Part shown: piece after piece, positions 1-64,000 of the stretch
Layout of the letters: each line of letters begins with the position of its first letter
Numbering within the stretch: the first letter of the stretch is position 1
Assembly (NCBI GenBank): GCA_938034975.1
Contig: CALHNI010000017.1
Location: forward strand, 5,130 to 69,129
From: Candidatus Goldiibacteriota bacterium
Lineage (GTDB): Bacteria > Oederibacteriota > PGYV01 > DYJU01
DNA length: 64,000 nucleotides
Reading direction: 5' to 3'
The notes under the pieces: model-generated
Database searches by the model: none
What the model was told of the DNA's origin: nothing
What the model saw: the letters and a program-made list of their open reading frames with translations, nothing else
Position numbers and translations under genes: made by a program

Positions 1-1
1 A

Positions 2-151
2 GATGCTGTTTATGATGTTTTTATTCCACGTAATGTTAAACTTTCTGAAGCGCCGAGTTTTGGTCAACCTATAAATATATATGATAAAAATTCAAAAGGT
101 GCTGAAGCTTATGAGAAACTTGCTGATGAAATTTTATCAGGAAAGGAGTAA
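2..151 (+). CDS. parA: ParA/Soj chromosome-partitioning ATPase, C-terminal fragment (5' end outside window)
   Basis: Own translation of frame 2: [49 protein letters not shown], matching the conserved ParA/Soj C-terminus (PRNVxLSEAPSxGxPI..YD). Stop TAA at 149-151; parB starts 5 nt later. Not in the ORF track because it is open at the window edge. Confidence 0.8.
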
Positions 152-156
152 TTAAT

Positions 157-1005
157 ATGGCAAGACAGGCACTGGGTAAAGGACTTTCTGCTTTGATTCC
201 GGGTGCTGCATCTAAAACAGGAAAAAAAGAAATAGCAGTAGAAGTTAAAATTGCAGACATAATACCAAATAAAAATCAGCCACGAGAAAATATTTCTCCT
301 GAAGAATTAAATGAATTAATAAAATCGGTTAAAGAAGACGGTATTTTGCAACCGATTTTAGTAAAGGAAATAACAGATGGGAAATATGAAATTATTGCAG
401 GTGAAAGAAGATTTATAGCAGCACAGAGAGCAGGGTTGAAAACAATACCTGCTATAATTAAAAAAAATATATCTTCCATTGACCAGCATAAAATAGCTTT
501 AATAGAAAATATACAAAGGCAGAATTTAAATCCTATAGAAGAAGCAAAGGCGTATCAAAAATTGATGGATGGTTATAATTGCACACAGGAACAACTCGCT
601 GAAAAATTGGGTAAAAACAGGGTAAGCATAGCCAATTCTATTCGTTTGCTTAAATTACCTGAAAACATACAAAAGTATTTGATAACAGGGGAATTACAAA
701 CTGGTCATGCAAAAGTATTACTGAGTATTGACGATGCTGGGAAACAAAAAGCGCTTGCCGAATTAACAGTAAAAAAGAATTTATCTGTAAGAGAACTTGA
801 AGATTTATTAAAGAAAAATCATATTAGAAAAGAAAAAACGAAAAAATCAGCTGAACCAGAAATAAAAAATCTGGAAGATAAATTAAAACATTTCTTTGGG
901 ACAAAAGTTAATATAAGAGGTTCATATAAAAAGGGAAAGATAATTATAGAATATTATAATAAGGAAGATTTTGAGAGAATATTAGATGTTTTAAAAATAA
1001 AATAA
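157..1005 (+). CDS. parB: ParB/Spo0J chromosome partitioning protein
   Basis: 282-aa ORF with SD aaggag upstream of the ATG. ParB motifs KGLSALI and IIAGERRFIAAQRAGL, and HTH region TQEQLAEKLGKNRVSIANSIRLLKLP. Lies immediately after parA. Confidence 0.93.
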   Translation: MARQALGKGLSALIPGAASKTGKKEIAVEVKIADIIPNKNQPRENISPEELNELIKSVKEDGILQPILVKEITDGKYEIIAGERRFIAAQRAGLKTIPAIIKKNISSIDQHKIALIENIQRQNLNPIEEAKAYQKLMDGYNCTQEQLAEKLGKNRVSIANSIRLLKLPENIQKYLITGELQTGHAKVLLSIDDAGKQKALAELTVKKNLSVRELEDLLKKNHIRKEKTKKSAEPEIKNLEDKLKHFFGTKVNIRGSYKKGKIIIEYYNKEDFERILDVLKIK

Positions 1006-1020
1006 TTCTTATTTTTATTA

Positions 1021-1446
1021 TTATTTTTTTATTGGCTCTTTACTTGCTTTATCAATTTCGGCTTTTAAACTTTCAACCCACTGATTATAAAGTGGTTCTA
1101 TTTCTTTTAAACGTTCCCTTGATAATTTAACCCATTTACTCTCTGGTGGAGTAAAAAGATCTATAACTGTCTGATACTGAACATAAGCATTTTTTAATGC
1201 ATTATCTTCCATCAGCATTTCATATTCTTCTGGTGAAATTTCTTTTTTGTTTAATTTATTGTCATAATATTGTTTTTTTAATTCTGGATTTTTATAAAAG
1301 GATAAGAATTTTTCGCCTTCCAAATATTCTCTTTTTGCTCTCCTTATAACTTCATACCTTGCCATAAAATAAGCAATTATTAAGGTAAAAATAACGAGAG
1401 CGCTTATTGTTAAAATATTTTTTATTTTGTCTTTATCTTCAATCAT
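1021..1446 (-). CDS. hypothetical membrane-anchored protein (single N-terminal TM helix, charged helical ectodomain)
   Basis: 141-aa ORF with SD aaaggagg 6-7 nt upstream of the ATG. TM segment ILTISALVIFTLIIAYFMA. No family recognised. Preceded by a long conserved leader (see 1447-1725). Confidence 0.6.
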   Translation of the reverse strand: MIEDKDKIKNILTISALVIFTLIIAYFMARYEVIRRAKREYLEGEKFLSFYKNPELKKQYYDNKLNKKEISPEEYEMLMEDNALKNAYVQYQTVIDLFTPPESKWVKLSRERLKEIEPLYNQWVESLKAEIDKASKEPIKK

Positions 1447-1725
1447 TTAAAACCTCCTTTTAAATGATAAAGTATTATGAAAAGTTTTAACGCTTTTTAC
1501 TTAAAAATCCTTTTATTCATATTCTTCTGTTGCCTTTGTTTCCCCTTTATCAAAGGGGGATTTTAGGGGAATTCACATCCATTCTCTTTTTCTAGCTCTC
1601 TTTTAATTTAAAATCTCCCCTCACCCCTCTTTATTAAAGAGGGGGAAATGTATATTATTTTCAATACTTTTAGTATATATTTTAATCTCTGCCTTCTTTC
1701 TTTTTCATAGAATTTTTCACATTAT
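1447..1725 (-). promoter_or_regulatory. Long conserved 5' leader (family-2 element, copy b) of the 141-aa gene; homologous to the etfB leader at 53983-54292
   Basis: The reverse complement aligns end to end with 53983-54292. By eye it is about 90% identical in the first ~115 nt and about 85% in the last ~110 nt, including the SD. Contains C/G-clamped hairpins (cccctctttattaaagaggggg; tcccctttatcaaaggggga). Confidence 0.6.
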
Positions 1726-1738
1726 AAATGATAAAATG

Positions 1739-1767
1739 ATTATAAGTTGAAAGAAAACGTTTGTCAA
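1739..1767 (-). promoter_or_regulatory. sigma70-type promoter (TTGACA-17-TATAAT) driving the leader and the 141-aa gene
   Basis: The minus strand reads ttgaca aacgttttctttcaact tataat: consensus -35 and -10 hexamers with a 17-nt spacer, about 10 nt upstream of the start of the conserved leader. Confidence 0.55.
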
Positions 1768-1804
1768 TTTAAAAAAATAAATTTGAAAATCAATAGGAAA
1801 TATT

Positions 1805-1928
1805 TTTTGTTTTTATTAAAAAACGTATGAATTAAAGTAATGCACTATAAAAATAAAAAATTATTATACAAAAAAACAAAAATATTTTATATTTCCGTAA
1901 AAACGCATTTTCTAATGCGTTTTTACGG
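1805..1928 (+). repeat. Family-1 intergenic repeat, copy A (core + H2 hairpin; no clear H1)
   Basis: Core gtatgaattaaagtaatgcactataaaaataaaaaatt followed by the H2 hairpin ccgtaaaaacgc-attttctaat-gcgtttttacgg (1895-1928, perfect 12-bp stem). Confidence 0.7.
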
Positions 1929-2003
1929 TAAAAATATTTTGATTTATAAAAGTTATTTTTTGTATTATAATTCAATAAATTTTATAATTAAAACGAGGTT
2001 AAT

Positions 2004-2456
2004 GTGGATAAAAAATATGAAAAAGCCAAAAGATATTCAATTTGGCTGTTAAGTAAAAAGGATTACAGTCAACAGGAAATATCAAATAAACTAAAAAATA
2101 AAAATTATACAGAAGATATTATAAATAAAGTTATAAAATTTTTAGATAAATATAAATTTATTAATGAAGATAAGTTAGTAGAAAAAGAGATAGAATATGG
2201 TATAAAAAAATTAAAAAGCCCGGAATATATAAAAAATAAACTTTTATTAAAAGGTATAAAATATGATAAATTTAAAGAAAAAATTTTGAAAATAGATGAA
2301 TTTGAAATTGCTTGTAATTTGGCATTAAAAAAAATGAAAAAAAATAAAAATAACGAAAAAAATGAAATAAAATATAAAATTTTTAAATATTTATCAACAA
2401 AAGGATTTAATTATGATATAATTGAAAAAGTTGTAAATAAAATTTTAGAAACCTGA
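2004..2456 (+). CDS. recX: RecX-like regulatory protein
   Basis: 150-aa ORF with GTG start and SD acgaggt. Shows the RecX three-helix repeat pattern (YSIWLLSKKDYSQQEISNKLKNKNYTEDIINKVIKFLDKYKFINEDKL ...), a repeated ~45-aa helical unit. Confidence 0.7.
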   Translation: MDKKYEKAKRYSIWLLSKKDYSQQEISNKLKNKNYTEDIINKVIKFLDKYKFINEDKLVEKEIEYGIKKLKSPEYIKNKLLLKGIKYDKFKEKILKIDEFEIACNLALKKMKKNKNNEKNEIKYKIFKYLSTKGFNYDIIEKVVNKILET

Positions 2457-2661
2457 AAAACGTATTAGCGCTTTTTCAGAGGAAAAAAGGAAATATAAAA
2501 AAGGTTTATAAACAAATAGAAATGTTAAAAGAGAACTTATTTTTAAATTAAAAAACAGGTGAATAAAAGTAATGCACAATAAAAATAAAAAATTATTAAA
2601 TAAAAAAGACAAAAATATTTTACATTCCAGTAAAAACGCATTTTCTAATGAGTTTTTACGG
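2452..2661 (+). repeat. Family-1 intergenic repeat, copy B (H1 - core - H2), filling the recX-alaS spacer
   Basis: H1 cctgaaaaacgtattagcgctttttcagagg (2452-2482) contains the recX TGA stop. Core ggtgaataaaagtaatgcacaataaaaat. H2 ccagtaaaaacgcattttctaatgagtttttacgg (2627-2661). Confidence 0.75.
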
Positions 2662-2682
2662 TAGAAAATAAAGGTGCTATAA

Positions 2683-5301
2683 ATGAATAGTAAAGAACTA
2701 AGGAGAATTTTTTTGGAATTTTTTAAAAATAAAGGTCATATAATAAAACCAAGTTCATCTTTAATTCCAGAAGATCCAACACTTTTATTTACAGTGGCAG
2801 GTATGGTTCCTTTTAAAAACTATTTTTTAAGGAAAGTCCCTATAACTTTTACACGGGCTGCATCCTGCCAGAAATGTATAAGAACAAATGATATAGAAAA
2901 TGTAGGTAAAACCCGCAGGCATCATACTTTTTTTGAAATGCTTGGTAACTTTTCGTTTGGCGATTATTTTAAAAAAGAAGCAATTGCCTGGGCGTGGGAA
3001 TTTTTAACAGAGGTTATTAAACTTCCAAAAAACAGGATGTATATCAGTATTTATAAAGATGATGATGAAGCTTATGAAATATGGAACAAAATAATCAAAA
3101 TTCCATCAGAAAGAATTTTCAGAATGGGGAAAGAAACAAATTTTTGGGAAATGGGAACAGTGGGTCCTTGTGGTTATTGCAGTGAGATATATTTTGATTT
3201 AGAAGGCGGTGATAAAGCAACCCTTGCAGATATAGAAAAAAATGACGATAGATTTTTAGAAATCTGGAATCTGGTTTTTACACAATTTGATAAAAAACCT
3301 GATGGTTCTTTGGTTGAATTGGAACATAAAAATATTGATACGGGAATGGGACTTGAACGACTTGCCGCTGTTTCGCAGGGTGTTTATTCTAATTTTGAAA
3401 CAGACCTTTTTATGCCAATTATAAATTTTGTGGCAAAAAAAGCTGGAGTTCAATATAAAAAAGATGAAAAAAAAGATATTTCGTTACGAGTTATATCTGA
3501 CCATTTACGTTCATCTGTTTTTTTAATTGCTGATGGTGTTTTGCCGTCAAATGAAGGTCGTGGATATGTATTAAGGAGGATAATAAGGCGGGGAGTAAGG
3601 CATTGTAAATTACTTGGAATAAAAGATATTTTTTTATACGAAGGAGTTTCACCTGTGATAAATATAATGCAGGATTTTTATCCTGAATTAACTGACAGAA
3701 AAGAATATATAATGCAGATAATAAAATTAGAGGAAGAAAAATTTAAAACAACTATAGACAGAGGTGTTGAGATTTTAGATGAGGAAATTCAAAAAATAAA
3801 GGAATCAAAAAAGAATATTTTATCAGGAGATATTGTTTTTAAATTATATGATACTTTTGGATTTCCAATTGAGATAACAGAAGAAATAATTTCGGATTAT
3901 GATATAAAAATGGATAAAGAAAAATTTGAGGAACTCATGGAAAAACAAAGGGAGATTGCCAGAAAATCATGGAAAGGCACATCAGTAGAATTTCTTGAAA
4001 AAATCCCTTTAAATTTAATACAAGAGTTAAATACTACATTATTTACCGGTTATGAAACACTAAATGAAGCAAATTGCAAAATCCTTGCAATAATAAAAGA
4101 TAAAAAAGTGGTGGATGTTGCAGAAAAAGATGAAGAGATAAACATTATTCTTGATAAAACCCCTTTTTATGCAGAATCAGGCGGTCAGATAGGAGATACA
4201 GGAATTTTATATAGTGAAAATTGTGAAGTTTTCATAATTGATACAAAAAAAATTGATGAAAGATATATTCATATAGGTAAAATAAAAAGTGGGGAAATTA
4301 GAAAGGGCGATAGTCTTTTTGCCAGTGTTGATGAGATCAAAAGGAAAGATACTATGAAAAATCATTCTGCAACACATCTTTTACAGGCCGCTTTAAGAAA
4401 TATTCTCGGGATTCATGTTGAACAGTCCGGCTCTTATGTGGGGTATGACAGATTAAGATTTGATTTTACACATTTTGCAAACATCACAGAAGAAGAATTA
4501 TCAAAAATTGAAAATTTTGTAAATAAATGTATTCAGGATTGTTTACCAGTAAATGTAAAAGAAATGGATATAGAGGAAGCAAAAGAAAAAGGAGCAATTG
4601 CATTATTTGAAGATAAATATAATAAACAGGTCAGAACAATAAAAATGGGAGATGTTTCTTTTGAATTATGTGGTGGAACTCATGTAAAAAACACAGGGGA
4701 AATAGGGTTGTTTAAAATAATTTATGAAGGTTCAATATCAGCAGGAATAAGGAGGATTGAAGCGGTAACAGGAAATGCGGCAATAAAACTTTTAAATGAA
4801 TATGAAAAATTTATTGAAAAATTAAAATATAATTTTAAATCAGGTAATCTTGCTGAATTAGAAGAAAAAATTTTTAAATTAATAGAAGAAAATAAGAATT
4901 TAAAAAAACAATCTGAAACAATAAAAAAAGAAACATTATTAAAAAACGTTGATGAATATATAAATAACGCAATAAAAATCAATGATATTAATATGATAAT
5001 TATTAAATTACATGATGCAGATAAAGATACATTAAGAATGCTTGGTGATGAAATCAGAATAAAGGTAAAAAAAGCATTTATATTAATTGCAAATATTGTA
5101 GATAATAAAGTTAATTTTTTAAGCATTGTGACTGATGATCTTACTCATAAACTGGATGCTTCCGGTATGATTAAAGAAATAGCAAAAGTGTGTGGTGGTA
5201 GTGGCGGTGGCAGAAAAAATATGGCAGAAGCAGGTGGGAAGGATATAAGTAAACTTGAAAAAGCCATAGATTTTGCAAAAGAACTTATAAAAAGAGTTTA
5301 A
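2683..5301 (+). CDS. alaS: Alanine--tRNA ligase
   Basis: 872 aa. Class-II AlaRS motifs FTVAGMVPFK, HHTFFEMLGNFSFGDYFK and WNLVFTQF; editing-domain HSATHLL and CGGTH; C-terminal DHHA1-type GGSGGGR. Confidence 0.97.
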   Translation: MNSKELRRIFLEFFKNKGHIIKPSSSLIPEDPTLLFTVAGMVPFKNYFLRKVPITFTRAASCQKCIRTNDIENVGKTRRHHTFFEMLGNFSFGDYFKKEAIAWAWEFLTEVIKLPKNRMYISIYKDDDEAYEIWNKIIKIPSERIFRMGKETNFWEMGTVGPCGYCSEIYFDLEGGDKATLADIEKNDDRFLEIWNLVFTQFDKKPDGSLVELEHKNIDTGMGLERLAAVSQGVYSNFETDLFMPIINFVAKKAGVQYKKDEKKDISLRVISDHLRSSVFLIADGVLPSNEGRGYVLRRIIRRGVRHCKLLGIKDIFLYEGVSPVINIMQDFYPELTDRKEYIMQIIKLEEEKFKTTIDRGVEILDEEIQKIKESKKNILSGDIVFKLYDTFGFPIEITEEIISDYDIKMDKEKFEELMEKQREIARKSWKGTSVEFLEKIPLNLIQELNTTLFTGYETLNEANCKILAIIKDKKVVDVAEKDEEINIILDKTPFYAESGGQIGDTGILYSENCEVFIIDTKKIDERYIHIGKIKSGEIRKGDSLFASVDEIKRKDTMKNHSATHLLQAALRNILGIHVEQSGSYVGYDRLRFDFTHFANITEEELSKIENFVNKCIQDCLPVNVKEMDIEEAKEKGAIALFEDKYNKQVRTIKMGDVSFELCGGTHVKNTGEIGLFKIIYEGSISAGIRRIEAVTGNAAIKLLNEYEKFIEKLKYNFKSGNLAELEEKIFKLIEENKNLKKQSETIKKETLLKNVDEYINNAIKINDINMIIIKLHDADKDTLRMLGDEIRIKVKKAFILIANIVDNKVNFLSIVTDDLTHKLDASGMIKEIAKVCGGSGGGRKNMAEAGGKDISKLEKAIDFAKELIKRV

Positions 5302-5302
5302 A

Positions 5303-5719
5303 ATGCGCATTTTAGGTTTTGATGTCGGGACAAAAAGGATTGGCGTTGCTGTAAGTGATGAAACAAAAACAATTGCAACAGGAATAAATTATATTGAAAA
5401 TAATGAAAATATTATAGGGGAATTAGAAAGATATATTAAAGAATACTCTCCGGAAATAATTGTGGTTGGTAATCCGAAAAATATGGATGGAACAATAAAT
5501 TCAAAAAATCAGTTTGTTGGTGATTTTTTAGAAAAGTTGAAAAATATTTTTGATGAAAGTAAGATAGTTTTATGGGATGAAAGATTAAGTTCTATACAGG
5601 CAGAACGGGTCTTAATAAAAGGAGATGTCAGGAGAAAAGATAGAAAAAAAATTATGGATAAAATTTCCGCAGCGATTATTTTACAAAATTATCTGGATTA
5701 CCTTAAATTAAAAAAATAA
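5303..5719 (+). CDS. ruvX: YqgF/RuvX putative pre-16S rRNA nuclease (Holliday junction resolvase-like)
   Basis: 138 aa. N-terminal MRILGFDVGTKRIGVAVSD and a WDERLSS motif typical of YqgF. Confidence 0.9.
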   Translation: MRILGFDVGTKRIGVAVSDETKTIATGINYIENNENIIGELERYIKEYSPEIIVVGNPKNMDGTINSKNQFVGDFLEKLKNIFDESKIVLWDERLSSIQAERVLIKGDVRRKDRKKIMDKISAAIILQNYLDYLKLKK

Positions 5720-5720
5720 A

Positions 5721-6785
5721 ATGGAAAATAAAGAAAATTTTAATAAGAAAGTAAAAAGTTTTATTGCTTATAAAAATATCATACTAGTTGTTTTAATAAT
5801 AATTTTAGTATTATTTATATCAGTAATAATTTCCATAAATCTTCCTTATTCTTTTGGTTTAAATAAGAAAGTGGTTTATATAACTTATGGATCAGGGTTA
5901 AAGAAGATTTCGCAAAATCTGGCTGAAAATAAGGTTATACGAAATAAAATTTTATTTGAATTATATGTTTTAATAACAGGTGCCTTTAAAAAAATAAAAG
6001 CAGGTGAATATGAGTTTTCTGATTATGACAGCATAAGAACAATAACTTTAAAACTTATAAAAGGTGAAATTTTAAAGCATAAAATTGTAATACCAGAAGG
6101 GTCGGATATAAATGATATTTCTGAAATTTTATCTTCTGGTAAATTGGTTGATAAGCAAAAATTTTTATTTTTGGTAAAAGACAAAAATTTTCTTGATAAG
6201 ATAGGTATAAAATACAATAGTTTAGAAGGTTTGTTGTTTCCTGATACATATTATTTTGTGATTGGTGAAGGAGAGGAAAAAATAATAATGACTATGTATG
6301 AGAGATTTAAAAAAATGGTTAATATTGATTTGGATAAATATTATAATATTTATGGCTATAATATAAAAGGATACAACATCATAAAACTTGCTTCTATTAT
6401 AGAGAAAGAATCCAAAGTAGATGAGGAAAGACCTGTAATTGCATCTGTTTTTTATAATAGATTAAAATCAAAAGAACCATATCAACGAAGATTGGAGTCC
6501 TGTGCAACGGTAAGATATGCATTAAATAAAAAACACGGTGCTTTAACAAATAAGGATTTAAAGGTGCAATCACCATATAATACTTATATAATAATTGGAT
6601 TTCCGCCAACGCCTATATGTAATCCAGGGTTAAAAAGTATTTTGGCGGCATTAAATCCTGCAAAGACAGATTATTTTTATTTTGTCGTAAAGGAAAACGG
6701 TATACATAGTTTCTCATCGGATCTAGAAAGTCATATAAAATACAAAAAACTAAATAAAAGAAAAAATAATTATGAAAAAAACTAA
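5721..6785 (+). CDS. mltG: Endolytic murein transglycosylase MltG (YceG-like)
   Basis: 354 aa. N-terminal TM helix, then YceG motifs IPEG, LASIIEKE, SPYNTY and PPTPICNPG. Confidence 0.9.
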   Translation: MENKENFNKKVKSFIAYKNIILVVLIIILVLFISVIISINLPYSFGLNKKVVYITYGSGLKKISQNLAENKVIRNKILFELYVLITGAFKKIKAGEYEFSDYDSIRTITLKLIKGEILKHKIVIPEGSDINDISEILSSGKLVDKQKFLFLVKDKNFLDKIGIKYNSLEGLLFPDTYYFVIGEGEEKIIMTMYERFKKMVNIDLDKYYNIYGYNIKGYNIIKLASIIEKESKVDEERPVIASVFYNRLKSKEPYQRRLESCATVRYALNKKHGALTNKDLKVQSPYNTYIIIGFPPTPICNPGLKSILAALNPAKTDYFYFVVKENGIHSFSSDLESHIKYKKLNKRKNNYEKN

Positions 6786-7650
6786 AGTTTTATTGATGAT
6801 TATAATATTGCTTTTTTATAGCGAAAAATTATTTTCTTTTCTTTTTTATGATTATTCAGGAGATTATTTAGAACCATGGAAAATTCAGGCATATTATAAA
6901 GAAAAATATTTTGAATATAATTTTTATTATGGCTACTATAATTTTTTTGATAATTATGTAAAGGGTGACGAAGAAAAAATGTTGTCTGGCATGAAACAAA
7001 ATTTCGGATTACGTTTAGGCTTGCCAGAAAGTTATATTTTGAGCACAGATATTCTGTATATTTTTCAGAAAATTGATACTGAAAATCATAATAATGTCCA
7101 GGCAATTACTTTTTTAATAGAAAAAAACCCAAAAAATTTTTTTAATCTGCTTTTTGGTTTAAAAATACCTTTATGGAATAAAGAAATAAATAATATAAGG
7201 ATTTTAACAGAAAAGGATAAATTAAATTTTATGTTGGGGATCTCTTATAATTTCAATTACTTTTTTTTGTTAAATAAATTTTTTATCCATTTGGAAATGC
7301 CTGTTTATTTTGACATGGATTATAAAGGTGAACTATCAGCAGGCGGAATTTTAGGGTTTAACATATATGATGATAAAGAGAAACAAAGTGTAGATTTGCT
7401 TTTGGAATTATCATTTAATATAAGCGATCATACACAAACTTATTCTGTAGTAGGTGTTTTAATACCACAATTACAAATAAAATTTTATAGTGATTTTGAA
7501 TTCAAAATAGGGATGCAGATACCAGGGTATATAGAAAATTGTTTTTACCATAAATACGATAAATATTTATACATTGTAAAGTTAAATTATTTAATTAACA
7601 GTGATAACAGGAAAAAAGATTCAACAATAAATAATATTCAGTATGAATAG
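6772..7650 (+). CDS. hypothetical secreted protein, Tyr/Phe/Asn-rich (possible outer-membrane beta-barrel)
   Basis: 292 aa. Signal-peptide-like N-terminus MKKTKVLLMIIILLFYSEKLFS and alternating aromatic/polar strands. No family recognised. Confidence 0.5.
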   Translation: MKKTKVLLMIIILLFYSEKLFSFLFYDYSGDYLEPWKIQAYYKEKYFEYNFYYGYYNFFDNYVKGDEEKMLSGMKQNFGLRLGLPESYILSTDILYIFQKIDTENHNNVQAITFLIEKNPKNFFNLLFGLKIPLWNKEINNIRILTEKDKLNFMLGISYNFNYFFLLNKFFIHLEMPVYFDMDYKGELSAGGILGFNIYDDKEKQSVDLLLELSFNISDHTQTYSVVGVLIPQLQIKFYSDFEFKIGMQIPGYIENCFYHKYDKYLYIVKLNYLINSDNRKKDSTINNIQYE

Positions 7651-7672
7651 AGAATTGATTTAAGGATAAATT

Positions 7673-9730
7673 ATGGAAAAAATTAATAAAGAATATATAC
7701 TGGGATTTTTAAAAACACAGAACAAACCTTTAAATTTAAGGACAATTCTTAATAAATTAAAAATTTCAAAAAAATACAGATTATCTGTTAAAAGAATACT
7801 TCAACAACTTTTAAGGGAAAATAAAATACAAAAAGAAAGGAAAAAATATTTTGCTTTTGATTATGGCAATATAGTAAGAGGCAAAGTAGAACTTAAAAAT
7901 GGATTTGGCTATGTTCTTTCAGAAAATGGACCGGACATTTATATTGGAAGAAAAAGCATAGCAAATCTTTTACCCGGGGATAAAGTAGAAGTGTTTGTAA
8001 AAAAAACTTATGATGGTAAAAGGGAAGGCATTATTAAAAATATTATAAAAAGAACAGAAATGCCATTGATGTGTAAAGTAAAAAAGTCGGGGAAAAATTA
8101 TTTTGCCTATCTTACTTCAAAAAAATTTCCTTTGATTAAAATAGAAGATAATAATTTTAATTTAAATGATGGCGATATGGTGCTTTTGAATGTAAAAGAA
8201 ACCTCCAAATATATCATTGGAGAAGTTATATCGCATGTATCAGATAAAGAAAATATTAATTTATTGGAACAATTCATTTTGGATAAAAATGAGATAAGAC
8301 AGGAATTCCCGGAAGGTGTTTTGCAAGAAGCGGAAAATATTAATAAAAAAAGTATGGATAAAGATAACAGAGTTGATTTGAGAAATGAAATAGTTATAAC
8401 TATAGACCCGTATGATGCCAAAGATTTTGATGATGCAATTTCGCTTAAAAAAATAGGAAATATATATGAACTAGGAGTCCATATTGCAGATGTTTCCTAT
8501 TTTGTTCAGGAAGGGTCAGATATTGATTACGAAGCTTTGCTAAGGGGAGTCAGCGTATATCTCCCATACAGAGTCATACCGATGTTACCTGAAAAACTCT
8601 CAAATGATATATGTTCCTTAAAAGAAGGAAAAGATAGGTTTACTTTTTCTGTTTTTATAAAGATAGATAAAAATGGTGAATTTTTATCGTATGAATTTAA
8701 AGAAAGTATAATAAATAATAAAAAAAGATTTAACTATGAAGAAGTTCAGGAAATTTTAAAAGGAAGATTAGAGATAAAAGATAAAAAAATAGAAGAGTTG
8801 TTATTAAATGCAAATCACTTAAAAGATATTATAGGAAAAAAACTATACATAGATGGTATGATAGATTTGAATATTGGCGAACCGGTTTTTATTTATGGAC
8901 CGGATAATAAAATTTATAATATTATAAGGAAAGAGACCCTGGAATCTCATAAGCTTATTGAATATTTTATGATTGCTGCAAATATTTGTGCCGCTGATTT
9001 TATTACTAAAAATTATAAAAGTGGTATATTCAGAATACATCCTGAACCAATAGAAAAAGATATTATAGAATTAAATTTATTTTTAAATTCTATTGGAGTA
9101 GATATAAAAATTAAAAAAGGATCAAATGATGAATTTCAAAAAATAATCAAAAAAATTGAAAATTTACAGCAAAAAGAACTTATCAAAAGGAAATTATTAC
9201 GAACCATGCAACTTGCAAGATATTCTGAAAAAAACACAGGACATTTTGGTCTTTCTTTGGAAAAATATTCTCATTTTACATCGCCAATACGAAGGTATGC
9301 CGATATTGTAGCACACAGGTTGATAAAATCAGCCTTGAGATTATCATCAATGAAAGATAGTTCAAAAGTATATTTAAAAGATGTTGCAAAAAAAATATCT
9401 GAATGTGAAGAAAAAGCAGAAAAAGCAGAAACGGAAGTTTTTAAATTATATGCTTTAAATTTTTTAAAAGATAAAACAGGTCAGGAATTTTACGCTGTAA
9501 TAACCAAAATAACGCATAATGGTTTTTTTGCAGAACTTAAAGATTATCCAGTTGAAGGATTTATAAATTTTGATAATATATATGATGACTATTATGAATA
9601 TGATTTTGAAAGGCAGGTAGCAACTGGTAAAAGGACGAAAAAAATTTTTAAAATAGGGGCAGTAATTAAAGTCATTATAACGAAAATTGACCTAGAACTT
9701 TTAAGAATGAATCTGGAGTTAGCTGAATGA
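7673..9730 (+). CDS. rnr: Ribonuclease R (RNB family 3'-5' exoribonuclease)
   Basis: 685 aa. RNB motifs ITIDPYDAKDFDDAIS, HIADVS and GHFGLSLEKYSHFTSPIRRYADIVAHR; C-terminal S1 domain (GFFAEL). Confidence 0.92.
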   Translation: MEKINKEYILGFLKTQNKPLNLRTILNKLKISKKYRLSVKRILQQLLRENKIQKERKKYFAFDYGNIVRGKVELKNGFGYVLSENGPDIYIGRKSIANLLPGDKVEVFVKKTYDGKREGIIKNIIKRTEMPLMCKVKKSGKNYFAYLTSKKFPLIKIEDNNFNLNDGDMVLLNVKETSKYIIGEVISHVSDKENINLLEQFILDKNEIRQEFPEGVLQEAENINKKSMDKDNRVDLRNEIVITIDPYDAKDFDDAISLKKIGNIYELGVHIADVSYFVQEGSDIDYEALLRGVSVYLPYRVIPMLPEKLSNDICSLKEGKDRFTFSVFIKIDKNGEFLSYEFKESIINNKKRFNYEEVQEILKGRLEIKDKKIEELLLNANHLKDIIGKKLYIDGMIDLNIGEPVFIYGPDNKIYNIIRKETLESHKLIEYFMIAANICAADFITKNYKSGIFRIHPEPIEKDIIELNLFLNSIGVDIKIKKGSNDEFQKIIKKIENLQQKELIKRKLLRTMQLARYSEKNTGHFGLSLEKYSHFTSPIRRYADIVAHRLIKSALRLSSMKDSSKVYLKDVAKKISECEEKAEKAETEVFKLYALNFLKDKTGQEFYAVITKITHNGFFAELKDYPVEGFINFDNIYDDYYEYDFERQVATGKRTKKIFKIGAVIKVIITKIDLELLRMNLELAE

Positions 9731-11109
9731 AAAAGATTATTTTAGTGTTAATGCAGATTATTTTTATTAATACTATTTATGCTTCTTCCGGGACAACATC
9801 GGTTTTTGATATTGGATTGTGTGTTAGGGCACAAACATTAGGCGGAGCTTTTGTTGCTGGTGAAAATGATACCTCCTATGTTTTTTACAATCCTGCCTGC
9901 CTTTATACACTTGATAAAATTGAATTACAGGGAGCATATATACCTTTACTTTTGGATACAAAGTTTAATTATATGGCATTGGGTTTCCCAACAATTGATT
10001 TTGGTGTTTTAGGTATATCTTTATCCAGAATAACAACAGAAAATATCTTAATGCGCGATTTAAATGGTATAGAAACAGGGAGAGAGACTCATGAGTTAAC
10101 AGAGATAATAGCCGGATGGGGAAAAAATTTCTTTATAAATAATTTTTCAGCAGGTTTTAGTATAAAAATTGATAATCAAAAGTTTGGGAGTTTAAACGAT
10201 ACTGCATTTGGTATGAACATTGGTTTTTTTTATAATTTATTAAGCGATACGGACAATAAATTAAATCTGGGTTTAAATATTAAAAATATTATTCAACCCG
10301 ATGTAAAGATGCTTTCCAGGAGTGATAAATTACCTAGGCAGTTTGTGGCCGGAATAAATTATGAAAGAAAAATATTTAATAATATAAAAGCAGGACTTTT
10401 TATTGATGCTTCTTTTTCAAAAGATACTGATTTTGAACACAATGAAGGAGTAGAGTTAAATTTTTTTAATGTGTTTTTTTTAAGAGCGGGCAATAATTCG
10501 TTTAATATTTTATCAGGAGGACTCGGTATAAATATTTTAAATATGTTTTATGCTGATTATGGAGTATTTTTTCTTGATTTTGAAACACAACACAGATTTT
10601 CATTTAAAATAAAAATAGGCGAGGATTTTTTTTCTTTGCGTAACCAAAAAGAAAAAATGGAAATGGAAAAAGTTGAAAGAAAAGCAAAAGAGATTGCAGC
10701 AAAAGAACTGGAACAGATGAAAAAACAAATGGAACAAATTAAAAAAAGAGAAGTAAAAGATGAATACTTTAAAGCGTTACATTATACCAATGGATTAGAA
10801 GCGTATAATCAGGGAGATTTAAAACTTGCGGATATTGAGTTTCAGACAGTATATAAATTAGATTCTGATTATTTAAATATAAAGTATTATATTGACCTTA
10901 TAAATAATTTAAGAAAAGATAAGATGGAAACTTATGATGCAAATATAATAAAATTATATCAGCAGGGAGTTGAAAAATATCTTGCCGGTGATTATGAAGG
11001 TGCTAAAAAAGAATGGAATAAAATTTTAAAAATAGATCCATATAATAAACTCGCAATTGATAATATTAAAGAAGTCAATGAAATTTTGAGAAGTATGCAA
11101 AGGGAATAA
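9727..11109 (+). CDS. Putative outer-membrane beta-barrel protein (PorQ/PorV/UPF0164-like N-domain) fused to coiled-coil + TPR C-terminus
   Basis: 460 aa with a signal peptide. N-terminal motif RAQTLGGAFVAGENDTSYVFYNPACL resembles the G-A-x-ALGGA...NPAGL signature of PorQ/PorV-type barrels. C-terminus has a KE-rich coiled coil followed by TPR-like YFKALHY...GDYEGAKKEWNKILKIDPYN. Confidence 0.55.
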   Translation: MKKIILVLMQIIFINTIYASSGTTSVFDIGLCVRAQTLGGAFVAGENDTSYVFYNPACLYTLDKIELQGAYIPLLLDTKFNYMALGFPTIDFGVLGISLSRITTENILMRDLNGIETGRETHELTEIIAGWGKNFFINNFSAGFSIKIDNQKFGSLNDTAFGMNIGFFYNLLSDTDNKLNLGLNIKNIIQPDVKMLSRSDKLPRQFVAGINYERKIFNNIKAGLFIDASFSKDTDFEHNEGVELNFFNVFFLRAGNNSFNILSGGLGINILNMFYADYGVFFLDFETQHRFSFKIKIGEDFFSLRNQKEKMEMEKVERKAKEIAAKELEQMKKQMEQIKKREVKDEYFKALHYTNGLEAYNQGDLKLADIEFQTVYKLDSDYLNIKYYIDLINNLRKDKMETYDANIIKLYQQGVEKYLAGDYEGAKKEWNKILKIDPYNKLAIDNIKEVNEILRSMQRE

Positions 11110-11114
11110 ATTTT

Positions 11115-13424
11115 ATGTTTTCAAATAAAATTATAACCCAATATAAATTTGTTTACCCCGCCAAAATAATCTATTTGGAAGAAATAAAACAGAAATTCAC
11201 TCAAATATGCAGGGAAAATAATTTTTCATACAAGGATTTAAATAACATAATCATCGTTATTGATGAGGCATGTGCAAACATAATTAAACATGCATATGTT
11301 GAAAAAGAAGGTGATATGGAATTTGAAGTAACAATAAGTAAAAAGGGTATGCATATTGTTATAATTGACCATGGGAAAAGTTTTAACTGGCATGCGTTTA
11401 AAACTCCGGATTTAAATCAATATGTTAACATGGGAAAAAAAGGTGGACTTGGGCTTTGGATAATAAGGAAATTAACTGATAAAAGTGATTATAAAATAAC
11501 AGAAAGGGGGAATGAACTTCATCTCGTTAAATATTATACAAGACCGTCAATTCAACAAAAGATTGCATCTTTTCTTATTTCAAAGGGTATTAAGGAAAAA
11601 TTTATTATTGGAACATCAATTTTCATTTTCTTTCTTATACTTGGAATTTATATATATTTTATCAGACATGAAAGAATGAGTTTAAAAGAAAAATTTATTT
11701 CATACAATATTGACCTGATAAAAGGTATAGCTGGAAGCAGTGCGGATAAATTAATAAAAAGAAATTATCTTGGTTTGATAAAATTGTTAAATCAAATTAT
11801 TGAAAATAATACAGGGATGAATGAAATTTTTATCTTAAATAAAAATAACATAATTGTTGCTCACAATAATCCTGGGGAACTTTATAAAAAATATAAAAGA
11901 GATTTAAAAGTATTATCTGGTCATAAAAAAAATAATGTAAATATTTTGAAGTTAAAAAAAGATAAAAAATATATATATGATATTTTTGGCGATATTGATT
12001 TTAATAATGAAAAAATAGGAGAAATTCATATCATCATAGGTAAGGAGAAAATAGATAAGATAATGTCGGGACAGAAATTAAATATAATTTTAATGACCTG
12101 TATATTATTAGCAATATGTGTAATTGGAATATATTTCCTTTTGACTATGATAATAAAACCGCTTGAAACCTTAAGGCAGGGGGTTATAGCAATTGGGGAA
12201 GGTAGATTGGAACATAGAATAGAAATAGAAGGAGAAGATGAGTTTTCACAAATTGCAAAAGCATTCAATGAAATGGCATCAAAATTCAAAGGTGTCCAGC
12301 AATCACTTTTGGAACAGGAAAAACTTCAAAGAGAAATACAGGTTGCAAAAGAAATTCAGCAAACTTTGCTTCCTAAAAATATACCAAAAGCAGAAGGTTT
12401 TGATATATCCTCCCTTTATAGGTCGGCAAAAGAAGTTGGTGGTGATTATTATGATATATTCAGCGTAGGTAAAAATTTAATAGGTGTTATAGTTGCGGAT
12501 GTTTCCGGGAAAGGCGTGCCTGGTTCTTTAGTGATGACTATAGCCCGCACATCAGTAAGATTAATTGCCCAGGAAAATAAATCAGCCAAAAATGTACTTG
12601 TTAAAGTAAATGATTTTATAAAAGAAGATATGAAAAAAGGCATGTTTGTCACTGCGTTTTATCTTGTTTTGGATTCTTTTACACGGACCATAAATTTTGC
12701 AAGTGCAGGCCATGATCCGCTTATACTTTACAGAGCAAAAGAAAATAAAGTTTATTACATAAAGCCAAAAGGATTTCCGCTTGGAATAAATTTGCCTGAT
12801 GATGAATTATTCAGGAAAGTTATGGTAGAAGAAAAGGTTAAACTTGAAAAAGATGATATGCTTATAGTATATACTGATGGTGTTACAGAAGCAATGAATG
12901 GAAAAAGAGAATTATTTACCGAAAAGCGTTTTGTTGACTTTATAAAGACAAATGGTAAATTATCACCTGCAGAATTCATTGATAAACTTGATAATGAAAT
13001 AAAAGAATTTACTCAGGGATACCCGCAAAACGATGATATCACAGTTGTGGTTATCAAAGAGAAAAAAACAGATTCTTCAGTTTTAAGAAAGATTGGAAAT
13101 AAAATAAAAAAATTAAAACAAAAGAGAATGAAGATAAAGGATATAGAAAAAGTTCTCGGAATTAATATAGATATTTTTAAACAAATAAAAAAAGAAAAGA
13201 AAAATAGAATAAAAACTCAAATAAGATTTTTAACATTTGAACAGAAAAAGGAACTTATGAATTTAATAATTCAATATCCCGATTGGAGCATTGTAAAATA
13301 CGCAGAAGCGTTATCCGGGAAATATAATGTAGAAATAAATGAAAAATCAATAAAAAATGAATTAAAAAGAGTAAATTTGTTAACAAAAGAAAACAGGATA
13401 AAATATTCAAATGAAAGGAAATAA
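11115..13424 (+). CDS. Multidomain signalling protein: RsbW/SpoIIAB-like Ser kinase (HATPase_c_2) - TM - sensor - TM - HAMP - PP2C/SpoIIE phosphatase - C-terminal HTH-like domain
   Basis: 769 aa. Kinase motifs VIDEACANIIKHAY, DHGKSF and GGLGLWII. Two TM helices. HAMP segment PLETLRQGVIAIGEGRLEHRIEIEGEDEFSQIAKAFNEM. SpoIIE motifs AKEIQQTLLP, GGDYYDIF, VADVSGKGVPGS and NDDITVVVIK. The tail LTFEQKKELMNLIIQYPDWSIVKYAEALSGKYNVEINEKSIKNELKR resembles an IS630/Psq-type HTH. Confidence 0.85.
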   Translation: MFSNKIITQYKFVYPAKIIYLEEIKQKFTQICRENNFSYKDLNNIIIVIDEACANIIKHAYVEKEGDMEFEVTISKKGMHIVIIDHGKSFNWHAFKTPDLNQYVNMGKKGGLGLWIIRKLTDKSDYKITERGNELHLVKYYTRPSIQQKIASFLISKGIKEKFIIGTSIFIFFLILGIYIYFIRHERMSLKEKFISYNIDLIKGIAGSSADKLIKRNYLGLIKLLNQIIENNTGMNEIFILNKNNIIVAHNNPGELYKKYKRDLKVLSGHKKNNVNILKLKKDKKYIYDIFGDIDFNNEKIGEIHIIIGKEKIDKIMSGQKLNIILMTCILLAICVIGIYFLLTMIIKPLETLRQGVIAIGEGRLEHRIEIEGEDEFSQIAKAFNEMASKFKGVQQSLLEQEKLQREIQVAKEIQQTLLPKNIPKAEGFDISSLYRSAKEVGGDYYDIFSVGKNLIGVIVADVSGKGVPGSLVMTIARTSVRLIAQENKSAKNVLVKVNDFIKEDMKKGMFVTAFYLVLDSFTRTINFASAGHDPLILYRAKENKVYYIKPKGFPLGINLPDDELFRKVMVEEKVKLEKDDMLIVYTDGVTEAMNGKRELFTEKRFVDFIKTNGKLSPAEFIDKLDNEIKEFTQGYPQNDDITVVVIKEKKTDSSVLRKIGNKIKKLKQKRMKIKDIEKVLGINIDIFKQIKKEKKNRIKTQIRFLTFEQKKELMNLIIQYPDWSIVKYAEALSGKYNVEINEKSIKNELKRVNLLTKENRIKYSNERK

Positions 13425-13429
13425 ATAAA

Positions 13430-14689
13430 ATGTTAAAAAAATTTTTTTATAATAAAAATAACAAAGGTAAAATTTATGCAGTAATAGATAAGATGAATAA
13501 CTTTGATGTTAAGGTTTCAGATGATATTGTTAAGATAGTTGAAGACATAAAACTTAATGGTGATAAAGCAGTTAAAAAATATATTAAAAGGATTGATAAG
13601 GTTAATTTAAAAAATTTAAAAGTGACCAAAAAAGAAATATTAAATGCTTATAAAAAAATTGATAAAAAAATATTACCAGCAATTAAAACCTCAATAGAAA
13701 ATGTAAAAAAATTTCATCAGATGCAGATAAAAAATTTAAAAGGATATGTTTATAAAAATTATGAATATAAAATAATTCAGAAATATATACCACTTGATTC
13801 AGTCGGAGTTTATATTCCAGGGGGGCAGGCGCCTTTGTTTTCTACTGTTATAATGGCTTGCGTTCCTGCTATAATTGCAAAAGTTGGTAATATTATTATA
13901 ACTTCGCCACCAACTTTTAATAAAGGTATAAATCCGTATATTTTGGTTACAGCGGATATACTTGGTATTAATGATATTTATAAAATTGGCGGTGCTGTAG
14001 CAATAGCTGCTTTAACTTATGGAACAAAAACAGTTCCAAAAGTTGAAAAAATAGTTGGACCCGGGAATATATATACCACGATGGCTAAAAAATATGTCTT
14101 TGGTGAAGTTGGTATTGATGGTTTAAATGGTCCATCGGAAATTACCATATTGGCAGATGAGAGTGCAAATCCTAATTTTATACTTCTTGACCTTCTAGCC
14201 CAGGCAGAACATATAAATGGACATGCTTTATTTATAACGACATCTTTAAAAACAGCAGATTTTGTTGCTGATTATTTTAAGATGAATAATATAAAATATA
14301 ATATATCAATAATAATCATTGAAAATTTAAAACAGGGAATTGAATTGATTAATTACAAAGCGCCAGAACACCTTGAAATCATAGTGAAAAATCCGCAAAA
14401 AATAATTCCGCTTATAAAAAATGCACCTGCTATTTTTACAGGTAATTATTCTGCTGTTGCTTTTGGGGATTATATGGCAGGGGCTAACCATATATTACCA
14501 ACTAACGGAACAGCTAAATTTTCTTCGGCTCTTTCGGTTTTTGATTTTATAAAGCATACCCACATTGTATCTTGCAATAAAAAAGGTATTCAAAGATACG
14601 GGGAGAAGGTAGAGGCACTTGCCGAAAAAGAAGGACTTTTATATCATAAACTGAGTATTAAATGCAGGAGAACTTTAAAATGGAAATAA
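13430..14689 (+). CDS. hisD: Histidinol dehydrogenase
   Basis: 419 aa. Motifs VGPGNIYTT, AQAEH, PEHLEI and GDYMAGANHILPTNGTA. Confidence 0.95.
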   Translation: MLKKFFYNKNNKGKIYAVIDKMNNFDVKVSDDIVKIVEDIKLNGDKAVKKYIKRIDKVNLKNLKVTKKEILNAYKKIDKKILPAIKTSIENVKKFHQMQIKNLKGYVYKNYEYKIIQKYIPLDSVGVYIPGGQAPLFSTVIMACVPAIIAKVGNIIITSPPTFNKGINPYILVTADILGINDIYKIGGAVAIAALTYGTKTVPKVEKIVGPGNIYTTMAKKYVFGEVGIDGLNGPSEITILADESANPNFILLDLLAQAEHINGHALFITTSLKTADFVADYFKMNNIKYNISIIIIENLKQGIELINYKAPEHLEIIVKNPQKIIPLIKNAPAIFTGNYSAVAFGDYMAGANHILPTNGTAKFSSALSVFDFIKHTHIVSCNKKGIQRYGEKVEALAEKEGLLYHKLSIKCRRTLKWK

Positions 14690-15729
14690 TTGAACAAAAA
14701 ATAAAAAGATGTATAAAAGATTTTAAAAGTTATACACCTGTTTTATTTAACGGAAAATATAAACTTGATGCAAATGAAAATTCATATGAAATACCTGTAT
14801 TTATCAAAAAAAAAATATTAAGAAAAATTTTAAATATCCCTTTGAACAGATATCCAGACCCGGAAACAAAAGAACTAAAAAGAATTTTATCTAAAAAATT
14901 AAAAGTAAACAAAGATATGATATTTTTAGGGAATGGTTCTGATGAAATTATTTTTTATCTTTCCCAAACCTTTCTTGAAAAGGGTGATACCGTGATAATC
15001 CCAGTTCCAACTTTTGAAATGTATAAAATTATTTCAAAAATAAATGATGCAAAAGTGATTGAAATACCACTTACAAAAAATTTTGACCTTGATGATAAAA
15101 ATATAATAAAATATGCCAAAATAACAAAAGCAAAATTTATTTTCATTGCTTATCCGAACAATCCCACCGGAAATTGCTTTTCCAAAGATAAAATTATTAA
15201 TATCTTAAAAAACACAGATGCAATTGTTATAATTGATGAGGCATATTTTGAATTTTCCGGAAAGACCTTTATTAAATATTTGAAAAAATTTAAAAATTTG
15301 ATAATATTAAGAACATTTTCAAAAGCATTTTCAATTGCTGCATTAAGAGTAGGTTACATGATAGCAAATAAGGAAATTGTTAAAGTGGTAAATAAGGTTA
15401 AACTGCCGTATAATGTAAATTCTGTTTCGCAGTTGTTTGCAAAAGAGGTTCTTTTAAATGAAAGGTATTTAAAGCATAATATACAAAAAATAATTTTTGA
15501 ACGGGAGAAATTATTTGAAAAAATAAGTAAAAAATTTTTTGTTGTAAAAAGTGATTCTAATTTTTTATTTTTAAAAATTTTAGACAATAAAAAAGCAAAA
15601 AAAATTTTTAAAAAAAATAAAATATCAATAAGATTTTTTCAAAGTGGATATGCGAAAGATTTTATAAGAATAACAGTTGGAAAAAACAAAGAAAATAAAC
15701 TGGTCCTTGATATATTAAATAAATTATGA
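14662..15729 (+). CDS. hisC: Histidinol-phosphate aminotransferase
   Basis: 355 aa. Motifs LDANENSY, YPDP and YPNNPTGN; PLP-Lys region RTFSKAFSIAALRVGY. The more likely start is ATG 14680 (MEIIEQ), with SD aggag 9 nt upstream. Confidence 0.93.
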   Translation: MQENFKMEIIEQKIKRCIKDFKSYTPVLFNGKYKLDANENSYEIPVFIKKKILRKILNIPLNRYPDPETKELKRILSKKLKVNKDMIFLGNGSDEIIFYLSQTFLEKGDTVIIPVPTFEMYKIISKINDAKVIEIPLTKNFDLDDKNIIKYAKITKAKFIFIAYPNNPTGNCFSKDKIINILKNTDAIVIIDEAYFEFSGKTFIKYLKKFKNLIILRTFSKAFSIAALRVGYMIANKEIVKVVNKVKLPYNVNSVSQLFAKEVLLNERYLKHNIQKIIFEREKLFEKISKKFFVVKSDSNFLFLKILDNKKAKKIFKKNKISIRFFQSGYAKDFIRITVGKNKENKLVLDILNKL

Positions 15730-15740
15730 GGTGACAAAAA

Positions 15741-16328
15741 TTGAATAACAAAAGATTTGCAAAAATAAAAAGAAAAACAAAAGAAACATGTATAACAGGT
15801 AAAATTTTTTTAGATGGGGAAGGCAATTTTAAAATAAAGACACCAATCCCTTTTTTAACTCATATGTTAGAGCAGTTTTCAAAACACAGCAGGATAGATA
15901 TAAAACTTGATGTGACAGGAGATATAGATGTTGATCTGCATCATACCGTTGAAGATACCGGTATTTCATTAGGACAGGCAATTTATGATGCTTTGCAGGA
16001 TAAAAAGGGAATAAACAGATTTGGTATGGCTTATGGCGTTCTTGATGAAGCGCTTTGCAGAGTTGTTTTGGATATATCAGGGCGAACTTATATCAGTTAT
16101 AATGTTGATTTTTTGAAAAAAACTAAAGGTGAATTTGATGTGGGTTTAATAGAAGAATTTTTAAATGGCTTCGTAAGAGGCGGTAAAATTACCTTGCATA
16201 TAGATAAAATAAAAGGTAAAAATAATCATCATATCATTGAATCTGTATTTAAAGGACTTGCTCTTGCTTTAAGACAGGCAATTTTAAAGGAAGGCAAAAA
16301 TTTACCAAGCACGAAAGGGAAGATATAA
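15741..16328 (+). CDS. hisB: Imidazoleglycerol-phosphate dehydratase (monofunctional, no HolPase domain)
   Basis: 195 aa with TTG start after SD gaggtg. Motifs DLHHTVEDTGI and GKNNHHIIESVFKG. Confidence 0.95.
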   Translation: MNNKRFAKIKRKTKETCITGKIFLDGEGNFKIKTPIPFLTHMLEQFSKHSRIDIKLDVTGDIDVDLHHTVEDTGISLGQAIYDALQDKKGINRFGMAYGVLDEALCRVVLDISGRTYISYNVDFLKKTKGEFDVGLIEEFLNGFVRGGKITLHIDKIKGKNNHHIIESVFKGLALALRQAILKEGKNLPSTKGKI

Positions 16329-16960
16329 TGAAAAATTTAGTAGTTATAAATTATGGAATGGGAAATTTGTTCAGCGTCTTTAAAGCAATAAGACATTTGA
16401 ATATACCAGTAAAAATTTCTGACAAAAAAAAGGATATTCAAAACGCGGCAGGGCTAATTTTGCCCGGGGTTGGTGCTTTTAAAGATGCTATGAATGAAAT
16501 TCATAAAAGAAAATTATTTAATATTATAAAAAATGAAGTTGAAAAAGGGAAACCCTTGCTTGGAATATGTCTTGGTTTTCAGTTATTATTTACAAAAAGT
16601 TATGAGTTTGGTATATGTTCTGGTTTTGATTTCATAAAAGGAAATGTGGTAAGATTTAGAAAAGAAAGGAAAGTTCCTCATATGGGCTGGAATTCAGTAA
16701 AGATTATAAATTTAAGAAACAGAATTTTAAAAGGAATAAAAAATGATACTTATTTTTATTTTGTTCATTCATATTATGTTGTTCCTCTTGAAAAAAAAGT
16801 TGTTCTTACAACTACCAAATATGGCAGAACAGAATTTGTTTCTGCTGTAGAAAAATTAAATATTTTTGGTGTCCAGTTTCATCCGGAAAAAAGCGGTGAA
16901 AATGCACTATTAATTTATAAAAATTTTTATGAAATTTCAATAAATAATAATAAAGGGTAA
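16328..16960 (+). CDS. hisH: Imidazole glycerol phosphate synthase, glutaminase subunit
   Basis: 210 aa. Class-I GATase nucleophile GICLGFQLL; VQFHPEKSG. Confidence 0.95.
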   Translation: MKNLVVINYGMGNLFSVFKAIRHLNIPVKISDKKKDIQNAAGLILPGVGAFKDAMNEIHKRKLFNIIKNEVEKGKPLLGICLGFQLLFTKSYEFGICSGFDFIKGNVVRFRKERKVPHMGWNSVKIINLRNRILKGIKNDTYFYFVHSYYVVPLEKKVVLTTTKYGRTEFVSAVEKLNIFGVQFHPEKSGENALLIYKNFYEISINNNKG

Positions 16961-16964
16961 AAAA

Positions 16965-17696
16965 ATGCAAATATTACCAGCGATTGATATAAGAAGAGGA
17001 AAATGTGTAAGGTTAATCCAGGGGGATGTGCGTGATGAGATAGTATATTCAAACGAGCCTTTACAAATGGCAAAATACTGGATTGGTAAAGGAGCAAGAT
17101 GGATACATGTTGTTGACATTGATGGTGCTTTAATTGGAAAACCTAAAAATATAGATGTCATAATTAAAATTATTAAATCCATAGATGCCAATGTTGAGGT
17201 TGGCGGAGGTATCAGAACAGAAACTGATATTAAAAGATATATTAGAGCAGGAGTAAAAAGAGTTATATTATCAACTTCTGCTATTCTTTCTGAAGAATTT
17301 TTGGATGATATGTTAAAAAAATACAAAGAAAAATTGGTAATTGCAGTAGATGTTAAAAATAATTATATTGCTATAAAAGGATGGAAGGATATGACAGAGA
17401 TTAAAATGCTTGATTTTATTCAAAAACTTGAAAAAAAAGATGTAAAAAGAATTATTTTTACTGATATAAAAAGAGATGGTGTTTTGAAAGGACCTAATTT
17501 TGCAAGTATAATGACAGTCCTTAAAAATACCAAAATGAAGGTTATAGTTTCTGGTGGTATAAGCAGAATGAAAAATATAAAAAAGTTATTAGAATATGAA
17601 AAAAAATATGAAAATTTGGAAGGAATCATAATTGGACAGGCATTATATAAAGGCACTCTTGATTTAAAAGAAGTAATTGAAATTGCGAAAGGATAA
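16965..17696 (+). CDS. hisA: ProFAR isomerase
   Basis: 243 aa. Motifs ILPAIDI, VGGGIR and GIIIGQALY. Confidence 0.93.
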
Positions 17697-17702
17697 AAAG
17701 CG

Positions 17703-18461
17703 ATGCTTATAAAAAGGATTATTCCATGCCTTGATGTAAATAAAGGCAGGGTTGTAAAAGGGATTAATTTTTTAAATTTAAAAGATGCCGGAGATCCTGT
17801 TGAGGCAGCATTAAAATATAATAAAGCAGGTGCTGATGAGATTGTTTTTCTGGATATAACAGCGTCTTATGAAAAAAGAAAAACCATAGTTGATGTTGTT
17901 AAAAAAACTGCCGAATCCGTTTTTATTCCATTAACGGTTGGCGGTGGAATTAAATCAATAAAAGACATGGAACTTTTATTATTCAATGGTGCAGATAAAG
18001 TTTCAATAAATACCGCAGCTGTGAAAAATCCTTTTTTAATAAAAGAAGGAGCAAAAAGATTTGGGTCCCAGTGCATAGTCCTTGCAGTTGATGCCAAAAA
18101 GAAAGATAAAAACAAATGGGAAGTTTTTATATATGGCGGCAGAGAAAATACCCATATTGATGTTATTGAATGGATAAAAAAAGCAGAAGATTTAGGGGCA
18201 GGAGAAATACTTTTAACCAGTATGGATGCAGATGGGACCAAAGAAGGATATGATATAGAGTTAACTTTTAGAGTTTCAAAATCAGTTAAAGTTCCTGTTA
18301 TCGCTTCTGGTGGTGCGGGTAATCCGGAACATATGTATAAAGTTTTAAAGTATGGTTGTGCAGATGCTGTTTTAGCAGCTTCTATTTTTCATTATAAGGA
18401 GTATAGCATTAAAAAAGTAAAAGAATATTTAAAAAATAAAAAAATACCTGTAAGATTATAA
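17703..18461 (+). CDS. hisF: Imidazole glycerol phosphate synthase, cyclase subunit
   Basis: 252 aa. Motifs [30 protein letters not shown] and AASIFH. Confidence 0.96.
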
Positions 18462-18480
18462 TTTAAAAAGGAGTTTTAAA

Positions 18481-18876
18481 ATGAAATTTAATATGAAAAA
18501 ATTAAAATTTGATGAAAAAGGATTAATTCCGGTAATTGCACAGGATTATAAAACAAATGAAGTTTTAATGGTGGCATATATGAATAAACAGGCACTTTCA
18601 AAAACAATTAAAACAAAAAAAGCTCATTATTATAGCAGGTCTAGAAATAAATTATGGTTAAAAGGTGAGCAATCAGGAAATATTCAAAAGGTAAAAGAAA
18701 TTTACATTGATTGTGACAATGATACATTGCTTATGAAAATTGAACAAAAAGGAGGCGCTGCATGTCACACAGGTTATAAAAGTTGTTTTTTTACTAAGAT
18801 TACAAAAAATGGGGAACTTAAAATTAAAGGTAAAAAAATTTTTGATCCTGATAAAGTATATAGTAAAAAAGAATAG
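18481..18876 (+). CDS. hisI: Phosphoribosyl-AMP cyclohydrolase (HisI domain only, no HisE)
   Basis: 131 aa. Motifs [25 protein letters not shown] and [13 protein letters not shown]. Confidence 0.93.
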
Positions 18877-20366
18877 TGGGGTCATTGATGAAATTCAAAG
18901 AATTTTTTAAATTGGCACGAAAATATAATATAATTCCTGTGTTTAAAGAAACAATTGCAGATTTAGAAACGCCGCTTTCTGCCTATATGAAAATAGATAA
19001 TCCTAAATATTCTTTCCTTTTAGAAAGTATAGAAGGTGGTGAAAAAATAGCAAGATATTCATTTCTTGGCAGAGAGCCATTTATGACATTTTTTTATAAA
19101 AAAGGAGAAGTTCATATAAATTCAAAAAAAGAAAATAAAATAATACAAACAAATGATCCGCTTGGAGTTTTGAAAGACATATTTTCCAAATATAAAGTTG
19201 CGCCTGTAAAAGGATTGCCGAGATTTCATGGCGGCGCTGTAGGGTATATTGGATATGATACTGTAAAGTTATATGAAAAAGTCCCTTCACTTTTAAAAAA
19301 AGACAATCTTGACTGGCCAGATATATTTTTTATGTTTACTGATATAATAATGATTTTTGACCATGTTTCCCATAAAATACAGGTTGTTTACAATATTTTG
19401 GTTGAGGAAAAAGAAAATAAAAATTCATTGTTAAAGAAATATTCATCAGCGGTAAATAAAATAGATTCTATAATAAAAGAATTAAATAGGGATATAAAAA
19501 TTAGACATTTAAAAAAAGATAGAAAAAAAATGAAGGTTATTCATTATATATCAAAACAAGCATTTGAAACAAATGTTAAAAAAACAGTTGAACTTATTAA
19601 AAATGGAGAAGCAATTCAGGTTGTTTTATCCCGGCGTTTTGAGGTGCCTTATGAAGGGGATCCGTTGAATATTTACAGGTGTTTACGTATTGTAAATCCA
19701 TCACCTTATATGCATTATTTAAGGTTGGATGACAAAGTGATAATCGGGGCTTCTCCTGAACTTATGGTGAGGGTTGAAAATGGTAAAATTGAATTAAGAC
19801 CAATTGCAGGAACCAGACCCAGGGGTAAAACAGAAGAAGAAGATAAAAAATTAGAAAACGAACTTTTAAACGACGAAAAGGAAAGAGCAGAACATATAAT
19901 GCTTGTTGATCTTGGGAGAAATGATATAGGAAGAGTTGCAGAAATTGGGAGTGTAAAAGTAAAAGATTTAATGAAAATTGAAAAATATTCACATGTTATG
20001 CATATTGTATCAGGAGTAGAAGGGCAGTTAAAAAATGGTAAGGATATTTTTGATGTATTAAAAAGCACATTTCCTGCTGGCACAGTAAGCGGGGCTCCAA
20101 AGGTAAGGGCAATGCAAATTATAGAAGAAATAGAAGAAATAAAAAGAGGCCCTTATGCAGGTTTAGTAGGCTATATTAGTTTTTCTAAAAATCTTGATAC
20201 CTGCATTTCAATAAGAACAATTTATTTTCATAAAGGTAAGGTTATTATCCAGGCAGGTGCTGGTATTGTTGCAGACTCAATACCAGAGAAAGAATATAAT
20301 GAAACACTTAATAAAGCAAAGGCATTGTTTAAAGCAATAGAACTTTCTAAAAAAACAGAATTTTAA
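18876..20366 (+). CDS. trpE: Anthranilate synthase component I
   Basis: 496 aa. Motifs [47 protein letters not shown] and [10 protein letters not shown]. Start may be ATG 18888 (MKFKEFF) rather than GTG 18876. Confidence 0.88.
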
Positions 20367-20378
20367 GGAGTTAAAGTA

Positions 20379-20951
20379 ATGAAAGTTATAGTCATAGATA
20401 ATTATGATTCCTTCACTTATAATCTTGTCCAGTATATTGGTGAATGGACTAAAAATGTCAAGGTATACAAAAATGACGAAGTTACAATAGATTTTCTAAT
20501 AAAACAAAAGCCGACCCATATAATAATTTCTCCAGGTCCTTCCTGGCCTAAAAATGCCGGAATTTCAAAAGATGTTATATTAAATTTTATGAAAGAAATT
20601 CCTATACTTGGAGTTTGCCTTGGGCATCAATGTATAGTTGAAGCATTGGGTGGCAAAATAAAAAGAAATAAAGTTATAATGCATGGAAAAGTTTCACAAA
20701 TTTATCATGATGGCAAAGGTATATATAAGGGTATGAAAAATCCCTTTATAGCAACCAGATACCATTCTTTGGTTGCAGATGAAAAGACCCTTCCGGATGA
20801 ATTAATAATATCAGCTAAAACAAAAGCCAAAGAGATAATGGGAGTAAGACATAAGAAATACAAACTGGAAGGAGTCCAATTTCATCCGGAATCAATATTA
20901 ACGCAAGATGGAAAAAAAATCATAAAAAATTTTTTATATGATATGGAATAA
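20379..20951 (+). CDS. trpG: Anthranilate synthase component II (glutamine amidotransferase; TrpG/PabA)
   Basis: 190 aa. Motifs GVCLGHQ and GVQFHPES. Confidence 0.9.
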   Translation: MKVIVIDNYDSFTYNLVQYIGEWTKNVKVYKNDEVTIDFLIKQKPTHIIISPGPSWPKNAGISKDVILNFMKEIPILGVCLGHQCIVEALGGKIKRNKVIMHGKVSQIYHDGKGIYKGMKNPFIATRYHSLVADEKTLPDELIISAKTKAKEIMGVRHKKYKLEGVQFHPESILTQDGKKIIKNFLYDME

Positions 20952-20953
20952 AA

Positions 20954-22438
20954 ATGTATCTGATCATTGTTTTTCTTTTTTTTCAATTTTCATATTTATA
21001 TGCAAATACAGATAGTGTCGCTGTGGTAAATAATTTATCTGTTGAAAATAATATTGAAACTGCAATTACTACTACTACTTTATCACTTACATTAAGTGCC
21101 AATGCAGATAACGTTTTGCCGTTAAGTGTTTCCGAAAAGGTTGAAATAAATTACGCTGTTGAAAAAATAGATTTTGATACAAACACAATAAATACAATAA
21201 TTATTAAATGGTTTGGAAAAGAAAACATGGAATTTTTTTATAATGTTTACAAAAAGAAAGAAGGGGATCCAGATTTTTATAAAATAAATGAAAATCCGCT
21301 TTCTGTAACTTTTTATGTTGATGCTGATGTAAATACAGGGACTATTTATTATTATAAAGTAGAAACGATTGATTCGTTAGGTAATACTTTTTTATCAAAA
21401 GAATATTCTGTGAGATCAACTGATTTATATTTGCCATCTCCCCCTTTTGGTTTTAAGGTCTATCAGGATGTTGAATGCTCTGTGCTAAAATGGAATTCTT
21501 CTTCAAAAGGAACGTTTGAAATAACAGGTTATATCATTTATCGTGGTGAAGATGCTGAAAGCATGACAAAGATAGCAGAAGTTAAACCGACAGAATTAAA
21601 ATTTAATGATGAAGAGGTAATACCGGCAAAAAAATATTATTATAAAGTAACGGCTGTTGATGAAAGAAGGAATGAATCAAATCCAACAGAAATATTGAGT
21701 TGTGTACCTTTTCCAATGCAAAGAACATGTCTTATTCTAATGCCAACTGCTTACAGGAATGATATTTTTAATAATTGGGGATTGAACATTGATTTGAGTT
21801 ATACATATTATATAGGTGGAATATTTGGTGAGCATAATTTATTTCCTTATGGCAATGATTCAGATTCTTTTTTAAAGGTAGGAGCATCAATTTTAAGTGG
21901 AGATGTTAAATTAAGTGGATTTAATGATGAAAATCAGATTCCATCAATTGCTTTTGGATATGTTTATACGATTTTAATGCAGGATAAATTTGGAAGTTCG
22001 CAGACAACCGGAGTTCAGGCATCTTTCACTGGCAAAGAAAAAGAATCAATGAAAATGATGGGTGGATTTTATAGCGTCATAAGCAAAAAGGTGTTTTTTG
22101 ATATGAACTTGCATACAGGTTATATATTGGGAGAACAGATAAATTTTATACCATATTTATCAAAGTATCTTACTTTGGAAGATAATATTGTAGCACATGG
22201 TTATTTTATAGGGTTTTCAAGAAAGATTTTTTCCAGGATGGGATTGAGAACCGAAATTATAGTTCCGGCAGAAAATAAAATTAACCAATCATTATTGATG
22301 CCGGTTCAATATTTAATAAACACATATATTGATAGATTTATTAATTTTAATATAAGTTATTTCCATTTTAATGGCGGTTATGTATGGCTTGGTTATATAA
22401 ATTTTAAATTTACAATATTCCCCAACCCTTATAAATAA
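20954..22438 (+). CDS. hypothetical secreted protein: two fibronectin-III-like modules + C-terminal beta-rich (possibly membrane-embedded) domain
   Basis: 494 aa with a signal-like N-terminus. Two repeats of the FN3-like pattern: Y..Y.K......F.KINE.P......VDADV..GTIYYYKV and GYIIYRGEDAESMTKIAEV..TELKFNDEEVIPAKKYYYKVTAVD. The C-terminal ~240 aa has alternating aromatic strands. Confidence 0.5.
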   Translation: MYLIIVFLFFQFSYLYANTDSVAVVNNLSVENNIETAITTTTLSLTLSANADNVLPLSVSEKVEINYAVEKIDFDTNTINTIIIKWFGKENMEFFYNVYKKKEGDPDFYKINENPLSVTFYVDADVNTGTIYYYKVETIDSLGNTFLSKEYSVRSTDLYLPSPPFGFKVYQDVECSVLKWNSSSKGTFEITGYIIYRGEDAESMTKIAEVKPTELKFNDEEVIPAKKYYYKVTAVDERRNESNPTEILSCVPFPMQRTCLILMPTAYRNDIFNNWGLNIDLSYTYYIGGIFGEHNLFPYGNDSDSFLKVGASILSGDVKLSGFNDENQIPSIAFGYVYTILMQDKFGSSQTTGVQASFTGKEKESMKMMGGFYSVISKKVFFDMNLHTGYILGEQINFIPYLSKYLTLEDNIVAHGYFIGFSRKIFSRMGLRTEIIVPAENKINQSLLMPVQYLINTYIDRFINFNISYFHFNGGYVWLGYINFKFTIFPNPYK

Positions 22439-22448
22439 AAGGTGTAAA

Positions 22449-23186
22449 ATGCTTTGTCATGAATGCGGTGCAGAAATAAAAGATTATTTTACAACTTGTT
22501 CATTATGCGGGAAAGTAATTGACAGGGAAAAAGCATTTAAAAATTTTGTAGAAAAGGGAGATGAGTTTTTCAGGTCTGATGAAATAGAAAAGGCAATTAT
22601 TGCATATAATAGAGCCCTTGATTATCAAAAAGATAATGAGGATTTATATATAAAATTAGGTAACGCCTACATGAAAAAAAATGATAAGCAAGCAGCAACT
22701 TATTATTTAAAAGCATTGTCTTTGAATTTTTACAACGATGTAACACACAATTACCTGATTGCTTTTTATTCTAAATTTAATAAATTAGAAGATTTAAAAT
22801 CATGGTATATTAAAAATAAGGAAAGATTTGATAATGAATTTATAAATAAATACATAAAAATAATTGATAATACTATTTTGTTCACAACAGAAAAAAAGAT
22901 AAAAATTGGAACAGAAGATAATGGCTTTTGGTGTGAGTTAAAAAAAAGTATGCGTATGTATTTGATGTTTAATATAATTTTCGGAGTTGTTTTTTTATTG
23001 CTCGTGGTTGGACTTTTATTTTCATATTTTTTGAAAATAAATGTGTCCTTTTTTCTTGTTTTTGCCGGAATGTTTTTGATAATGGGTATATTTTTTATAA
23101 CATTTAAAAAAATGGAAAATTTAAAAAAGAAAAAAGATAAGCATATTAATATTGAAGATTTTCTAAAAGAAACAAAAAAAGATTAG
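22449..23186 (+). CDS. Zinc-ribbon / TPR / double-TM protein
   Basis: 245 aa. N-terminal CHECGAEIKDYFTTCSLCG (CxxC-N11-CxxC). TPR-like AIIAYNRALDYQKDNEDLYIKLGNAYMKKNDKQAATYYLKAL. Two C-terminal TM helices. Confidence 0.6.
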   Translation: MLCHECGAEIKDYFTTCSLCGKVIDREKAFKNFVEKGDEFFRSDEIEKAIIAYNRALDYQKDNEDLYIKLGNAYMKKNDKQAATYYLKALSLNFYNDVTHNYLIAFYSKFNKLEDLKSWYIKNKERFDNEFINKYIKIIDNTILFTTEKKIKIGTEDNGFWCELKKSMRMYLMFNIIFGVVFLLLVVGLLFSYFLKINVSFFLVFAGMFLIMGIFFITFKKMENLKKKKDKHINIEDFLKETKKD

Positions 23187-23689
23187 ATTAATATTTTTTT
23201 TATTGCAAAAAAATGTTTTAAAACTGGTAACCTTATAATAAAAAAAGTTAGTTTCTCAAGATAGGGAAATAATAATGAATTATTCAGTGCGTTATTGTAA
23301 TTAAACCAGTTGAAATTAATTTTTATAAGACCAATTAAGGTAAAATATACAGGTATTGAAATAAAGCATATAAAAATTACCGCGCCTAAAATTCTGTCAA
23401 ATATGGTTAATTTAAAAACATCAAAAAATCTTGCAAAGGTATAGGCAATTGATATAACGATAGAACTCGTAATAATAAATAATATTGTATATGATATGAG
23501 GAAACATTTTGTCTCGTTCGTTATATGTTTAGTTAACATATCTGCAAGTGAGTGATATCCAATATTTGCGATGAGTATCCCTGAAAAAAAAGCAATCGGA
23601 ATTGTAATGACATAAATCCCCCTTAAGTTCCATCCGAGAATAAATGAAAACAAAAAAATAATTATTAAGAAAATGTCAATATAAGTCAT
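23183..23689 (-). CDS. CvpA-like integral membrane protein
   Basis: 168 aa with four predicted TM helices. The N-terminus MTYIDIFLIIIFLFSFILGWNLRG resembles the CvpA family (xxDiiilvil..s...G...G). The assignment is weak. Confidence 0.5.
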   Translation of the reverse strand: MTYIDIFLIIIFLFSFILGWNLRGIYVITIPIAFFSGILIANIGYHSLADMLTKHITNETKCFLISYTILFIITSSIVISIAYTFARFFDVFKLTIFDRILGAVIFICFISIPVYFTLIGLIKINFNWFNYNNALNNSLLFPYLEKLTFFIIRLPVLKHFFAIKKILI

Positions 23690-23756
23690 TATAACTCCTT
23701 TTTAATTTTGTATAATAATAACACAGGATTTTTTTATGGTCAATTTTATATTGTTT

Positions 23757-23957
23757 CCTGAAAATCGTATTAGGAAATTACGATTTTCAGAAGAAAAAAC
23801 CCAAAAATAAAAAAAAATATTTAAAAAATAAAATATTTAAAACAAAACTTGAGTTTTATTTTAAATTAAAAAATTGGGTGTATAAAAGTAATACAATATA
23901 AAAATAATAAAAAATTTTATTTTCCATAAAAAACGCGTTTTCTAACGCATTTTTACC
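23757..23957 (+). repeat. Family-1 intergenic repeat, copy C (H1 - core - H2)
   Basis: H1 cctgaaaatcg-tattaggaaatta-cgattttcag (23757-23790). Internal small hairpin aaaac..gtttt. Core gggtgtataaaagtaatacaatataaaaat. H2 ccataaaaaacgcgttttctaacgcatttttac (23924-23957). Confidence 0.75.
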
Positions 23958-23973
23958 CCAAAAATGGTTAATA

Positions 23974-24002
23974 TTGACTTTTACCATATTTTTCAGTATA
24001 AT
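23974..24002 (+). promoter_or_regulatory. sigma70-type promoter of the glycosylation locus (TTGACT-17-TATAAT)
   Basis: ttgact tttaccatatttttcag tataat, 17 nt after the H2 hairpin and about 44 nt upstream of the GTG start at 24046. Confidence 0.55.
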
Positions 24003-24045
24003 TTTTTTAATTTAATTTTAAAAAGTATATTCAGGAGGTAAAAAA

Positions 24046-26562
24046 GTGGCTACATTTTTTGGATATATTTTGCTTTGGTGGTTTTATTCGTTAATCATAG
24101 GATTAATCACATATCCTATAAGTTTTGTCCTTTTTAAAAAATCATACGAAAAAGGGTTCATGTTTACAAAAATAATTGGTCTGTTTTTAATATCTTATTT
24201 TTCCTGGCTTTTTGGATTTATTTATTTTTCCACAGGAACAATTTATCTTGTAATTTTTATACTCCTGGTTTTTTCTATATTTATTTTTATGTCAAATAAA
24301 AGTGAAATCCTTGAATTTTTGGCAAAAAACCCAGGGATAATTTTAATTACAGAATTATTTTATCTTTTTGTATTTATTCTTTATGCTGTTTTCAGAATGT
24401 ATCAGCCAGATATTATAGGCACTGAAAAATTTATGGATTTTGCATTTATGAATTCAATTGCCCGTGCTGATAAAATGCCACCTTATGATCCATGGATGTT
24501 TGGTGTTGATGCAAATGGGAAACAACTTTTTATAAGTTATTATTATTTTGGTTATCTTATGATGGCAATTATGATGAAATTAACAGGTATTCCAAATGGT
24601 TCAGCATACAACCTTGCTCTTACATATATTGTATCACTAACTTCAATTGCTATGGTTGGATTGCTTTTTAACCTTACAAAAAATTATTTGATAGGTTTTT
24701 TGGGAGTTGCTTTTCTTTTAATAATAAGCAATTTGGATGGTTTTATACAGGTTGTTCAGCATAATTTCAGTTTTGAAGGTTTTAACTGGTGGCGCTCGTC
24801 AAGGATTATTGATTATAAGGATTATGATGTTACTATTAATGAATTTCCATTTTTTTCTTTTTTGCTTGGGGACTTGCATCCGCATCAGATGGCTATGCCT
24901 TTTGTTTTGCTCGCTTTAAATATTGCACTTACTTTTATAAAGACAGATGAAAAAAATATTTTTGAGAAAAATTTTTCTAAAATGTCATTTCTTATTTTTG
25001 CGGGTTTGCTTTTGGGAGGATTGTGGTTTTTAAATAGCTGGGATTTTCCTACTTATTATTTTATAGTTGCTCTTGCCATACTATCATATAAATATTCATT
25101 ATATGAAAAAATTGATGACTGGATAAAAGATGCTTTAATTTCACTTGGTATTATTTTTATTGTTGCAATTATTGCTTATCTTCCTTTCACTGTTTTCTTT
25201 CAATCACAGGCAAAAGGTATCGGCCCTACCAAAGCAAATACCAAAATAACAGATTATTTTATTATTTACGGTATAATGCTATTTCCCATATTTTCATTTA
25301 TTATCTTCAGAATATTAAACTGGTTATATGCGCTAAGATTGCAGGGTATAGCAGGTACAAAGTTAAAAGCGAGAGCGCTTTATTGCCCGCGTTGTGGTGC
25401 GGTAATAAGAGAAGGTAAAAAAATATGCGGGCAATGCGGTTATATGATAAGTGGTGATGAGTTATTATTAGGTGGTGTTGATTTACCTGTGAAAAAATCA
25501 AACCAGACAATTCTTTCAATTTTTAAATTCTTTTTGGAACCGGATAAATTAAAAGATGGAAAAGTATATTTTATTTTTAGTGCTGTAATTTCTATTGCAA
25601 TAATTTTGGTTGTTTTTAAAACCATAATTGATAAACCCAACTTTGGAATTTTTTCAGGATTTATGGTATTTTTAATTTCTTTTGTACTATTGTTATTATT
25701 TACTAAAATTGAATTTAAAGAAAATCAGTTTGTATTAATACTTATTTTTACTGGTTTTTTAGTAACATTAGGCTGTGAACTTTTACATATAATAGACACG
25801 TTTTCAAGAGAAGGGCAGCATGCGCCCCTTGAAAGAATGAATACGGTTTTTAAATTTTATTTTCAGGCATGGATATTTTATTCTGTTGCTGCAGCGTATT
25901 CGTTTTTCTGGGTTACTCATTTTTATTTAAGGTTTAAACCAATCTATATCAGATATTCATGGATTTTTGTTTTTGTTATTTTAATTATAATGGGTCTTTT
26001 TTATCCAGTTGCGGCAACATATGTAAAAACAGGCGGACTTAAAGGATATATGACACTTGATGGGACTGAATTTTTAAAATTCAGGTCATACCAGGGCAGA
26101 ATGCCATCAGAAGGTGATTATAAAGCGATTGAATGGTTAAAGAAAAATGTTAAAGGTAATGATGTTATTTTAGAAGCATGGGGTAATGAATATACAGAAT
26201 ATGCAAGAATTACATCTTTTACAGGACTTCCTACTGTTTTAGGCTGGCCTGGGCACGAATTACAATGGCGCGGTTCATGGGATGAGGCAGGCAGAAGGCA
26301 GATGGATGTTAATAGAATATATGAAAGTCTTGATATAGAGGAAACAAAAAATTTAATTAAAAAATATAAAATTAAATATGTTTATGTGGGTGTGTTAGAA
26401 AAAGACAAATATATAGGAACATTAGCCAGAGATAAAGATGCAAGCAAAGAAAATATGGAAAAATATCTTGCAAAAAAACAGGCGCTTGAAAAATTTTCAC
26501 AGTTTATGGATATTGTTTATACAGATGCTGATTTAGTTACAATATATAAAGTTAGAGAATAA
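24046..26562 (+). CDS. Chlor_Arch_YYY / DUF2298 polytopic membrane protein (putative GT-C-fold glycosyltransferase) with an inserted zinc ribbon
   Basis: 838 aa, GTG start after SD ggaggt, and more than 15 hydrophobic helices. Has the diagnostic YYYxG motif (FISYYYFGYLMMA) of TIGR03662. A cytoplasmic-loop insertion carries YCPRCGAVIREGKKICGQCGY. A soluble C-terminal domain follows. Confidence 0.8.
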   Translation: MATFFGYILLWWFYSLIIGLITYPISFVLFKKSYEKGFMFTKIIGLFLISYFSWLFGFIYFSTGTIYLVIFILLVFSIFIFMSNKSEILEFLAKNPGIILITELFYLFVFILYAVFRMYQPDIIGTEKFMDFAFMNSIARADKMPPYDPWMFGVDANGKQLFISYYYFGYLMMAIMMKLTGIPNGSAYNLALTYIVSLTSIAMVGLLFNLTKNYLIGFLGVAFLLIISNLDGFIQVVQHNFSFEGFNWWRSSRIIDYKDYDVTINEFPFFSFLLGDLHPHQMAMPFVLLALNIALTFIKTDEKNIFEKNFSKMSFLIFAGLLLGGLWFLNSWDFPTYYFIVALAILSYKYSLYEKIDDWIKDALISLGIIFIVAIIAYLPFTVFFQSQAKGIGPTKANTKITDYFIIYGIMLFPIFSFIIFRILNWLYALRLQGIAGTKLKARALYCPRCGAVIREGKKICGQCGYMISGDELLLGGVDLPVKKSNQTILSIFKFFLEPDKLKDGKVYFIFSAVISIAIILVVFKTIIDKPNFGIFSGFMVFLISFVLLLLFTKIEFKENQFVLILIFTGFLVTLGCELLHIIDTFSREGQHAPLERMNTVFKFYFQAWIFYSVAAAYSFFWVTHFYLRFKPIYIRYSWIFVFVILIIMGLFYPVAATYVKTGGLKGYMTLDGTEFLKFRSYQGRMPSEGDYKAIEWLKKNVKGNDVILEAWGNEYTEYARITSFTGLPTVLGWPGHELQWRGSWDEAGRRQMDVNRIYESLDIEETKNLIKKYKIKYVYVGVLEKDKYIGTLARDKDASKENMEKYLAKKQALEKFSQFMDIVYTDADLVTIYKVRE

Positions 26563-26586
26563 TTAATTTAAAACGGAGGATAAAAA

Positions 26587-28500
26587 ATGCCAGAAAACAT
26601 CAAATGCCCAAAATGTGGAGCTGATAATCCAAAAGAAAATAAATTCTGTGATACCTGTGGTTATAAACTCGTTGCAAAAAAAGAACCAATAAAAACAGTA
26701 AAACCTGAAAAGAAAAAAATAATTATGACGGATGAACCAATTGCTGAAATTTCAAAAGAAAAACAAGAAAAAGAAGAAAGGACTGAAATATCAAAAGACT
26801 ATGTTGGAATTGAAAAAACAGGTATTGTGCTTAATTGGGAAACAATATGCTGGATTCTGATTGTTATAATTACAATACTTACAAGATTTTATGACCTTGG
26901 GACAAAACCTTTGCATCACGATGAAAGTATGCATGCTTTTTACGGCTGGAAATTATTTAAAGGTGAGGGTTATCAGTATAATCCAATGATGCATGGTCCT
27001 TTTCATTATCATGCAAATGCTTTGATATATTTTCTTTTTGGAACATCTGATTATACTTCAAGAGTTGCGCCTGCAATTTTTGGTTTAATAGGTGTTTTAT
27101 TAATTTATCTTTATAAACCATATATAGGTAAATTAGGAGCAGTTATAACTGCTTTTATTATGGCAATATCGCCAATGTTTATGTATCAGGCAAGATTTAT
27201 AAGAGAAGATATTTTTATGGCAGTGGATACCATAGCAATGGTTGTTGGTCTTTTCAGATACATAGATACAAAAAAGCCTGCATGGCTTTATCTTGCAGCA
27301 ACAGGGCTTGCGTTTTCCTGGGCAACAAAAGAAGCAACTTATATAACTGGATTTATTTTCTTTACATTTTTATTTTTCAGATGGGTTTGGGAATATTCTT
27401 TAAGGCATATCCCTGCCAAATTTCAGGAAGAAAATAAAATATATGGAACTGTTAATTATCTTTTCGGCAAAGGGCTTCCTGTTTTAGGTTGGTCGTTGGC
27501 AATATTTTTTGGTATAAATCTTGTTTTATATACTACTCTTTTTTCTCACTGGAAAGGTTTTATTGATGCATTTACTGCTTCATTGACATACTGGCTCGGC
27601 CAACATGGTGTGGAAAGAGGCAGTCAACCAATTTATTATTACTGGCTTCTTATACCTTTTTATGAAATGTTGCCTTTCCTTTTCACTTTAATAGCAACAG
27701 TTTATTATCTTATTGTTCCTGAAAAAAGGACATTTTTTAATCTTTTTACAATTTACTGGTGGATAATGTCAATGATAATTTATTCCTGGGCTGGCGAAAG
27801 GATGCCATGGTTATCAATTCATCCACTTGCACCTATGATAATTCTTTCCGGTAAATTTATAGCAGAAATGATTTTAAGAGTTGATTGGGGTTTGGCAAGG
27901 CAACTTGGTATTGTAACAGCTATTATTCTTGCTATGGGTTCAATTCATGGGGCTATAAATCTGTGTTTTTATGGAGCTGGCGCATCACCAACTGAATCAT
28001 TCGTATATGTTCAATCATCAGTTGACGTAACTTATGTTGCAAAAAAAATATACAATGTTGCAAAAGCATTAAAAGGAGAAAAATGGGATAGTCAGGAATT
28101 CAGAAATTTTGATCCTTATGATATGGAAATTGTGGTTGAAGATTATTGTTCCTGGCCTTTTGCGTGGTATTTGAGGGATTTCAGAAGGGTTGCATATCCA
28201 CCTAAAAATATACCTGAATCAGATATAGGTAAACCTATTATTTTATCAGGTATAGAAGAAGCAGCACCAGGACATGATAAAAGAGTAAAGGAACTTTTAG
28301 AGCCACATTATATTGGCATAAGATATAAATTAAGAGAATGGTGGGCGCCTGATGTAAATAAATTTATGCGTGCATCATTAAGAGATAAAATAAGAATGTT
28401 GTGGAGAAGATTTATTTACAGAGAGGTCTGGAATGAACTTGGTTCATATGATTTTGTAGTATATATAAGGAAAGATTTAGAAAAATACTGGAGAGACTAA
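26587..28500 (+). CDS. TIGR03663-family PMT/ArnT-like GT-C membrane protein with N-terminal zinc ribbon
   Basis: 637 aa. N-terminal CPKCGADNPKENKFCDTCG. The family-invariant DE and HGP occur in LHHDESMHAFYGW...MMHGPFHYH. Multiple TM helices. Confidence 0.8.
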   Translation: MPENIKCPKCGADNPKENKFCDTCGYKLVAKKEPIKTVKPEKKKIIMTDEPIAEISKEKQEKEERTEISKDYVGIEKTGIVLNWETICWILIVIITILTRFYDLGTKPLHHDESMHAFYGWKLFKGEGYQYNPMMHGPFHYHANALIYFLFGTSDYTSRVAPAIFGLIGVLLIYLYKPYIGKLGAVITAFIMAISPMFMYQARFIREDIFMAVDTIAMVVGLFRYIDTKKPAWLYLAATGLAFSWATKEATYITGFIFFTFLFFRWVWEYSLRHIPAKFQEENKIYGTVNYLFGKGLPVLGWSLAIFFGINLVLYTTLFSHWKGFIDAFTASLTYWLGQHGVERGSQPIYYYWLLIPFYEMLPFLFTLIATVYYLIVPEKRTFFNLFTIYWWIMSMIIYSWAGERMPWLSIHPLAPMIILSGKFIAEMILRVDWGLARQLGIVTAIILAMGSIHGAINLCFYGAGASPTESFVYVQSSVDVTYVAKKIYNVAKALKGEKWDSQEFRNFDPYDMEIVVEDYCSWPFAWYLRDFRRVAYPPKNIPESDIGKPIILSGIEEAAPGHDKRVKELLEPHYIGIRYKLREWWAPDVNKFMRASLRDKIRMLWRRFIYREVWNELGSYDFVVYIRKDLEKYWRD

Positions 28501-28552
28501 AATATATTATATAATCTACTAAATTCAGTTTATTAAAAATGGAGGTTTATTT

Positions 28553-29545
28553 ATGATAGATTTATCCTTAATGTCAAAGCAGGAAAAGATTATTATTATT
28601 TCTTTACTTGTTGCTATTTTCCTTTTACTTGTATTAATATTAACTCCTGCAAATTTCAGACAGGATAAAAAAGTAATGGCACCTGCTAATATTTTATCAA
28701 GTGGTGGTGGTCCAGGTGAAGGAAATGGATATTTTCAGACACCTCGCGATATTGTGGTTGATAAGGAAGGCAATATTTATATTGTTGATTCAAGGAATCA
28801 CAGAATACAGAAATTCAGCAGTGAAGGAGTTTTTTTAACAACCTGGGGTAAAGAAGGTGATAAACCAGGACAGTTTAAAGAACCATGTGGTATAGACATT
28901 GGACCAGATGGAAATATTTATGTGGCAGATACTTGGAATGGCAGAGTTCAGATTTTTGATTCAACTGGTAAATTTATAAAAGAGTTTGGAAAAGAACGTG
29001 GAATGTGGGGACCGCGGGATCTTGCCGTAGATAGAGATGGTAATATTTATGTGTGCGACACAGGCTGGTGTAAAATTGAAAAATTTGATAAAAATGGTGT
29101 TTATATAACTACTTTTGGTAAAAAAGGCGGTGGAACTTTGCCCGGGGAATTTAAAGAACCATTTGGAATAAAACAGGGACCAGATGGAAATTTATATGTT
29201 ATAGATAGGAAAAATTTCAGAATACAGATTTTAACCACAGAGGGTAAATTTATAAAAGATATAAAAATTGATGGCTGGTCAGAAAAACAAATAGATGGTG
29301 GTTGCCTTATGGAACCATATCTTGATATTGATAGCAAACGTGGGTTGATTTATGTTACAGATTCAACAAATCACAGGGTGTTAAGGTATAATTTAAATGG
29401 GAAAGATAAAAAAATATTTTTAAAAGATGAACGTGGTATGAATATGTTTGCCTGTCCGCTTTCAGTTGCTGTTGCCGGGGATGGACGCATTTTGGTAACT
29501 GATGCAGGTGTTGCAAAAATTATAACATTTATTGATAAAAATTAA
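28553..29545 (+). CDS. Membrane-anchored NHL-repeat beta-propeller protein 1
   Basis: 330 aa with an N-terminal TM helix. Six NHL-like repeats (PRDIVVDKEGNIYIVDSRNHRIQKF, PCGIDIGPDGNIYVADTWNGRVQIF, PRDLAVDRDGNIYVCDTGWCKIEKF and others). Confidence 0.85.
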   Translation: MIDLSLMSKQEKIIIISLLVAIFLLLVLILTPANFRQDKKVMAPANILSSGGGPGEGNGYFQTPRDIVVDKEGNIYIVDSRNHRIQKFSSEGVFLTTWGKEGDKPGQFKEPCGIDIGPDGNIYVADTWNGRVQIFDSTGKFIKEFGKERGMWGPRDLAVDRDGNIYVCDTGWCKIEKFDKNGVYITTFGKKGGGTLPGEFKEPFGIKQGPDGNLYVIDRKNFRIQILTTEGKFIKDIKIDGWSEKQIDGGCLMEPYLDIDSKRGLIYVTDSTNHRVLRYNLNGKDKKIFLKDERGMNMFACPLSVAVAGDGRILVTDAGVAKIITFIDKN

Positions 29546-29558
29546 AGGAGGTTGCTCT

Positions 29559-30572
29559 ATGTCTAATAAAAAATTAAAAAAAAGGAAAAAAATAAAAAAA
29601 TCCGGGAAGAAAAAGGGCAAAAGTTTCATAGTTTTTTTAATAACTTTAATTATCATCATCGGGTTTATTGCAATTTCAAAAATTAAAAAAGGAGATATAA
29701 TAAAAAATATACCATCAGAGATTATTTCAGTTATTGGAAAATCAGGAGATAAAAAAGGAGAGATAGGTTCTCCACGTGGGATTGCAGTTTCTCAGGATAA
29801 TTATCTTTATGTGACAGATCTTAAAAATAATAAGGTGATTAAATTTAAAACAAATGGCGAATTTGTAATGGAATGGGGAACACAGGGAAATAAAAGAGGA
29901 GAATTTAAAGAACCTTCAGGTGTTGCAGTTGATAAAGAAAATTATGTTTATGTTGCTGATGCATGGAATGGCAGGATTCAAAAATTTACTTCTGACGGTA
30001 AATACATTCTTGAAATAGGTGGTGTAAGTGCGAGTTTTTACAGTCCAAGAAATGTTGCTGTAAATAAATACGGAATTCTTTTCGTAGCAGATACAGGGAC
30101 ATCCAGAATACACAGATTTGATACAGAAGGGACAAGGATTGGAAATCCTGTAGGTGGGAAGGGAGTTGCAATAAATAATTTTGATGAAGTTTTTGGAATT
30201 GCGTTTGATTCAACTGGCAGGATATATGCTGCTGATCCTGGAAACAGGAGAGTTGTTGTTTTAACAGCAGATTTAAAACCGCTTGCCCAGATAAAAATAA
30301 AACCCTGGCTTGAAATAAAATCTTCCTGGCCAATGCTTGCAATTGATTCAAGGGACTATTTGTATGTTGTTTCAACGAACACACAGGATATATACATATA
30401 TGACACTAAAAATCCAAAATTTAAATACATAGCAACAATTAAGAACGATAATGCAGGTAAACCATTATTTGCAAGCCCATTAGGAATAGCCATAGATGCC
30501 AATGATATAATTTATGTATCTGACAGCGGGAAAAATCAGATTATTAAATTGCAACCAATATTTTCAAGGTAA
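29559..30572 (+). CDS. Membrane-anchored NHL-repeat beta-propeller protein 2
   Basis: The ORF opens at 29532, but SD aaaggagg precedes ATG 29559 (MSNKKLKK). Lys-rich N-terminus plus TM helix. NHL repeats (PRGIAVSQDNYLYVTDLKNNKVIKF, PSGVAVDKENYVYVADAWNGRIQKF, PRNVAVNKYGILFVADTGTSRIHRF and others). Confidence 0.85.
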   Translation: MSNKKLKKRKKIKKSGKKKGKSFIVFLITLIIIIGFIAISKIKKGDIIKNIPSEIISVIGKSGDKKGEIGSPRGIAVSQDNYLYVTDLKNNKVIKFKTNGEFVMEWGTQGNKRGEFKEPSGVAVDKENYVYVADAWNGRIQKFTSDGKYILEIGGVSASFYSPRNVAVNKYGILFVADTGTSRIHRFDTEGTRIGNPVGGKGVAINNFDEVFGIAFDSTGRIYAADPGNRRVVVLTADLKPLAQIKIKPWLEIKSSWPMLAIDSRDYLYVVSTNTQDIYIYDTKNPKFKYIATIKNDNAGKPLFASPLGIAIDANDIIYVSDSGKNQIIKLQPIFSR

Positions 30573-30588
30573 AATTGCAGGGCAAAAT

Positions 30589-31863
30589 TTGAGTGAAACA
30601 AAGGATCATCTTTTAAAAGATTCATTTATTCTTTTTTTAGCTACCAGTATAGTAAATTTATCTAATTTTATTTTTCATATGTATGTTACAAGAAAACTTT
30701 CTCCTTCTGATTATGGTGCTCTTGCCACTTTGCTTGCTTTGGTTATAATTTTTATAATGCCAGCCCAGGCACTTCTAATGACAGTTGCCAAAAAGGTTTC
30801 TATATATAAAGCCCATAATCAATTTGAAAAAATTCATGGTTTATTTAAAAAAACAACAAAATGGTTTTTGATTCTAGGTATGTTTTATTTTATTTTTTTT
30901 ATGGTTTTTTCCGGAGCAATAATGAAATTTTTTAATATGGACGATGTTGTTTTAATTGTAATTCTTGCATTTATATCAATTGTTGCAATTTTACTACCTG
31001 TTGTAAGGGGGATTTTGCAGGGACTCCAGAAATTTGCCAGATTCGGATTGAATTTGATTTCTGATGCCGTGTTCAGATTATTAAGTGTTATATTATTTAC
31101 AGGTCTTGGATTTGGTTTAAGGGGAGCACTTTTAAGTTCTTTATTTTCTGCTCTTTTAGCATATGTCCTTGGATTATTTATGCTTTCTGAATTTTTAAAA
31201 ATAAAAGAAGAAAATATACAATTAAAAAAGAGAGAATTTTTCGGATATGCATTGCCTGTATTTTTTTCAATGGTGGCTTTTTCAATATTAAGTTATATGG
31301 ATCTTTTTATAGTCAAACATTTTTATGAAAAAGAACAGGCAGGACTTTATGCCGTAACATCTATAATAGGAAAAGCATTTCTTTATTTCCCTATGGCTAT
31401 TGCCATGGCTTTATTCCCTAAAGTTTCTGAAAATTTCGAACTAAATAAAAATACAAAAGGTCTGTTGATTAAAAGTGTATTATTAACTGGATTAATAAGT
31501 TTTACAGGTTTTTTATTTTGTTATTTCTTTCCGGAATTTGTAATTAAACTATTAACCGGTGGAAAAAAATATCTGGAAATTACAGGGGTAGTGAAAATTT
31601 TCGGATTGGCAATATTGCCGCTTGTTCTTTTAAATGTAATTATAAATTATTTACTTGCCATACACAGATATTTTTTTATTTTTATAATGTATTCTGGTAT
31701 AATAGTATATGCAGGTTTATTGTGGTTTTTTCATAAAACATTTTATCAGGTTATTTTTATTTTGTTTTTAGTAAATTTGATTATATTTATATTAAGTTTT
31801 TGTTCAATTTTTATTTATGGAACGGTTAAAAAAAATTTAAAGGAGAAAATAGTTGGAATTTAA
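30589..31863 (+). CDS. Wzx-like polysaccharide/oligosaccharide flippase (MOP superfamily)
   Basis: The ORF is open from 30514 (449 aa) but overlaps the upstream gene by 59 nt. TTG 30589 (LSETKDHLLKDSF) lies just after the upstream stop. About 12 TM helices with the polysaccharide-biosynthesis-protein pattern. The exact start is uncertain. Confidence 0.75.
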   Translation: MSETKDHLLKDSFILFLATSIVNLSNFIFHMYVTRKLSPSDYGALATLLALVIIFIMPAQALLMTVAKKVSIYKAHNQFEKIHGLFKKTTKWFLILGMFYFIFFMVFSGAIMKFFNMDDVVLIVILAFISIVAILLPVVRGILQGLQKFARFGLNLISDAVFRLLSVILFTGLGFGLRGALLSSLFSALLAYVLGLFMLSEFLKIKEENIQLKKREFFGYALPVFFSMVAFSILSYMDLFIVKHFYEKEQAGLYAVTSIIGKAFLYFPMAIAMALFPKVSENFELNKNTKGLLIKSVLLTGLISFTGFLFCYFFPEFVIKLLTGGKKYLEITGVVKIFGLAILPLVLLNVIINYLLAIHRYFFIFIMYSGIIVYAGLLWFFHKTFYQVIFILFLVNLIIFILSFCSIFIYGTVKKNLKEKIVGI

Positions 31864-32581
31864 GAAACTCTCAATTTTAATGCCAATGTATAATGAAGAA
31901 ATTTATGCAGCAGCAAATATTCTTGAAACTGATGAATATTTTAAAAATTTAAATATTTCTTATGAAATCATAGTTGTTGATGACGGTTCGGTAGATTTAA
32001 CATATAATAAGGTAATTTCTGTTAAGAAAGAGCATATCAGGATATATAAACTTTCAATAAATCAGGGAAAAGGACAGGCATTAAAAGAAGCTTTTAAACA
32101 AAGTTCAGGAGATTTAATAATGTTTTTAGACGGGGATTTGGATATAAAACCAGAACAATTTCAAATTCTTTTTGAGATTATGAAAAAGGAAAATGCAGAT
32201 GTAGTTATAGGTTCAAAAAGGCATCCCCAATCAATTTTACATTATCCATTAAAAAGAAAGATACTTTCCATAGGTTATTTTTTTATTGTAAAAATTCTTT
32301 TTGGTTTACCAATTCATGACACACAAACCGGTATTAAAATTTTTAAAAGAGAGGTTCTTGAAAAAATTTTTCATAAAGTTTTGATAAAAAGATATGCTTT
32401 TGACCTTGAATTACTTATACTTGCCCACCATTATGGTTTTAAAATTGCAGAAAGTCCTGTTGTTGTTGATTATAAAGGCAAATTCGGGCATATTACTTTA
32501 AAAACTATTTTTCAGATATTCTGGGATACAATGGCAATCTTTTACAGATTATATATATTAAAATATTATGATAAAAGGTAA
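31853..32581 (+). CDS. GT2 glycosyltransferase, polyprenol-phosphate sugar synthase-like (DPM1/GtrB-like)
   Basis: 242 aa, TTG start after SD aaggag. Motifs LSILMPMYNEE, VVDDGSVD and FLDGDLD (DxD). Soluble, with no TM tail. Confidence 0.85.
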   Translation: MEFKKLSILMPMYNEEIYAAANILETDEYFKNLNISYEIIVVDDGSVDLTYNKVISVKKEHIRIYKLSINQGKGQALKEAFKQSSGDLIMFLDGDLDIKPEQFQILFEIMKKENADVVIGSKRHPQSILHYPLKRKILSIGYFFIVKILFGLPIHDTQTGIKIFKREVLEKIFHKVLIKRYAFDLELLILAHHYGFKIAESPVVVDYKGKFGHITLKTIFQIFWDTMAIFYRLYILKYYDKR

Positions 32582-33581
32582 TTTACCAAATAAAATGGAT
32601 AAAAAAGTATCAATTATAATACCTGTAAAGAAAATAAATGATTATATAAAAGAATCTCTTAAATTTATAAATAAATTAAATTATGAAAAAAATCTGATAG
32701 AAGTTATTATTTTGCCTGATGAAAAGGAAAATTTTTCAGATAAATTTCCTTTTACCTTAAAAATTATTGAAACAGGACCTGTATATCCTGGTATAAAAAG
32801 AGATATAGGGTATAAAAACAGCACAGGAGAAATTATTGCATTTATTGATGATGATGTTTATCCGTCTGAAAACTGGCTTTTATCAGCGGTTAAAATTTTT
32901 GAAAAAGATGAAAATATTGGGGCAATAGGCGGTCCGGCAATAACGCCTCCTTCTGATTCTTATTTCCAGAAAGTAAGTGGGTTTATTTATTCATCTTTCT
33001 TAGGAGGTGGAAATTATTCATATCGCTATTTGCCGCAAAAAGCACGGCAGGTTGATGATTATCCCTCCTGCAATCTTATTATAAGAAAAGATGTTCTTGA
33101 TAAAATAAATGGATTTAATACTGAATTCTGGCCAGGAGAAGATACTGTCATTTGCCTTAAAATAATAAAAAATTTAAAAATGAAAATTTTTTATGATCCA
33201 AATGTATTAGTTTATCATCATCGCAGAAAATTTCCAGCAGGTCATTTGAATCAGGTAAAAAGTTATGGGTTGCACAGGGGTTATTTTGTAAAAAAATTTC
33301 CTGAAACATCTTTCAGATTATCATATTTTTTTCCTTCTTTGTTTGTTTTATATTTGTTAAGTTTGTTAGTTGTGTTACCCTTTATAAAAGGGTTATTTTA
33401 TTTGATATGGCTTTTACCTTTTTTATTTTACATAATTTTTTTAATTATTGATGGAATAAGATTTTATAAATATTTACCTTTTGTTATGGTAGGTATTTTT
33501 ATAACGCATATTTTTTATGGTGTTTATTTTATTAAGGGTTTATTAGCCAAAAGATTAAAAGAGGAGACAGAAAATAAATGA
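32568..33581 (+). CDS. GT2 glycosyltransferase with C-terminal TM helices
   Basis: 337 aa. Motifs VSIIIPVKK, FIDDDVYP (DxD) and FWPGEDTV. Hydrophobic C-terminal third. Start possibly ATG 32595. Confidence 0.85.
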   Translation: MIKGNLPNKMDKKVSIIIPVKKINDYIKESLKFINKLNYEKNLIEVIILPDEKENFSDKFPFTLKIIETGPVYPGIKRDIGYKNSTGEIIAFIDDDVYPSENWLLSAVKIFEKDENIGAIGGPAITPPSDSYFQKVSGFIYSSFLGGGNYSYRYLPQKARQVDDYPSCNLIIRKDVLDKINGFNTEFWPGEDTVICLKIIKNLKMKIFYDPNVLVYHHRRKFPAGHLNQVKSYGLHRGYFVKKFPETSFRLSYFFPSLFVLYLLSLLVVLPFIKGLFYLIWLLPFLFYIIFLIIDGIRFYKYLPFVMVGIFITHIFYGVYFIKGLLAKRLKEETENK

Positions 33582-35026
33582 AAATAATGATATCTTATCC
33601 GCCATTAAAAGGAGATGGCTCTCCTACTCTTGGTCAGAACAGGCAATTCCAGTGGTTTCATAATCCTTCATTTATTTACCCTATGGTGCCTGCTTATGCA
33701 GCAACTTTACTTAAAAATTCAGGTTACGATGTTGTATGGAATGATTCCATAGCAGAAAAATTATCATGGGAAGAATATATAAAATTACTTGAAAAAGAAA
33801 AGCCGGATTTAATTTTTTATGAAACCAAAACGCCTGTTGTAAAACAACACTGGGAAATAATAAAAAAGGTAAAAGATATTTTGCCGGATGTTAAAATAGT
33901 TCTGGCAGGGGATCATGTTACCGCTTTACCTGAAGAAAGTATGATAAATTCAAAAACTGATTTTATCATAACAGGTGGGGATTATGATTTTCTTATTTTA
34001 AATCTTGTAAAATGGATTGAAAGAAAAGAAGATTTAGAACCTGGTATATGGTATAGAGAAAACGGAGAAATTAAGAATACCGGTGCTTTTATTTTAAAAC
34101 ACGATTTAAATTCATTACCTTTTATAGACAGGGAACTTACCAAATGGAAGTTATACGGTGAGAAATTTTTTAAATATTCACCCTATACTTATACAATGAT
34201 AGGCAGGGATTGTCCCTGGGCAAAATGTACTTTTTGCTCCTGGACAACCCTGTATCCTAATTTTAGAACAGCAAGTCCTGAAAAATTACTTGATGAGATA
34301 GGGCTTTTAATTCAAAAATATGGTATAAGAGAAATATTTGATGATACTGGAACTTTTCCAAGAGGAGAATGGCTTAAAAAATTTTGTGAGGGGATGATAG
34401 AGAGAAAATATAAAATTTCATTTATGGCTAATTTCAGGTTTGATTACATAAATGAAAAAATTGCTCCTTTGATGAAAAAAGCCGGATTCAGGTTATTGAA
34501 ATTTGGATTGGAATCAGCGAACCAGAAGACACTTGACAGATTATGTAAAGGAACCAAAGTTGAAGACATAGAAAAAGGATGCAAAATTGCAAAAGATGCT
34601 GGGATTGGCGTGCATCTTACAATCATGGTTGGTTATCCATGGGAGACCAGGGATGATGCAATGCGGACTCTTGATATGGCAAAAAAGTTACTTGATAAAG
34701 GATTGGCTGATATGCTTCAATCAACGGTTGTAATTGCATACCCTGGGACACCACTTTATAAACAAGCAGTTGAAAATAACTGGCTGAGATTTCTACCAGG
34801 CGAGTGGGAAAAGTTTGATATGACATATCCAGTGTTTAAATTTCCTGATATGAAACCCGAAGAAGTAATGAAGATATGTGATGATATTTATAAAGCTTTT
34901 TTAACACCAAGATTCATTATGCGGCAGATTTTAAGTATAAGGTCTTTTGAGGATTTTGCTTTTTTATTCAAAGCAGCTAAAGCAGTTGCAGGTCATATTC
35001 TTGATTTTATGAGGAAAAAAGAATAA
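33578..35026 (+). CDS. B12-binding-domain radical SAM enzyme
   Basis: 482 aa. N-terminal Rossmann-like B12-binding region (PDLIFYETKTPVV...VLAGDHVTALPEE). Cys cluster GRDCPWAKCTFCSW. Downstream rSAM core (FGLESANQKTLDRL). Confidence 0.85.
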   Translation: MKIMISYPPLKGDGSPTLGQNRQFQWFHNPSFIYPMVPAYAATLLKNSGYDVVWNDSIAEKLSWEEYIKLLEKEKPDLIFYETKTPVVKQHWEIIKKVKDILPDVKIVLAGDHVTALPEESMINSKTDFIITGGDYDFLILNLVKWIERKEDLEPGIWYRENGEIKNTGAFILKHDLNSLPFIDRELTKWKLYGEKFFKYSPYTYTMIGRDCPWAKCTFCSWTTLYPNFRTASPEKLLDEIGLLIQKYGIREIFDDTGTFPRGEWLKKFCEGMIERKYKISFMANFRFDYINEKIAPLMKKAGFRLLKFGLESANQKTLDRLCKGTKVEDIEKGCKIAKDAGIGVHLTIMVGYPWETRDDAMRTLDMAKKLLDKGLADMLQSTVVIAYPGTPLYKQAVENNWLRFLPGEWEKFDMTYPVFKFPDMKPEEVMKICDDIYKAFLTPRFIMRQILSIRSFEDFAFLFKAAKAVAGHILDFMRKKE

Positions 35027-36055
35027 ATGAAGGAATTCCCTTTTGTTTCCGTTATAATACCTGTTTATAATTCTGAAAAGTTTATATTTGATTGCTTGTT
35101 TGCAATTCAAAATCAGGATTATCCAAAAGATAAATTAGAAATAATAATTCCTGATGGTGGTTCTCATGATGCAACTTTAAAAATTATAGATTCATTTAAA
35201 ACAAAAATGGATATAACTGTTTGTGATAACCCTTTAAAAACAGGAGAGGCAGGTAAATCTGTTGGTGTTGACAAAGCAAAAGGAGATATAATAGCCCTGA
35301 TTGATAGTGATAATATAATGCCGGATAATGATTATATTAAAAATATGGTTGAACCATTTTTAATTGAAAAAGATATAATCGGGACAGAACCGATTTTTTT
35401 TCTTTTCAGGGAAAAAGATAAACCGCTTACAAAATATTTTGCAATGTCAGGAGTAAATGATCCGCTTTGTATTTTTATCGGCAATTATGACAGATTTAGT
35501 TATATTACAGGGAAATGGACCGGATTTAAACTTAATACAAACGATAAAGGGAAATATCTATTAATTGAACTTGATGAAAAAAAAATACCAACAATAGGAG
35601 CAAACGGAACTTTTTTAAAAAAAGAATATTTATTAAAAACATCTTACAAACCATATTTGTTTGACATAGATGCAGTTTATGAAATTTTAAAAAGTGGTAA
35701 AAATAAATTTGTAAAAGTAAAAACAGGAATTATACACATTTATTCTCCTGATTTGAAATCATTTGTAAAAAAACAATCAAGAAGGATTTATGATTTTTTG
35801 TTTTTTTCAAAGCAAAAAAAACGAATTTATCCATGGAATAAATTACCTGCAAAAGGTATTGTTTTATTTGTAATTTCATGCATAACGATAATACCACTTT
35901 TAATACAAATGATGAGTGGTTTTTTAAGAAAAAAAAGATGGGAGTGGTTATTTCATCCAATTGTTTGCTGGTTAACTTTGTTTACATATGGCTGGGTTTT
36001 TTTAAGAACAATAATTACAAAAAAAATAATAATAAAAGACAGAAGCAAATGGTAA
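35027..36055 (+). CDS. GT2 glycosyltransferase with C-terminal TM helices
   Basis: 342 aa. Motifs VSVIIPVYNSEKF, IIPDGGSHD and LIDSDNIM (DxD). Hydrophobic C-terminus. Confidence 0.85.
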   Translation: MKEFPFVSVIIPVYNSEKFIFDCLFAIQNQDYPKDKLEIIIPDGGSHDATLKIIDSFKTKMDITVCDNPLKTGEAGKSVGVDKAKGDIIALIDSDNIMPDNDYIKNMVEPFLIEKDIIGTEPIFFLFREKDKPLTKYFAMSGVNDPLCIFIGNYDRFSYITGKWTGFKLNTNDKGKYLLIELDEKKIPTIGANGTFLKKEYLLKTSYKPYLFDIDAVYEILKSGKNKFVKVKTGIIHIYSPDLKSFVKKQSRRIYDFLFFSKQKKRIYPWNKLPAKGIVLFVISCITIIPLLIQMMSGFLRKKRWEWLFHPIVCWLTLFTYGWVFLRTIITKKIIIKDRSKW

Positions 36056-36091
36056 AGAAATTTTTTAAAAGTTAAACTGCTTTTATAACTT

Positions 36092-36266
36092 CCGTAAAAA
36101 CTCATTTTCTAACGCGTTTTTACATCAAATAAAACTCCTTAATACATATATCAAGTTCAGGTATAAAACTTAATAATACAGAATTACCTCTGTATCCTTT
36201 GTATGTCATCTCTGCTTCATTTTTCTCTGTCCTGAAGATCGCATTAAAAGAGTGCGATTTTCAGGG
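36092..36266 (+). repeat. Uncoupled family-1 hairpins: H2 (36092-36123) and H1 (36231-36266) separated by unique sequence
   Basis: H2 is ccgtaaaaactcattttctaacgcgtttttac. H1 is cctgaagatcgcattaaaagagtgcgattttcaggg, followed by acttatttttt. The family core motif is absent between them. Confidence 0.65.
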
Positions 36267-36278
36267 ACTTATTTTTTA

Positions 36279-36306
36279 TTGACATTTGATATTAAAGTGA
36301 TATAAT
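36279..36306 (+). promoter_or_regulatory. sigma70-type promoter (TTGACA-16-TATAAT) upstream of the LysM gene
   Basis: ttgaca tttgatattaaagtga tataat, 13 nt after the H1 hairpin. SD aggagg precedes ATG 36336. Confidence 0.5.
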
Positions 36307-36335
36307 CAAAAAAAATTTCAGGAGGATGAAATAAA

Positions 36336-37046
36336 ATGAACAGATTAAAAATTTTAATGATTTTTATTTTATCTTTATTTTTAATTATTTTTATTTCATG
36401 CGGTGGAAAAAGTAAAAAAATAAATGAAGTTGCTGAGGAAGAAAGTAATGTTCTAAATGAAGAAGCAGAAGCTAAAAAAGCAGAATTGCCAACCACATAT
36501 ATTGTAGAAAAAGGTGATAAATTATGGACAATTGCTGAAAAACCTGAAATATATGGAAACAAATGGCAATGGCCACTTATTTATGATGCTAACAGGGAAA
36601 TATTAGATAATTATTATAGTTTAAAAGAAGGTCAGAAACTCATCATTCCGCGTAATGTAAGTGCTGTTGAAATTGAAGCTGCAAAAGAAAGAGCAATGGA
36701 ACTTGGTATTCCTCCAGGTAAAAAGTCAGTAAAAGTGAAAGAAGAGGAAGAAGAAATTGCAGGTTTATCAGAAGAAAGAGAAGAATTAAAAGTATCTGAA
36801 AAAAAGTCAGGCGCCAGGCGTTCGTCTGTTACACAAATTGAAGAAGAAGAGCCAACCCCCATACCAGAAAGTCCCAAAGTAGTAAAAAAAGGTGGAATAA
36901 ATATTTCCGGTATAATTATAGGTTTGCTTCTTGTTGTTGCTGTAATCATTTTATTTTTCTTTTATCAAAAGAAAAAGAAAGAGGAGGAAGAAGAAGAAAG
37001 CAAAACAGATGATACTACTTCGGGAAGTGGTGGTATTTTAACATAA
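36336..37046 (+). CDS. LysM-domain lipoprotein-like protein with acidic linker and C-terminal TM anchor
   Basis: 236 aa. Lipobox-like LFLIIFISCGG. LysM segment YIVEKGDKLWTIAEK...GQKLIIP. Glu-rich linker; TM helix GIIIGLLLVVAVIILFFFY. Confidence 0.8.
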   Translation: MNRLKILMIFILSLFLIIFISCGGKSKKINEVAEEESNVLNEEAEAKKAELPTTYIVEKGDKLWTIAEKPEIYGNKWQWPLIYDANREILDNYYSLKEGQKLIIPRNVSAVEIEAAKERAMELGIPPGKKSVKVKEEEEEIAGLSEEREELKVSEKKSGARRSSVTQIEEEEPTPIPESPKVVKKGGINISGIIIGLLLVVAVIILFFFYQKKKKEEEEEESKTDDTTSGSGGILT

Positions 37047-37065
37047 AATAGTATCATTATAATGA

Positions 37066-37103
37066 AAAAGCGCGGTTTTTTAATTAAACCGCGCTTTTTT
37101 TTA
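37066..37103 (+). terminator. Rho-independent (bidirectional-looking) terminator after the LysM gene
   Basis: aaaaagcgcggttt-tttaatt-aaaccgcgcttttttttt: GC-cored stem flanked by an A-run and a T-run, 20 nt after the stop at 37046. It lies inside the annotated 5' end of ORF 37062. Confidence 0.75.
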
Positions 37104-37118
37104 TTTAAAAAGAGTTTT

Positions 37119-37790
37119 ATGGATAAATTAAAATATTTCCTTTTATTTAATATTATAGTTCCTTTTATTATTTTTATATTTAAGATTATAGGTAAAACTT
37201 TTAATTTTAAAGAAATAAAAAAATTTAATGAAAGCCCTTATAATCCATTAAAAAAAGAAAATTATATATATGGATTTTGGCATTCTCAACTTATTGGGTT
37301 TATTTATCATTATAGGAATTTTAAAATAGCATCCATTGCTTCTTTGCACAGAGATGGGGAAATAGCAGCAAAAGCGGCAGAAAAATTCGGAATTAAAATT
37401 GTTAGAGGTTCATCAACAAGAGGCGGATTTAAAGCATTACTTGAATTAAAAAAACTTTTACAATCGGGTTTTGATGTCGCAATTACAGTGGATGGACCAC
37501 GTGGACCTGCTGAAAGTGTGAACGAAGGTATTTTATATCTCGCTAAACTTACAGGTAAAAAGATAATACCAGTTTGTTTTACTTGTAAATGGAAAATAAG
37601 ATTAAAATCATGGGATAGATTGATAATACCATTACCTTTTTCAAAAGGTTATTTTGGTTTTGGCAATCCAATATTCATACCAAGTAATGCTGATGACAAA
37701 GAAATTGAAAAATTTAAAAAAATATTACAAACCGAACTTATGAGTATTAACAAGGCAGGTGAAAGAAAATTATATGACAGTAAATTATGA
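37119..37790 (+). CDS. DUF374 / lysophospholipid-acyltransferase-like protein
   Basis: The ORF opens at 37062, but that segment is the terminator hairpin; ATG 37119 (MDKLKYF) is the plausible start. Motifs FWHSQL, SLHRDGE, RGSSTRGG and VDGPRGP are typical of DUF374. Confidence 0.75.
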   Translation: MDKLKYFLLFNIIVPFIIFIFKIIGKTFNFKEIKKFNESPYNPLKKENYIYGFWHSQLIGFIYHYRNFKIASIASLHRDGEIAAKAAEKFGIKIVRGSSTRGGFKALLELKKLLQSGFDVAITVDGPRGPAESVNEGILYLAKLTGKKIIPVCFTCKWKIRLKSWDRLIIPLPFSKGYFGFGNPIFIPSNADDKEIEKFKKILQTELMSINKAGERKLYDSKL

Positions 37791-39906
37791 TCAGGAAATA
37801 AGTAAAATAAGTAAAAATTTAGACCAAAAATCCATAGACCTTATACAAAAAGCTTTTAATATGGCTTTAAAAGGGCATTTGAATCAGAAACGAAAATCAG
37901 GTGAGCCATATATTACTCATTGTATTGAGGTTGCACAAATTCTAAAAGAGATGGGTATGGATGTGCGGACTATTGCTGCCGGGTTTTTACATGATATCAT
38001 AGAAGATACCAATTTTTCTCTGGAAGATATAAAAAAAGAGATTGATGAAGAGGTTGCATTTTTAGTAGAAGGGGTAAGTTATGTCACTGCAAAAATATTT
38101 AAAACAAAAGGAGAAAAATTCAGTGAATCATTAAGAAAGATGTTTTTGGCAATGTCAAGGGATATAAGAGTGGTAATTATTAAACTTGCCGACCGCCTTC
38201 ATAATATGAGAACTATTCAATATCTGGAAGAAGAGAATCAAAAGAAAATAGCTTATGAAACATTGAATATTTATGCTCCACTTGCGCATAGATTTGGGAT
38301 GCAGAAAATAAAATCCGAATTAGAGGATATTTCTTTTAAGATTTTATATCCTGAACAATACCAGCAGATAAATATGAAAATAAATGAAATAAAAGAACAA
38401 AGTGAAAAAAAAATAAATTCTTTGATAAAAATTATAAAAGATGAAATTGAAAAGAACAAAATATCAGCAGAGATTTATGGAAGAATAAAACATTATTATA
38501 GCATTTATCAAAAAATGATAAGGGAAAACAAAAACCTTGAAGATATTTATGATTTAATTGCGATAAGAGTAATAACAGATACTATTGCTAATTGTTATGC
38601 ATCTGTTGGATTGATACATAATGTTTTAAAACCTGTTCCGGGAAGATTCAAAGATTACATTGCCATGCCTAAAACAAATATGTATCAGTCATTACATACA
38701 ACTGTTCTTGATAATGATGGGATTCCTGTTGAAATTCAGATAAGAACTTATGAGATGAATAAAATTGCCGAAGATGGAATTGCAGCACATTGGGTATACA
38801 AAGAACAAAAGAAATTTGATACTAAATTAGATAATTATTTTTTATGGATAAAGCAGATTTTGGAATTGCAAAAGAATATAAAGGAAAGTGATGATTTTAT
38901 AAAAGAATTAAAAATGGATCTCTTTGACGAAGAAATTTTTGTTTTTACTCCAAAGGGTGAAGTCAAGGAATTTATAAAAGGAGCAACTGTTCTTGATTTT
39001 GCATATTCAATCCACTCAGAACTTGGCGATAAATGTATAGGTGCAAAGGTAAATGGCAAATGGGTTTCTTTTAAATATGAGTTAAAAAATGGCGATATAG
39101 TGGAAATATTAAAAGGTATAAATCAGCACCCAACGCTTGACTGGCTTAAAATTGTAAAAACTGCCAAAGCAAAAAACAGAATAAGACACTGGCTTAAAAC
39201 AAATAACGATCCCAAGGTGAACATAGATAAAGGAAAAGAACTACTTGATACAAGATTAAAAAAATTTGATATAGATTTGGATAAGATTCCGGATGAAGTA
39301 ATATCAGAGATTCTCAATATTTATAATTTTAATAAAATTGATGATTTATTTTTAAGCATAGGTTTCGGAGAAATTTCTGAAATAAAAATTGCCAATAATT
39401 TATTAAGATTGTTAAGAGAAAGAGAAAAACCAAAAAAAATAAAAGAAGAACACATTGAATCTAAAAGAATAATAAAAGGTGATATTATAGTAGATGATAA
39501 TTTGTCAGAAGTAATTTACAGATTTGCCAGATGCTGTAGCCCTGTTCCAGGGGATGGTATTACAGGCATATTAACCAAAAAGGGAATATCCATACACAGG
39601 AAAGATTGTTTAAATTTAAAAAAAGTATCAACACCGTTTATTGATGTCAGATGGAACGAAGATGTTAGTAATTTTTATTTAAGTAAAATAAAAATAATAG
39701 CGGAGAATAAAAAGAACCTGATAAATGAAATAGTAGATTTAAGTAGTAAAAATTTTGTTTATATATCATCTATGAGTTCTTCTGTTTTAAATGGAAATTT
39801 AAATTTGGAGATAACAATAAAAGTTAAAAATCAAAAAGCAATTGAAGAATTAATTGCTTTAATTAAAAAGATTGGAAATATAAAATATGTTGAAAGAATT
39901 ATTTAA
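37759..39906 (+). CDS. rel: Bifunctional (p)ppGpp synthetase/hydrolase (RelA/SpoT homolog)
   Basis: 715 aa. HD hydrolase motifs (HCIEVAQIL, FLHDIIEDT, RLHNMRT). Synthetase motifs (DLIAIRVI, YQSLHTTV, EIQIRT). TGS domain (VFTPKGE...GATVLDFAY) and a C-terminal ACT-like domain. Confidence 0.95.
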   Translation: MKENYMTVNYDQEISKISKNLDQKSIDLIQKAFNMALKGHLNQKRKSGEPYITHCIEVAQILKEMGMDVRTIAAGFLHDIIEDTNFSLEDIKKEIDEEVAFLVEGVSYVTAKIFKTKGEKFSESLRKMFLAMSRDIRVVIIKLADRLHNMRTIQYLEEENQKKIAYETLNIYAPLAHRFGMQKIKSELEDISFKILYPEQYQQINMKINEIKEQSEKKINSLIKIIKDEIEKNKISAEIYGRIKHYYSIYQKMIRENKNLEDIYDLIAIRVITDTIANCYASVGLIHNVLKPVPGRFKDYIAMPKTNMYQSLHTTVLDNDGIPVEIQIRTYEMNKIAEDGIAAHWVYKEQKKFDTKLDNYFLWIKQILELQKNIKESDDFIKELKMDLFDEEIFVFTPKGEVKEFIKGATVLDFAYSIHSELGDKCIGAKVNGKWVSFKYELKNGDIVEILKGINQHPTLDWLKIVKTAKAKNRIRHWLKTNNDPKVNIDKGKELLDTRLKKFDIDLDKIPDEVISEILNIYNFNKIDDLFLSIGFGEISEIKIANNLLRLLREREKPKKIKEEHIESKRIIKGDIIVDDNLSEVIYRFARCCSPVPGDGITGILTKKGISIHRKDCLNLKKVSTPFIDVRWNEDVSNFYLSKIKIIAENKKNLINEIVDLSSKNFVYISSMSSSVLNGNLNLEITIKVKNQKAIEELIALIKKIGNIKYVERII

Positions 39907-40094
39907 TTTACTTTTTGGATTTTGCCGGATTTAATACAAGTTGTGCAAACCCAGACTTTTTGTCTTTTGTTGTTCAATATGATTTTTATTTTTTGTAAAT
40001 TGGGTTTAACCCATTTTTTTGTTCTGTTTTTGGCATGAGAAACTAATGTGCCTTTAACCGGTTTTTTATTGCAAATTACACAAATTCTTGACAT
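39903..40094 (-). CDS. rpmB: 50S ribosomal protein L28
   Basis: 63 aa. MSRICVICNKKPVKGTLVSHAKNRTKKWVKPNLQK is the canonical L28 N-terminus. SD aggagg upstream. Confidence 0.93.
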   Translation of the reverse strand: MSRICVICNKKPVKGTLVSHAKNRTKKWVKPNLQKIKIILNNKRQKVWVCTTCIKSGKIQKVN

Positions 40095-40181
40095 ATTTTA
40101 ATCCTCCTAAAATATTTTTATTTTGGATTTTATAACATAAAAAAAAAATAAAAACAAGAGAAAAAATACAACCATAGTAAT

Positions 40182-40559
40182 CGGTTAGTTACGGGGGTGT
40201 AAAATAATTATTTTTTTTGTCCACGCACCCTTAAGTGGTGCGTATGTTTTTTGCCACGGTTCAAAATTTATATCCGGATATAATATAAATTGGATAGTGT
40301 AGAAGTGTCCCTATTTTGTAAAGAGGGAAAAAGGGAGATTTGGTGACATAGAAAATTAAAGGGAGATGAATCTAAAAAAGTGATTGAATGAGGCAAAAAA
40401 TCTCCCTTTAATCCCCTTTTGCCAAAGTGGGATTAAAACGAGAATGACTTTCAAGTCGCCGCATCATTTATGGATGCGTATGTATTTTTATATTCAAACC
40501 CCGTAGGCATGAAGCGTCCTGGAACAAAAGAATAATCGTCTCCCCTACATAACTAACCG
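40182..40559. other. Unassigned structured intergenic element bounded by a long-range inverted repeat (candidate ncRNA or MITE)
   Basis: cggttagtta(cgggg) at 40182-40196 is complementary to (cccct)acataactaaccg at 40542-40559. The interior has two similar GC hairpins each followed by tatgtNtttt (40223-40250, 40459-40486) and a family-2-like module (40296-40445). Confidence 0.3.
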
Positions 40560-40567
40560 GTTACCAA

Positions 40568-40601
40568 CCGTAAAAAAGCATTAGAAAATGCGTTTTTACG
40601 G
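40568..40601 (-). repeat. Solo H2 hairpin of family-1, immediately downstream of lptG
   Basis: ccgtaaaaaagc-attagaaaat-gcgtttttacgg. The loop is the reverse complement of the attttctaat loop seen in plus-oriented copies. Confidence 0.65.
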
Positions 40602-40622
40602 TTTTTATATAAAACAAAAAAA

Positions 40623-41729
40623 TTATTTTTTTACTTTTATTAAAACCATAAAACCAATAATCAAAAAGACAAAATTTGAAATCCAGGCAGATAAGAAAGG
40701 CGGAAATGTGGAAATTTTACCGAGTGACAGGCCTATTGTCAAAAAACCCATATAAAAAAAGGATGTAATAACAGTAAATACAAATCCTAAAGCGGCATTT
40801 AAAAAAGATCTTTGAGTTGAAAAAATAAAAGGTATTGAAACTCCAAGAAGCGCTAATATGAAAGTTGCGAAAGGAAAGGAAAATTTAATATGAAGATTTA
40901 CAAGTTCTTCGTTATATTTAAAACCACTTTCTTTTAAAACCTGTATTAATTTAAGTAATCTGAATATGTTTATTGTTAATGTATCTTCTGGGGAACGTTT
41001 GCGAATTATGAATTCTTCCGGGGTGTCTTTTGTAAACAGGTTATAAATTTCAAATTTTGATATTTCAATTTCTTCACCATTATTAAATTTTCTTATAACT
41101 CCGTCTTTTAATACCCATTTATCTTTGTCCCATTTTCCTTCTTTTGCATCAAGACGTTCAATTATATTTAATTCATTATCAATTTTTACTATACATATGC
41201 CGTTCATTATACCCAATAATCCATCAAAATATTTAATATAAAAAACCCTGCCTTCTGAACCTAATTTCGCGAGGTGATGTTTTATTTTACCTGATGATGG
41301 ATTTTGTTTTATTATAATATTTTCTTTTATATAATTTGCTTTTTCAGCCGTGTGAGACACAATTGTTTCGTTTACTAAAATAGAAAATAAACTAAGAAAA
41401 AATGCCAAAATTAAAACAGGTTTTATAATATCATAAAAGTTTATTCCAAGAGTTTTCATGGCAATAAGTTCATTGTATCTGTTAAACTGGCTGAAGATAA
41501 ATAATATGGCAAGCAATAACGCAAAAGGATTTGCTTCTGCAGCAATAAATGGTATTTTGTATAGAAAATAACTTGTTATAATGAAAAAATTGGGTTTATG
41601 TCTTATTATTAATGGGATTTCATCAAGAAACGTTGATATAAGTATAAATATGACGATTCCTGATAAAACAACCAAATATGCCTTAAAAATTTCCCTTAAT
41701 ATGTATTTATAAATTATTTTAATCTTCAT
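40623..41729 (-). CDS. lptG: LPS export ABC permease LptG (YjgP/YjgQ family)
   Basis: 368 aa. N-terminal YILREIFKAYLVVLSGIVIFILI, six TM helices with a central periplasmic beta-jellyroll region. Downstream partner of lptF. Confidence 0.8.
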   Translation of the reverse strand: MKIKIIYKYILREIFKAYLVVLSGIVIFILISTFLDEIPLIIRHKPNFFIITSYFLYKIPFIAAEANPFALLLAILFIFSQFNRYNELIAMKTLGINFYDIIKPVLILAFFLSLFSILVNETIVSHTAEKANYIKENIIIKQNPSSGKIKHHLAKLGSEGRVFYIKYFDGLLGIMNGICIVKIDNELNIIERLDAKEGKWDKDKWVLKDGVIRKFNNGEEIEISKFEIYNLFTKDTPEEFIIRKRSPEDTLTINIFRLLKLIQVLKESGFKYNEELVNLHIKFSFPFATFILALLGVSIPFIFSTQRSFLNAALGFVFTVITSFFYMGFLTIGLSLGKISTFPPFLSAWISNFVFLIIGFMVLIKVKK

Positions 41730-42877
41730 TGGTGAAAATTTTTTAACCTGATTTTAAAATATGGAGAAAATAATATATAAAACAGAAAAATTCCAGATAT
41801 AAACATAAAAAAGTTAGGTAACCATACCGCCAAAAAATGATTCATTTTTCCTTCGTATCCATAATACTGGCCAAAAGATAAAAAAACATAATAAATAAAA
41901 ATAAGAATAATTGAAAAACTTATTGCTGCTATTCTTCCACCTTTTTTTGTGAGAAGTCCGAGTGGAATACCTATGATTGCAAATGCAACTGAGGCAAAAG
42001 GAATTGAAATTTTTTTATATAATTCAATATAAAGCCAGTTTTTATCCTGTTTGCTTTTTTCTCCCTTTTTTATTTCTGCAATAAGTTCTTCGGCTGTCAT
42101 TTCCCTGGTTCCTTTTAATTCATTTGGATTCTGGTTTTTTCTTAAAACGCCTTTTATATCAAGGTCAATAAAATTTGTATCAAAATACGCCTGATTCATC
42201 TTATTTGGTGTTAAATATGACCCTATTTGCATACTTCCTATGTTTAATTTCAAAGCAATTCTTAATGTGTTTTCATCTGTTATGATTTCACCGGTTTTAG
42301 CTAAAATTAATTTGGGAGGATTTTTTTCATCAATACCTGATTTGACGAATACAATTATATTTTTTAATATATCTTTTTTATTATCTTTATCGCCAATATA
42401 AAAAACATAATTATCAAAATCATCAATAAATGCATGTTCCTGTATTAGTATAGAAGACCTTTTTTTTATAATTTCATAATATAATTTTTTATAGGAAAAA
42501 TTAGCAGAAGGTAAAACATAATTATTGAAAAATATCATTATTATCATTAAAAAAAGTGAAAGATTTATAGCAGGATTTGTTATTTTAAGTATACTTATCC
42601 CACTTGTCTGCATTGCTATATATTCATTATCCTGGACAAGGCGTGAATAAGTTAAAAGCACACCAACCAAAAAAGCCATTGGAACTGTTATTGCAACAGT
42701 TGATGGCAAAAGTAAAAATAAAAGTTTAATTATTTTGATAAGACCGACACCGTATTTTACGAATAAATCACTTAAAACAAAAAGAGAATTCATAATTAAA
42801 AAAAAAGTAAAAATTAAAAAACCAATTAAGGTTGTAAATGAAATCTCTTTAACTATATATTTTGTTATTATCTTCAT
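41726..42877 (-). CDS. lptF: LPS export ABC permease LptF (YjgP/YjgQ family)
   Basis: 383 aa. Motifs KYIVKEISFTTLIGFLIFTFFL and NEYIAMQTSGIS. 4-nt overlap with lptG. Confidence 0.8.
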   Translation of the reverse strand: MKIITKYIVKEISFTTLIGFLIFTFFLIMNSLFVLSDLFVKYGVGLIKIIKLLFLLLPSTVAITVPMAFLVGVLLTYSRLVQDNEYIAMQTSGISILKITNPAINLSLFLMIIMIFFNNYVLPSANFSYKKLYYEIIKKRSSILIQEHAFIDDFDNYVFYIGDKDNKKDILKNIIVFVKSGIDEKNPPKLILAKTGEIITDENTLRIALKLNIGSMQIGSYLTPNKMNQAYFDTNFIDLDIKGVLRKNQNPNELKGTREMTAEELIAEIKKGEKSKQDKNWLYIELYKKISIPFASVAFAIIGIPLGLLTKKGGRIAAISFSIILIFIYYVFLSFGQYYGYEGKMNHFLAVWLPNFFMFISGIFLFYILFSPYFKIRLKNFHQ

Positions 42878-44322
42878 CAGTTGCCTTTGTATTTTATAAA
42901 ATAATCAATGAATAATATTTTGTTTGCTTCATTTATTGTGTTTATTTTTTTAATGTTTTTTTCAAAAAATTTTTCCATTTCAAAACTTTCCCAGTCTTCA
43001 CTATAAATAAAGAGGCAGTTATAATCAATTAATTTTTTGTATTCTTTCCAAAACCTGTAGTTTTTTGACGACTCATGCTCTATTAAAATATACACTTCCG
43101 GATTACCATTTAAATAAAATGCCAATAGACTTGCAACCTGATAATGCCTTGCTGCCATGAATATTTTGTTGTTTTGTTTCAATTCATTATATATGTTATT
43201 CACTTTAATAGCAATATTTTTATAACCGTAGGATTTTGAAAGAGCATTTGATGATTTAATAAAGGGGGTGTTTGCATAAAATGGCAGTAAAAGATAAATT
43301 ACAGAACAGATTGTTAAACCAAAAATAATTGAAAAATAAAAATATTTTTTTAAAAAAGCGTTGCTTGAGTTTAACATATAATTGGTTGCCAGGAAAAAAG
43401 CAGGCAGATATATAAATCCAGGCCAGTTTGCCTCTATTTTACTTTTAAAGCTTAAAACAAGAAAAATAATTTGCGGAAAAATAAAAATAACAGATAAAAA
43501 TAATTCATAATATGTTTTCTTTTCCTTTATTTTAATAAAAGATGAAATATAAAAAAAGAAAAAAAGAAAAGGATTTAAAAGTAATAACTGGCTAACGAGG
43601 AAATTTAAAAAATTATTTAAATTTATATTTTTTTCAACACCGCTCCTTATAAGTAGGTAATTTATATTGGCAAAATTATGATTAATATTCCAGAATACAA
43701 CAGGACTTAAAAAAATAATTGAAAAAAACGTAAATAACAAAAAACCATTTAAATATTTTTTATGATCATCTGTTAAAAAAATGAAAAGAAATATAGCGGG
43801 GTAAATAATCAAGACCGTAAATTTACTCATTATTGCAATCGCATAAATAATACCGCTTATTGCCCAATATTTTAAATCTTCCGGTTTTTCAATAATAAAA
43901 AGAAAAATATAAATTAACAAAGTGTAAAAAAATATCATAATCGTATCATGCATCATAAGTATTGCCAGACCACAATAAAGCAGGGAAGAATTAATGGCAA
44001 TTAAATTGAAAAAATTATTTTTTTGTGATTTGTCATCATTATAAATTTTTTTATAAATCAAAAAACAAAAAATCAGTGTGAGCGTGAAAAAAAAGACAGA
44101 ACCAGCCCGAACTGTAAATTCATTATTTATTTTATTAAATAAAGTAAAAATAAAAATAACCAGAGCAAGAACAGGACCTTGTTCATAATATGCAAAATCA
44201 GGATGCCTTGACCATTGCCAGTAATATGCTTCATCACCAAGCAATGGAAATAAATTTATAATAATAAAATGAATAATAGTTATAAAAATTATGAAAAAAA
44301 ATATTAAATTTTTGTAATTCAT
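42877..44322 (-). CDS. GT-C glycosyltransferase, family 39/83-like (ArnT/PMT-like)
   Basis: 481 aa. N-terminal LFPLLGDEAYYWQWSRHPDFAYYEQGP matches the DEAYYW..WS signature of ArnT/PMT_2 proteins. About 11 TM helices and a soluble C-terminal domain. Confidence 0.8.
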   Translation of the reverse strand: MNYKNLIFFFIIFITIIHFIIINLFPLLGDEAYYWQWSRHPDFAYYEQGPVLALVIFIFTLFNKINNEFTVRAGSVFFFTLTLIFCFLIYKKIYNDDKSQKNNFFNLIAINSSLLYCGLAILMMHDTIMIFFYTLLIYIFLFIIEKPEDLKYWAISGIIYAIAIMSKFTVLIIYPAIFLFIFLTDDHKKYLNGFLLFTFFSIIFLSPVVFWNINHNFANINYLLIRSGVEKNINLNNFLNFLVSQLLLLNPFLFFFFYISSFIKIKEKKTYYELFLSVIFIFPQIIFLVLSFKSKIEANWPGFIYLPAFFLATNYMLNSSNAFLKKYFYFSIIFGLTICSVIYLLLPFYANTPFIKSSNALSKSYGYKNIAIKVNNIYNELKQNNKIFMAARHYQVASLLAFYLNGNPEVYILIEHESSKNYRFWKEYKKLIDYNCLFIYSEDWESFEMEKFFEKNIKKINTINEANKILFIDYFIKYKGN

Positions 44323-44383
44323 ATTAAATTAAATCCTTATTTTTTTAAAACATAATAACATAAAAAAGAAATTCATTAAAGAG

Positions 44384-44604
44384 TATAAAAACGCGTTAGA
44401 AATTGTGTTTTTACGGAAAAACAAACTGTTTTTATTATTTTTATTTAATAAATTTTCATTTTTATAATACATTACTTTTATTCATCTGTTCTTTTATTTC
44501 AAATAAAACAAAAGTGTTGTTTTAAATATTATATATTCCTTTAATAATAATTTTTTTGTATGTTTTTCTCCTGAAAATCGCAATCATCTATAGCGATTTT
44601 CAGG
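44384..44604 (-). repeat. Family-1 intergenic repeat, copy E (complete, minus orientation)
   Basis: Plus-strand order is H2rc (44384-44416), core rc (ataatacattacttttattcatctg), internal hairpin aaaacaaaagtgttgtttt, then H1 cctgaaaatcgcaatcatctatagcgattttcagg (44570-44604). Confidence 0.75.
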
Positions 44605-44902
44605 TATTTTTTAAATTTTATTTATTTTTTATAACTAGAAACTTTTTTGTCAGATTTTTGTCTAAATTTAAAAGTTCTAAACAGACTTATATAAATAAAG
44701 TTTATGTGAATTTTACCGATAAAATAGTTATAACTCTATTTTTATACGAGTTATTGGATCTTTGCTATTTTCCCTTGAAAAGCCCCTATTTTAAAAAATT
44801 GGGGCTTTTCATTGAATTGCTATTTATACGATTAAATTTGAAAATAATAATTTTTTATTATAAAATAAAAAATAAAATAAAAGGAGTAAAACTATTTTAA
44901 AT

Positions 44903-47900
44903 ATGAAAAAACTAATTTTACTCTTATTAATAATAAACATTTTATCACCTATTTATTCTGCCCCTGTTTCTGAACAAATCATTATTGATCAAATAGGTTA
45001 CAGGACAGATGCAGATAAATTTTTCATGATTGCGGATCCAAGGACAGGTCAGAATTCTGCAATAACTTATGTGCCTGGTGCAACTGTTCAGCTACGTAGA
45101 TCATCGGATAATCAGGTAATGCAAATAATCACATTGAATGTGTTTAATAACGGGAATGAATATATGCCGGCAGGGGATGTTGTATGGCAGGGAAATTTTT
45201 CTTCTTTTACTACTCCGGGAATTTACCATATTTATGATCCAACAAATGACAGGCAGTCATATAATTTTGAAATTGGCAATAATATATATAATACAATATT
45301 AAGACAGGCAGTTAAATCATACTATTATCAAAGGTGTGGAACTGCCATTACTTCTAATTATGGAGGAACATGGACGCATGCAGCATGCCACACCCAACAA
45401 CAGAATGCTTTGCTATATGATGGTGGAGTTGTTCAAGGGACCCAAAGAAATGTATCAGGCGGTTGGCATGATGCAGGTGATTACAGGAAATATGTAACTT
45501 TCACTTTTACAACATTATGGGATTTACTCCATGCTTATGAATGGTTTTCTGACAGGTTCAGTGATGATACTGGTATTCCTGAATCGGGCAATGGTATACC
45601 GGATATTTTAGATGAAATAAAATATGAACTTGATTGGCTTTTGCGTATGCAAAAAACAGATGGGTCTTTATATTCTGGTGTTTTTGTAACAAGTGGAGGA
45701 AGTGGAGGACAAGGGGATCCAAGCACAGAAACAACAACTTATTATTATGCTAATTATTCAACCGCTGCAACAGTAACCGGTGCAATGGCATTTGCTTTAG
45801 GTGCTAGAATTTTTGCACCTTTTAATGCTTCATATTCTTTAACATTAAGAACAGCTGCTGAAAATGCATGGGCATTTTTGGAAACTCATACAAGTAATAT
45901 ACAATACAATCATAGTGGATTTCAAAATGCAAATGCTAACTGGGCAGATAATCATGAGAAACAAGGACGTGTTACTGCGGCAGCAGAACTTTTTCATCTT
46001 ACAGGTCAGAGTAAATACAGGGATTATGTTGATACCAATTATAACAGTTCTGCTACTCGGGAAAGCTGGGGGCATCAGCCGATATTAAGTGGATATTTTG
46101 AAACAGGAGGCTCTGCAATTATACAACGCGGACTTGTTTCTTATTGTCTTGCTCCTGGAGCAACAACAGCAGTTGTTAATGCCATTAAAAATTCATTAAA
46201 TCAGGGTATACAGAATCAGACATACGGCCAAAGAAATTCAGATGCATATAAAGCATATATGTGGGATGGGCATTACACCTGGGGTTCAAATCAATTAAAA
46301 GCAGAATGGGCAAATCTGGCTTTATGGGGAGTAAAATTAAATGTGAATCCATCTCTTTCTTCTGCTTATCAAAAAGTAGCAGAAGAATATTTACACTATT
46401 TCCATGGAAGGAATCCTTTGTCATGGTGTTATTTAACTCAGTCAAACAGTGCAGGTGCAGACAAACAAATAACGCAAATATATCATGGATGGTTCTGGGA
46501 TGGAACATCGTGGGATACAAATCCGGCACCTGGATTTCTGGCAGGTGGACCTAATGCAAATTATGTTCAGGATACACAAAATAGTGGTGGCACTCCTGTA
46601 TATCCGCCCGGTGGTGAGCCACGACAAAAATCATATAGGGATTGGAATACAAACTGGCCTGATTGTTCATGGTCAGTAACTGAACCTGGAATTTATTATC
46701 AGGCAAGATATGTGTTTTTATGTGCGGCATTTGCAGGCGCAGTTGCAACACCGACTAATACACCAACATCAACTTTTACAATAACACCAGGCGGACCAAC
46801 ATTGACTTTTACTCCAACTTTTACAACCACTATGACAAATACACCAACAGCAACTGCAACAACACCACCGCCTTTTTTATTAATATATGATGGTGATACA
46901 ACCGGCTATAAATTATCTGATGGAACAGTTTATAATGGCGGGACTGGAACAATAACTGAAATTGCTGGAGGAAAAACAGGAAACGGTATGAGGTTATATT
47001 ATACTAATCCTGCATGGTGGCAGGAACACAGATGGGATAAAACAGTAAATGTAAATATAGGTACAAATACTCATTTGGTTTTTGATGTAAAAGCAGAATC
47101 AGGTAGTGTTAATCAATTTTTAGTTAGAATAAACTGGTCAGATAATTATCCTAATGTTGCTAATTATCTTATAGAAGGTGGTGGAATAGATACAAACTGG
47201 AAAACAGCAAAAGTTCCATTGTCAGTCTTATTGGAAGCAGGGCAGACACAAATAGATTTTATTACTTTTATAAATAACTGGAATGCTGATTATACGGTTA
47301 TTGTTGATAATATACGGTTAGAAGGGGGAGATCCCACACCAACAAATACTTCTACTTTTACCTTTACAAATACTGTAACCAGGACAAACACTTCAACCAG
47401 AACAAATACTGCTACAATGACAAATACCTATACTTTAACCAATACGCAAACAAATACAGCAACATACACACCATCAAGCACATCAACAATGACAAATACA
47501 ACTTTATTTACTAATACACCAACAAATACACCAACAAATACTTCTACTTTGACATCAACATCAACATCAACTTTAACAAGGACTTCAACTTCAACACCGA
47601 CAGTTACTTCAACTGTTCAAAAAGTAATTGTTGGTGCTATAAGGTGGGATGCATGGACAGGACCACAGAATTATATAGGAACTCAGGTAGAAAAGACATT
47701 GAGTCCTTCACAATATCATTACAGAATTCCTTTTTATGGAATAGAATATTCTTCAAATTCTGTAAATATCCAGTGCACGACACAGGAGTGCATAGACCAG
47801 GAAATATCCTATGCAGCTTCAATGTGTCTGGATTACTGGGCATTTATCTGGTATCCGGCATCAAGCGGATTACAACAGGCGCTTAATCTTTATTTATCAA

Positions 47901-49462
47901 GCAGTTATAAAAGTTTGGTAAATTTTTGTCTGATTGTTGAACATAATAATTATGTATCACAAATTTCAAATGCCCAAATAGTGAATTACATGCAAATGTC
48001 GGAGTATCAGAAGGTAATGGGAAACAGACCGCTTATTTATTTTTTTGACGGAAGTGATCCTAATTTAAATGCATCAAATATAGCATCTTTAAGGTCGCTT
48101 GCAGTAGGGGCTGGTCTTGGCAATCCATATATTGTGCTACTGCGCATAAGTGGTGATTTGACCAGAATCAATGCTCTGGGGATGGATGCCTGGAGCATGT
48201 ATGCTGTATCATGGGTAGGCAATGGCGCTCCATATAGTGCACTTGCTTCAACTGATGTTTCGCAATGGAACTGGGTAGGAGTTTCAAATGGATACAAATT
48301 CATACCACATGTTACATCCGGCTGGGATAAAAGACCAAGGCATGATAATCCGGTATCCTGGGAACCAGATCCAGGGCCTGATGCCTGGGTGCAGATGCCT
48401 ACACCGCTGGAACTTGCAAATCATGTTCATGAAGCTGTAAACTGGGTTAATAATAATCCATCTTCGGCAGAATCACGGGCAGTGCTGATTTATGCATGGA
48501 ATGAGTTTGATGAAGGTGGTTACATATGTCCAAATCTTTCAGCATATGGTGGAACGCAACGGCTTGATGCATTAAAAAATATTTTATGTCCTGCCGGAAC
48601 TATGACAAATACAAATACGCCTACAAAAACTCCAACAAATTCAATAACACCGACTTATACAAATACATTTTCTTCAACTTCTACTCAAAGTCATACTAAT
48701 ACTGCTACAAATACAATAACATTTACTCCAACCAATACTTTAACGCCTACAGAGACAGTAACAGGCAGTCAGCCACCAACATTGACAAATACAAATACAG
48801 ATACATTTACATCAACATCAACAATGACTTTAACTATTACTCCAACACAAACACAAACCTCAACCTTCACATCAACACAAACTCCAACTTATATATTTAC
48901 AACAACACCCTCATTTACATCTATATCTACTTTAACAAACACAAATACTTTCACGCAGACAATGACAAATACCCAACAACCAACATTTTCTTTTACACCA
49001 ACAAGCACGAATTCAAATACTCAGGTATTTACAAATACACCAACACTTACAATGACATTTACTTTTACGGCAACTTTGCCTGTAAATACCAATACACCTA
49101 CTCCTCAAACAACCGCAACACAAGCAGTGTCTGAAGAATTTAAATTTGATGAAAAATATACAATAGTAAATTATCCAAATCCTGTAATTGGGAATAATGA
49201 TATAAACATAAAATATAAATTAACTCAACCTGAAAACCAGGTTATAATAAGATTATATACAAATGCATTCAGATTGGTAAAAGAAATAGGATATAGTAAA
49301 TCAAAAATAACAATTGATACTTATGGTATAAGGGAAATAACATTGAAAAGCAATGATATATACAATCTTTCAAAAGGTGCTTATTATTATATATTAATTG
49401 CAAAGGATACAAGTGGTAAAGAAACAAAAAGTAAAATAAAAAAATTTTTAATTATAAAATAA
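44903..49462 (+). CDS. Secreted multidomain glycanase: Ig-like + GH9 catalytic domain, CBM-like module, second uncharacterised glycosidase-like domain, Thr-rich linkers, T9SS-like C-terminal domain
   Basis: 1519 aa with a signal peptide. GH9 motifs GGWHDAGDYRKYV, FLAGGPN and WSVTEPGIYYQA. Three T/N/P-rich linkers. A domain carrying LIYAWNEFDEGGY. C-terminal YPNPV...GAYYYILIA...KKFLIIK resembles Por_Secre_tail/FlgD-Ig type sorting domains. Confidence 0.85.
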   Translation: MKKLILLLLIINILSPIYSAPVSEQIIIDQIGYRTDADKFFMIADPRTGQNSAITYVPGATVQLRRSSDNQVMQIITLNVFNNGNEYMPAGDVVWQGNFSSFTTPGIYHIYDPTNDRQSYNFEIGNNIYNTILRQAVKSYYYQRCGTAITSNYGGTWTHAACHTQQQNALLYDGGVVQGTQRNVSGGWHDAGDYRKYVTFTFTTLWDLLHAYEWFSDRFSDDTGIPESGNGIPDILDEIKYELDWLLRMQKTDGSLYSGVFVTSGGSGGQGDPSTETTTYYYANYSTAATVTGAMAFALGARIFAPFNASYSLTLRTAAENAWAFLETHTSNIQYNHSGFQNANANWADNHEKQGRVTAAAELFHLTGQSKYRDYVDTNYNSSATRESWGHQPILSGYFETGGSAIIQRGLVSYCLAPGATTAVVNAIKNSLNQGIQNQTYGQRNSDAYKAYMWDGHYTWGSNQLKAEWANLALWGVKLNVNPSLSSAYQKVAEEYLHYFHGRNPLSWCYLTQSNSAGADKQITQIYHGWFWDGTSWDTNPAPGFLAGGPNANYVQDTQNSGGTPVYPPGGEPRQKSYRDWNTNWPDCSWSVTEPGIYYQARYVFLCAAFAGAVATPTNTPTSTFTITPGGPTLTFTPTFTTTMTNTPTATATTPPPFLLIYDGDTTGYKLSDGTVYNGGTGTITEIAGGKTGNGMRLYYTNPAWWQEHRWDKTVNVNIGTNTHLVFDVKAESGSVNQFLVRINWSDNYPNVANYLIEGGGIDTNWKTAKVPLSVLLEAGQTQIDFITFINNWNADYTVIVDNIRLEGGDPTPTNTSTFTFTNTVTRTNTSTRTNTATMTNTYTLTNTQTNTATYTPSSTSTMTNTTLFTNTPTNTPTNTSTLTSTSTSTLTRTSTSTPTVTSTVQKVIVGAIRWDAWTGPQNYIGTQVEKTLSPSQYHYRIPFYGIEYSSNSVNIQCTTQECIDQEISYAASMCLDYWAFIWYPASSGLQQALNLYLSSSYKSLVNFCLIVEHNNYVSQISNAQIVNYMQMSEYQKVMGNRPLIYFFDGSDPNLNASNIASLRSLAVGAGLGNPYIVLLRISGDLTRINALGMDAWSMYAVSWVGNGAPYSALASTDVSQWNWVGVSNGYKFIPHVTSGWDKRPRHDNPVSWEPDPGPDAWVQMPTPLELANHVHEAVNWVNNNPSSAESRAVLIYAWNEFDEGGYICPNLSAYGGTQRLDALKNILCPAGTMTNTNTPTKTPTNSITPTYTNTFSSTSTQSHTNTATNTITFTPTNTLTPTETVTGSQPPTLTNTNTDTFTSTSTMTLTITPTQTQTSTFTSTQTPTYIFTTTPSFTSISTLTNTNTFTQTMTNTQQPTFSFTPTSTNSNTQVFTNTPTLTMTFTFTATLPVNTNTPTPQTTATQAVSEEFKFDEKYTIVNYPNPVIGNNDINIKYKLTQPENQVIIRLYTNAFRLVKEIGYSKSKITIDTYGIREITLKSNDIYNLSKGAYYYILIAKDTSGKETKSKIKKFLIIK

Positions 49463-49538
49463 TAAAATTTTTTAAATTATAAATATTTTTTTTATTTTTG
49501 TGTGTAAAGTGAAAAAATTTTTCATCAAAAAAGTATAA

Positions 49539-52500
49539 ATGGATAAAAAAGTGAAAACGATAAGAATTTTTTTTGTGATTTATATTTTTTCAGTATTAAA
49601 AAGTTTTGCGCTTTTCCCATTTGTGTTACCATGGAATGATGCTACAGATACAATCATTGATTTAAGCTATATAATTTACAGGGATATAAATACCGAAGGT
49701 TTTGTGAGAGTTTCACAGGATGGACATTTTGCAGTAAATTCAGGCAGGATAAAATTCTGGGGAACAAATACAACTTTTGGTGCTAATTTCCCTTCAAAGT
49801 CAAATGCACAAAATGTCGCAGCGCGACTTGCAAAATATGGGTTTAATATTGTGCGGCTTCATCATATGGATATGTATGATATATGGACAACTGTTAATCC
49901 AGACAGAGTTTTACATCCGGGTAAACTTGATTTACTTGATTATTATATTTACCAATTAAAACAAAAAGGGATTTATGTTGATATAAATTTATTGGTTTCA
50001 AGGCCTTTTAACAGGGGAACTGATTTGCCAGCTGATATTGAACAGATTACTGACTGGAAAGTGAGAGATGCATTAGGATTTTTTGATCCGCAGACAAGGC
50101 AATTGCAAAAAGATTATGCAAGAGATTTACTGACACATACAAATCCATATACAGGTAATGCATATATAAATGAACCGGCAGTAGCATTTATAGAGATAAA
50201 TAATGAAAATGGATTAACGCAGGCATATTTAAGTTCACAACTTGATAATTTACCGCCATATTATTATAACCTTTTAAACACACAATGGAACAACTGGCTC
50301 AAAAACAAATATGCTACTCATTCTGCGCTTGAGGCAGCATGGGGCGTTTTAAATCAGCCATTGGGTTCTGAGATGTTGACAAATGGCAGGTTTCAAACAG
50401 GCTTTTTAAATCCCTGGAATGTGGAATTTCATAGTCCTGCAACAGGGAATGCAACTGTTGAAACAGGAACAGGACCACATAATTATAATTGTGCTAAAAT
50501 TACTGTAACAACACCGGGAACAGAAGGATGGAACATTCAATTTAATCATCCAAATTTAGTGTTAAATACAGGAACTCCATACACTTTGACTTTTTATGCC
50601 AAAGCAAGCGAACCTAAAACAATAAATGTTGCAGTGATGATGGCGCATTCCCCGTGGTCAAATCTTGGGTTTTCAACGTATATAAATTTAACAACAAACT
50701 GGCAGGCATTTACTTTTGTTTTTGCTCCTTCTCAATCAGACACAAATGCAAGAATAAATTTTGGTAATATGGGACTTGCAACAGGAGTTTCATTTTATTT
50801 TACAGATGTATCTTTAAAACCAGGTGGGCTTTTGGGTTTAAAACCAGAAGAAAATTTATATGGAGGAGGTATTGATAATTTCAAAAATAGCAGTGATATT
50901 TACAGGTCAAGAGAATCAAAGAAAGATTGGTTCAGGTTTTTACAGCAAACAGAAACAGATTATTGGATAGATATGAAAAATTATATAAAAAATATCCTAG
51001 GCGCAAAACAAATAGTTTTTGGGACAATAATAGGATGCTCAACACCAAATGTGCAGAGTAATTTGGATGCAATAGATACACATGCATACTGGCAGCATCC
51101 TGAATTTCCAGGGCAACCGTGGAGTTCAACTGACTGGTATGTTAAAAATAATCCGATGGTTAACAATCAGCAAGGGTCAACAGTAGCAGGGTTAGGAATG
51201 AAATCAGTATTAAATAAACCGCATTGTGTAACAGAATATAATCATCCGCACCCATATACGTATGAAGCAGAAAGTATGTTTTTTCTTTCTACATATGCAT
51301 CATTACAGGACTGGGATGCGGTATTTGAATATTCTTATAACGGCAGTGATAACTGGAATACACAAAAGATTGATGGATTTTTTGATGTAAATCAGAATAC
51401 AGTGAAAATGGCATCAATGATACCAGCAGCACTTGCATTTTACAGGGGAGATATTTTACCTGCCCAGCAAACAGTAGTTATACCTTTAAATTATGAAACA
51501 GAGATAGAAGAATTATTAGACACATGGGCATGGTGGCTTGTTGATGGGACAAAATTAGGTGAAAATCCAAAAACTTCATTAATACATAAAGTAAAATTAG
51601 CAGTAGAAGGACAGAGTATTCCGCCTGGAACTTTGTCTCCAGGTTCCACAGATACTTCTGGTAATATTATGATCTCTGATACTGGTCAGATTGTATGGGA
51701 TTTAAGTAATTCGCAGGCAGGGTATATAAAAGTTGATACTCCAAAAAGTAAATTTGTTTATGGATTCCAAAATGGCAGGACCTATTACTTATCTGGTGTT
51801 ACAATAACTCCGGGTAACACAATAACAAATGGGTTTTCTTCAATTGCAATAACAGCAATGGATGGCAATTCTATACAGGAAGCAGTTAGAATTTTAATTA
51901 CAGCACTTGGCACACAGAAAAATACAAATGCACAGTTTTATCAATATCCAAATACTTTGATTTCTTTTCCACCAACTATGGGAATTAATTTAACTTTGCG
52001 TAATCAATGGGGAACATCTCCAGTAGAAGTTGAAGGAATACCAGCAACAATAATTTTGCCTTGTGCTTTTTCAGATACTTATGTGTGGGCACTTGATAAT
52101 AAAGGAGCAAAAAAATCATCTGTTCCTATTATTAATAACTCAGGATATGCGTCATTTTCAATAGATCCTTCATATGAAACATTATGGTATGAAGTAAATG
52201 TGAATCATCCGGAATATACGCCAACAAATACAAAAACAAATACACCTATTTTAACTCCAACTCATACATATACACCTGTTGTTGGAAGTATTGTTGATGA
52301 TTGTGAAAATCTTGGAACTACGCAAAATTTATGGGGTGGTTGGTGGTATACTTATAATGATATAAGTTCAACAGCAACAGGTTCTAAACAAGCCCCTGGT
52401 GGTCCTGTAACTCAAATGGGTAAATATAAATTAACCGGAAATTTAGTTTCAGGTGGCTGGGCAGGTGCTGGGACCAATCTTTCCGGAACAGGACAGGAAA

Positions 52501-53522
52501 TTGATTTAACACCGTTTGAAGGTATAAGTTTATATCTAAAAGGAGATGGGACTCAGGTAAGTATTGCAATAGTAACAGGTAATTTTTCTGATGTCCCACA
52601 GTATAACCACTGGCAATATACTGTGACAACATCAAATGAATGGACATTTTATCAAATTCCTTTTTCATATTTTACAATACCCTGGGGCTCGCCATTGCCT
52701 TTTGATTTAACAAGGTCAGAAGATATACAATTTAAAATTGCAGATACAGGTGTTTTTGATATAGAAATTGATGATGTGATGTTTTATTATTCTTTATCTT
52801 CAACTCCGACTTTTTCATTGACACATACAAATACTATGACTTTTACATCAACTCATACATATACTTTTACAAGCACAGAGACAAGAACTTTCACAATAAC
52901 TTATACACCAACAGAGACAGTTACAGGCAGCCAACCACCAACATGGACAAATACAGATACGCCAACACATACAACAACATACACATCAACCAATACATTT
53001 ACAAATTCATCAACATTTACCTTAACAAACACAAATACCAATACGCCAACAAATACAATAACTAAAACTTCTACTCATTCAGCAACAAATACAATTACAT
53101 ACACGCCAACAAACACAAATACTTTTACTTATACATCAACTTTTTCCCAGCAAATAACGAATACACCAACTCACACCAAAACCTCGGAAGATGATGAATT
53201 AAAATTTGATAATACTGTTAAGATTATAAACTATCCTAATCCAGCAAATACAAATGCTGATATTAAAATAAGATATAAGGTAAAAGGAAGTGAACAACAG
53301 GTTATAATAAGAATATATACAAATGCATTCAGATTAATAAAAGAAATTAATTATAAAAAATCAGAAATATCAATTGATTTTAATGGTATAAGAGAAATAC
53401 GTATTAAAAAGCAAAATATAAAAGATATGGCAACTGGTTCATATTATTATATTATAATCGCAAAGGATAAAAACGGTAGTGAGGTTATAAGCAAAATAAG
53501 TAATTTGGTAATTTTAAAATAA
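49539..53522 (+). CDS. Secreted multidomain glycanase: clan GH-A (GH5-like) catalytic domain with inserted CBM-like module, beta-sandwich domains, Thr-rich linker, T9SS-like C-terminal domain
   Basis: 1327 aa with a signal-like N-terminus. FNIVRLHHMD; FIEINNENG (candidate NE acid/base); CVTEYNHP (candidate nucleophile Glu). CenC-like NGRFQTGFLNPWN module. CIA30/CBM11-like DDCENL...WGGWWYTYND module. The C-terminal domain is about 60% identical to that of 44903-49462. Confidence 0.78.
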   Translation: MDKKVKTIRIFFVIYIFSVLKSFALFPFVLPWNDATDTIIDLSYIIYRDINTEGFVRVSQDGHFAVNSGRIKFWGTNTTFGANFPSKSNAQNVAARLAKYGFNIVRLHHMDMYDIWTTVNPDRVLHPGKLDLLDYYIYQLKQKGIYVDINLLVSRPFNRGTDLPADIEQITDWKVRDALGFFDPQTRQLQKDYARDLLTHTNPYTGNAYINEPAVAFIEINNENGLTQAYLSSQLDNLPPYYYNLLNTQWNNWLKNKYATHSALEAAWGVLNQPLGSEMLTNGRFQTGFLNPWNVEFHSPATGNATVETGTGPHNYNCAKITVTTPGTEGWNIQFNHPNLVLNTGTPYTLTFYAKASEPKTINVAVMMAHSPWSNLGFSTYINLTTNWQAFTFVFAPSQSDTNARINFGNMGLATGVSFYFTDVSLKPGGLLGLKPEENLYGGGIDNFKNSSDIYRSRESKKDWFRFLQQTETDYWIDMKNYIKNILGAKQIVFGTIIGCSTPNVQSNLDAIDTHAYWQHPEFPGQPWSSTDWYVKNNPMVNNQQGSTVAGLGMKSVLNKPHCVTEYNHPHPYTYEAESMFFLSTYASLQDWDAVFEYSYNGSDNWNTQKIDGFFDVNQNTVKMASMIPAALAFYRGDILPAQQTVVIPLNYETEIEELLDTWAWWLVDGTKLGENPKTSLIHKVKLAVEGQSIPPGTLSPGSTDTSGNIMISDTGQIVWDLSNSQAGYIKVDTPKSKFVYGFQNGRTYYLSGVTITPGNTITNGFSSIAITAMDGNSIQEAVRILITALGTQKNTNAQFYQYPNTLISFPPTMGINLTLRNQWGTSPVEVEGIPATIILPCAFSDTYVWALDNKGAKKSSVPIINNSGYASFSIDPSYETLWYEVNVNHPEYTPTNTKTNTPILTPTHTYTPVVGSIVDDCENLGTTQNLWGGWWYTYNDISSTATGSKQAPGGPVTQMGKYKLTGNLVSGGWAGAGTNLSGTGQEIDLTPFEGISLYLKGDGTQVSIAIVTGNFSDVPQYNHWQYTVTTSNEWTFYQIPFSYFTIPWGSPLPFDLTRSEDIQFKIADTGVFDIEIDDVMFYYSLSSTPTFSLTHTNTMTFTSTHTYTFTSTETRTFTITYTPTETVTGSQPPTWTNTDTPTHTTTYTSTNTFTNSSTFTLTNTNTNTPTNTITKTSTHSATNTITYTPTNTNTFTYTSTFSQQITNTPTHTKTSEDDELKFDNTVKIINYPNPANTNADIKIRYKVKGSEQQVIIRIYTNAFRLIKEINYKKSEISIDFNGIREIRIKKQNIKDMATGSYYYIIIAKDKNGSEVISKISNLVILK

Positions 53523-53644
53523 AAAATAGTCATAAACTATAAAGAGTGATTAAGATACATAATATAGAATATTTATATACTTGTTAAATATCATTTGGTC
53601 CGGGAAATAATATCAGGAAATTTGTAATTTTTTGTGGAGTTATT

Positions 53645-53802
53645 GTTGCTTTTTATTTTTATAATGTATTACTTTTATTTATCTGTTCTTTTATTTTAAA
53701 TAAAACAAAAGTGTTGTTTTAAATATTTTTATTCCTTTAATAACAATATTTTTTTTGTATGTTTTTTTCCTGAAAATCGCAATTTCCTATCGCGATTTTC
53801 AG
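53645..53802 (-). repeat. Family-1 intergenic repeat, copy F (core + H1, no H2; minus orientation)
   Basis: About 90% identical by eye to copy E over ~150 bp. H1 is cctgaaaatcgcaatttcctatcgcgattttcag (53769-53802). A second, degenerate cctga..tcagg hairpin lies at 53821-53855. Confidence 0.75.
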
Positions 53803-53933
53803 ATAAAGGGTTAAATAAGACCTGATATAACAATAGAAAATTGTAATTTTCAGGGGTAATGTCAATGATTTTGTGTAAAAAAAATTCATTTTAAAACTCT
53901 TTCAAAGGATGTTTCTTCCATTTTTCATCTTTG

Positions 53934-53961
53934 TTGACATAAATTAATTTTTTGCTATAAT
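53934..53961 (+). promoter_or_regulatory. sigma70-type promoter with extended -10 (TTGACA-16-TGcTATAAT) for the etfBA leader
   Basis: ttgaca taaattaatttttTGc tataat, about 20 nt upstream of the start of the conserved leader. Confidence 0.55.
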
Positions 53962-53982
53962 TTAGCAATATATTTTAAATTG

Positions 53983-54292
53983 ATAATGTGAAAAGTTCTA
54001 TGAAAAAGAAAGAAGTCAGAGATTAAAATATATACTAAAAGTATAGGAAATAATATACATTTCCCACTCTTTAATAAAAGAGGGGATAGGGGAGATTTAA
54101 ATTAGGAAGAAGAAAATCCACCTCAATCCCCCTTTTGCAAAGGGGGAGAAAAAAAGAGGAAGAAGAAAATCCCCATAAGTCCCCCTTTTGGAAAGGGGGA
54201 ACAAAGGCAACAGAAATATATGAATAAAAAGATTTTTAAGTGAAGAGCGTTAAAACTATTCACAATACTTTCAAATTTTTAAGGAGGTTTTT
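53983..54292 (+). promoter_or_regulatory. Long conserved 5' leader (family-2 element, copy a) of etfBA
   Basis: Aligns with the reverse complement of 1447-1725 from ataatgtgaaaa through the SD (aaggaggttt). Contains the hairpins cccactctttaataaaagagggg, tcccccttttgcaaaggggga and tcccccttttggaaaggggga. Confidence 0.6.
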
Positions 54293-55084
54293 ATGAATAT
54301 AGTTGTATGTGTAAAGCAGGTGCCGGATACAACAAATATAAAAGTTGATCCAGAAACAGGAACTTTAAAACGGGAAACAGCAGGGACAACTATTAATCCA
54401 TTTGATTTATATGCCATAGAAGAAGCATTGCGAACAAAAGAAAAATTAGGTGGCAAAGTAACTGCAATAACAATGGGACCGCCTATGGCAAAAGAAATAT
54501 TAAAGATGGCAATTGGGATGGGTGTAGATGATGCTATTTTATTAAGTGATAAAAAATTAGCAGGCTCTGATACATGGGCAACTGCTTATGCGCTTTCCAT
54601 GGCAATTAAGAAAATAGGTTTTGATATTGTTTTTTTTGGTAAACAGGCAATTGATGGAGATACAGCGCAGGTTGGTCCTTCTACTTCTGAATTTCTGGAT
54701 GTGCCGAGTATTACCTGGGTAAAAAAAATAAGGGAAATAAACGAAAAAGAAGTTATTGTTGAAAGAATGATGGAAGATGGAGTGGATGTTGTTAAATCAA
54801 CAATTCCGGTTGTTTTAACAGTTGTAAAAGAAATAAACGAACCAAGGTTAGAATCTTTAAAGGGAAAAATGAGGGCAAAAAAGTATGAGATACCTATATG
54901 GGGGATTAATGATATTCAGGCAGATGAAAACAAAGTCGGTTTAAAAAATTCACCTACCCGTGTTGCCAAGTCATGGACACCTGAAAGACATTTTGGTAAA
55001 GTTGAAATAATGGATGGCGCTGATACAAACGAAAAAGTTGAAAAATTATATATGAAAATCAAACAATTAGGAATAATTAAATAA
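54293..55084 (+). CDS. etfB: Electron transfer flavoprotein, beta subunit
   Basis: 263 aa. MNIVVCVKQVPDT and INPFDLYAIEEALR are canonical EtfB motifs. Confidence 0.93.
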   Translation: MNIVVCVKQVPDTTNIKVDPETGTLKRETAGTTINPFDLYAIEEALRTKEKLGGKVTAITMGPPMAKEILKMAIGMGVDDAILLSDKKLAGSDTWATAYALSMAIKKIGFDIVFFGKQAIDGDTAQVGPSTSEFLDVPSITWVKKIREINEKEVIVERMMEDGVDVVKSTIPVVLTVVKEINEPRLESLKGKMRAKKYEIPIWGINDIQADENKVGLKNSPTRVAKSWTPERHFGKVEIMDGADTNEKVEKLYMKIKQLGIIK

Positions 55085-55099
55085 ATTTTGGAGGCAAAA

Positions 55100-56107
55100 A
55101 TGGCAGAAATTAACAAACTTGATTATAAAGGTGTATGGATTGTAGCAGAACAAAGGCGTGGTATTTTACATAAGGTTTCTTTTGAATTGTTAGGGAAAGG
55201 CAGGGAAATTGCAGATGCTTTAAAATGTGAACTTGCAGCAGTTTTATTAGGATATAATATAGAAAATTTAGCCATGGAATTAATTAAATATGGAGCAGAC
55301 AAAGTATATCTTATTGACCATCCTGATTTGAAAGATTTTAATGATGAAATTTATTCTTCAGCAATTGCAGACCTTGCTAATATGTATAAACCGGAGATAA
55401 TGTGGACCGGAGCAACTGCAATTGGAAGAGCATTTTTCCCGCGGGTTGCGATAAAATTAAATGCAGGCTTGACTGCTGATTGCACAGGATTTGAAATTGA
55501 TTTAAATGAAAGAAATCTTTTTCAGATAAGACCTGCCTTTGGCGGAAATTTAATGGCAAAAATAATAACGCCTGAAAGACGTCCGCAGATGTCAACAGCA
55601 AGATACAAAGTTTTTAAGGCATTACAAAAAGATGAGTCAAGAAAAGGCGAAATAATAAAACCTCAGATTATGATAGATTCTTCCAAAGCGCGGGCTAAAA
55701 TGCTTGAATTTATAGAAGAGGTTGAGACAACAGTAAATATTACTGAAGCAGATATAATTGTATCTGGTGGAAGGGGTCTGGGTTGCCCTGAAAACTTCAA
55801 AATGATAAGAGAATTAGCAGAAGTTTTAGGCGGTGCTGTTGGAGCATCCCGTGCAGCAGTTGATTCTGGATGGATTCCATATTCTCATCAGGTTGGACAG
55901 ACAGGGAAAACAGTATCACCCAAAGTTTATATTGCATGTGGTATATCAGGTGCAATTCAGCATCTTGCTGGAATGCAATCCTCGGATATAATAATTGCAA
56001 TAAATAAGGATAAAGAAGCACCAATTTTTTCTGTTGCATCATTTGGTATAGTTGGAGATGTATGTGAAATAGTGCCTGCATTAACAGAAAGAATTAAAAA
56101 AGGATAA
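55100..56107 (+). CDS. etfA: Electron transfer flavoprotein, alpha subunit
   Basis: The ORF opens at TTG 55088, but ATG 55100 follows SD tggagg. Motifs GVWIVAEQ, VSGGRGLG, GASRAAVDSGW, QVGQTGK and YIACGISGAIQHLAG. Confidence 0.93.
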   Translation: MAEINKLDYKGVWIVAEQRRGILHKVSFELLGKGREIADALKCELAAVLLGYNIENLAMELIKYGADKVYLIDHPDLKDFNDEIYSSAIADLANMYKPEIMWTGATAIGRAFFPRVAIKLNAGLTADCTGFEIDLNERNLFQIRPAFGGNLMAKIITPERRPQMSTARYKVFKALQKDESRKGEIIKPQIMIDSSKARAKMLEFIEEVETTVNITEADIIVSGGRGLGCPENFKMIRELAEVLGGAVGASRAAVDSGWIPYSHQVGQTGKTVSPKVYIACGISGAIQHLAGMQSSDIIIAINKDKEAPIFSVASFGIVGDVCEIVPALTERIKKG

Positions 56108-56239
56108 ATAAAATTTTATATTCCTGACATACAAAAAATATAATATAAAAATTTTTATAATAAAAAAAATAAATACTGATAATAGCAGCAAATAAATTTG
56201 TGGGATATAATTAAAATACTTTAAAAATAAAGGTGAAAA

Positions 56240-58840
56240 ATGCTTAATTTAATAAAAAAAATTTTTGGAACAAGAAACGAAAGAGAAATAAAAAAATTAA
56301 AGACAATAGTAGATGTTATAAATTCCTATGAAGCACAAATGGAGAAATTATCAGATAGCGAATTACGTGCAAAAACAGATGAATTTAAAGATAGATTAAC
56401 CCATGGTGAAACACTTGATGATTTATTGCCGGAAGCATTTGCAGTTGTGAGAGAAGCCAGCAAAAGGACATTGGGGCAAAGACATTTTGATGTCCAGTTA
56501 ATGGGAGGAATTGTTTTACACATGGGGAAAATTGCAGAAATGAAAACAGGTGAGGGGAAAACCCTGGTTGCAACATTACCAGTTTACTTAAATGCTTTAA
56601 CAGGGAAAGGAGTTCATGTTGTAACGGTAAATGATTATCTGGCTGAAAGAGATAGTATGGGAAAAGGAAATTTTAAAGGTATGGGTAATATTTATAGATT
56701 TTTAGGTTTAACTGTTGGATGTATAAAAAATGAAAGCACAACTGAGCAAAGAAAGGAAGCATATAACTGCGATGTGACTTATGGAACAAATAATGAATTT
56801 GGTTTTGATTATTTAAGGGATAACATGGCAGTTTCTCCTGATGAAAGGGTTCAAAGAAAACTAAATTATGCCATAGTAGATGAAGTTGATAGTATTTTAA
56901 TAGATGAAGCAAGAACTCCACTTATTATCTCTGGACCAGCAGAAGAGTCAACAGAACTTTATTATACAATTGACAGAATAATTCCAAAACTTATAAAAGA
57001 CAAGGATTATCAGGTTGATGAAAAATCACATACAGCAGTTCTTACAGAAGAAGGTATTGCAAAGGCAGAAAAATTATTAAACAAATCAAATCTTTATGAC
57101 CCGCAGAATATTGAAATAATACACCACATAAACCAGGCATTAAAAGCACATACCCTTTTTAAAAAAGATAAGGACTATATAGTAAAAGATAATAAAGTTA
57201 TTATTGTTGATGAATTTACTGGCAGGTTAATGCCTGGAAGGAGATTTTCAGATGGTTTGCATCAGGCATTGGAAGCAAAAGAAAGAGTAAAAATAGAAAG
57301 AGAAAATCAGACACTCGCAACTGTTACTTTGCAGAACTATTTCAGAATGTATGAAAAATTAGCAGGTATGACAGGAACAGCAGAAACAGAAGCTGAGGAA
57401 TTCTGGCATATTTATAAACTTGATGTAATTGTTATACCAACGCATAAGCCAATGATAAGAATTGATTATCCCGATGTTGTTTATAAAACAGAAAACGGAA
57501 AATTTAAGGCAGTTATAAATGAAATTATTGAAGCTCATAAACGCGGGCAGCCGGTTCTTGTTGGAACAACATCTATTGAAAAAAATGAAAGATTGAGTGA
57601 AATGCTAAACAGGAAAGGTATAAAGCACGAACTTTTAAATGCAAAAAATCATGCAAGGGAAGCAGAAATAATTGCGCTTGCAGGGCAAAAAGGAGCAGTA
57701 ACTGTTGCTACCAATATGGCAGGAAGGGGAACAGATATTGTATTAGGACCGGGCGTTCCTGAACTGGGTGGGTTATATGTAATTGGAACAGAAAGGCATG
57801 AGAGCAGAAGAATTGATAATCAGTTGCGCGGTCGTTCAGGCAGACAGGGCGACCCCGGGATGTCAAGATTTTTTGTATCATTAGAAGATGATTTGATGAG
57901 GATTTTTGGTTCGGATAAAATAAAAGTTTTTATGGATAAGGTTGGAATGTCAGAGGATGAAAGGGTAGAACATCCATGGCTTACCAAATCCATTGAAAGA
58001 GCACAAAAGACAGTAGAAGGGCATAACTTTTCAATAAGAAAACATCTTTTGGAATACGATGATGTTTTAAACAATCAAAGAAAACTGGTTTATGGAAGAA
58101 GGCAGCAGGTTTTAGAAGGACAAAATCTAAAAGAAACTGTTTTAAAAATGATGGAAGAAGTGATGAAAGATATAATTTATGATGCAACATCCGTAAGCAA
58201 ATATCCGGAAGAATGGGATTATAATTTACTTGAATTAAAACTTAAAGATACTTTTTCATTAAATTATAAAATTGATAAAGAAAAAACAGATATAACTAAA
58301 TTGACAACCGAAGTTTTAGAAGAAGAAATTTTTAAAAAGATTACAGAAGAATATGAAAATAAGGAAAAGGCAATTGGTAGTGAAACCTTACGAGAAATAG
58401 AACGTTATATTGTATTAAGCGTAACTGATGCCAAATGGCGGGAGCATTTGTATAATATGGATCAGCTGCGGGAAGGAATAGGATTGCGTGCTTATGCACA
58501 AAAGGATCCGCTTATAGAATATAAAAAAGAGGGTTTTTCATTGTTCCAGCAGATGATTGTTTCTTCGGAAACAGAGATAGTAACAAATCTTTTTAAAATA
58601 AAAATAGCAGACCCTTCACAATTAAAGCACAGACAAAGGACGCAAAATATCAGAGAATCAAGGCCTGATTTTGTTATACCAACGATAAAAGGAAATGAAA
58701 ATCAGGAAATGTATTATAATACATCTGAAGAGGTAAAGGTAGAAACAGTAAGAAGAGAACAACCTAAAATAGGAAGAAACGACCCATGCCCATGCGGATC
58801 AGGAAAAAAATATAAAAAATGCTGCGGGAGAAATGAATAA
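56240..58840 (+). CDS. secA: Preprotein translocase ATPase SecA
   Basis: 866 aa. Motifs [44 protein letters not shown] and [12 protein letters not shown]-terminal zinc motif [14 protein letters not shown]. Confidence 0.97.
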
Positions 58841-58920
58841 GAAATTTTATTATTCTTTGTTTTACAGATTCTTTTTTTAATTTGCCTGTGTAAATCTTTT
58901 TGGGGCATCACAATGTGGCA

Positions 58921-59060
58921 CCTGAAAAATGTTTTTTAAACAAATTAAAATTTTAAAACAACACTAATGTTTTATTTAAAATAAAAAAATGGTGAATAAA
59001 AGTAATGCATTATATAAAAATTTATTAAATAAAAATAATAAAAAATTTTATTTCGGAAGT
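58921..59060 (+). repeat. Family-1 intergenic repeat, copy D (degenerate H1, internal hairpin, core; no H2)
   Basis: cctgaaaaatgttttttaaa; aaaacaacactaatgtttt; core ggtgaataaaagtaatgcattatataaaaat. Confidence 0.65.
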
Positions 59061-59069
59061 ATAAAATTC

Positions 59070-59099
59070 TTGACAAATATAAATTTAATAAAATATAAT
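59070..59099 (+). promoter_or_regulatory. sigma70-type promoter (TTGACA-18-TATAAT) upstream of the ABC operon
   Basis: ttgaca aatataaatttaataaaa tataat, directly after repeat copy D and 42 nt upstream of GTG 59141 (SD aaaggag). Confidence 0.5.
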
Positions 59100-59140
59100 A
59101 AATTTCAAATGTCATTGCGGAGTAAAAAAGGAGTTTTAAT

Positions 59141-59890
59141 GTGAATGTAATTGAAGCGAAAAATGTAACAAAAATATATAAACCTCTGGATTTCTGGAAA
59201 AAAGAGAAAATAGTTGCAATAAGGAATATAAACTTAGAAATAAAAAAAGGTGAAGTTTTCGGTTTGCTTGGTTTAAATGGCGCTGGAAAAACAACATTGA
59301 TGAAAATATTTTTAGGATTACTTAAACCAACAAGCGGGACAGTCAGAATATTTAATGATACAATTGAAAACAGAAAAATAAGAGAAAGAATAGGTTATAT
59401 GTCCGAATTGCCATATTTTCCTAAATATTTAAAAGCTTATGAAATACTTGATTATTTTGCTGATTTATTTAATATAGATCCTAAAATTAAAAAAGATAAA
59501 ATAAACGAAGTTCTTGAAATAGTGCGCCTTTCAGGCAGACAAAATTTTAAAATAAAAGCTTTTTCCAAAGGAATGCAGGGCAGGTTAGGACTTGCGCAGG
59601 CATTATTAAATGACCCTGAAATTTTATTTCTTGATGAACCAATGTCAGGTTTTGACCCATTGGGTTATAAAGAAACAAGGGATATAATAATAGAACTTAA
59701 TAAAAAAGGCAAAACAATATTTTTTAACTCACATATTTTAAGTGAAGTAGAAAAAGTATGCGATAGGGTTGGAGTTTTACATAGAAAAGAAATTATTGAT
59801 GTTCAGCCAATAGATCAAATACTTAAAAAACATAAAAATCTTGAGGATTATTTTATTAATATAATAAATGATGAGAAGGTAAAAAAATGA
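59141..59890 (+). CDS. ABC transporter ATP-binding protein (ABC-2 exporter type)
   Basis: 249 aa, GTG start. Walker A GLNGAGKTT, signature-like FSKGMQGRL, Walker B ILFLDEP, H-loop NSHIL. Confidence 0.9.
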   Translation: MNVIEAKNVTKIYKPLDFWKKEKIVAIRNINLEIKKGEVFGLLGLNGAGKTTLMKIFLGLLKPTSGTVRIFNDTIENRKIRERIGYMSELPYFPKYLKAYEILDYFADLFNIDPKIKKDKINEVLEIVRLSGRQNFKIKAFSKGMQGRLGLAQALLNDPEILFLDEPMSGFDPLGYKETRDIIIELNKKGKTIFFNSHILSEVEKVCDRVGVLHRKEIIDVQPIDQILKKHKNLEDYFINIINDEKVKK

Positions 59891-60660
59891 GAAGGATACT
59901 TGCTGTTGCTGAATATATATTTAAACAGAATTTCAGGAATAAAATACTTAATGTGTTAATCATATTTGCGATTTTAAGTATTGGGTTTTCTCTGTTAATA
60001 AGTGAACTTGCAAAAGAAGTAGAAATAAGAATGACAAAAGATTTTGGTTTGTTTTCAATATCAATTTTTGCTTTTTTAACACTTGTTTTATCCCTTACAA
60101 TCCAGTTATTTGAAGAAACAGAATTAAAGACAATTTCTATGGTAATTGTAAAACCAATAACTCGCGCAGAATTTATAATAGGAAAATTTTTCGGGATAAT
60201 TTTAACAATTTTTATGAATATTTTATTTATGTTCATAATACTTATGGTAGTTATAAAAATCAGGGGTGGGGATCCATGGGACTTAAAATTATTTTTATCT
60301 GTGGCAGGAACTTTTTTAAGTTTATCAATACTTACTTCTGTTGCGTTATTTTTGTCGGTAATTACAACTTCTATACCCGGCTGCATTATATTTTTGTTTT
60401 TTACATATATACTAGGTCATTTAACTGTTCATCTTAAAAATTTACAGTATAAAATTACCAATCAGTTAGTATATAAAATCATAGATATATTATATATCAT
60501 GGTGCCTAATCTTGAATTATTTAATTTAAAAGATAAAATACATACAAACTTTTCACTTTTCACTTTTGATTACATTTTGTTAATTATTTCATACAGCATA
60601 ATTTATATTTTAATAATGCTTATTTTAACTGTAATAATATTCAATAAAAAAGAATTTTAA
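59887..60660 (+). CDS. ABC-2 family permease (NosY/YhaP-like)
   Basis: 257 aa with 6 TM helices and a 4-nt overlap with the ATPase gene. N-terminal AEYIFKQNFRNKI is typical of ABC-2 permeases. Confidence 0.78.
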   Translation: MRRILAVAEYIFKQNFRNKILNVLIIFAILSIGFSLLISELAKEVEIRMTKDFGLFSISIFAFLTLVLSLTIQLFEETELKTISMVIVKPITRAEFIIGKFFGIILTIFMNILFMFIILMVVIKIRGGDPWDLKLFLSVAGTFLSLSILTSVALFLSVITTSIPGCIIFLFFTYILGHLTVHLKNLQYKITNQLVYKIIDILYIMVPNLELFNLKDKIHTNFSLFTFDYILLIISYSIIYILIMLILTVIIFNKKEF

Positions 60661-60663
60661 AAA

Positions 60664-61359
60664 ATGGGGAAAAAAATACTAATTTCTTTTTTTATAGTGA
60701 TTTTGTTTTTTTTAATTAATTATACGAACAATAAAGCAACTGAATATCTTATGAAAAATCAGCCAAAATGGTATTTTTTAAATTTTCATTCATATAAAAA
60801 TATTAACCATGTCCTGGGAACGGCATTTGGTTTAAGGGCACTGACTTCTGATTTTTATTATATTTCTTTTTTGCAGTATTATGGGGATTTACGAAACGCC
60901 AAAACACAATATAAAGATTTAGCAAATTATTTTAATGATGCAACCGATGCTGATCCTGGTTTTGAATTTGTATATTTATTTGGAAGTGCGATACTTGCCT
61001 TTAATTTAGGCAGATATGATGAGGCAGTTAAACTTATTGAAAAAGGACTTTCCTATAATCCAAAAATGTGGAAGTTGCGTATTTATCTTGGTGCCATTGC
61101 TTACAAAGAAAAAAATGATAAGGAAAAATACATTAAATTTTTGGAAGATGCAATAAAATATGAAGACCATCCGGCAATACTTGAAAGATTGCTTGGAAAT
61201 ATTTATGAACAGATTAAATCAGCGGATGAAGCAGCAAAATACTGGGTTTCTGTCTATAAAACAACAAAAGATAAAGAAACAAAGTTACATGCATATGAAA
61301 GATTGATGTATATGATAAAAAATAAAATGATAAAAAATATTGATGAAATTATAAAATAA
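60664..61359 (+). CDS. Membrane-anchored TPR-like protein
   Basis: 231 aa. N-terminal TM helix, then helical-repeat segments (RYDEAVKLIEKGLSYNPKMWKLRIYLGAIAY; KYIKFLEDAIKYEDH). No family recognised. Confidence 0.5.
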   Translation: MGKKILISFFIVILFFLINYTNNKATEYLMKNQPKWYFLNFHSYKNINHVLGTAFGLRALTSDFYYISFLQYYGDLRNAKTQYKDLANYFNDATDADPGFEFVYLFGSAILAFNLGRYDEAVKLIEKGLSYNPKMWKLRIYLGAIAYKEKNDKEKYIKFLEDAIKYEDHPAILERLLGNIYEQIKSADEAAKYWVSVYKTTKDKETKLHAYERLMYMIKNKMIKNIDEIIK

Positions 61360-61365
61360 AATAAA

Positions 61366-64000
61366 ATGTCATATATAATAATAAAGGGTGCAAGAGAACA
61401 TAATTTAAAGAATATAAATCTTCAAATACCGCGTGACAAACTTGTGGTCATAACCGGAGTTTCCGGATCCGGTAAATCATCACTTGCTTTTGACACAATT
61501 TATGCAGAAGGTCAGAGACGTTATGTGGAGTCATTATCTGCTTATGCAAGACAATTTTTAAGTCAGATGCAAAAACCGGATGTTGATTCCATAGATGGTT
61601 TATCACCTGCTATTGCAATTGAACAAAAAAGTGCAGGGAGTAATCCGCGTTCAACCGTTGGAACCATAACAGAGGTTTATGATTATTTAAGATTGCTTTT
61701 TGCCAGATTAGGGACTCCTTATTGCCCTGAGTGTAAAATTCCAATTAAATCACAGACTGTTCAGCAAATTGTTGACAAAATTATTGAACTAAAAGCAAAT
61801 AAAAAAATAATGATACTATCGCCTGTTGTGCGTGGAAGAAAAGGTGAATATTCAAAACTTTTTTTAAAAATAAAAAAAGAAGGTTTTTTACGTATTCGTG
61901 TGGATAATAAATTTTATGATATTGAAGATAAAATAACTTTGGATAAAAATAAAAAGCATACCATTGAAATAGTAATAGACAGATTGGCAGTAAATCAGGA
62001 AAATAAATCCAGGATAACCCAATCAGTTGAACTTGCCTTAAAAATAAGTGAAGGGCTTGTAATAATTTCAGAAGAAAATAATAAAGATGAATTATTATTC
62101 AGTGAAAAACTTGCCTGTCCTAATTGCGATTTTTCAATGCCAAAATTAGAACCAAGATTTTTTTCTTTTAATAACCCTTATGGTGCCTGTCCTGAATGTA
62201 TGGGACTTGGCAGTAAAATATCCGTTGACATTGATTTGGTTATAAATCCTGAATTAAGCATCAATGACGGTGCAATAAAACCATGGAATAATCCTGATAG
62301 TTATTATTTCCATTTTTTAGATGGACTCAGCAAACATCTTAAATTCAGCCTGGATACCCCTTTTAAAGATTTGCCTGAAAAAGTTAAAAAAGCAATACTT
62401 TATGGTCTTGATGAAGAGATAAAGTTTGACTATAAATTTAAAAGATATATGGCAGAATATAAATACTATGGTGAATTTGAAGGTCTGGTTCCGTTTTTAG
62501 AAAGAAGATACAGGGAGACTGAAACAGAAAAAATACGTGATGAAATTTTTTCAAAATACATGACTGAAAAAATTTGCAATGTTTGCAATGGAAAAAGATT
62601 AAAAAAAGAATATTTAAATGTTTTTATAAATGGTAAATCAATAATTGATGTTACAGAAATGTCAATAAAAGATGCATTTAATTTTTTTAATAATTTAAAA
62701 TTAAATAATACTGAAAATCAGATAGCAAAGCATATTTTAAAAGAAATAAAAGAAAGATTGGAATTTTTAATTAATGTCGGACTTTCTTATTTGACTTTGG
62801 ACAGAAAGGCAGGGACTTTATCAGGTGGTGAATATCAGCGGATTCATCTTGCAACACAACTTGGTGTTAAATTAATGGGTGTTTTATATATTTTAGATGA
62901 ACCAAGCATAGGTTTACATCAGAGAGATAATGAAAAATTATTAAATACATTAAAAGCATTAAGAGACCTTGGAAATACTGTAATAGTAGTAGAACATGAC
63001 GAAGATACAATTTTAAACGCTGATTATATCGTTGATATAGGGCCAGGACCTGGTGTGCACGGCGGAGAAGTGGTTTTTGCAGGCGAATTGAAAGATTTGT
63101 TTAAATGTAAAGAATCAATAACATCCAGATATTTGCTTAATAAAGAAAAAATTACAATTAATAAAAATAAACGGGTATCTGATGATTTTTTAATTTTAAA
63201 AGGAGCAACCAAAAATAATTTAAAATCAATTGATGTGAAATTTCCTTTGGGGACATTAATTGCTATAACAGGAGTTTCAGGCTCTGGTAAATCATCATTA
63301 ATAATTGAAACCTTATATCCGGCATTGGTGTATTATGTTTATCAAGGATTACATAAGCCGGAAGGCTTTAAAGAATTAATAAATTGGCAGAAAATTGAAA
63401 AAGTAATAGTTATTGACCAAAGTCCTATTGGAAGGACACCGCGCTCTAATCCGGCAACATACACAGGTGTTTTTACCGAGATAAGAAAACTTTTTGCAAT
63501 GACAAAAGAATCTAAAATTCGTGGTTATGATATAGGAAGATTCAGTTTTAATGTAAAAGGCGGAAGATGCGAAGCCTGCAAAGGAGATGGTATAATTAAA
63601 ATTGAAATGCATTTTTTGCCTGATATTTATGTCCCTTGTGAAGAATGTCAGGGTAAAAGATATAACAGAGAAACTTTGGAGATACAATATAAAGGTAAAA
63701 ATATTTCTGATGTTCTTGATATGCGTGTTGAAGAAGCACTTGAATTTTTTTCTAATATACCTGCTGCAAAACGGATATTATCAACTTTAAATGATGTTGG
63801 TCTTGGATATATTAAACTTGGTCAATCAGCAACTACGTTATCAGGCGGTGAAGCACAGCGGGTTAAATTATCATCAGAACTTTGTGCTAAAAGTACTGGA
63901 AGAAGTTTATATATACTTGATGAACCAACAACAGGACTTCATTTTGCTGATATTGAAAATTTAATAAGAGTTTTGAATTTCCTTGTTGAAAAAGGAAACA
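61366..64000 (+). CDS. uvrA: Excinuclease ABC subunit A (3' end outside window)
   Basis: Absent from the ORF track because it is open at the window edge. Own translation from ATG 61366: MSYIIIKGAREHNLKNINLQIPRDKLVVITGVSGSGKSSLAFDTIYAEGQRRYVESLSAYARQFL. Later motifs in the same frame: LSGGEYQRIHLA, GVSGSGKSSL (second Walker A), CEACKGDG and LSGGEAQRVKL. Confidence 0.96.
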   Translation, partial: MSYIIIKGAREHNLKNINLQIPRDKLVVITGVSGSGKSSLAFDTIYAEGQRRYVESLSAYARQFLSQMQKPDVDSIDGLSPAIAIEQKSAGSNPRSTVGTITEVYDYLRLLFARLGTPYCPECKIPIKSQTVQQIVDKIIELKANKKIMILSPVVRGRKGEYSKLFLKIKKEGFLRIRVDNKFYDIEDKITLDKNKKHTIEIVIDRLAVNQENKSRITQSVELALKISEGLVIISEENNKDELLFSEKLACPNCDFSMPKLEPRFFSFNNPYGACPECMGLGSKISVDIDLVINPELSINDGAIKPWNNPDSYYFHFLDGLSKHLKFSLDTPFKDLPEKVKKAILYGLDEEIKFDYKFKRYMAEYKYYGEFEGLVPFLERRYRETETEKIRDEIFSKYMTEKICNVCNGKRLKKEYLNVFINGKSIIDVTEMSIKDAFNFFNNLKLNNTENQIAKHILKEIKERLEFLINVGLSYLTLDRKAGTLSGGEYQRIHLATQLGVKLMGVLYILDEPSIGLHQRDNEKLLNTLKALRDLGNTVIVVEHDEDTILNADYIVDIGPGPGVHGGEVVFAGELKDLFKCKESITSRYLLNKEKITINKNKRVSDDFLILKGATKNNLKSIDVKFPLGTLIAITGVSGSGKSSLIIETLYPALVYYVYQGLHKPEGFKELINWQKIEKVIVIDQSPIGRTPRSNPATYTGVFTEIRKLFAMTKESKIRGYDIGRFSFNVKGGRCEACKGDGIIKIEMHFLPDIYVPCEECQGKRYNRETLEIQYKGKNISDVLDMRVEEALEFFSNIPAAKRILSTLNDVGLGYIKLGQSATTLSGGEAQRVKLSSELCAKSTGRSLYILDEPTTGLHFADIENLIRVLNFLVEKGN

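Follow-up and report, generated by a model that had tools for sequence, protein, structure and literature searches.

The window, by which we mean the whole 64-kb stretch of DNA analysed, has a G+C content of about 28% and carries genes such as recX, alaS, lptG, and an ABC operon, with a family of short repeats lying between them. Its AlaS, SecA, and RelA proteins place it in Candidatus Goldbacteria (Goldiibacteriota), a candidate phylum for which MAGs and single-cell genomes are the main source of knowledge. Identity to proteins of named Goldbacteria MAGs is 63% for AlaS, approximately 70-75% for SecA, and approximately 58-63% for RelA, while the closest available MAG, GCA_973628015.1, reaches 79%, 92%, and 79%, respectively, with conserved gene order. 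The repeat family has nine members in the 64 kb, namely six core-bearing copies, three of which (B, C, and E) are complete, and three solo hairpins (Table 1). This amounts to approximately one member per 8 kb; our analysis covered about 70 kb of the source genome, and any genome-wide copy number is an extrapolation from it. An earlier reading of this DNA from its letters alone (the sequence-only reading) had listed these copies and solo hairpins, and we recovered all of them. An nhmmer profile built from alignment A2 found the listed core-bearing copies at E-values of 1e-20 to 3e-45 and the solo H2 hairpins at approximately 1e-4 to 7e-4, and a pattern search found the solo H1 with one mismatch. 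The 34-nt H2 sequence has three matches in the window at three or fewer mismatches, with none expected from shuffled sequences.

Table 1. Members of the repeat family in the window and the duplication that flanks copy B.
Feature	Position	Strand	Structure	nhmmer match	Site
Copy A	1805-1928	+	5'-truncated; core and perfect H2 (-20.2 kcal/mol), no H1	1804-1927, E=1e-25	Between divergent promoters of orf141 (-) and recX (+)
TAGAAA duplication, left copy	2446-2451	.			Flanks copy B
Copy B	2452-2661	+	Complete: H1b, spacer, core, H2	2452-2660, E=3e-45	Between recX and alaS; recX stop TGA (2454-2456) inside H1
TAGAAA duplication, right copy	2662-2667	.			Flanks copy B; alaS ribosome-binding site next
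Copy C	23757-23958	+	Complete; 22-nt internal deletion, decayed H2	23757-23957, E=7e-32	Between divergent promoters of CvpA-like gene (-) and DUF2298 gene (+)
Solo H2	36092-36125	+		36090-36123	Past the stop of the GT2 gene
Solo H1	36231-36265	.	-20.9 kcal/mol		13 nt upstream of the -35 of the LysM-gene promoter
Solo H2	40568-40601	-		40569-40630	Past the stop of lptG
Copy E	44384-44604	-	Complete	44604-44386, E=4e-45	Junction at which the clpB promoter and clpB stand in relatives
Copy F	53645-53803	-	H1, small hairpin, core, no H2	53802-53645, E=9e-27	Between co-directional genes, antisense to both; no promoter beside its end
Copy D	58921-59060	+	Small hairpin, core, H1 remnant, H2 lost	58912-59056, E=1e-20	Ends 10 nt before the 12/12 sigma70-type promoter of the ABC operon

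Complete copies are 202-221 bp long and have no coding capacity. In our alignments (A1 and A2) the order of the parts is fixed: a left hairpin (H1), an A-rich spacer, a weak hairpin, a core, a second A-rich spacer, and a right hairpin (H2). H1 consists of CCTGAAAATCG, a loop, and CGATTTTCAGG (general form CCTGAAAAWCG...). The H1 pattern given in the sequence-only reading is exact in E and has one mismatch in C, F, and the solo H1, but copy B and the copy on contig L004, from another MAG, carry a variant that we call H1b (CCTGAAAAACG, a short loop, and CGTTTTTCAGG). In B, L004, and contig L002, H1b (CCTGAAAAACGC..GCGTTTTTCAGG) is nearly identical to the stem of H2. The weak internal hairpin (AAAACAAC....GTTTT) had also been described as part of the architecture; it can be seen clearly in C, D, E, and F but is weaker in A and B. 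The conserved core is GTGAATAAAAGTAATRYAYTATAAAAAT, which holds the near-palindrome TAATGCATTA, and H2 is made up of CCGTAAAAACGC, the loop ATTTTCTAAT, and a right arm, with the 3' end reading ...CGTTTTTACGG. The loop of H2 runs the opposite way, relative to the core, in L004.

The outer ends of the element are CCTGAAAAWCGC... on the left and ...GCGTTTTTACGG, the right arm of H2, on the right, and each is self-palindromic, giving a hairpin of approximately 12-15 bp. In B, C, E, and L004, the left 45 nt align to the reverse complement of the right 45 nt over approximately 40 nt, past the limits of the hairpins. What had been described as two terminal hairpins are therefore self-complementary, if imperfect, terminal inverted repeats of approximately 40-45 bp. 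Conservation is not confined to the hairpins, as the whole unit of about 210 bp is kept at 70-90% between copies; the core is the best-conserved block, including in the diverged copy on contig L005, and the ends are less conserved. Copies A, B, and L002 are 88-90% identical to one another (A and B 88%, A and L002 90%) and E and F are 89% identical, so that subfamilies cut across genomes, with A and B grouping with L002. Truncation has taken several forms: A is without H1, F is without H2, and D retains remnants of both hairpins.

Members are in general intergenic, as had been claimed, with the qualification that at copy B the stop codon of recX lies inside H1. One ORF alone (44556-44900) touches a copy; Pfam gives no match for it, and it overlaps a remnant of clpB. 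Eight of the nine intergenic gaps that reach 100 nt are occupied by a member, and the proposal that a copy delimits every multi-gene block holds apart from the empty gap at 56108-56239. It had also been proposed that complete copies point toward the downstream gene, and this describes A through E, but F is antisense to its neighbours, the L005 copy is antisense to both of the genes beside it, and three of the five agreeing cases (A, C, and E) lie in divergent gaps, where a "downstream" gene is automatic. In co-directional gaps, B and D are in sense orientation and F is antisense. Because of these divergent gaps and the antisense copies F and L005, there is no demonstrable orientation bias.

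The history of one site can be followed by comparison with relatives. In L038 and L039, whose AlaS is 79% identical to that of the window, recX overlaps alaS by 8 nt, and in L040 (AlaS 70% identical) the two genes are 13 nt apart; the element is absent from all three. The 210-bp copy B sits exactly at this recX-alaS junction, with ...AAAATTT TAGAAA abutting its CCTG... start on the left and its ...ACGG end abutting TAGAAA ATAAAGG... on the right. Removal of copy B and one TAGAAA from the window leaves AAAATTTTAGAAAATAAAGG, which has the same length as AAAATTTTTAAAAATAAAGG in L038, and this reconstruction restores the ancestral recX frame, ending inside alaS. The distance from AAAATTTT to the alaS ATG is 20 nt in L038, in L040, and in the reconstructed window. 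Judged against the empty sites in L038 and L040, the TAGAAA repeat represents a target-site duplication of 6 bp and defines the outermost bases of H1 and H2 as the ends of the element. As a result of the insertion, recX now stops at a TGA within H1, and the ribosome-binding site of alaS is preserved by the duplicated target. Copy B is thus a clean example of a probable MITE that has entered the junction of two overlapping genes, donating a stop codon to one and keeping the ribosome-binding site of the other. A duplication is visible at this one of the four two-ended copies; the other three, C, E, and L004, lack a visible one, and E sits at a deletion junction. Left flanks within the family (TAGAAA, TTGTTT, AAAATA, and CTTTAT) differ and reveal no conserved flanking target.

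The family is restricted to one lineage. A model-based scan of relatives, suggested in the sequence-only reading, gave a divided answer: the contigs L002, L004, and L005 carry copies, but nhmmer and pattern scans found none in approximately 167 kb of syntenic DNA from L038-L043, L050-L052, and L053-L055. This comparison set comes from relatives at 60-92% protein identity with conserved synteny, and it includes the orthologous orf141-recX, GT2-LysM, lptG-rpmB, PMT_2, and etfB-secA regions. The lptG-rpmB gap, for example, is 73-86 nt long in L053, L054, and L055, as opposed to 527 nt in the window. The equivalent gaps of the relatives hold unrelated repeats, so that the same intergenic sites are occupied by different repeats in sister lineages. 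In the window, the solo H2 beyond lptG adjoins an unrelated inverted-repeat element of approximately 390 bp.

A scan of GTDB genomes with the H2 pattern returned seven matches, of which only those in L002, L004, and L005 are real, and the family is thus found in contigs of two other MAGs, one containing L002 and L004 and the other L005. L002 and L004 have a G+C content of 26% and belong to a MAG labelled 'Ca. Calidifonticultor', an actinomycetotal name, and we suspect that both contigs are misbinned there. L005 comes from a MAG labelled Bacteroidales and carries a Goldbacteria-like GH9 gene with Thr-rich linkers and a C-terminal domain as in the GH9 of the window. We considered whether the L005 copy is orthologous to copy E, as both lie upstream of a GH9 gene, but the GH9 proteins are just 27% identical, indicating paralogues and independent insertions. 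Beyond these genomes, the H2 pattern gave 29 matches in JGI metagenomes, all of them single chance matches without a palindrome, and two in IMG/VR that we presume to be chance. The sequence-only reading did not recognise the element as a known family, and our searches agree: a blastn search with copy B matched nothing in plasmid and phage collections, a literature search on repeats in Goldbacteria returned nothing relevant, and Rfam had no match at gathering score across the whole window. Rfam searches of three intergenic regions relaxed to E<=1 also failed to assign the element to a known family, with nothing at 1400-2700 and chance-level matches, none of them on the element, in the other two.

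Copy E marks a rearranged site. In L053 and L054, clpB lies between PMT_2 and GH9, while the window has no clpB there and keeps the region of the post-clpB terminator (44640-44815) directly beside copy E. An 886-aa ORF on L004 was examined as the missing clpB and rejected, as it resembles a class I aminoacyl-tRNA synthetase.

Based on these comparisons, we believe that the family is probably a new non-autonomous DNA transposon (MITE), restricted to a lineage of uncultured Goldbacteria, and that it has most likely colonised intergenic spaces recently in one Goldbacteria lineage. The sequence-only reading had offered a mobile element as one of its alternatives. Mobility is supported by the empty site and the TAGAAA duplication at B, by the inverted-repeat ends, by the absence of the family from the approximately 167 kb of relatives, by its occurrence in two other MAGs and the subfamilies shared between genomes, by the truncated and solo copies, and by the breaks of short-read contigs at copies. 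The combination of inverted-repeat ends and a duplication fits DDE-type chemistry and does not fit that of Y1/HUH enzymes. The element is of an ordinary kind, and represents neither a new regulatory system nor a new type of genetic system, but as an undescribed probable MITE in Candidatus Goldbacteria it should be useful for genome annotation.

The life cycle of such an element can be sketched as follows. A transposase encoded elsewhere in the genome would recognise the ends of the element and act in trans, and a staggered cut on insertion would duplicate 6 bp of A/T-rich target. In the window, Pfam domains of the genes flanking the copies, scanned directly, were all of ordinary housekeeping type and included no transposase, and no transposase domain was found in the orthologues examined for the long-operon ORFs (5303-22438 and 28553-35026). 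Nor did a parent insertion sequence turn up in the approximately 70 kb covered. Purifying selection would then leave survivors only between genes, that is, at operon boundaries and within the few bases that separate divergent promoters. After insertion, copies would decay, with H2 gaining mismatches and ends being lost until solo hairpins remain, and copies may mediate rearrangement, as the missing clpB at copy E suggests. Side effects on the host would include a new stop codon for recX and the separation of two genes that once overlapped. Stable hairpins in read-through transcripts may also stabilise 3' ends, serve as targets for RNases, or terminate transcription weakly, as has been described for the hairpins of REP, ERIC, and Correia elements in read-through mRNAs (PMC10969869).

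A close parallel is provided by bacterial MITEs such as the Correia/NEMIS elements of Neisseria (PMC10969869, PMC2229807). Like the family described here, these are approximately 100-250 bp long, do not code for protein, and bear inverted repeats at their ends, and they occur in many intergenic copies, often just upstream of genes, with subfamilies and truncated forms. They also duplicate their target site, as copy B does. Correia elements are co-transcribed with their neighbours to give RNA hairpins, and the present family resembles them in its position upstream of genes, its probable co-transcription, and its hairpin-forming repeats. However, the two share no sequence similarity. Correia elements duplicate TA and have 26-bp repeats that pair with each other, whereas here the one visible duplication is of 6 bp and each 40-45-bp end is self-complementary. 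Correia elements also have demonstrated outward promoters and an IHF site, neither of which was detected in our family.

A second reading, which we regard as rather unlikely, takes H1 and H2 to be independent extragenic palindromes mobilised as single strands by a RAYT or an IS200/IS605-type Y1 transposase, with the 210-bp unit being a mosaic similar to BIME-1/RIP. REP/BIME sequences (including BIME-1/RIP) and REPINs are likewise extragenic palindromes of approximately 35 nt that occur singly or in pairs joined by a linker, in variable orientation (PMC3184786). They also lie after stop codons and between operons, at approximately one per 5-10 kb, a density that our family matches. Further points in favour of this reading are the occurrence of solo H1 and H2 hairpins, the flipped H2 of L004, the near equality of the H1b and H2 stems, and the frequent placement of hairpins just past stop codons, as at 40601 (22 nt), at 36092 (37 nt), and in L005 (3 nt). 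REPs, however, are G+C-rich, have a conserved GT[AG]G head, and make no target-site duplication. In our family, the stems are A/T-rich with small G+C clamps, the GTAG-type 5' tetranucleotide is absent (in all copies H1 starts with CCTGAAAA and H2 with CCGTAAAA), no flanking target is conserved, the entire 210-bp unit repeats with its conservation extending beyond the hairpins, and copy B is flanked by a duplication, which is not a product of Y1 transposition. The ORFs scanned, within the approximately 70 kb of the genome that our analysis covered, include no Y1 transposase domain. PATEs, which derive from IS200/IS605 elements, are also short and non-coding with a hairpin near each end. Their ends are asymmetric and have no inverted-repeat relation, they produce no duplication, and their insertion point lies 3' of a fixed sequence of four or five nucleotides. 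Copy B fits none of this, and the hairpins here are terminal and related as inverted repeats. The argument of the sequence-only reading that subterminal hairpins point to IS200/IS605 or RAYT mobilisation consequently finds no support, as the hairpins belong to terminal inverted repeats and copy B has a duplication.

The remaining readings depend on the relation of the family to transcription. Near-consensus sigma70 promoters had been noted shortly after several elements, and they are present: sigma70-like -35 hexamers start 10-16 nt past the element or hairpin end at 36279 (solo H1) and 59070 (D), each matching 12 of 12 positions, at 23974 past C (11/12), and at 1939 (9/12) and 1943 (10/12) past A, and the L004 copy has a promoter -35 at the same distance beyond its end. 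The promoters predicted beside the copies are host promoters, since the LysM promoter is conserved in L054, where H1 and the element are absent, and copies share no related sequence beyond H2. In divergent gaps their closeness is largely forced: the -35 hexamers lie 13 nt off the left end and 16 nt off the right end of C, and without C they would be approximately 28 nt apart, so that any insertion would be near both. In co-directional gaps, the closeness may stem from a preference for A/T-tract, UP-element-like DNA (the target of B is also an A/T tract), or it could reflect selection, and insertion tolerance alone would only partly explain the 10-16-nt spacing. Within the element, the sense strand of B yielded no sigma70-like promoter, matches elsewhere were all weak (9/12), and reading by eye revealed no fit to sigma54 spacing.

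The hairpins themselves have few features of terminators. The alaS gene follows directly after H2 of B, with its ribosome-binding site at once and no promoter of its own, and since this essential gene needs transcription through both H1 and H2, the hairpins cannot terminate strongly in that orientation. Both H1 and H2 have their T-runs paired within the stem, leaving no U-tract outside it. A terminator scan found nothing at A, B, D, E, and F and flagged just a 5-pair inner stem at C; the solo H1 (36230-36266) passed, thanks to T-rich sequence flanking it. Canonical intrinsic terminators occur elsewhere, at 37063-37102 and 44773-44812 in the window and at approximately 1440-1490 in L056. Covariation of the stems, a check proposed in the sequence-only reading, lends no support to a selected structure. 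Pairing in H2 was kept in 82.2% of cells compared with 81.7% in shuffles, 7 of its 15 pairs depart by breaking only, and no covariation was detected, while in H1 the subfamilies differ by one T:A to A:T swap, which is too little to test. The stability of H2 ranges from -20 down to -4 kcal/mol, and H2 is decaying with no structural selection.

One possibility, rather doubtful in our view, is that the MITE has been co-opted as mobile operon punctuation, with bidirectional hairpins acting as RNA 3'-ends or insulators, a core that binds a host protein, promoters being rewired or insulated genome-wide by insertion 10-16 bp upstream of strong -35 hexamers, and different lineages independently recruiting unrelated repeats for this purpose. 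The promoter spacing is the main support for it, and the conserved core is a second point for retained function; in a MITE one does not usually find a core better conserved than the ends, and this hints at a selected function. We consider it quite unlikely that the family is instead a cassette selected by the host and kept for function, in which hairpins that terminate or insulate in both directions, or that bind a regulator or nucleoid protein, stand just upstream of strong promoters and the core is a site for a protein. The spacing ahead of the strongest promoters (11-12/12 at 23974, 36279, and 59070) and in L004 would suit such a cassette, as would the occupation of eight of nine large gaps, the conservation of the core and its TAATGCATTA even in L005, and the terminator-like solo H1. 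On the other hand, close relatives with the same genes and promoters lack the element and fill the same gaps with unrelated repeats, transcription of alaS must cross both hairpins of B, H2 decays without compensation, truncations differ among copies, and F is antisense with no promoter by its end. That the element is a multicopy small-RNA gene, starting at the core and terminated by H2 to give an RNA of approximately 70-90 nt or an antisense counterpart, is highly improbable. In its favour, the core has a TATAAA/TATAAT-like motif on both strands with H2 approximately 45-60 nt further on, but the element contains no -35/-10 pair at sigma70 spacing, the putative transcript would be A-rich and variable (C carries its 22-nt deletion there), H2 has no 3' U-tract, is decaying, and is missing from F and D, and Rfam has no match. 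The terminator/insulator-plus-promoter cassette or small RNA that the sequence-only reading set beside the mobile element is accordingly disfavoured: the promoters belong to the host, B contains none, H1 and H2 are read through, and H2 decays.

The family also has modular counterparts in the pneumococcal BOX, RUP, and SPRITE elements, which are hairpin-forming intergenic repeats with several unrelated families per genome (PMC3049150, PMC10969869), and more than one family is likewise present in the window. These cluster, insert side by side, and are transcribed with their neighbours, and SPRITE is terminator-like (PMC3049150, PMC10969869). Their sequences and hosts are unrelated to those described here, and the internal modules of BOX vary in number, which is not the case in our family.

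Repeats of this kind also leave a mark on assemblies. Short-read contigs from this organism stop within copies: L008 ends in H2 of B, and the Logan contigs L044 and L046 end in the solo H2 at 36092 and in D, respectively. L002 begins within a family copy. The repeat family explains the fragmentation of short-read assemblies at operon boundaries in this organism, which is useful to know for binning and assembly. Candidatus Goldbacteria also contains at least two further repeat families beside the probable MITE described here.

PMT_2 and the GH9 gene flank clpB in relatives with conserved synteny, but the window lacks clpB (window 44605-44902 versus 16582-20033 in L053, a relative's locus free of the probable MITE). 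The region downstream of clpB has been kept in the window together with its terminator hairpin (44773-44812), and it directly adjoins copy E of the MITE. This absence of clpB, with its downstream region and terminator beside copy E, suggests a deletion or translocation of the gene associated with the element. Near copy F, a minus-strand copy of the same family, there is a degenerate H1-like palindrome (53823-53856; minus-strand sequence CCTGAAAATTAC...TATATCAGG). Some 20 nt separate it from the copy's own H1 hairpin, and it may be the leftover of a second insertion.

Other repeats also occupy the intergenic DNA of the window and its relatives (see table). The third element is 3 nt away from the solo H2 hairpin, which may have been its insertion target; in L053, L054, and L055 the lptG-rpmB gap contains neither of the two. 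The second repeat family is ~270-310 nt long, and its two window copies, 84-87% identical, make up the entire 5' leaders of orf141 and etfB, starting immediately past the -10 element of the promoter and reaching the ribosome-binding site. Two to three C5/G5 hairpins (tcccccttt..aaaggggga) are present in it, with one additional 53-nt hairpin unit in tandem in the etfB copy. The orthologous leaders of L038 and L050 lack the family, and only ~35 nt separate promoter and ribosome-binding site there. Two readings are open to this family: a mobile element that inserts into leaders, or a regulatory leader shared by the two genes.

The closest relatives have their own ~350-nt repeat (taatagttcagccaccagaagtgaacttgtaaaagtgtggcta ... 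aagcaagattgctttgtcaggc ... ttctaccagtggctaaactgtta), within which putative paired segments appear to be present. It is found at the same kinds of intergenic sites as the MITE family of the window, sometimes in identical gaps. A further intergenic repeat, cacttgaaatcc.cgcttgaactttaataacagg..., adjoins G/C-rich hairpins in more distant relatives.

Intergenic repeats of the window and of relatives' loci without copies of the probable MITE (L-numbered)
Feature	Location	Strand	Remarks
Second repeat family, copy 1	1449-1729	-	orf141 leader
Second repeat family, copy 2	53979-54291	+	etfB leader
Unit related to second repeat family	40383-40435		
Third element	40177-40564		~390 bp; 15-nt terminal inverted repeats GTAATCGGTTAGTTA / TAACTAACCGGTTAC
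~350-nt repeat, closest relatives	L038 ~7690-8030		
~350-nt repeat, closest relatives	L050 ~4798-5200, ~5870-6200		
~350-nt repeat, closest relatives	L054 ~8140-8480, ~12130-12560		
~350-nt repeat, closest relatives	L053 ~19700-20010		
Repeat of more distant relatives	L040 ~230-330, ~490-590		
Repeat of more distant relatives	L052 ~4490-4700		

The largest direct-repeat families of the window stem from long Thr-X repeat linkers (TNTPTNT...; 46700-49100 and 52200-53150) in a GH9 protein of 1519 aa and a CBM protein of 1327 aa, whose genes also have in common a 300-nt 3' end that is 72% identical (49132-49431 / 53192-53491). The C-terminal domain of this GH9 protein is present too in the GH9 protein of L005, a MITE-carrying CALJNE01 contig (34% G+C) from a MAG labeled Bacteroidales. 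The L005 GH9 gene is Goldbacteria-like. Two other MITE carriers, L002 and L004 (both 26% G+C), are JACVJA01 contigs from a MAG labeled Actinomycetota ('Ca. Calidifonticultor'). Among these three contigs, at least L005 looks Goldbacteria-like.

Follow-up and report, generated by a model that had tools for sequence, protein, structure and literature searches.

A nine-gene operon combining two predicted GT-C-fold membrane proteins with NHL propellers: a candidate surface glycosylation locus in a Goldbacteria-like bacterium

We analyzed a 64-kb stretch of DNA (the window) and found nine plus-strand genes, g1 to g9, at positions 24046–36055, flanked by a candidate promoter and a strong terminator. 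We lean towards reading them as one transcription unit encoding a glycosylation machine that works at the outer side of the inner membrane. We judge the locus to be a probable variant, not described before, of polyprenyl-phosphate-sugar/GT-C surface glycosylation. The association of propellers with GT-C proteins across phyla points to a conserved machine that decorates the cell surface with sugars. One of its two GT-C proteins, the DUF2298 protein, belongs to a large family that nobody has studied; our literature search found no experimental datum for any of its members.

A preliminary description of this DNA, made from sequence alone, had proposed nine co-directional, tightly packed genes, and the open reading frames agree with it; the interpretation that it gave was partly supported. 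The spacings from g1 to g9 (gaps positive, overlaps negative) are +24, +52, −14, −59, −11, −14, −4 and 0 nt. The 59-nt overlap between g4 and g5 is probably an artefact that vanishes with a later start, because g5 most likely begins at TTG 30589; this start gives 424 aa, the same length as in the orthologue of locus L007. The promoter that had been proposed was also recovered; it lies 44 nt 5' of the g1 start, and the intergenic gap around it measures 356 nt. Promoter-like sites overall were not enriched (85 observed versus 83 from shuffles), and two of the three sites with at least 11/12 matches in 14 kb fall in the two intergenic regions flanking the operon. A 12/12 promoter of the next gene follows the terminator at 36279–36306. 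The gene types named earlier, namely a pair of six-bladed NHL proteins, a Wzx-like protein, three GT2s and a B12-radical-SAM (rSAM) enzyme, were likewise found (Table 1).

Table 1. Features of the operon, with the evidence for each assignment.
Feature	Position	Strand	Evidence
Candidate sigma-70-type promoter, TTGACT-17-TATAAT	23974..24002	+	11/12; consensus match only
AGGAGG, RBS of g1	24033..24038	+	read off sequence; 7 nt 5' of the g1 start codon, GTG 24046
g1: DUF2298 / TIGR03662 (Chlor_Arch_YYY) membrane protein, predicted GT-C fold, 838 aa	24046..26562	+	TIGR03662, PF10060, AF2
g2: TIGR03663 / Agl23-family membrane protein, predicted GT-C fold, 637 aa	26587..28500	+	TIGR03663, PMT_2, AF2
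g3: membrane-anchored six-bladed NHL beta-propeller, 330 aa	28553..29545	+	NHL 141 bits; TM aa 13-31
g4: membrane-anchored six-bladed NHL beta-propeller, 346 aa	29532..30572	+	NHL 104 bits; TM aa 31-49
g5: Wzx-like MOP-superfamily flippase	30514..31863	+	Polysacc_synt 64 bits, MatE 37 bits
g6: small GT2, 242 aa, candidate polyprenyl-phosphate hexose synthase (DPM1/ArnC/GtrB-like)	31853..32581	+	structural relatives
g7: GT2, two C-terminal TM segments, 337 aa	32568..33581	+	Glycos_transf_2, Glyco_trans_2_3
g8: B12-binding-domain radical SAM enzyme, 482 aa	33578..35026	+	PF02310, PF04055
g9: GT2, two C-terminal TM segments, 342 aa	35027..36055	+	Glycos_transf_2 73 bits
Intrinsic terminator, operon end	36230..36266	+	16-bp stem, 6 GC pairs, T-run

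The family assignments proposed earlier for the first two genes were upheld, both scoring far above the profile cutoffs. For g1, TIGR03662 gave 484 bits (cutoff 300) and PF10060 gave 325 bits, with a further match to Zn_Ribbon_1. The SYYYFG motif that had been pointed out lies at residues 164–169, and YYYxG is kept in 120/120 g1 homologues. About 16 TM helices are predicted, with a Zn-ribbon insert (aa 446–466) on the cytoplasmic side and a globular C-terminal domain (aa ~663–838) on the opposite side. In this topology, which was anchored on the Lys/Arg-flanked Zn-ribbons, the invariant charged residues E127, K128, D148, R253, E266, D276, H278, H280, D333, D584 and R597 would be extracytoplasmic, as would the C-terminal domain. 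A sequence profile search with g1 detected no relative of solved structure; there was no STT3 Pfam match, the WWDYG motif is missing, and sequence homology to STT3/AglB/PglB/DPY19 was undetectable. The AF2 model (pLDDT 88, pTM 0.91) matched DPY19 (E = 3e-7), STT3 (2e-6), AglB (5e-6) and AftA (3e-5) in Foldseek, and its C-terminal domain alone matched the AglB globular domain 3vu0 (TMt 0.60).

For g2, TIGR03663 gave 292 bits (cutoff 126) and PMT_2 gave 44 bits, and no ArnT equivalog model was reached. The protein has an N-terminal cytoplasmic Zn-ribbon (aa 6–28), homologous to that of g1, and a C-terminal outer domain. Both motifs reported before are present, HHDESMH at 110–116 and MHGPFHYH at 135–142, and DE together with HGP is kept in 117/120 homologues. 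The DE (D112 E113) lies in the first outer loop and is invariant across 40 diverse sequences, NHL fusions included. In a profile alignment HDES aligns to PDEG of ArnT, that is, to the DE of the first periplasmic loop, which offers a candidate for the outer catalytic loop that the preliminary description had suggested looking for. The AF2 model (pLDDT 87.8) matched ArnT (2.6e-8, TMt 0.58), AglB, STT3, ALG12, ALG9, PglB and Pmt4. Thus both proteins are confidently modelled as GT-C glycosyltransferase folds, g2 being ArnT-like, although the Foldseek TM-scores are moderate (0.33–0.63), which counts against our reading.

The two propellers each combine a single N-terminal TM segment with six D-x-x-N-x-R-[IV]-x-x-F blades, and the N-terminus of g4 is Lys-rich. 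We surveyed synteny in 86 DUF2298 loci; 72 loci were scored for a g2-like gene, and 53 informative loci for NHL, g5, g7, g8 and g9. A g2-like (Agl23/PMT_2-type GT-C) gene follows DUF2298 in 62/72 loci (86%) and adjoins it directly in 54. Of the NHL, Wzx and rSAM genes whose linkage to the GT-C pair was in question, the propellers do travel with it and occur in 26/53 loci (49%); Wzx (7/53) and rSAM (4/53) are restricted to relatives of this operon. Goldbacteria-like and FCPU426 lineages encode the propellers as genes of their own; in many Chloroflexota they are fused to the C-terminus of TIGR03663 in one polypeptide (e.g., P0177, P0192), and PMT_2 is fused to DUF2298 in L005 and P0361. The conserved core is DUF2298, an Agl23/PMT_2-type GT-C protein and an NHL propeller; that a propeller was detected in no more than roughly half the loci counts against our reading.

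Lineage-specific parts of the operon are Wzx and the GT2-rSAM-GT2 set. The full nine-gene order is repeated in L007, L001, L002 and L012, at 91%, 62%, 55% and 53% g1 identity, and g5, g7, g8 and g9 were found in 7, 4, 4 and 3 of the 53 loci, all of them belonging to relatives whose g1 identity is 39% or higher. At 35–40% identity, g5-/g6-like genes remain beside the g1–g4 core and g7–g9 are absent. DUF2298 again neighbours g6-like GT2s in loci of the FCPU426 type. Members of the g1 family occur in Chloroflexota, in candidate phyla that are diderm, and in archaea; the loci of Chloroflexota contain as many as four GT-C genes and also GT4, methyltransferase, NDP-sugar epimerase, extra PMT_2 and MprF-type flippase-like genes.

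The DPM1/GtrB-like character ascribed to g6 agrees with its nearest solved relatives, Pyrococcus Dol-P-Man synthase 5mlz (E = 1.6e-17), ArnC (1.7e-12) and GtrB (1.6e-11), all of which are polyprenyl-phosphate sugar synthases. No clear TM segment was seen in g6, and its NCBIfam matches (PgfS, ArnC, AglJ, PpgS) all fall under the equivalog cutoffs. In g8 the cluster motif CX4CX2C (C212, C217, C220) is kept in 120/120 homologues; its best NCBIfam match, HpnJ, reaches 175 bits, far under the 578-bit cutoff, and its nearest solved relative is AprD4 (6fd2). The nearest solved relatives of g9 are TarS and chondroitin synthase. A GT2 with the domains of g7 stands directly 5' of the g8 orthologue in 4/4 outside lineages, and the GT2-rSAM pair occurs in other phyla without DUF2298 or Agl23. 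This pair (g7-g8) is an autonomous, portable cassette.

In the machine that we propose, g6 would charge undecaprenyl phosphate with a hexose from a nucleotide sugar on the cytoplasmic face, and g2, by the activity reported for Agl23, and/or the Wzx-like g5 would carry the lipid-linked sugar over the membrane. g1 would then attach the carrier-bound sugar to an acceptor in the envelope that is held or presented by the NHL propellers, and g2 would probably also transfer, via its invariant outer-loop Asp-Glu. The core proteins g1, g2, g3 and g4 probably function as one complex. We infer what the donor and the acceptor are, how g1 and g2 share the work, and that a complex forms. In the Goldbacteria-like lineage the operon would additionally have gained g5 and g7–g9, which may supply a second lipid-linked glycan: they would synthesise it and alter it chemically, Wzx would flip it, and g1 could pass it on en bloc. 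The earlier proposal that the GT2s build the glycan is not supported, because the operon has no priming phosphoglycosyltransferase for the first step. No priming transferase, and neither a Wzy nor the canonical WaaL ligase whose presence would have favoured an ordinary cluster, was found in the 64-kb window; the oligosaccharide branch is therefore incomplete.

Parts of this scheme have precedents. In Haloarcula hispanica a GT2 Dol-P-hexose synthase, Agl22, is paired with Agl23, a member of the g2 family, and feeds extracellular glycan synthesis (Lu et al. 2020, Mol Microbiol 114:762; Chen et al. 2024, PMC11182771). The present locus is bacterial and diderm; here the TIGR03663 protein carries an N-terminal Zn-ribbon and is coupled to DUF2298, two NHL propellers, Wzx and the GT2-rSAM-GT2 set. 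In Haloferax volcanii a GT2 that charges a polyprenyl phosphate with hexose, a Wzx-like translocation protein and an outer-face transferase that adds the hexose to its target (AglD/AglR/AglS; PMC3871713) are an exact precedent, in three parts, for the logic proposed here; NHL partners and a second GT-C protein are absent there. The three-component polyprenyl-phosphate-sugar systems ArnC/ArnE-F/ArnT (lipid A) and GtrA/GtrB/Gtr(type) (O-antigen glucosylation) are similar in that g6 resembles ArnC and GtrB, and g2 is nearest to ArnT by fold and sequence with the DE loop aligned. They differ in flippase type, in lacking a DUF2298 GT-C and propellers, and in that the g1/g2 families are conserved in Chloroflexota. 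The Chloroflexota are taken as monoderm and LPS-free. STT3/AglB/PglB and DPY19 are the best structural matches of g1, which differs from them in its predicted helices, its Zn-ribbon insert and the missing WWDYG. Two distinct GT-C proteins, here in adjoining and sometimes fused genes, recall Pmt1-Pmt2 and EmbA-EmbB, and a non-catalytic outer domain fused to or encoded beside a GT-C recalls TMTC/PMT with TPR or MIR acceptor-binding domains; here, however, the partner is a six-bladed NHL propeller and the complex is putative. Such a propeller as GT-C partner is, to our knowledge, undescribed, and our literature search found no report of one.

It is rather unlikely that g2 is only a flippase or scramblase of lipid-linked sugar, with g1 as sole transferase and the g2 fold a lipid-carrier-binding scaffold whose transferase activity was lost or never existed. 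The preliminary description had called both families function-unknown, which is outdated for TIGR03663: its NCBIfam name is flippase activity-associated protein Agl23, and the one protein of the family that has been characterised is reported as a flippase and not as a transferase, which counts against our reading. In proteoliposomes, purified Haloarcula Agl23 moves the lipid-linked oligosaccharide M5GN2-PP-lipid across the membrane, and Agl23 also rescues yeast rft1 (PMC11182771). However, the structural neighbours of g2 are all glycosyltransferases with zero transporters, the ArnT/PMT-loop DE is invariant together with H111, H116, R203, R206 and D208, which is hard to explain in a scramblase, and a Wzx-like flippase is already in the operon; terminal-sugar loss with build-up of lipid-linked hexose is an outcome that deleting a transferase should give just as well. 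We also regard as unlikely that the NHL proteins are lactonase- or lyase-like enzymes acting on sugar or acceptor, or are themselves glycosylated. g3 and g4 have further matches to families of SGL/gluconolactonase, Vgb lyase, arylesterase and ScyF. NHL/SGL propellers can be enzymes and not binding modules, which counts against our reading. In 3/4 unrelated loci the surroundings of the GT2-rSAM pair include SGL-type propeller genes. Bacterial glycosyltransferase genes often adjoin those of their targets, which favours a substrate role. The C-terminal fusions to TIGR03663 suit a subunit or domain better than a substrate.

Somewhat unlikely is a non-protein acceptor, with the GT-Cs assembling or decorating an envelope polysaccharide or glycolipid like Emb/Aft or ArnT, and g1 possibly an analogue of a WaaL/Wzy-type ligase for a Wzx-flipped glycan. 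It is consistent with the fold matches to AftA, ArnT and Emb, with the resemblance of the Chloroflexota loci to cell-wall polysaccharide clusters, with the UbiA-family gene and polyprenyl synthase beside the GT-Cs of L005, reminiscent of the mycobacterial DPA pathway, with the diderm host, and with an operon that has Wzx without Wzy or WaaL. Against this, the top matches of g1 are protein-modifying enzymes and its C-terminal domain is AglB-like, we know of no NHL propeller acting as a carbohydrate-binding module, and an ArnT-type role would suit a PMT_2 gene beside lptFG better. Lipid A cannot be the ancestral acceptor, because the family spans monoderms, diderms and archaea. It is very unlikely that g5–g9 form an ordinary Wzx/Wzy-dependent O-antigen/EPS cluster, with priming transferase, polymerase and ligase elsewhere, functionally unrelated to g1–g4. 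The gene types of g5–g9 are typical of such clusters, and in L091 the GT2-rSAM pair lies inside a classical polysaccharide cluster; however, g1–g9 are translationally coupled with one promoter and one terminator, the gene order holds down to 53% g1 identity, g5-/g6-like genes stay with the core in loci that lack g7–g9, and the window lacks the enzymes named above.

Under the reading that we prefer, the acceptor could be a secreted or surface protein, to which we give a little less than an even chance. The host is an uncultured low-GC diderm with LptF/G. Of the candidate acceptors named in the preliminary description, the glycanases of the window do carry Thr-rich linkers, and none was found in its LysM protein. 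A separate PMT_2 gene adjoins lptFG at 42877–44322 and is a better ArnT-type candidate.

The two genes at the head of the nine-gene operon both exceeded the cutoffs of the families named for them in the preliminary description. The first, g1, scored 484.1 bits against TIGR03662 (cutoff 300.25, profile positions 3-714 of 727) and 324.6 bits against PF10060; the second, g2, scored 292.3 bits against TIGR03663 (cutoff 126.25, positions 3-434 of 435) and 44 bits against PMT_2, a generic model only. The motifs cited for them earlier were all present in the sequence and family-wide. SYYYFG occupies aa 164-169 of g1, where Y165-Y167 and G169 are invariant among 41 sequences, and YYYxG was found in 120/120 g1 homologues. 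The DE and HGP motifs of g2 were found in 117/120 homologues; its family alignment showed D112, E113, H136, G137, R159, R203 and R206 to be conserved and P138 to be nearly invariant. Further invariant residues of g2 are H111, H116, D208, E249 and E404. The DUF2298 family, to which g1 belongs, comprises 10,243 clusters at 50% identity, 5,161 of them with E ≤ 1e-30.

The GT-C fold was sought in AF2 models, and both proteins matched GT-C enzymes. For g1 (pLDDT 88, pTM 0.91), the Foldseek comparison with the PDB was led by the C-mannosyltransferase DPY19 (E = 3e-7), STT3 (2e-6), AglB (5e-6) and AftA (3e-5), and ArnT, Pmt and ALG3/12 ranked next; seven matches reached E ≤ 1e-3, GT-C enzymes only. 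The C-terminal domain of g1 separately matched the C-terminal globular domain of AglB (3vu0, TMt 0.60). This placement comes from structure comparison only, the g1 sequence profile having found no relevant solved relative among all PDB chains. Topology was predicted by threading the predicted helices of g1 and g2 from their Zn-ribbons, taken as cytoplasmic anchors. The threading would place the charged invariants of g1 (E127, K128, D148, R253, E266, D276, H278, H280, D333, D584 and R597) outside the cytoplasm, and its C-terminal domain likewise. Of these invariants, the acidic E127, D148 and D276 are assigned to loops predicted to be outer. Membership of g1 in the oligosaccharyltransferases (OST) was rejected, as it had neither an STT3 match in Pfam or NCBIfam nor WWDxG (WWDYG); judged by its model, g1 is OST-like in fold only.

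The model of g2 (pLDDT 87.8, pTM 0.83) matched ArnT (2.6e-8, TMt 0.58), AglB, STT3, ALG12 (TMt 0.63), ALG9, PglB and Pmt4, and further Emb and Aft. All 22 matches at E ≤ 1e-3 were GT-C, and no transporter fold appeared among the Foldseek neighbours with meaningful probability. By sequence, the g2 profile matched ArnT over the N-terminal 150 residues only (E = 2.8e-7). D112-E113 follows TM1 (aa 84-101) directly, with HDES aligned to ArnT PDEG; we take the loop after TM1 to be the site of the ArnT catalytic Asp and of the PMT DE motif, and in g2 it is predicted to lie outside the cytoplasm. The NCBIfam ArnT models gave no match, so g2 was not regarded as an ArnT equivalog. ArnT-type lipid A modification was also set aside as the main role, because the g1 and g2 families are kept in Chloroflexota, which we take to be monoderm and LPS-free, and because a separate PMT_2 gene adjoins lptFG in the window. 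The C-terminal outer domain of g2 holds the invariant W585-W586 within REWWAPD; its likeness to the OST WWDYG is superficial, not colinear and probably a coincidence.

The pair had been described as of unknown function. This still applies to DUF2298/TIGR03662, since our literature search under DUF2298, PF10060, TIGR03662, TIGR03663 and Chlor_Arch_YYY found no functional study under these names. For the g2 family it is obsolete, because the current NCBIfam name of TIGR03663 is 'flippase activity-associated protein Agl23', and purified Haloarcula Agl23 translocates M5GN2-PP-lipid in proteoliposomes and suppresses yeast rft1 (PMC11182771). These sole experiments on the family report a flippase. 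However, the structural neighbours of g2 are exclusively transferases, the DE of the catalytic loop is invariant in the family, and the operon encodes its own Wzx, so that we consider a flippase an unlikely identity for the family. For the same reasons, we think that the g2 family is probably a transferase and that its groove for the lipid carrier is capable of scrambling as well. Agl23 serves as evidence in the Rft1 flippase debate, yet it has a transferase fold and an invariant catalytic-loop motif; for the glycobiology of archaea and eukaryotes, this sharpens the question of which activity is meant.

A homologous Zn-ribbon occurs in both g1 and g2 (aa 443-474 of g1 against aa 3-35 of g2, hhalign E = 4e-7). 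Profile-profile comparison found no homology in their membrane domains; since the ribbon is their sole similarity, we do not regard them as recent paralogues. Lys/Arg-rich sequence flanks each ribbon, from which a cytoplasmic location is expected; dimerisation and docking are possible roles. Of 120 homologues each, 73 for g1 and 48 for g2 have the CxxC...CxxC pattern. The gene immediately 5' of the operon region encodes a protein with a Zn-ribbon and TPR.

The neighbourhoods of 86 DUF2298 loci were counted, with denominators that differ per feature. A g2-like gene was located downstream in 62 of 72 loci and immediately adjacent in 54 of 72, and a second DUF2298 gene lay upstream in 40 of 61. 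In the operon, g3 and g4 encode NHL proteins that have a single TM segment each, at the N-terminal end, and six blade motifs. Conservation beside the pair was confirmed for NHL, present within 10 kb in 26/53 loci (separate genes in 15, fusions in 13), but not for the Wzx-like g5 (7/53) or the B12-domain radical SAM (rSAM) g8 (4/53). The counts for the GT2 genes were 9/53 (g6-like), 4/53 (g7) and 3/53 (g9). A literature search for GT-C together with NHL found nothing.

The closest named relatives of g1, g2 and g8 are from Candidatus Goldiibacteriota MAGs (60-82% identity). The best genome match, locus L007, keeps all nine genes in order, with 91% amino acid identity in g1 and 82-85% nucleotide identity over the operon. 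Its contig (DYJU01000020.1) is labelled 'Candidatus Methylomirabilis sp.', which looks like a taxonomic or binning error: it has 28.6% GC, and its proteins group with Candidatus Goldiibacteriota. The nine-gene order was also found in L001, L002 and L012 (62%, 55% and 53% g1 identity). At 39-40% identity, L003 and L004 (FCPU426 MAG) have DUF2298, Agl23-like and three propeller-like genes, and additionally a 1,200-aa PMT_2+PA14 protein and a Polysacc_synt gene. At 35% (L005, L006 and FCPU426 L013-L016), a long DUF2298 or a PMT_2-DUF2298 fusion comes first; after it stand DUF2298, NHL genes (two or three) and a small GT2. The usual Chloroflexota set is a long DUF2298 (1,500-2,100 aa), a DUF2298 of ~850 aa and a weak PMT_2-type protein of ~590 aa, often with a TIGR03663+NHL fusion (~1,050-1,300 aa).

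In such fusions (P0177 and P0192), TIGR03663 scores 287 and 275 bits over residues 25-596, and the NHL propeller lies at ~720-1,000. One polypeptide of L005 joins PMT_2 to TIGR03662 (479 bits), and P0361 (2,434 aa) joins PMT_2 to two DUF2298 copies. That the three core components are fused in pairs, and that g1 and g2 have a Zn-ribbon in common, speaks for a physical complex. Giant proteins of 2,000-2,700 aa (P0361-P0370 and others, L006, L013-L016) carry an N-terminal PMT_2 and two DUF2298, that is, three GT-C modules.

Unbiased ORF clustering of the DUF2298 loci gave as additional glycan-biosynthesis partners in Chloroflexota another PMT_2 GT-C (18 loci), an MprF-type LPG_synthase_TM protein (18) and GT4 (15), and also a methyltransferase (11) and an NDP-sugar epimerase/dehydratase (9). 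The LPG_synthase_TM protein (~360-400 aa) lies beside DUF2298 in L017, L048 and 16 other Chloroflexota loci, where it could be a lipid-linked sugar flippase that replaces g5. In L005, a UbiA-family prenyltransferase gene is located directly 5' of the PMT_2-DUF2298 fusion and a polyprenyl synthase gene a few kb 3' of it. This arrangement recalls that of mycobacteria, in which genes of the decaprenyl-phosphate-arabinose donor pathway adjoin aftA-embCAB, and by analogy is a hint that some DUF2298 systems may use pentose donors linked to polyprenyl phosphate.

For the operon itself, the earlier claim of nine co-directional genes was borne out: all nine ORFs were found, on the plus strand, exactly where they had been placed, in a window of 29% GC. 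The successive spacings from g1 to g9 are +24, +52, -14, -59, -11, -14, -4 and 0 nt. The g4/g5 overlap of -59 probably results from the wrong start codon having been chosen; an alternative in-frame TTG gives g5 424 aa, the same as its L007 orthologue, and a gap of +16 nt. The 356-nt gap 5' of the operon contains TTGACT-17-TATAAT (11/12), and AGGAGG precedes the GTG start of g1. In this AT-rich DNA, promoter-like matches were no commoner than in shuffles (85 observed, 83 expected), so the match by itself proves nothing and only the argument from position stands: there are three sites of at least 11/12 in 14 kb, two of which fall in the intergenic regions bracketing the operon. A terminator with a 16-bp stem ends the operon. 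Because the candidate promoter and the terminator bracket the genes, we delimited the transcription unit by them.

On the donor side, g5 has the characters of a Wzx/MOP protein (PF01943, Polysacc_synt, 64 bits; PF01554, MatE, 37 bits; many hydrophobic segments). Among solved structures, g6 comes closest to Pyrococcus Dol-P-Man synthase (E = 1.6e-17, residues 4-221), ArnC and GtrB, and its top relatives are without exception polyprenyl-phosphate sugar synthases. Its NCBIfam equivalog scores (PgfS 62, ArnC 60 and AglJ 49 bits) are all far under the cutoffs, and above threshold it has one internal hydrophobic stretch only, whereas GtrB and ArnC have TM helices at the C-terminus. It is this co-encoded synthase-like protein, and nothing else, that suggests a polyprenyl-phosphate-linked donor. 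The GT2s g7 and g9, each with two C-terminal TM segments, look by sequence like generic glycan-elongating enzymes of the TarS or chondroitin synthase type.

In the preliminary description, the GT2s build a polyprenol-linked glycan that is modified by g8, flipped by Wzx and transferred by the two GT-C enzymes. Neither a priming phosphoglycosyltransferase nor Wzy nor WaaL was found in the Pfam-scanned window ORFs of at least 150 aa (a scan that left out 2004-2456, 16328-18461 and 59856-60386(-)) or in the L001 and L002 flanks. The monosaccharide branch is thus the best-supported part of that model, while the oligosaccharide branch (g7, g9, g8 and g5) is plausible but without a shown first step. 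The g6/flip/GT-C logic of the monosaccharide branch is common to ArnC/ArnT, GtrABX, Agl22/Agl23 of Haloarcula hispanica and the Haloferax AglD/AglR/AglS set.

With somewhat more belief than doubt, we regard the operon as an outer-face glycosylation machine. In it, g6 would charge undecaprenyl phosphate to give Und-P-hexose, g2 and/or g5 would carry the resulting lipid-linked sugar across the membrane, g1 (and g2 too, probably) would move the sugar to an envelope acceptor, and the membrane-anchored NHL propellers would act as acceptor-handling subunits. We lean tentatively to a protein acceptor, because the best fold matches of g1 are protein-modifying enzymes, its C-terminal domain is AglB-like, and the setting of Agl23 is that of an S-layer glycoprotein. 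The fold matches to AftA, ArnT and Emb and the multi-GT-C clusters in Chloroflexota make it roughly equally likely that the acceptor is a polysaccharide or a glycolipid. The Thr-rich linkers of the two nearby giant proteins and the LysM protein had been named as candidate acceptors. TNT/TPT linkers were found in the GH9 protein (aa 612-662, 809-913 and 1229-1406) and the CBM4_9 protein (aa 1083-1216) and, as stretches of sequence, offer a lead to possible acceptor sites; the LysM protein of the window has no Thr-rich linker. The Goldbacteria single-cell paper contains nothing on GH9 linkers or glycosylation.

A more far-reaching reading, which we hold to be doubtful, is that DUF2298 represents an enzyme class of its own, glycosyl- or oligosaccharyl-transferases of the outer face that depend on complex formation with an Agl23-family GT-C and an acceptor-selecting NHL propeller, for an undescribed bacterial protein glycosylation. 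If it were true, Chloroflexota, several candidate phyla and archaea would commonly have such a machine, and the 'flippase' activity of Agl23 would be a side property of a genuine GT-C transferase.

A polyprenyl-phosphate sugar used by an outer-face GT-C is of an already known kind, and the co-occurrence of TIGR03662 and TIGR03663 has been recorded before. What is new is the structural placement of DUF2298 as an STT3/DPY19/AftA-like GT-C, beside protein N-glycosylating and C-mannosylating enzymes; the NHL propeller as a third conserved and sometimes fused component; the Zn-ribbon, predicted to be cytoplasmic, common to g1 and g2; and the distinction of a conserved core (g1-g4 and g6) from lineage-specific add-ons (g5 and g7-g9). 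The analysis also defines the constant partners of DUF2298, namely an Agl23/PMT_2-type GT-C, the NHL propeller and a candidate polyprenyl-phosphate sugar synthase. The result is a testable model of envelope glycosylation for Chloroflexota, FCPU426, Goldbacteria-like bacteria and probably archaea.

The rSAM protein g8 (PF02310, B12-binding, 36.8 bits; PF04055, Radical_SAM, 64.7 bits) is far more conserved than g1 and g2, with 62-67% identity to Latescibacterota and Omnitrophota proteins. In four outside lineages, a g7-like GT2 always directly precedes the g8 orthologue, usually with overlapping codons, and DUF2298, Agl23 and PMT_2 are absent near these orthologues; in L091 the pair lies within a classical Wzx-type polysaccharide cluster. 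g8 and 120/120 homologues have CX4CX2C (GRDCPW[AG][KR]CTFCSWTT) instead of the canonical CX3CX2C. The closest solved relative is AprD4, a sugar 1,2-diol dehydratase, with CX3CX3C as the aligned motif. The scores against HpnJ (175 bits) and BchE (150 bits) are both far under the cutoffs; the hopanoid enzyme HpnJ was rejected on its score and because no hopanoid families were found in the scanned window ORFs. We interpret g7-g8 as a portable cassette for adding a sugar and altering it by radical chemistry, apparently recruited into this operon by the Goldbacteria-like lineage. SGL-type (SMP-30/gluconolactonase-like) six-bladed propeller genes occur near the GT2-rSAM pair in 3/4 unrelated loci; this echo of g3 and g4 may be a coincidence or a link between propellers and rSAM-modified sugars.

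Coordinates of features in the window and in compared loci (L-numbers); (-), minus strand
Feature	Locus	Position (nt)	Detail
Operon g1-g9	window	24046-36055	
Candidate promoter	window	23974-24002	
AGGAGG	window	24033-24038	
GTG start of g1	window	24046	
Alternative TTG of g5	window	30589	
Terminator	window	36230-36266	
Transcription unit	window	23974-36266	
Zn-ribbon, g1	window	25381-25443	aa 446-466
Zn-ribbon, g2	window	26602-26670	aa 6-28
REWWAPD, g2	window	28333-28353	aa 583-589
ORF upstream of operon	window	20954-22438	494 aa
Zn-ribbon + TPR protein	window	22449-23186	
lptF/lptG	window	40623-42877 (-)	
PMT_2 gene	window	42877-44322 (-)	481 aa
Giant protein with GH9	window	44903-49462	1,519 aa
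Giant protein with CBM4_9	window	49539-53522	1,327 aa
GT2-rSAM pair	window	32568-35026	
GT2-rSAM pair	L089	9027-11452	
GT2-rSAM pair	L090	9005-11452	
GT2-rSAM pair	L091	8272-11455	
SGL-type propeller	L089	11603-12637	
SGL-type propellers	L090	2534-5902, 13394-14416	
SGL-type propeller	JGI 3300072015 locus		
PMT_2 + TIGR03662 fusion	L005	4734-9242	
UbiA-family gene and fusion	L005	3852-9242	
Polyprenyl synthase	L005	17568-18554	
Giant PMT_2/DUF2298	L006	3447-9947	

The window contains a third GT-C gene, a PMT_2 gene without NCBIfam match that is head-to-tail with lptF/lptG and is a candidate ArnT-like modifier of LPS or lipid A. The presence of LptF/LptG genes indicates that the organism is diderm. 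The 494-aa ORF upstream of the operon belongs to no Pfam family and has a sub-threshold resemblance to part of the exoglucanase CbhB (28 bits). The two giant proteins are secreted and of glycanase type, one with GH9, CelD_N and a WbsX-like region and the other with CBM4_9 and a CIA30-like region, which fits a cellulolytic, Goldbacteria-like affiliation.

Follow-up and report, generated by a model that had tools for sequence, protein, structure and literature searches.

The closest functional match to the sequences described here is found among MITEs that lie immediately upstream of genes and are co-transcribed with them, such as the Correia elements of Neisseria (PMC2649163, PMC10969869). Correia elements are small and non-coding, are bounded by terminal inverted repeats, carry a target-site duplication and are variably present among close relatives; they occur between promoter regions and genes and are therefore co-transcribed as hairpin-forming 5' UTRs (PMC2649163, PMC10969869, PMC2229807). 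A different kind of small repeat is represented by the REPINs, which are gene-less derivatives of a REP-flanked RAYT gene (PMC3116915, PMC3337134). Vsr-like nucleases, for their part, are known as selfish homing enzymes, and the EDxHD homing endonucleases, for example I-Bth0305I, are Vsr-fold nucleases produced from very small selfish genes (PMC3239194, PMC2677866). Riboswitches and other structured leaders form long, stably folded 5' UTRs that extend from a strong promoter to the SD.

The window analysed here, a stretch of 64,000 nt with a G+C content of 25-37%, contains a sequence that shares all the Correia traits listed above and which, in the manner of a structured leader, would separate a strong promoter from the SD by a long 5' UTR with a stable fold. 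Near-identical leaders of ~300 nt had been described in the original prediction before etfBA and before a gene for a 141-aa membrane protein, and both copies are indeed present, at 53984-54268 on the forward strand and 1472-1724 on the reverse strand: blastn aligns them in two blocks, with 91% identity over 135 nt (53972-54104 versus 1737-1604) and 84% over 122-125 nt (54167-54291 versus 1573-1449). A profile built from this pair and run against the window with nhmmer recovers both copies (E=1e-115 and 6e-99), as well as a third, partial match at 40278-40436 (E=8e-5). The first copy is accompanied by etfB, etfA and secA and the second by parB, the 141-aa protein gene (without a Pfam domain) and recX/alaS, and both have the same orientation relative to their downstream genes. 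G/C-clamped hairpins had likewise been noticed in the middle of the sequence, and these are far from random, as CCCCTTT-N-AAAGGGG hairpins occur 3 times against 0.00 expected from shuffles; the unit AAAGAGGG-N5-GGGAGATTT occurs 4 times (0.07 expected). The central part of the two copies differs because the etf copy holds a tandem 53-nt duplication (54099-54151 and 54152-54204, 83% identical), and the centres differ also by an unrelated spacer. The copies and the hairpin core within the first of them are laid out as follows:

53984-54268, forward strand: probable MITE of family 1, copy A, 285 nt, between the etfB -10 box and SD, delimited by copy homology and flanking repeats
1472-1724, reverse strand: probable MITE of family 1, copy B, 253 nt, with its core at 1541-1645
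54063-54200, forward strand: hairpin core of copy A, the sole part of family 1 that matches other loci (nhmmer columns ~120-278)
54063-54085, forward strand: HP1 of the copy A core
54089-54098, forward strand: GGGGAGATTT arm of the copy A core
54113-54122 and 54166-54174, forward strand: partner arms of the copy A core
54127-54147 and 54180-54200, forward strand: HP3 of copy A, present twice owing to the 53-nt tandem duplication

All ORFs within the two copies are spurious (at most 46 aa) and a transposase gene is absent. Mini-ORFs of 8 and 7 aa can be picked out by eye in the conserved blocks; neither is preceded by an SD, and this, together with the absence of the element from relatives, speaks against reading them as leader peptides. 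Two full-length copies are present in about 76 kb of this genome, and no further copies were found in the ~12 kb of the same genome that extend past the window (contigs L003 and L345). Short-read contigs of the same samples (L001, L002 and L003, which like L345 are Logan assemblies of ERR9287890 / ERR9287621) break off within it, as is expected of a repeat.

The similarity between the two loci was originally thought to run through the SD and the start codon. Homology in fact ends before either, at 54268 and 1472, and the shared AAGGAGGTTT is the SD, lying outside the element homology. The limits of copy-to-copy homology (53984/54268 and 1724/1472) are abutted by direct repeats that are different for each copy, and short inverted repeats are present at the termini:

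53973-53983, forward strand: left target-site duplication of the etf copy, TTTTAAATTGA, 8/11 identical to 54269-54279
54269-54279, forward strand: right target-site duplication of the etf copy, TTTCAAATTTT; the SD (54281-54287) and the ATG of etfB (54293) come next
1725-1735, reverse strand: promoter-side target-site duplication of copy B, TTTATCATTTA, 11/11 identical to 1461-1471
1461-1471, reverse strand: gene-side target-site duplication of copy B, TTTATCATTTA; the SD (1453-1459) and the ATG (1444-1446) come next
53984-54000 and 54251-54267, forward strand: terminal inverted repeats of copy A, 17 nt, 82% complementary
1708-1724 and 1473-1489, reverse strand: terminal inverted repeats of copy B, 17 nt, 76% complementary

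Sampling from the window gives a chance of 4e-5 for a flanking repeat of 11/11 and of about 0.03 for one of at least 8/11; for terminal complementarity the corresponding values are 8e-5 for at least 14/17 and 8e-4 for at least 13/17. Both pairs of terminal inverted repeats are short, with mismatches, and only 8 of 11 positions agree in the etf duplication. The empty etfB site of a relative (L086) carries a single TTTTAAATTCA. In the 141-aa gene, the native leader at 1442-1468 (reverse strand) forms a perfect 11-bp palindrome, ATCATTTAAAA-GGAGG-TTTTAAATGAT, whose loop holds the SD and whose stem includes the start codon; the palindrome is older than the insertion, because half of it is the duplicated target site.

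Comparison with orthologous loci separates the element from the promoters upstream of it. Relatives were taken as Goldbacteria loci reached through homologues of EtfB (86-89% protein identity) and of the 141-aa protein (86-91%); homologues of these two proteins assign the genome to Candidatus Goldbacteria / Goldiibacteriota. A consensus promoter had been claimed upstream of each copy, and both score 12/12:

53934-53961, forward strand: sigma-70-type promoter of etfBA, TTGACA-16-TATAAT with TG, 12/12 consensus, aligning with L084, L085 and L086
1739-1767, reverse strand: promoter of the 141-aa membrane-protein gene, TTGACA-17-TATAAT, 12/12 consensus

The element is absent at etfB of relatives from three lineages (L084/L085, L086 and L094) and at the 141-aa gene of relatives from three lineages (L087-L089, L090-L093 and L095/L096). 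At both loci these relatives possess the layout TTGACA-N16/17-TATAAT, short leader, SD and ATG; at etfB, L086 reads TTGACAAAATCTGATTTTTTGCTATAATTTACGAAATTTTTAAATTCAAAGGAGTGAAAATATG, with equivalents in L084, L085 and L094, and the alignment of the etfB region contains one clean gap of ~310 nt between the window and all relatives. Similarly, the element-free L087, L090 and L095 retain, at the 141-aa gene, the -35 region TTGACAAAC and the -10 box TATAAT. As element-free relatives have the same promoters, these are ancestral, and what was inserted is the element of 253-285 nt. L004, the nearest GTDB species (72% EtfB identity), has no such sequence either.

We therefore regard it as probable, at roughly 0.85, that the ~300-nt leader represents two insertions of a MITE, a non-autonomous transposable element, with lengths of 253 and 285 nt. 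The element is smaller than ~600 bp, lacks a transposase gene, and possesses terminal inverted repeats, abutting target-site duplications and empty sites. A transposase acting in trans with a staggered cut of 10-11 bp would have placed the MITE twice into the A/T-rich spacer between -10 box and SD, once before etfBA and once before the conserved 141-aa membrane-protein gene, in the lineage of this Goldbacteria genome only. The old promoters would now transcribe both genes through the element, yielding 5' UTRs that are ~260-300 nt longer and would fold into stable G/C hairpins. No strong internal outward promoter was detected on either strand (the best scores 9/12, at background frequency), nor do predictions place an intrinsic terminator in either strand of the element, so that read-through from the old promoters would be the simplest expectation; the element would be tolerated because it holds no terminator. 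Effects on mRNA stability, processing and translation would then be a by-product of insertion, not a conserved regulatory design.

The ends of the element read TAATGTGAAAAGTT... and are accompanied by an 11-bp duplication. We know of no IS family that convincingly fits such ends together with such a duplication, and neither the window nor the loci compared yielded an autonomous element that shares its terminal repeats. The two copies agree in functional position and in orientation relative to the gene, for which, with n=2, chance, target preference or selection could each account. A profile of the whole element, run against all loci compared, finds the outer arms in this genome only. Scans of GTDB, the JGI metagenomes and IMG/VR, which evidently do not include the source genome, gave 0 exact-pattern matches to the outer arms, a search that allows no mismatch and that diverged copies would escape; blastn of the element and of one metagenome MITE against the PLSDB plasmids returned no match. 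Because both the ends and the duplication differ from those of Correia (PMC2649163), the element is not a Correia element: there is no sequence similarity between the two, the duplication is 11 bp here versus TA in Correia, the terminal repeats are 17 nt and imperfect versus ~26 nt, and, unlike in Correia, no outward promoter is predicted.

The leaders had been interpreted as a shared cis-regulatory RNA that co-regulates the two genes, a reading that finds no support here. The etf copy folds well below its shuffles (z=-5.1), and copy B does so only weakly (z=-2.3). The predicted mean unpaired probability from SD to AUG of etfB falls from 0.42 in the reconstructed empty site to 0.22 with the element, whereas in the 141-aa gene the element has no predicted effect (0.31 vs 0.31). 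Predicted accessibility thus falls at etfB only, which rules out a consistent sequestration of the SD by the C-rich arms; with a modest predicted masking at one gene only, there is thus no consistent SD-sequestering design. Rfam 15, at the gathering threshold, gives 0 hits over the whole window, and searches with both copies at E<=1 retrieve chance-level hits only, to eukaryotic or unrelated families, so that no credible family emerges for either copy. A search of 16 metagenome or viral core loci likewise yielded nothing credible. Across loci, the core conserves its primary sequence rather than showing compensatory changes, and the HP3 arms are nearly invariant across 24 cores, so that no argument from covariation is possible. 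As a conserved cis-regulatory RNA, the element fails on conservation at orthologous loci and on a match to a curated family.

A riboswitch, thermometer or protein-binding leader that is conserved in the lineage and controls a small regulon is accordingly very improbable: the long structured 5' UTRs at two genes and the partial complementarity of the hairpins to the SD would suit it, but unlike a riboswitch the element is missing at all orthologous loci compared (and in L004), has no Rfam family, and ends in target-site duplications and terminal inverted repeats, and its core is not tied to gene starts, being found also between convergent genes and in phage and metagenome contigs. It is more plausible, though still rather unlikely, that the transposed element has been exapted and now serves as a common cis-regulatory leader (an RNase III/E site, a stabiliser or a partial SD mask), which is compatible with its being a MITE and would couple the membrane protein to etfBA in expression. 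Each copy is situated in a 5' UTR downstream of a strong promoter, with one orientation for both, the etf copy has a strong fold and is predicted to lower the accessibility of the etfB SD, the C-rich hairpin arms are similar to the anti-SD, and MITEs such as Correia elements modulate their neighbours (PMC2649163, PMC10969869). Against this, the predicted SD accessibility of the second gene stays constant, copy B barely outdoes its shuffles in folding (z=-2.3), the centres of the copies are unlike, with a 53-nt duplication in one and an unrelated spacer, and the arrangement is not conserved outside this genome. As a by-product, the insertion may affect etfBA expression.

The original prediction had alternatively envisaged a mobile promoter-leader cassette. 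Its mobile part is well borne out by the inverted repeats, target-site duplications and empty sites, whereas the promoters do not belong to it, being orthologous to those of relatives. If a promoter and leader had been copied together between the loci by recombination or gene conversion, with no transposition, it would be understandable that both copies begin ~20 nt past a consensus promoter and end just ahead of the SD; the two promoters, however, share no homology with one another except in the consensus hexamers, relatives have an orthologue of each at the corresponding locus, and homology between the copies stops exactly at copy-specific 11-bp direct repeats. Neither locus is occupied in relatives, so there is no donor locus either, and we find such copying hardly credible. 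Equally remote is an ancestral leader that all relatives have precisely deleted: excision between direct repeats can leave one repeat behind, which is nothing specific to this case, but for each of the two loci at least three lineages would have to have lost it precisely and independently, and the outer arms are found nowhere else.

The insertion of a MITE, which remains our preferred explanation, carries a caution, as near-identical structured "leaders" before unrelated genes can be transposon insertions, and a comparison of orthologous loci settles the question of leader versus transposon quickly. It would also mean that etfBA, a core energy-metabolism operon, apparently tolerates a 250-285-nt MITE between its -10 box and its ribosome-binding site, making this insertion a natural test case for the effects of inserts on mRNA.

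Beyond the two full-length copies, the whole-element profile matches other loci over the core only (model columns ~120-278). A related module that had been proposed at 40296-40445 proves to contain the same hairpin core (nhmmer E=8e-5, and by pattern), with the unit AAAGAGGG-N5-GGGAGATTT on both strands; the HP1-arm ... arm-HP3 layout is common to all window copies. Here the core is enclosed in a different element, whose inverted repeats were identified by local alignment of the left end with the reverse complement of the right end:

40177-40564, forward strand: MITE-like element of family 2, 388 nt, with the core at 40296-40440 and ~55-nt terminal inverted repeats
40169-40176 and 40565-40572, forward strand: sequences flanking the family 2 element, CAACCATA and CAACCGTA

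This element is located between convergent relA/spoT-like and lptF/G genes (Pfam identities), and is therefore not a leader. In one relative (L086), the core occupies the middle of a third element, which lies downstream of secA and has inverted ends of 58 nt; that element is absent from the orthologous region of the window. It had been foreseen that the similarity might belong to a dispersed repeat with no association to gene starts, and for the hairpin core this is what we observe, given its position between convergent genes and its occurrence in hundreds of unrelated contigs.

The unit AAAGAGGG-N5-GGGAGATTT, which all four cores have in common, was retrieved from at least 120 contigs of JGI metagenomes, with contig G+C contents of 26-69%, and a complementary CCCTCTT arm lies just upstream of it in 110 of the 127 JGI matches listed. 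Viral contigs of IMG/VR that carry the unit also number at least 120, often with several copies per contig, and the arm is present in 132 of the 162 matches listed. The full window-like layout of HP1, paired arms and HP3 is seen in 16 metagenome matches, with 2-74 nt between the arms. The unit is central in small elements with very different inverted ends, for example TTACTAATCAGTCCATAATTG...CAATTATGGACTCCTTAGTAA and GAGACTGTGAAAGTATT (L099, L204, L206). One element of ~95 nt matches the Mu-like Haemophilus phage SuMu and Mannheimia phage vB_MhM_3927AP2. In Pasteurellaceae, Mu-like (pro)phages possess several copies of a ~95-nt intergenic element built on the same hairpin and GGGGAGATTT unit; in some of the contigs (L232, L241), GGGGAG appears to act as the SD of the next gene (GGGGAGATTTGGCATG...). 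Examples of the phage copies are:

L217-L296: IMG/VR loci with the element, for example L221 at 7937, 8985 and 9905, L225, L246 and L284
5944-6036 of NC_019455: the copy in SuMu

In six metagenome loci, an ORF of ~115 aa ends or begins 19-37 nt from the unit. Its product is a DUF559 protein (PF04480, E=5e-33) with a Vsr-like PD-(D/E)XK endonuclease fold. The 5' half of this cassette (L130, L145 and L338) reads outer inverted repeat-TCCCCCTTT..AAAGGGGGA-N3-(A/G)GGGGGATTTT-AAGAACAA-ATG of DUF559, and the 3' half in the same loci reads DUF559 stop-AAAATCTCCCC-N3-CCCCTCTTT..AAAGAGGGG-outer inverted repeat, the outer inverted repeats being (T)GAGTGG...CCACTCGA. The loci are:

L130 6090-6520: DUF559 cassette
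L145 5290-5700: DUF559 cassette
L338 1440-1910: DUF559 cassette
L105, L118, L187 and L191: further loci of the DUF559 cassette

Read antisense to etfB, the window core contains both half-sites of the cassette in the same order, with 14-47 nt between them, and nhmmer aligns the two halves of the window profile with the sequences on either side of the DUF559 gene in L338-L340 (E=2e-7 and 3e-5). No DUF559 homologue was detected in the window by tblastn (E<=1e-3). With 14-47 nt between the arms and no DUF559, the window copies are ORF-less derivatives at best; as the halves of the core flank a DUF559 gene elsewhere, the core looks like an ORF-less derivative of that cassette. The DUF559 mini-protein itself has thousands of close homologues (4,462 clusters at E<=1e-20 among 8,000 scored), and the best 120 clusters listed are 81-100% identical and mostly on short contigs; the source names of the homologues include Syntrophaceae, Thermodesulfobacteriota and Deltaproteobacteria. 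Thousands of near-identical homologues, mostly on short contigs, are the picture to be expected of a selfish cassette that proliferates.

By analogy with REPINs and the REP-flanked RAYT gene from which they derive, we infer that the core may be an ORF-less remnant of the DUF559 cassette. The resemblance lies in the core being an inverted doublet of hairpin units, and in the same units flanking one small nuclease gene elsewhere. Unlike in the REPIN-RAYT system, the flanked gene encodes here a DUF559 Vsr-like PD-(D/E)XK protein and not an HUH Y1 (IS200/IS605-like) transposase, the ~35-nt unit spans contigs from 26 to 69% GC, Goldbacteria and Mu-like phages of Pasteurellaceae whereas REPs are lineage-specific, and the doublet is placed inside larger elements with terminal inverted repeats and target-site duplications. 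Enzymes of the I-Bth0305I type offer a precedent, by analogy, for DUF559 as a mobility or maintenance function of the cassette. EDxHD homing endonucleases reside in group I introns or between split inteins; the DUF559 gene is by contrast intergenic, between conserved hairpins and outer inverted repeats. No published account of these repeats, alone or with DUF559, was found in the part of the literature that was searched, and an earlier description elsewhere is possible. Tentatively, and with somewhat less than even confidence, the core may be viewed as the ORF-less form of an undescribed selfish cassette of very diverse genomes, whose gene-less doublets would be central in many unrelated MITE families and present in Mu-like phages, and in the window would have been carried into the 5' UTRs of etfBA and of the membrane-protein gene. 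If DUF559 drives or maintains the units, this would provide a role for a very large family of unknown function, and a second nuclease-plus-hairpin repeat system beside REPIN-RAYT.

The window harbours a second family of intergenic repeats, ~150-230 nt long, whose copies are 77-85% identical. The parts of each are two hairpins, CCTGAAAATCGC...GCGATTTTCAGG and GTAAAAACGC...GCGTTTTTAC, and an A/T-rich block that includes GTGAATAAAAGTAATGCAC; the family may be either a MITE or a terminator/promoter module:

23740-23970, 2473-2659, 1805-1926 and 58935-59053, forward strand: copies of the second repeat family
44386-44604 and 53650-53802, reverse strand: copies of the second repeat family
36090-36123 and 40570-40597: partial copies of the second repeat family

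One copy is located just upstream of the etfBA promoter and another just upstream of the promoter of the 141-aa gene. Logan contig L345 breaks inside a copy of this family; Logan contigs end in the MITE or in the second repeat, and such contig ends therefore mark these repeats.

Relatives contain a further MITE-like element, whose long inverted ends read AATATATTGTAACAGTTTAGCCACTGGTAG... / ...CTGGTGGCTGAACTATTACAATATATT: in L087 (9490-9830) it is located in the spacer between recX and the 141-aa gene, and it is also present in L084 (4790-5190 and 5830-6200). A sequence of ~85 nt (TTTTTGAATAAAAT...GGGACTATAT...GTTATTAAAGTTCAAGCG.GGATTTCAAGTGC) occurs twice, 240 nt apart, in L090 (8955-9040 and 9195-9275), within the 1.2-kb spacer upstream of the 141-aa gene. 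Small elements seem to have landed often between the genes of this lineage.

Two adjacent giant ORFs were also observed in the window, at 44903-49462 (1519 aa) and 49539-53522 (1327 aa, with CBM_4_9 and CIA30 domains). Both include long Thr/Asn/Pro-rich repeats with a 12-nt periodicity (47325-48940 and 52216-53150), and they have in common a 300-nt C-terminal block (49132-49431 versus 53192-53491) that is 72% identical.
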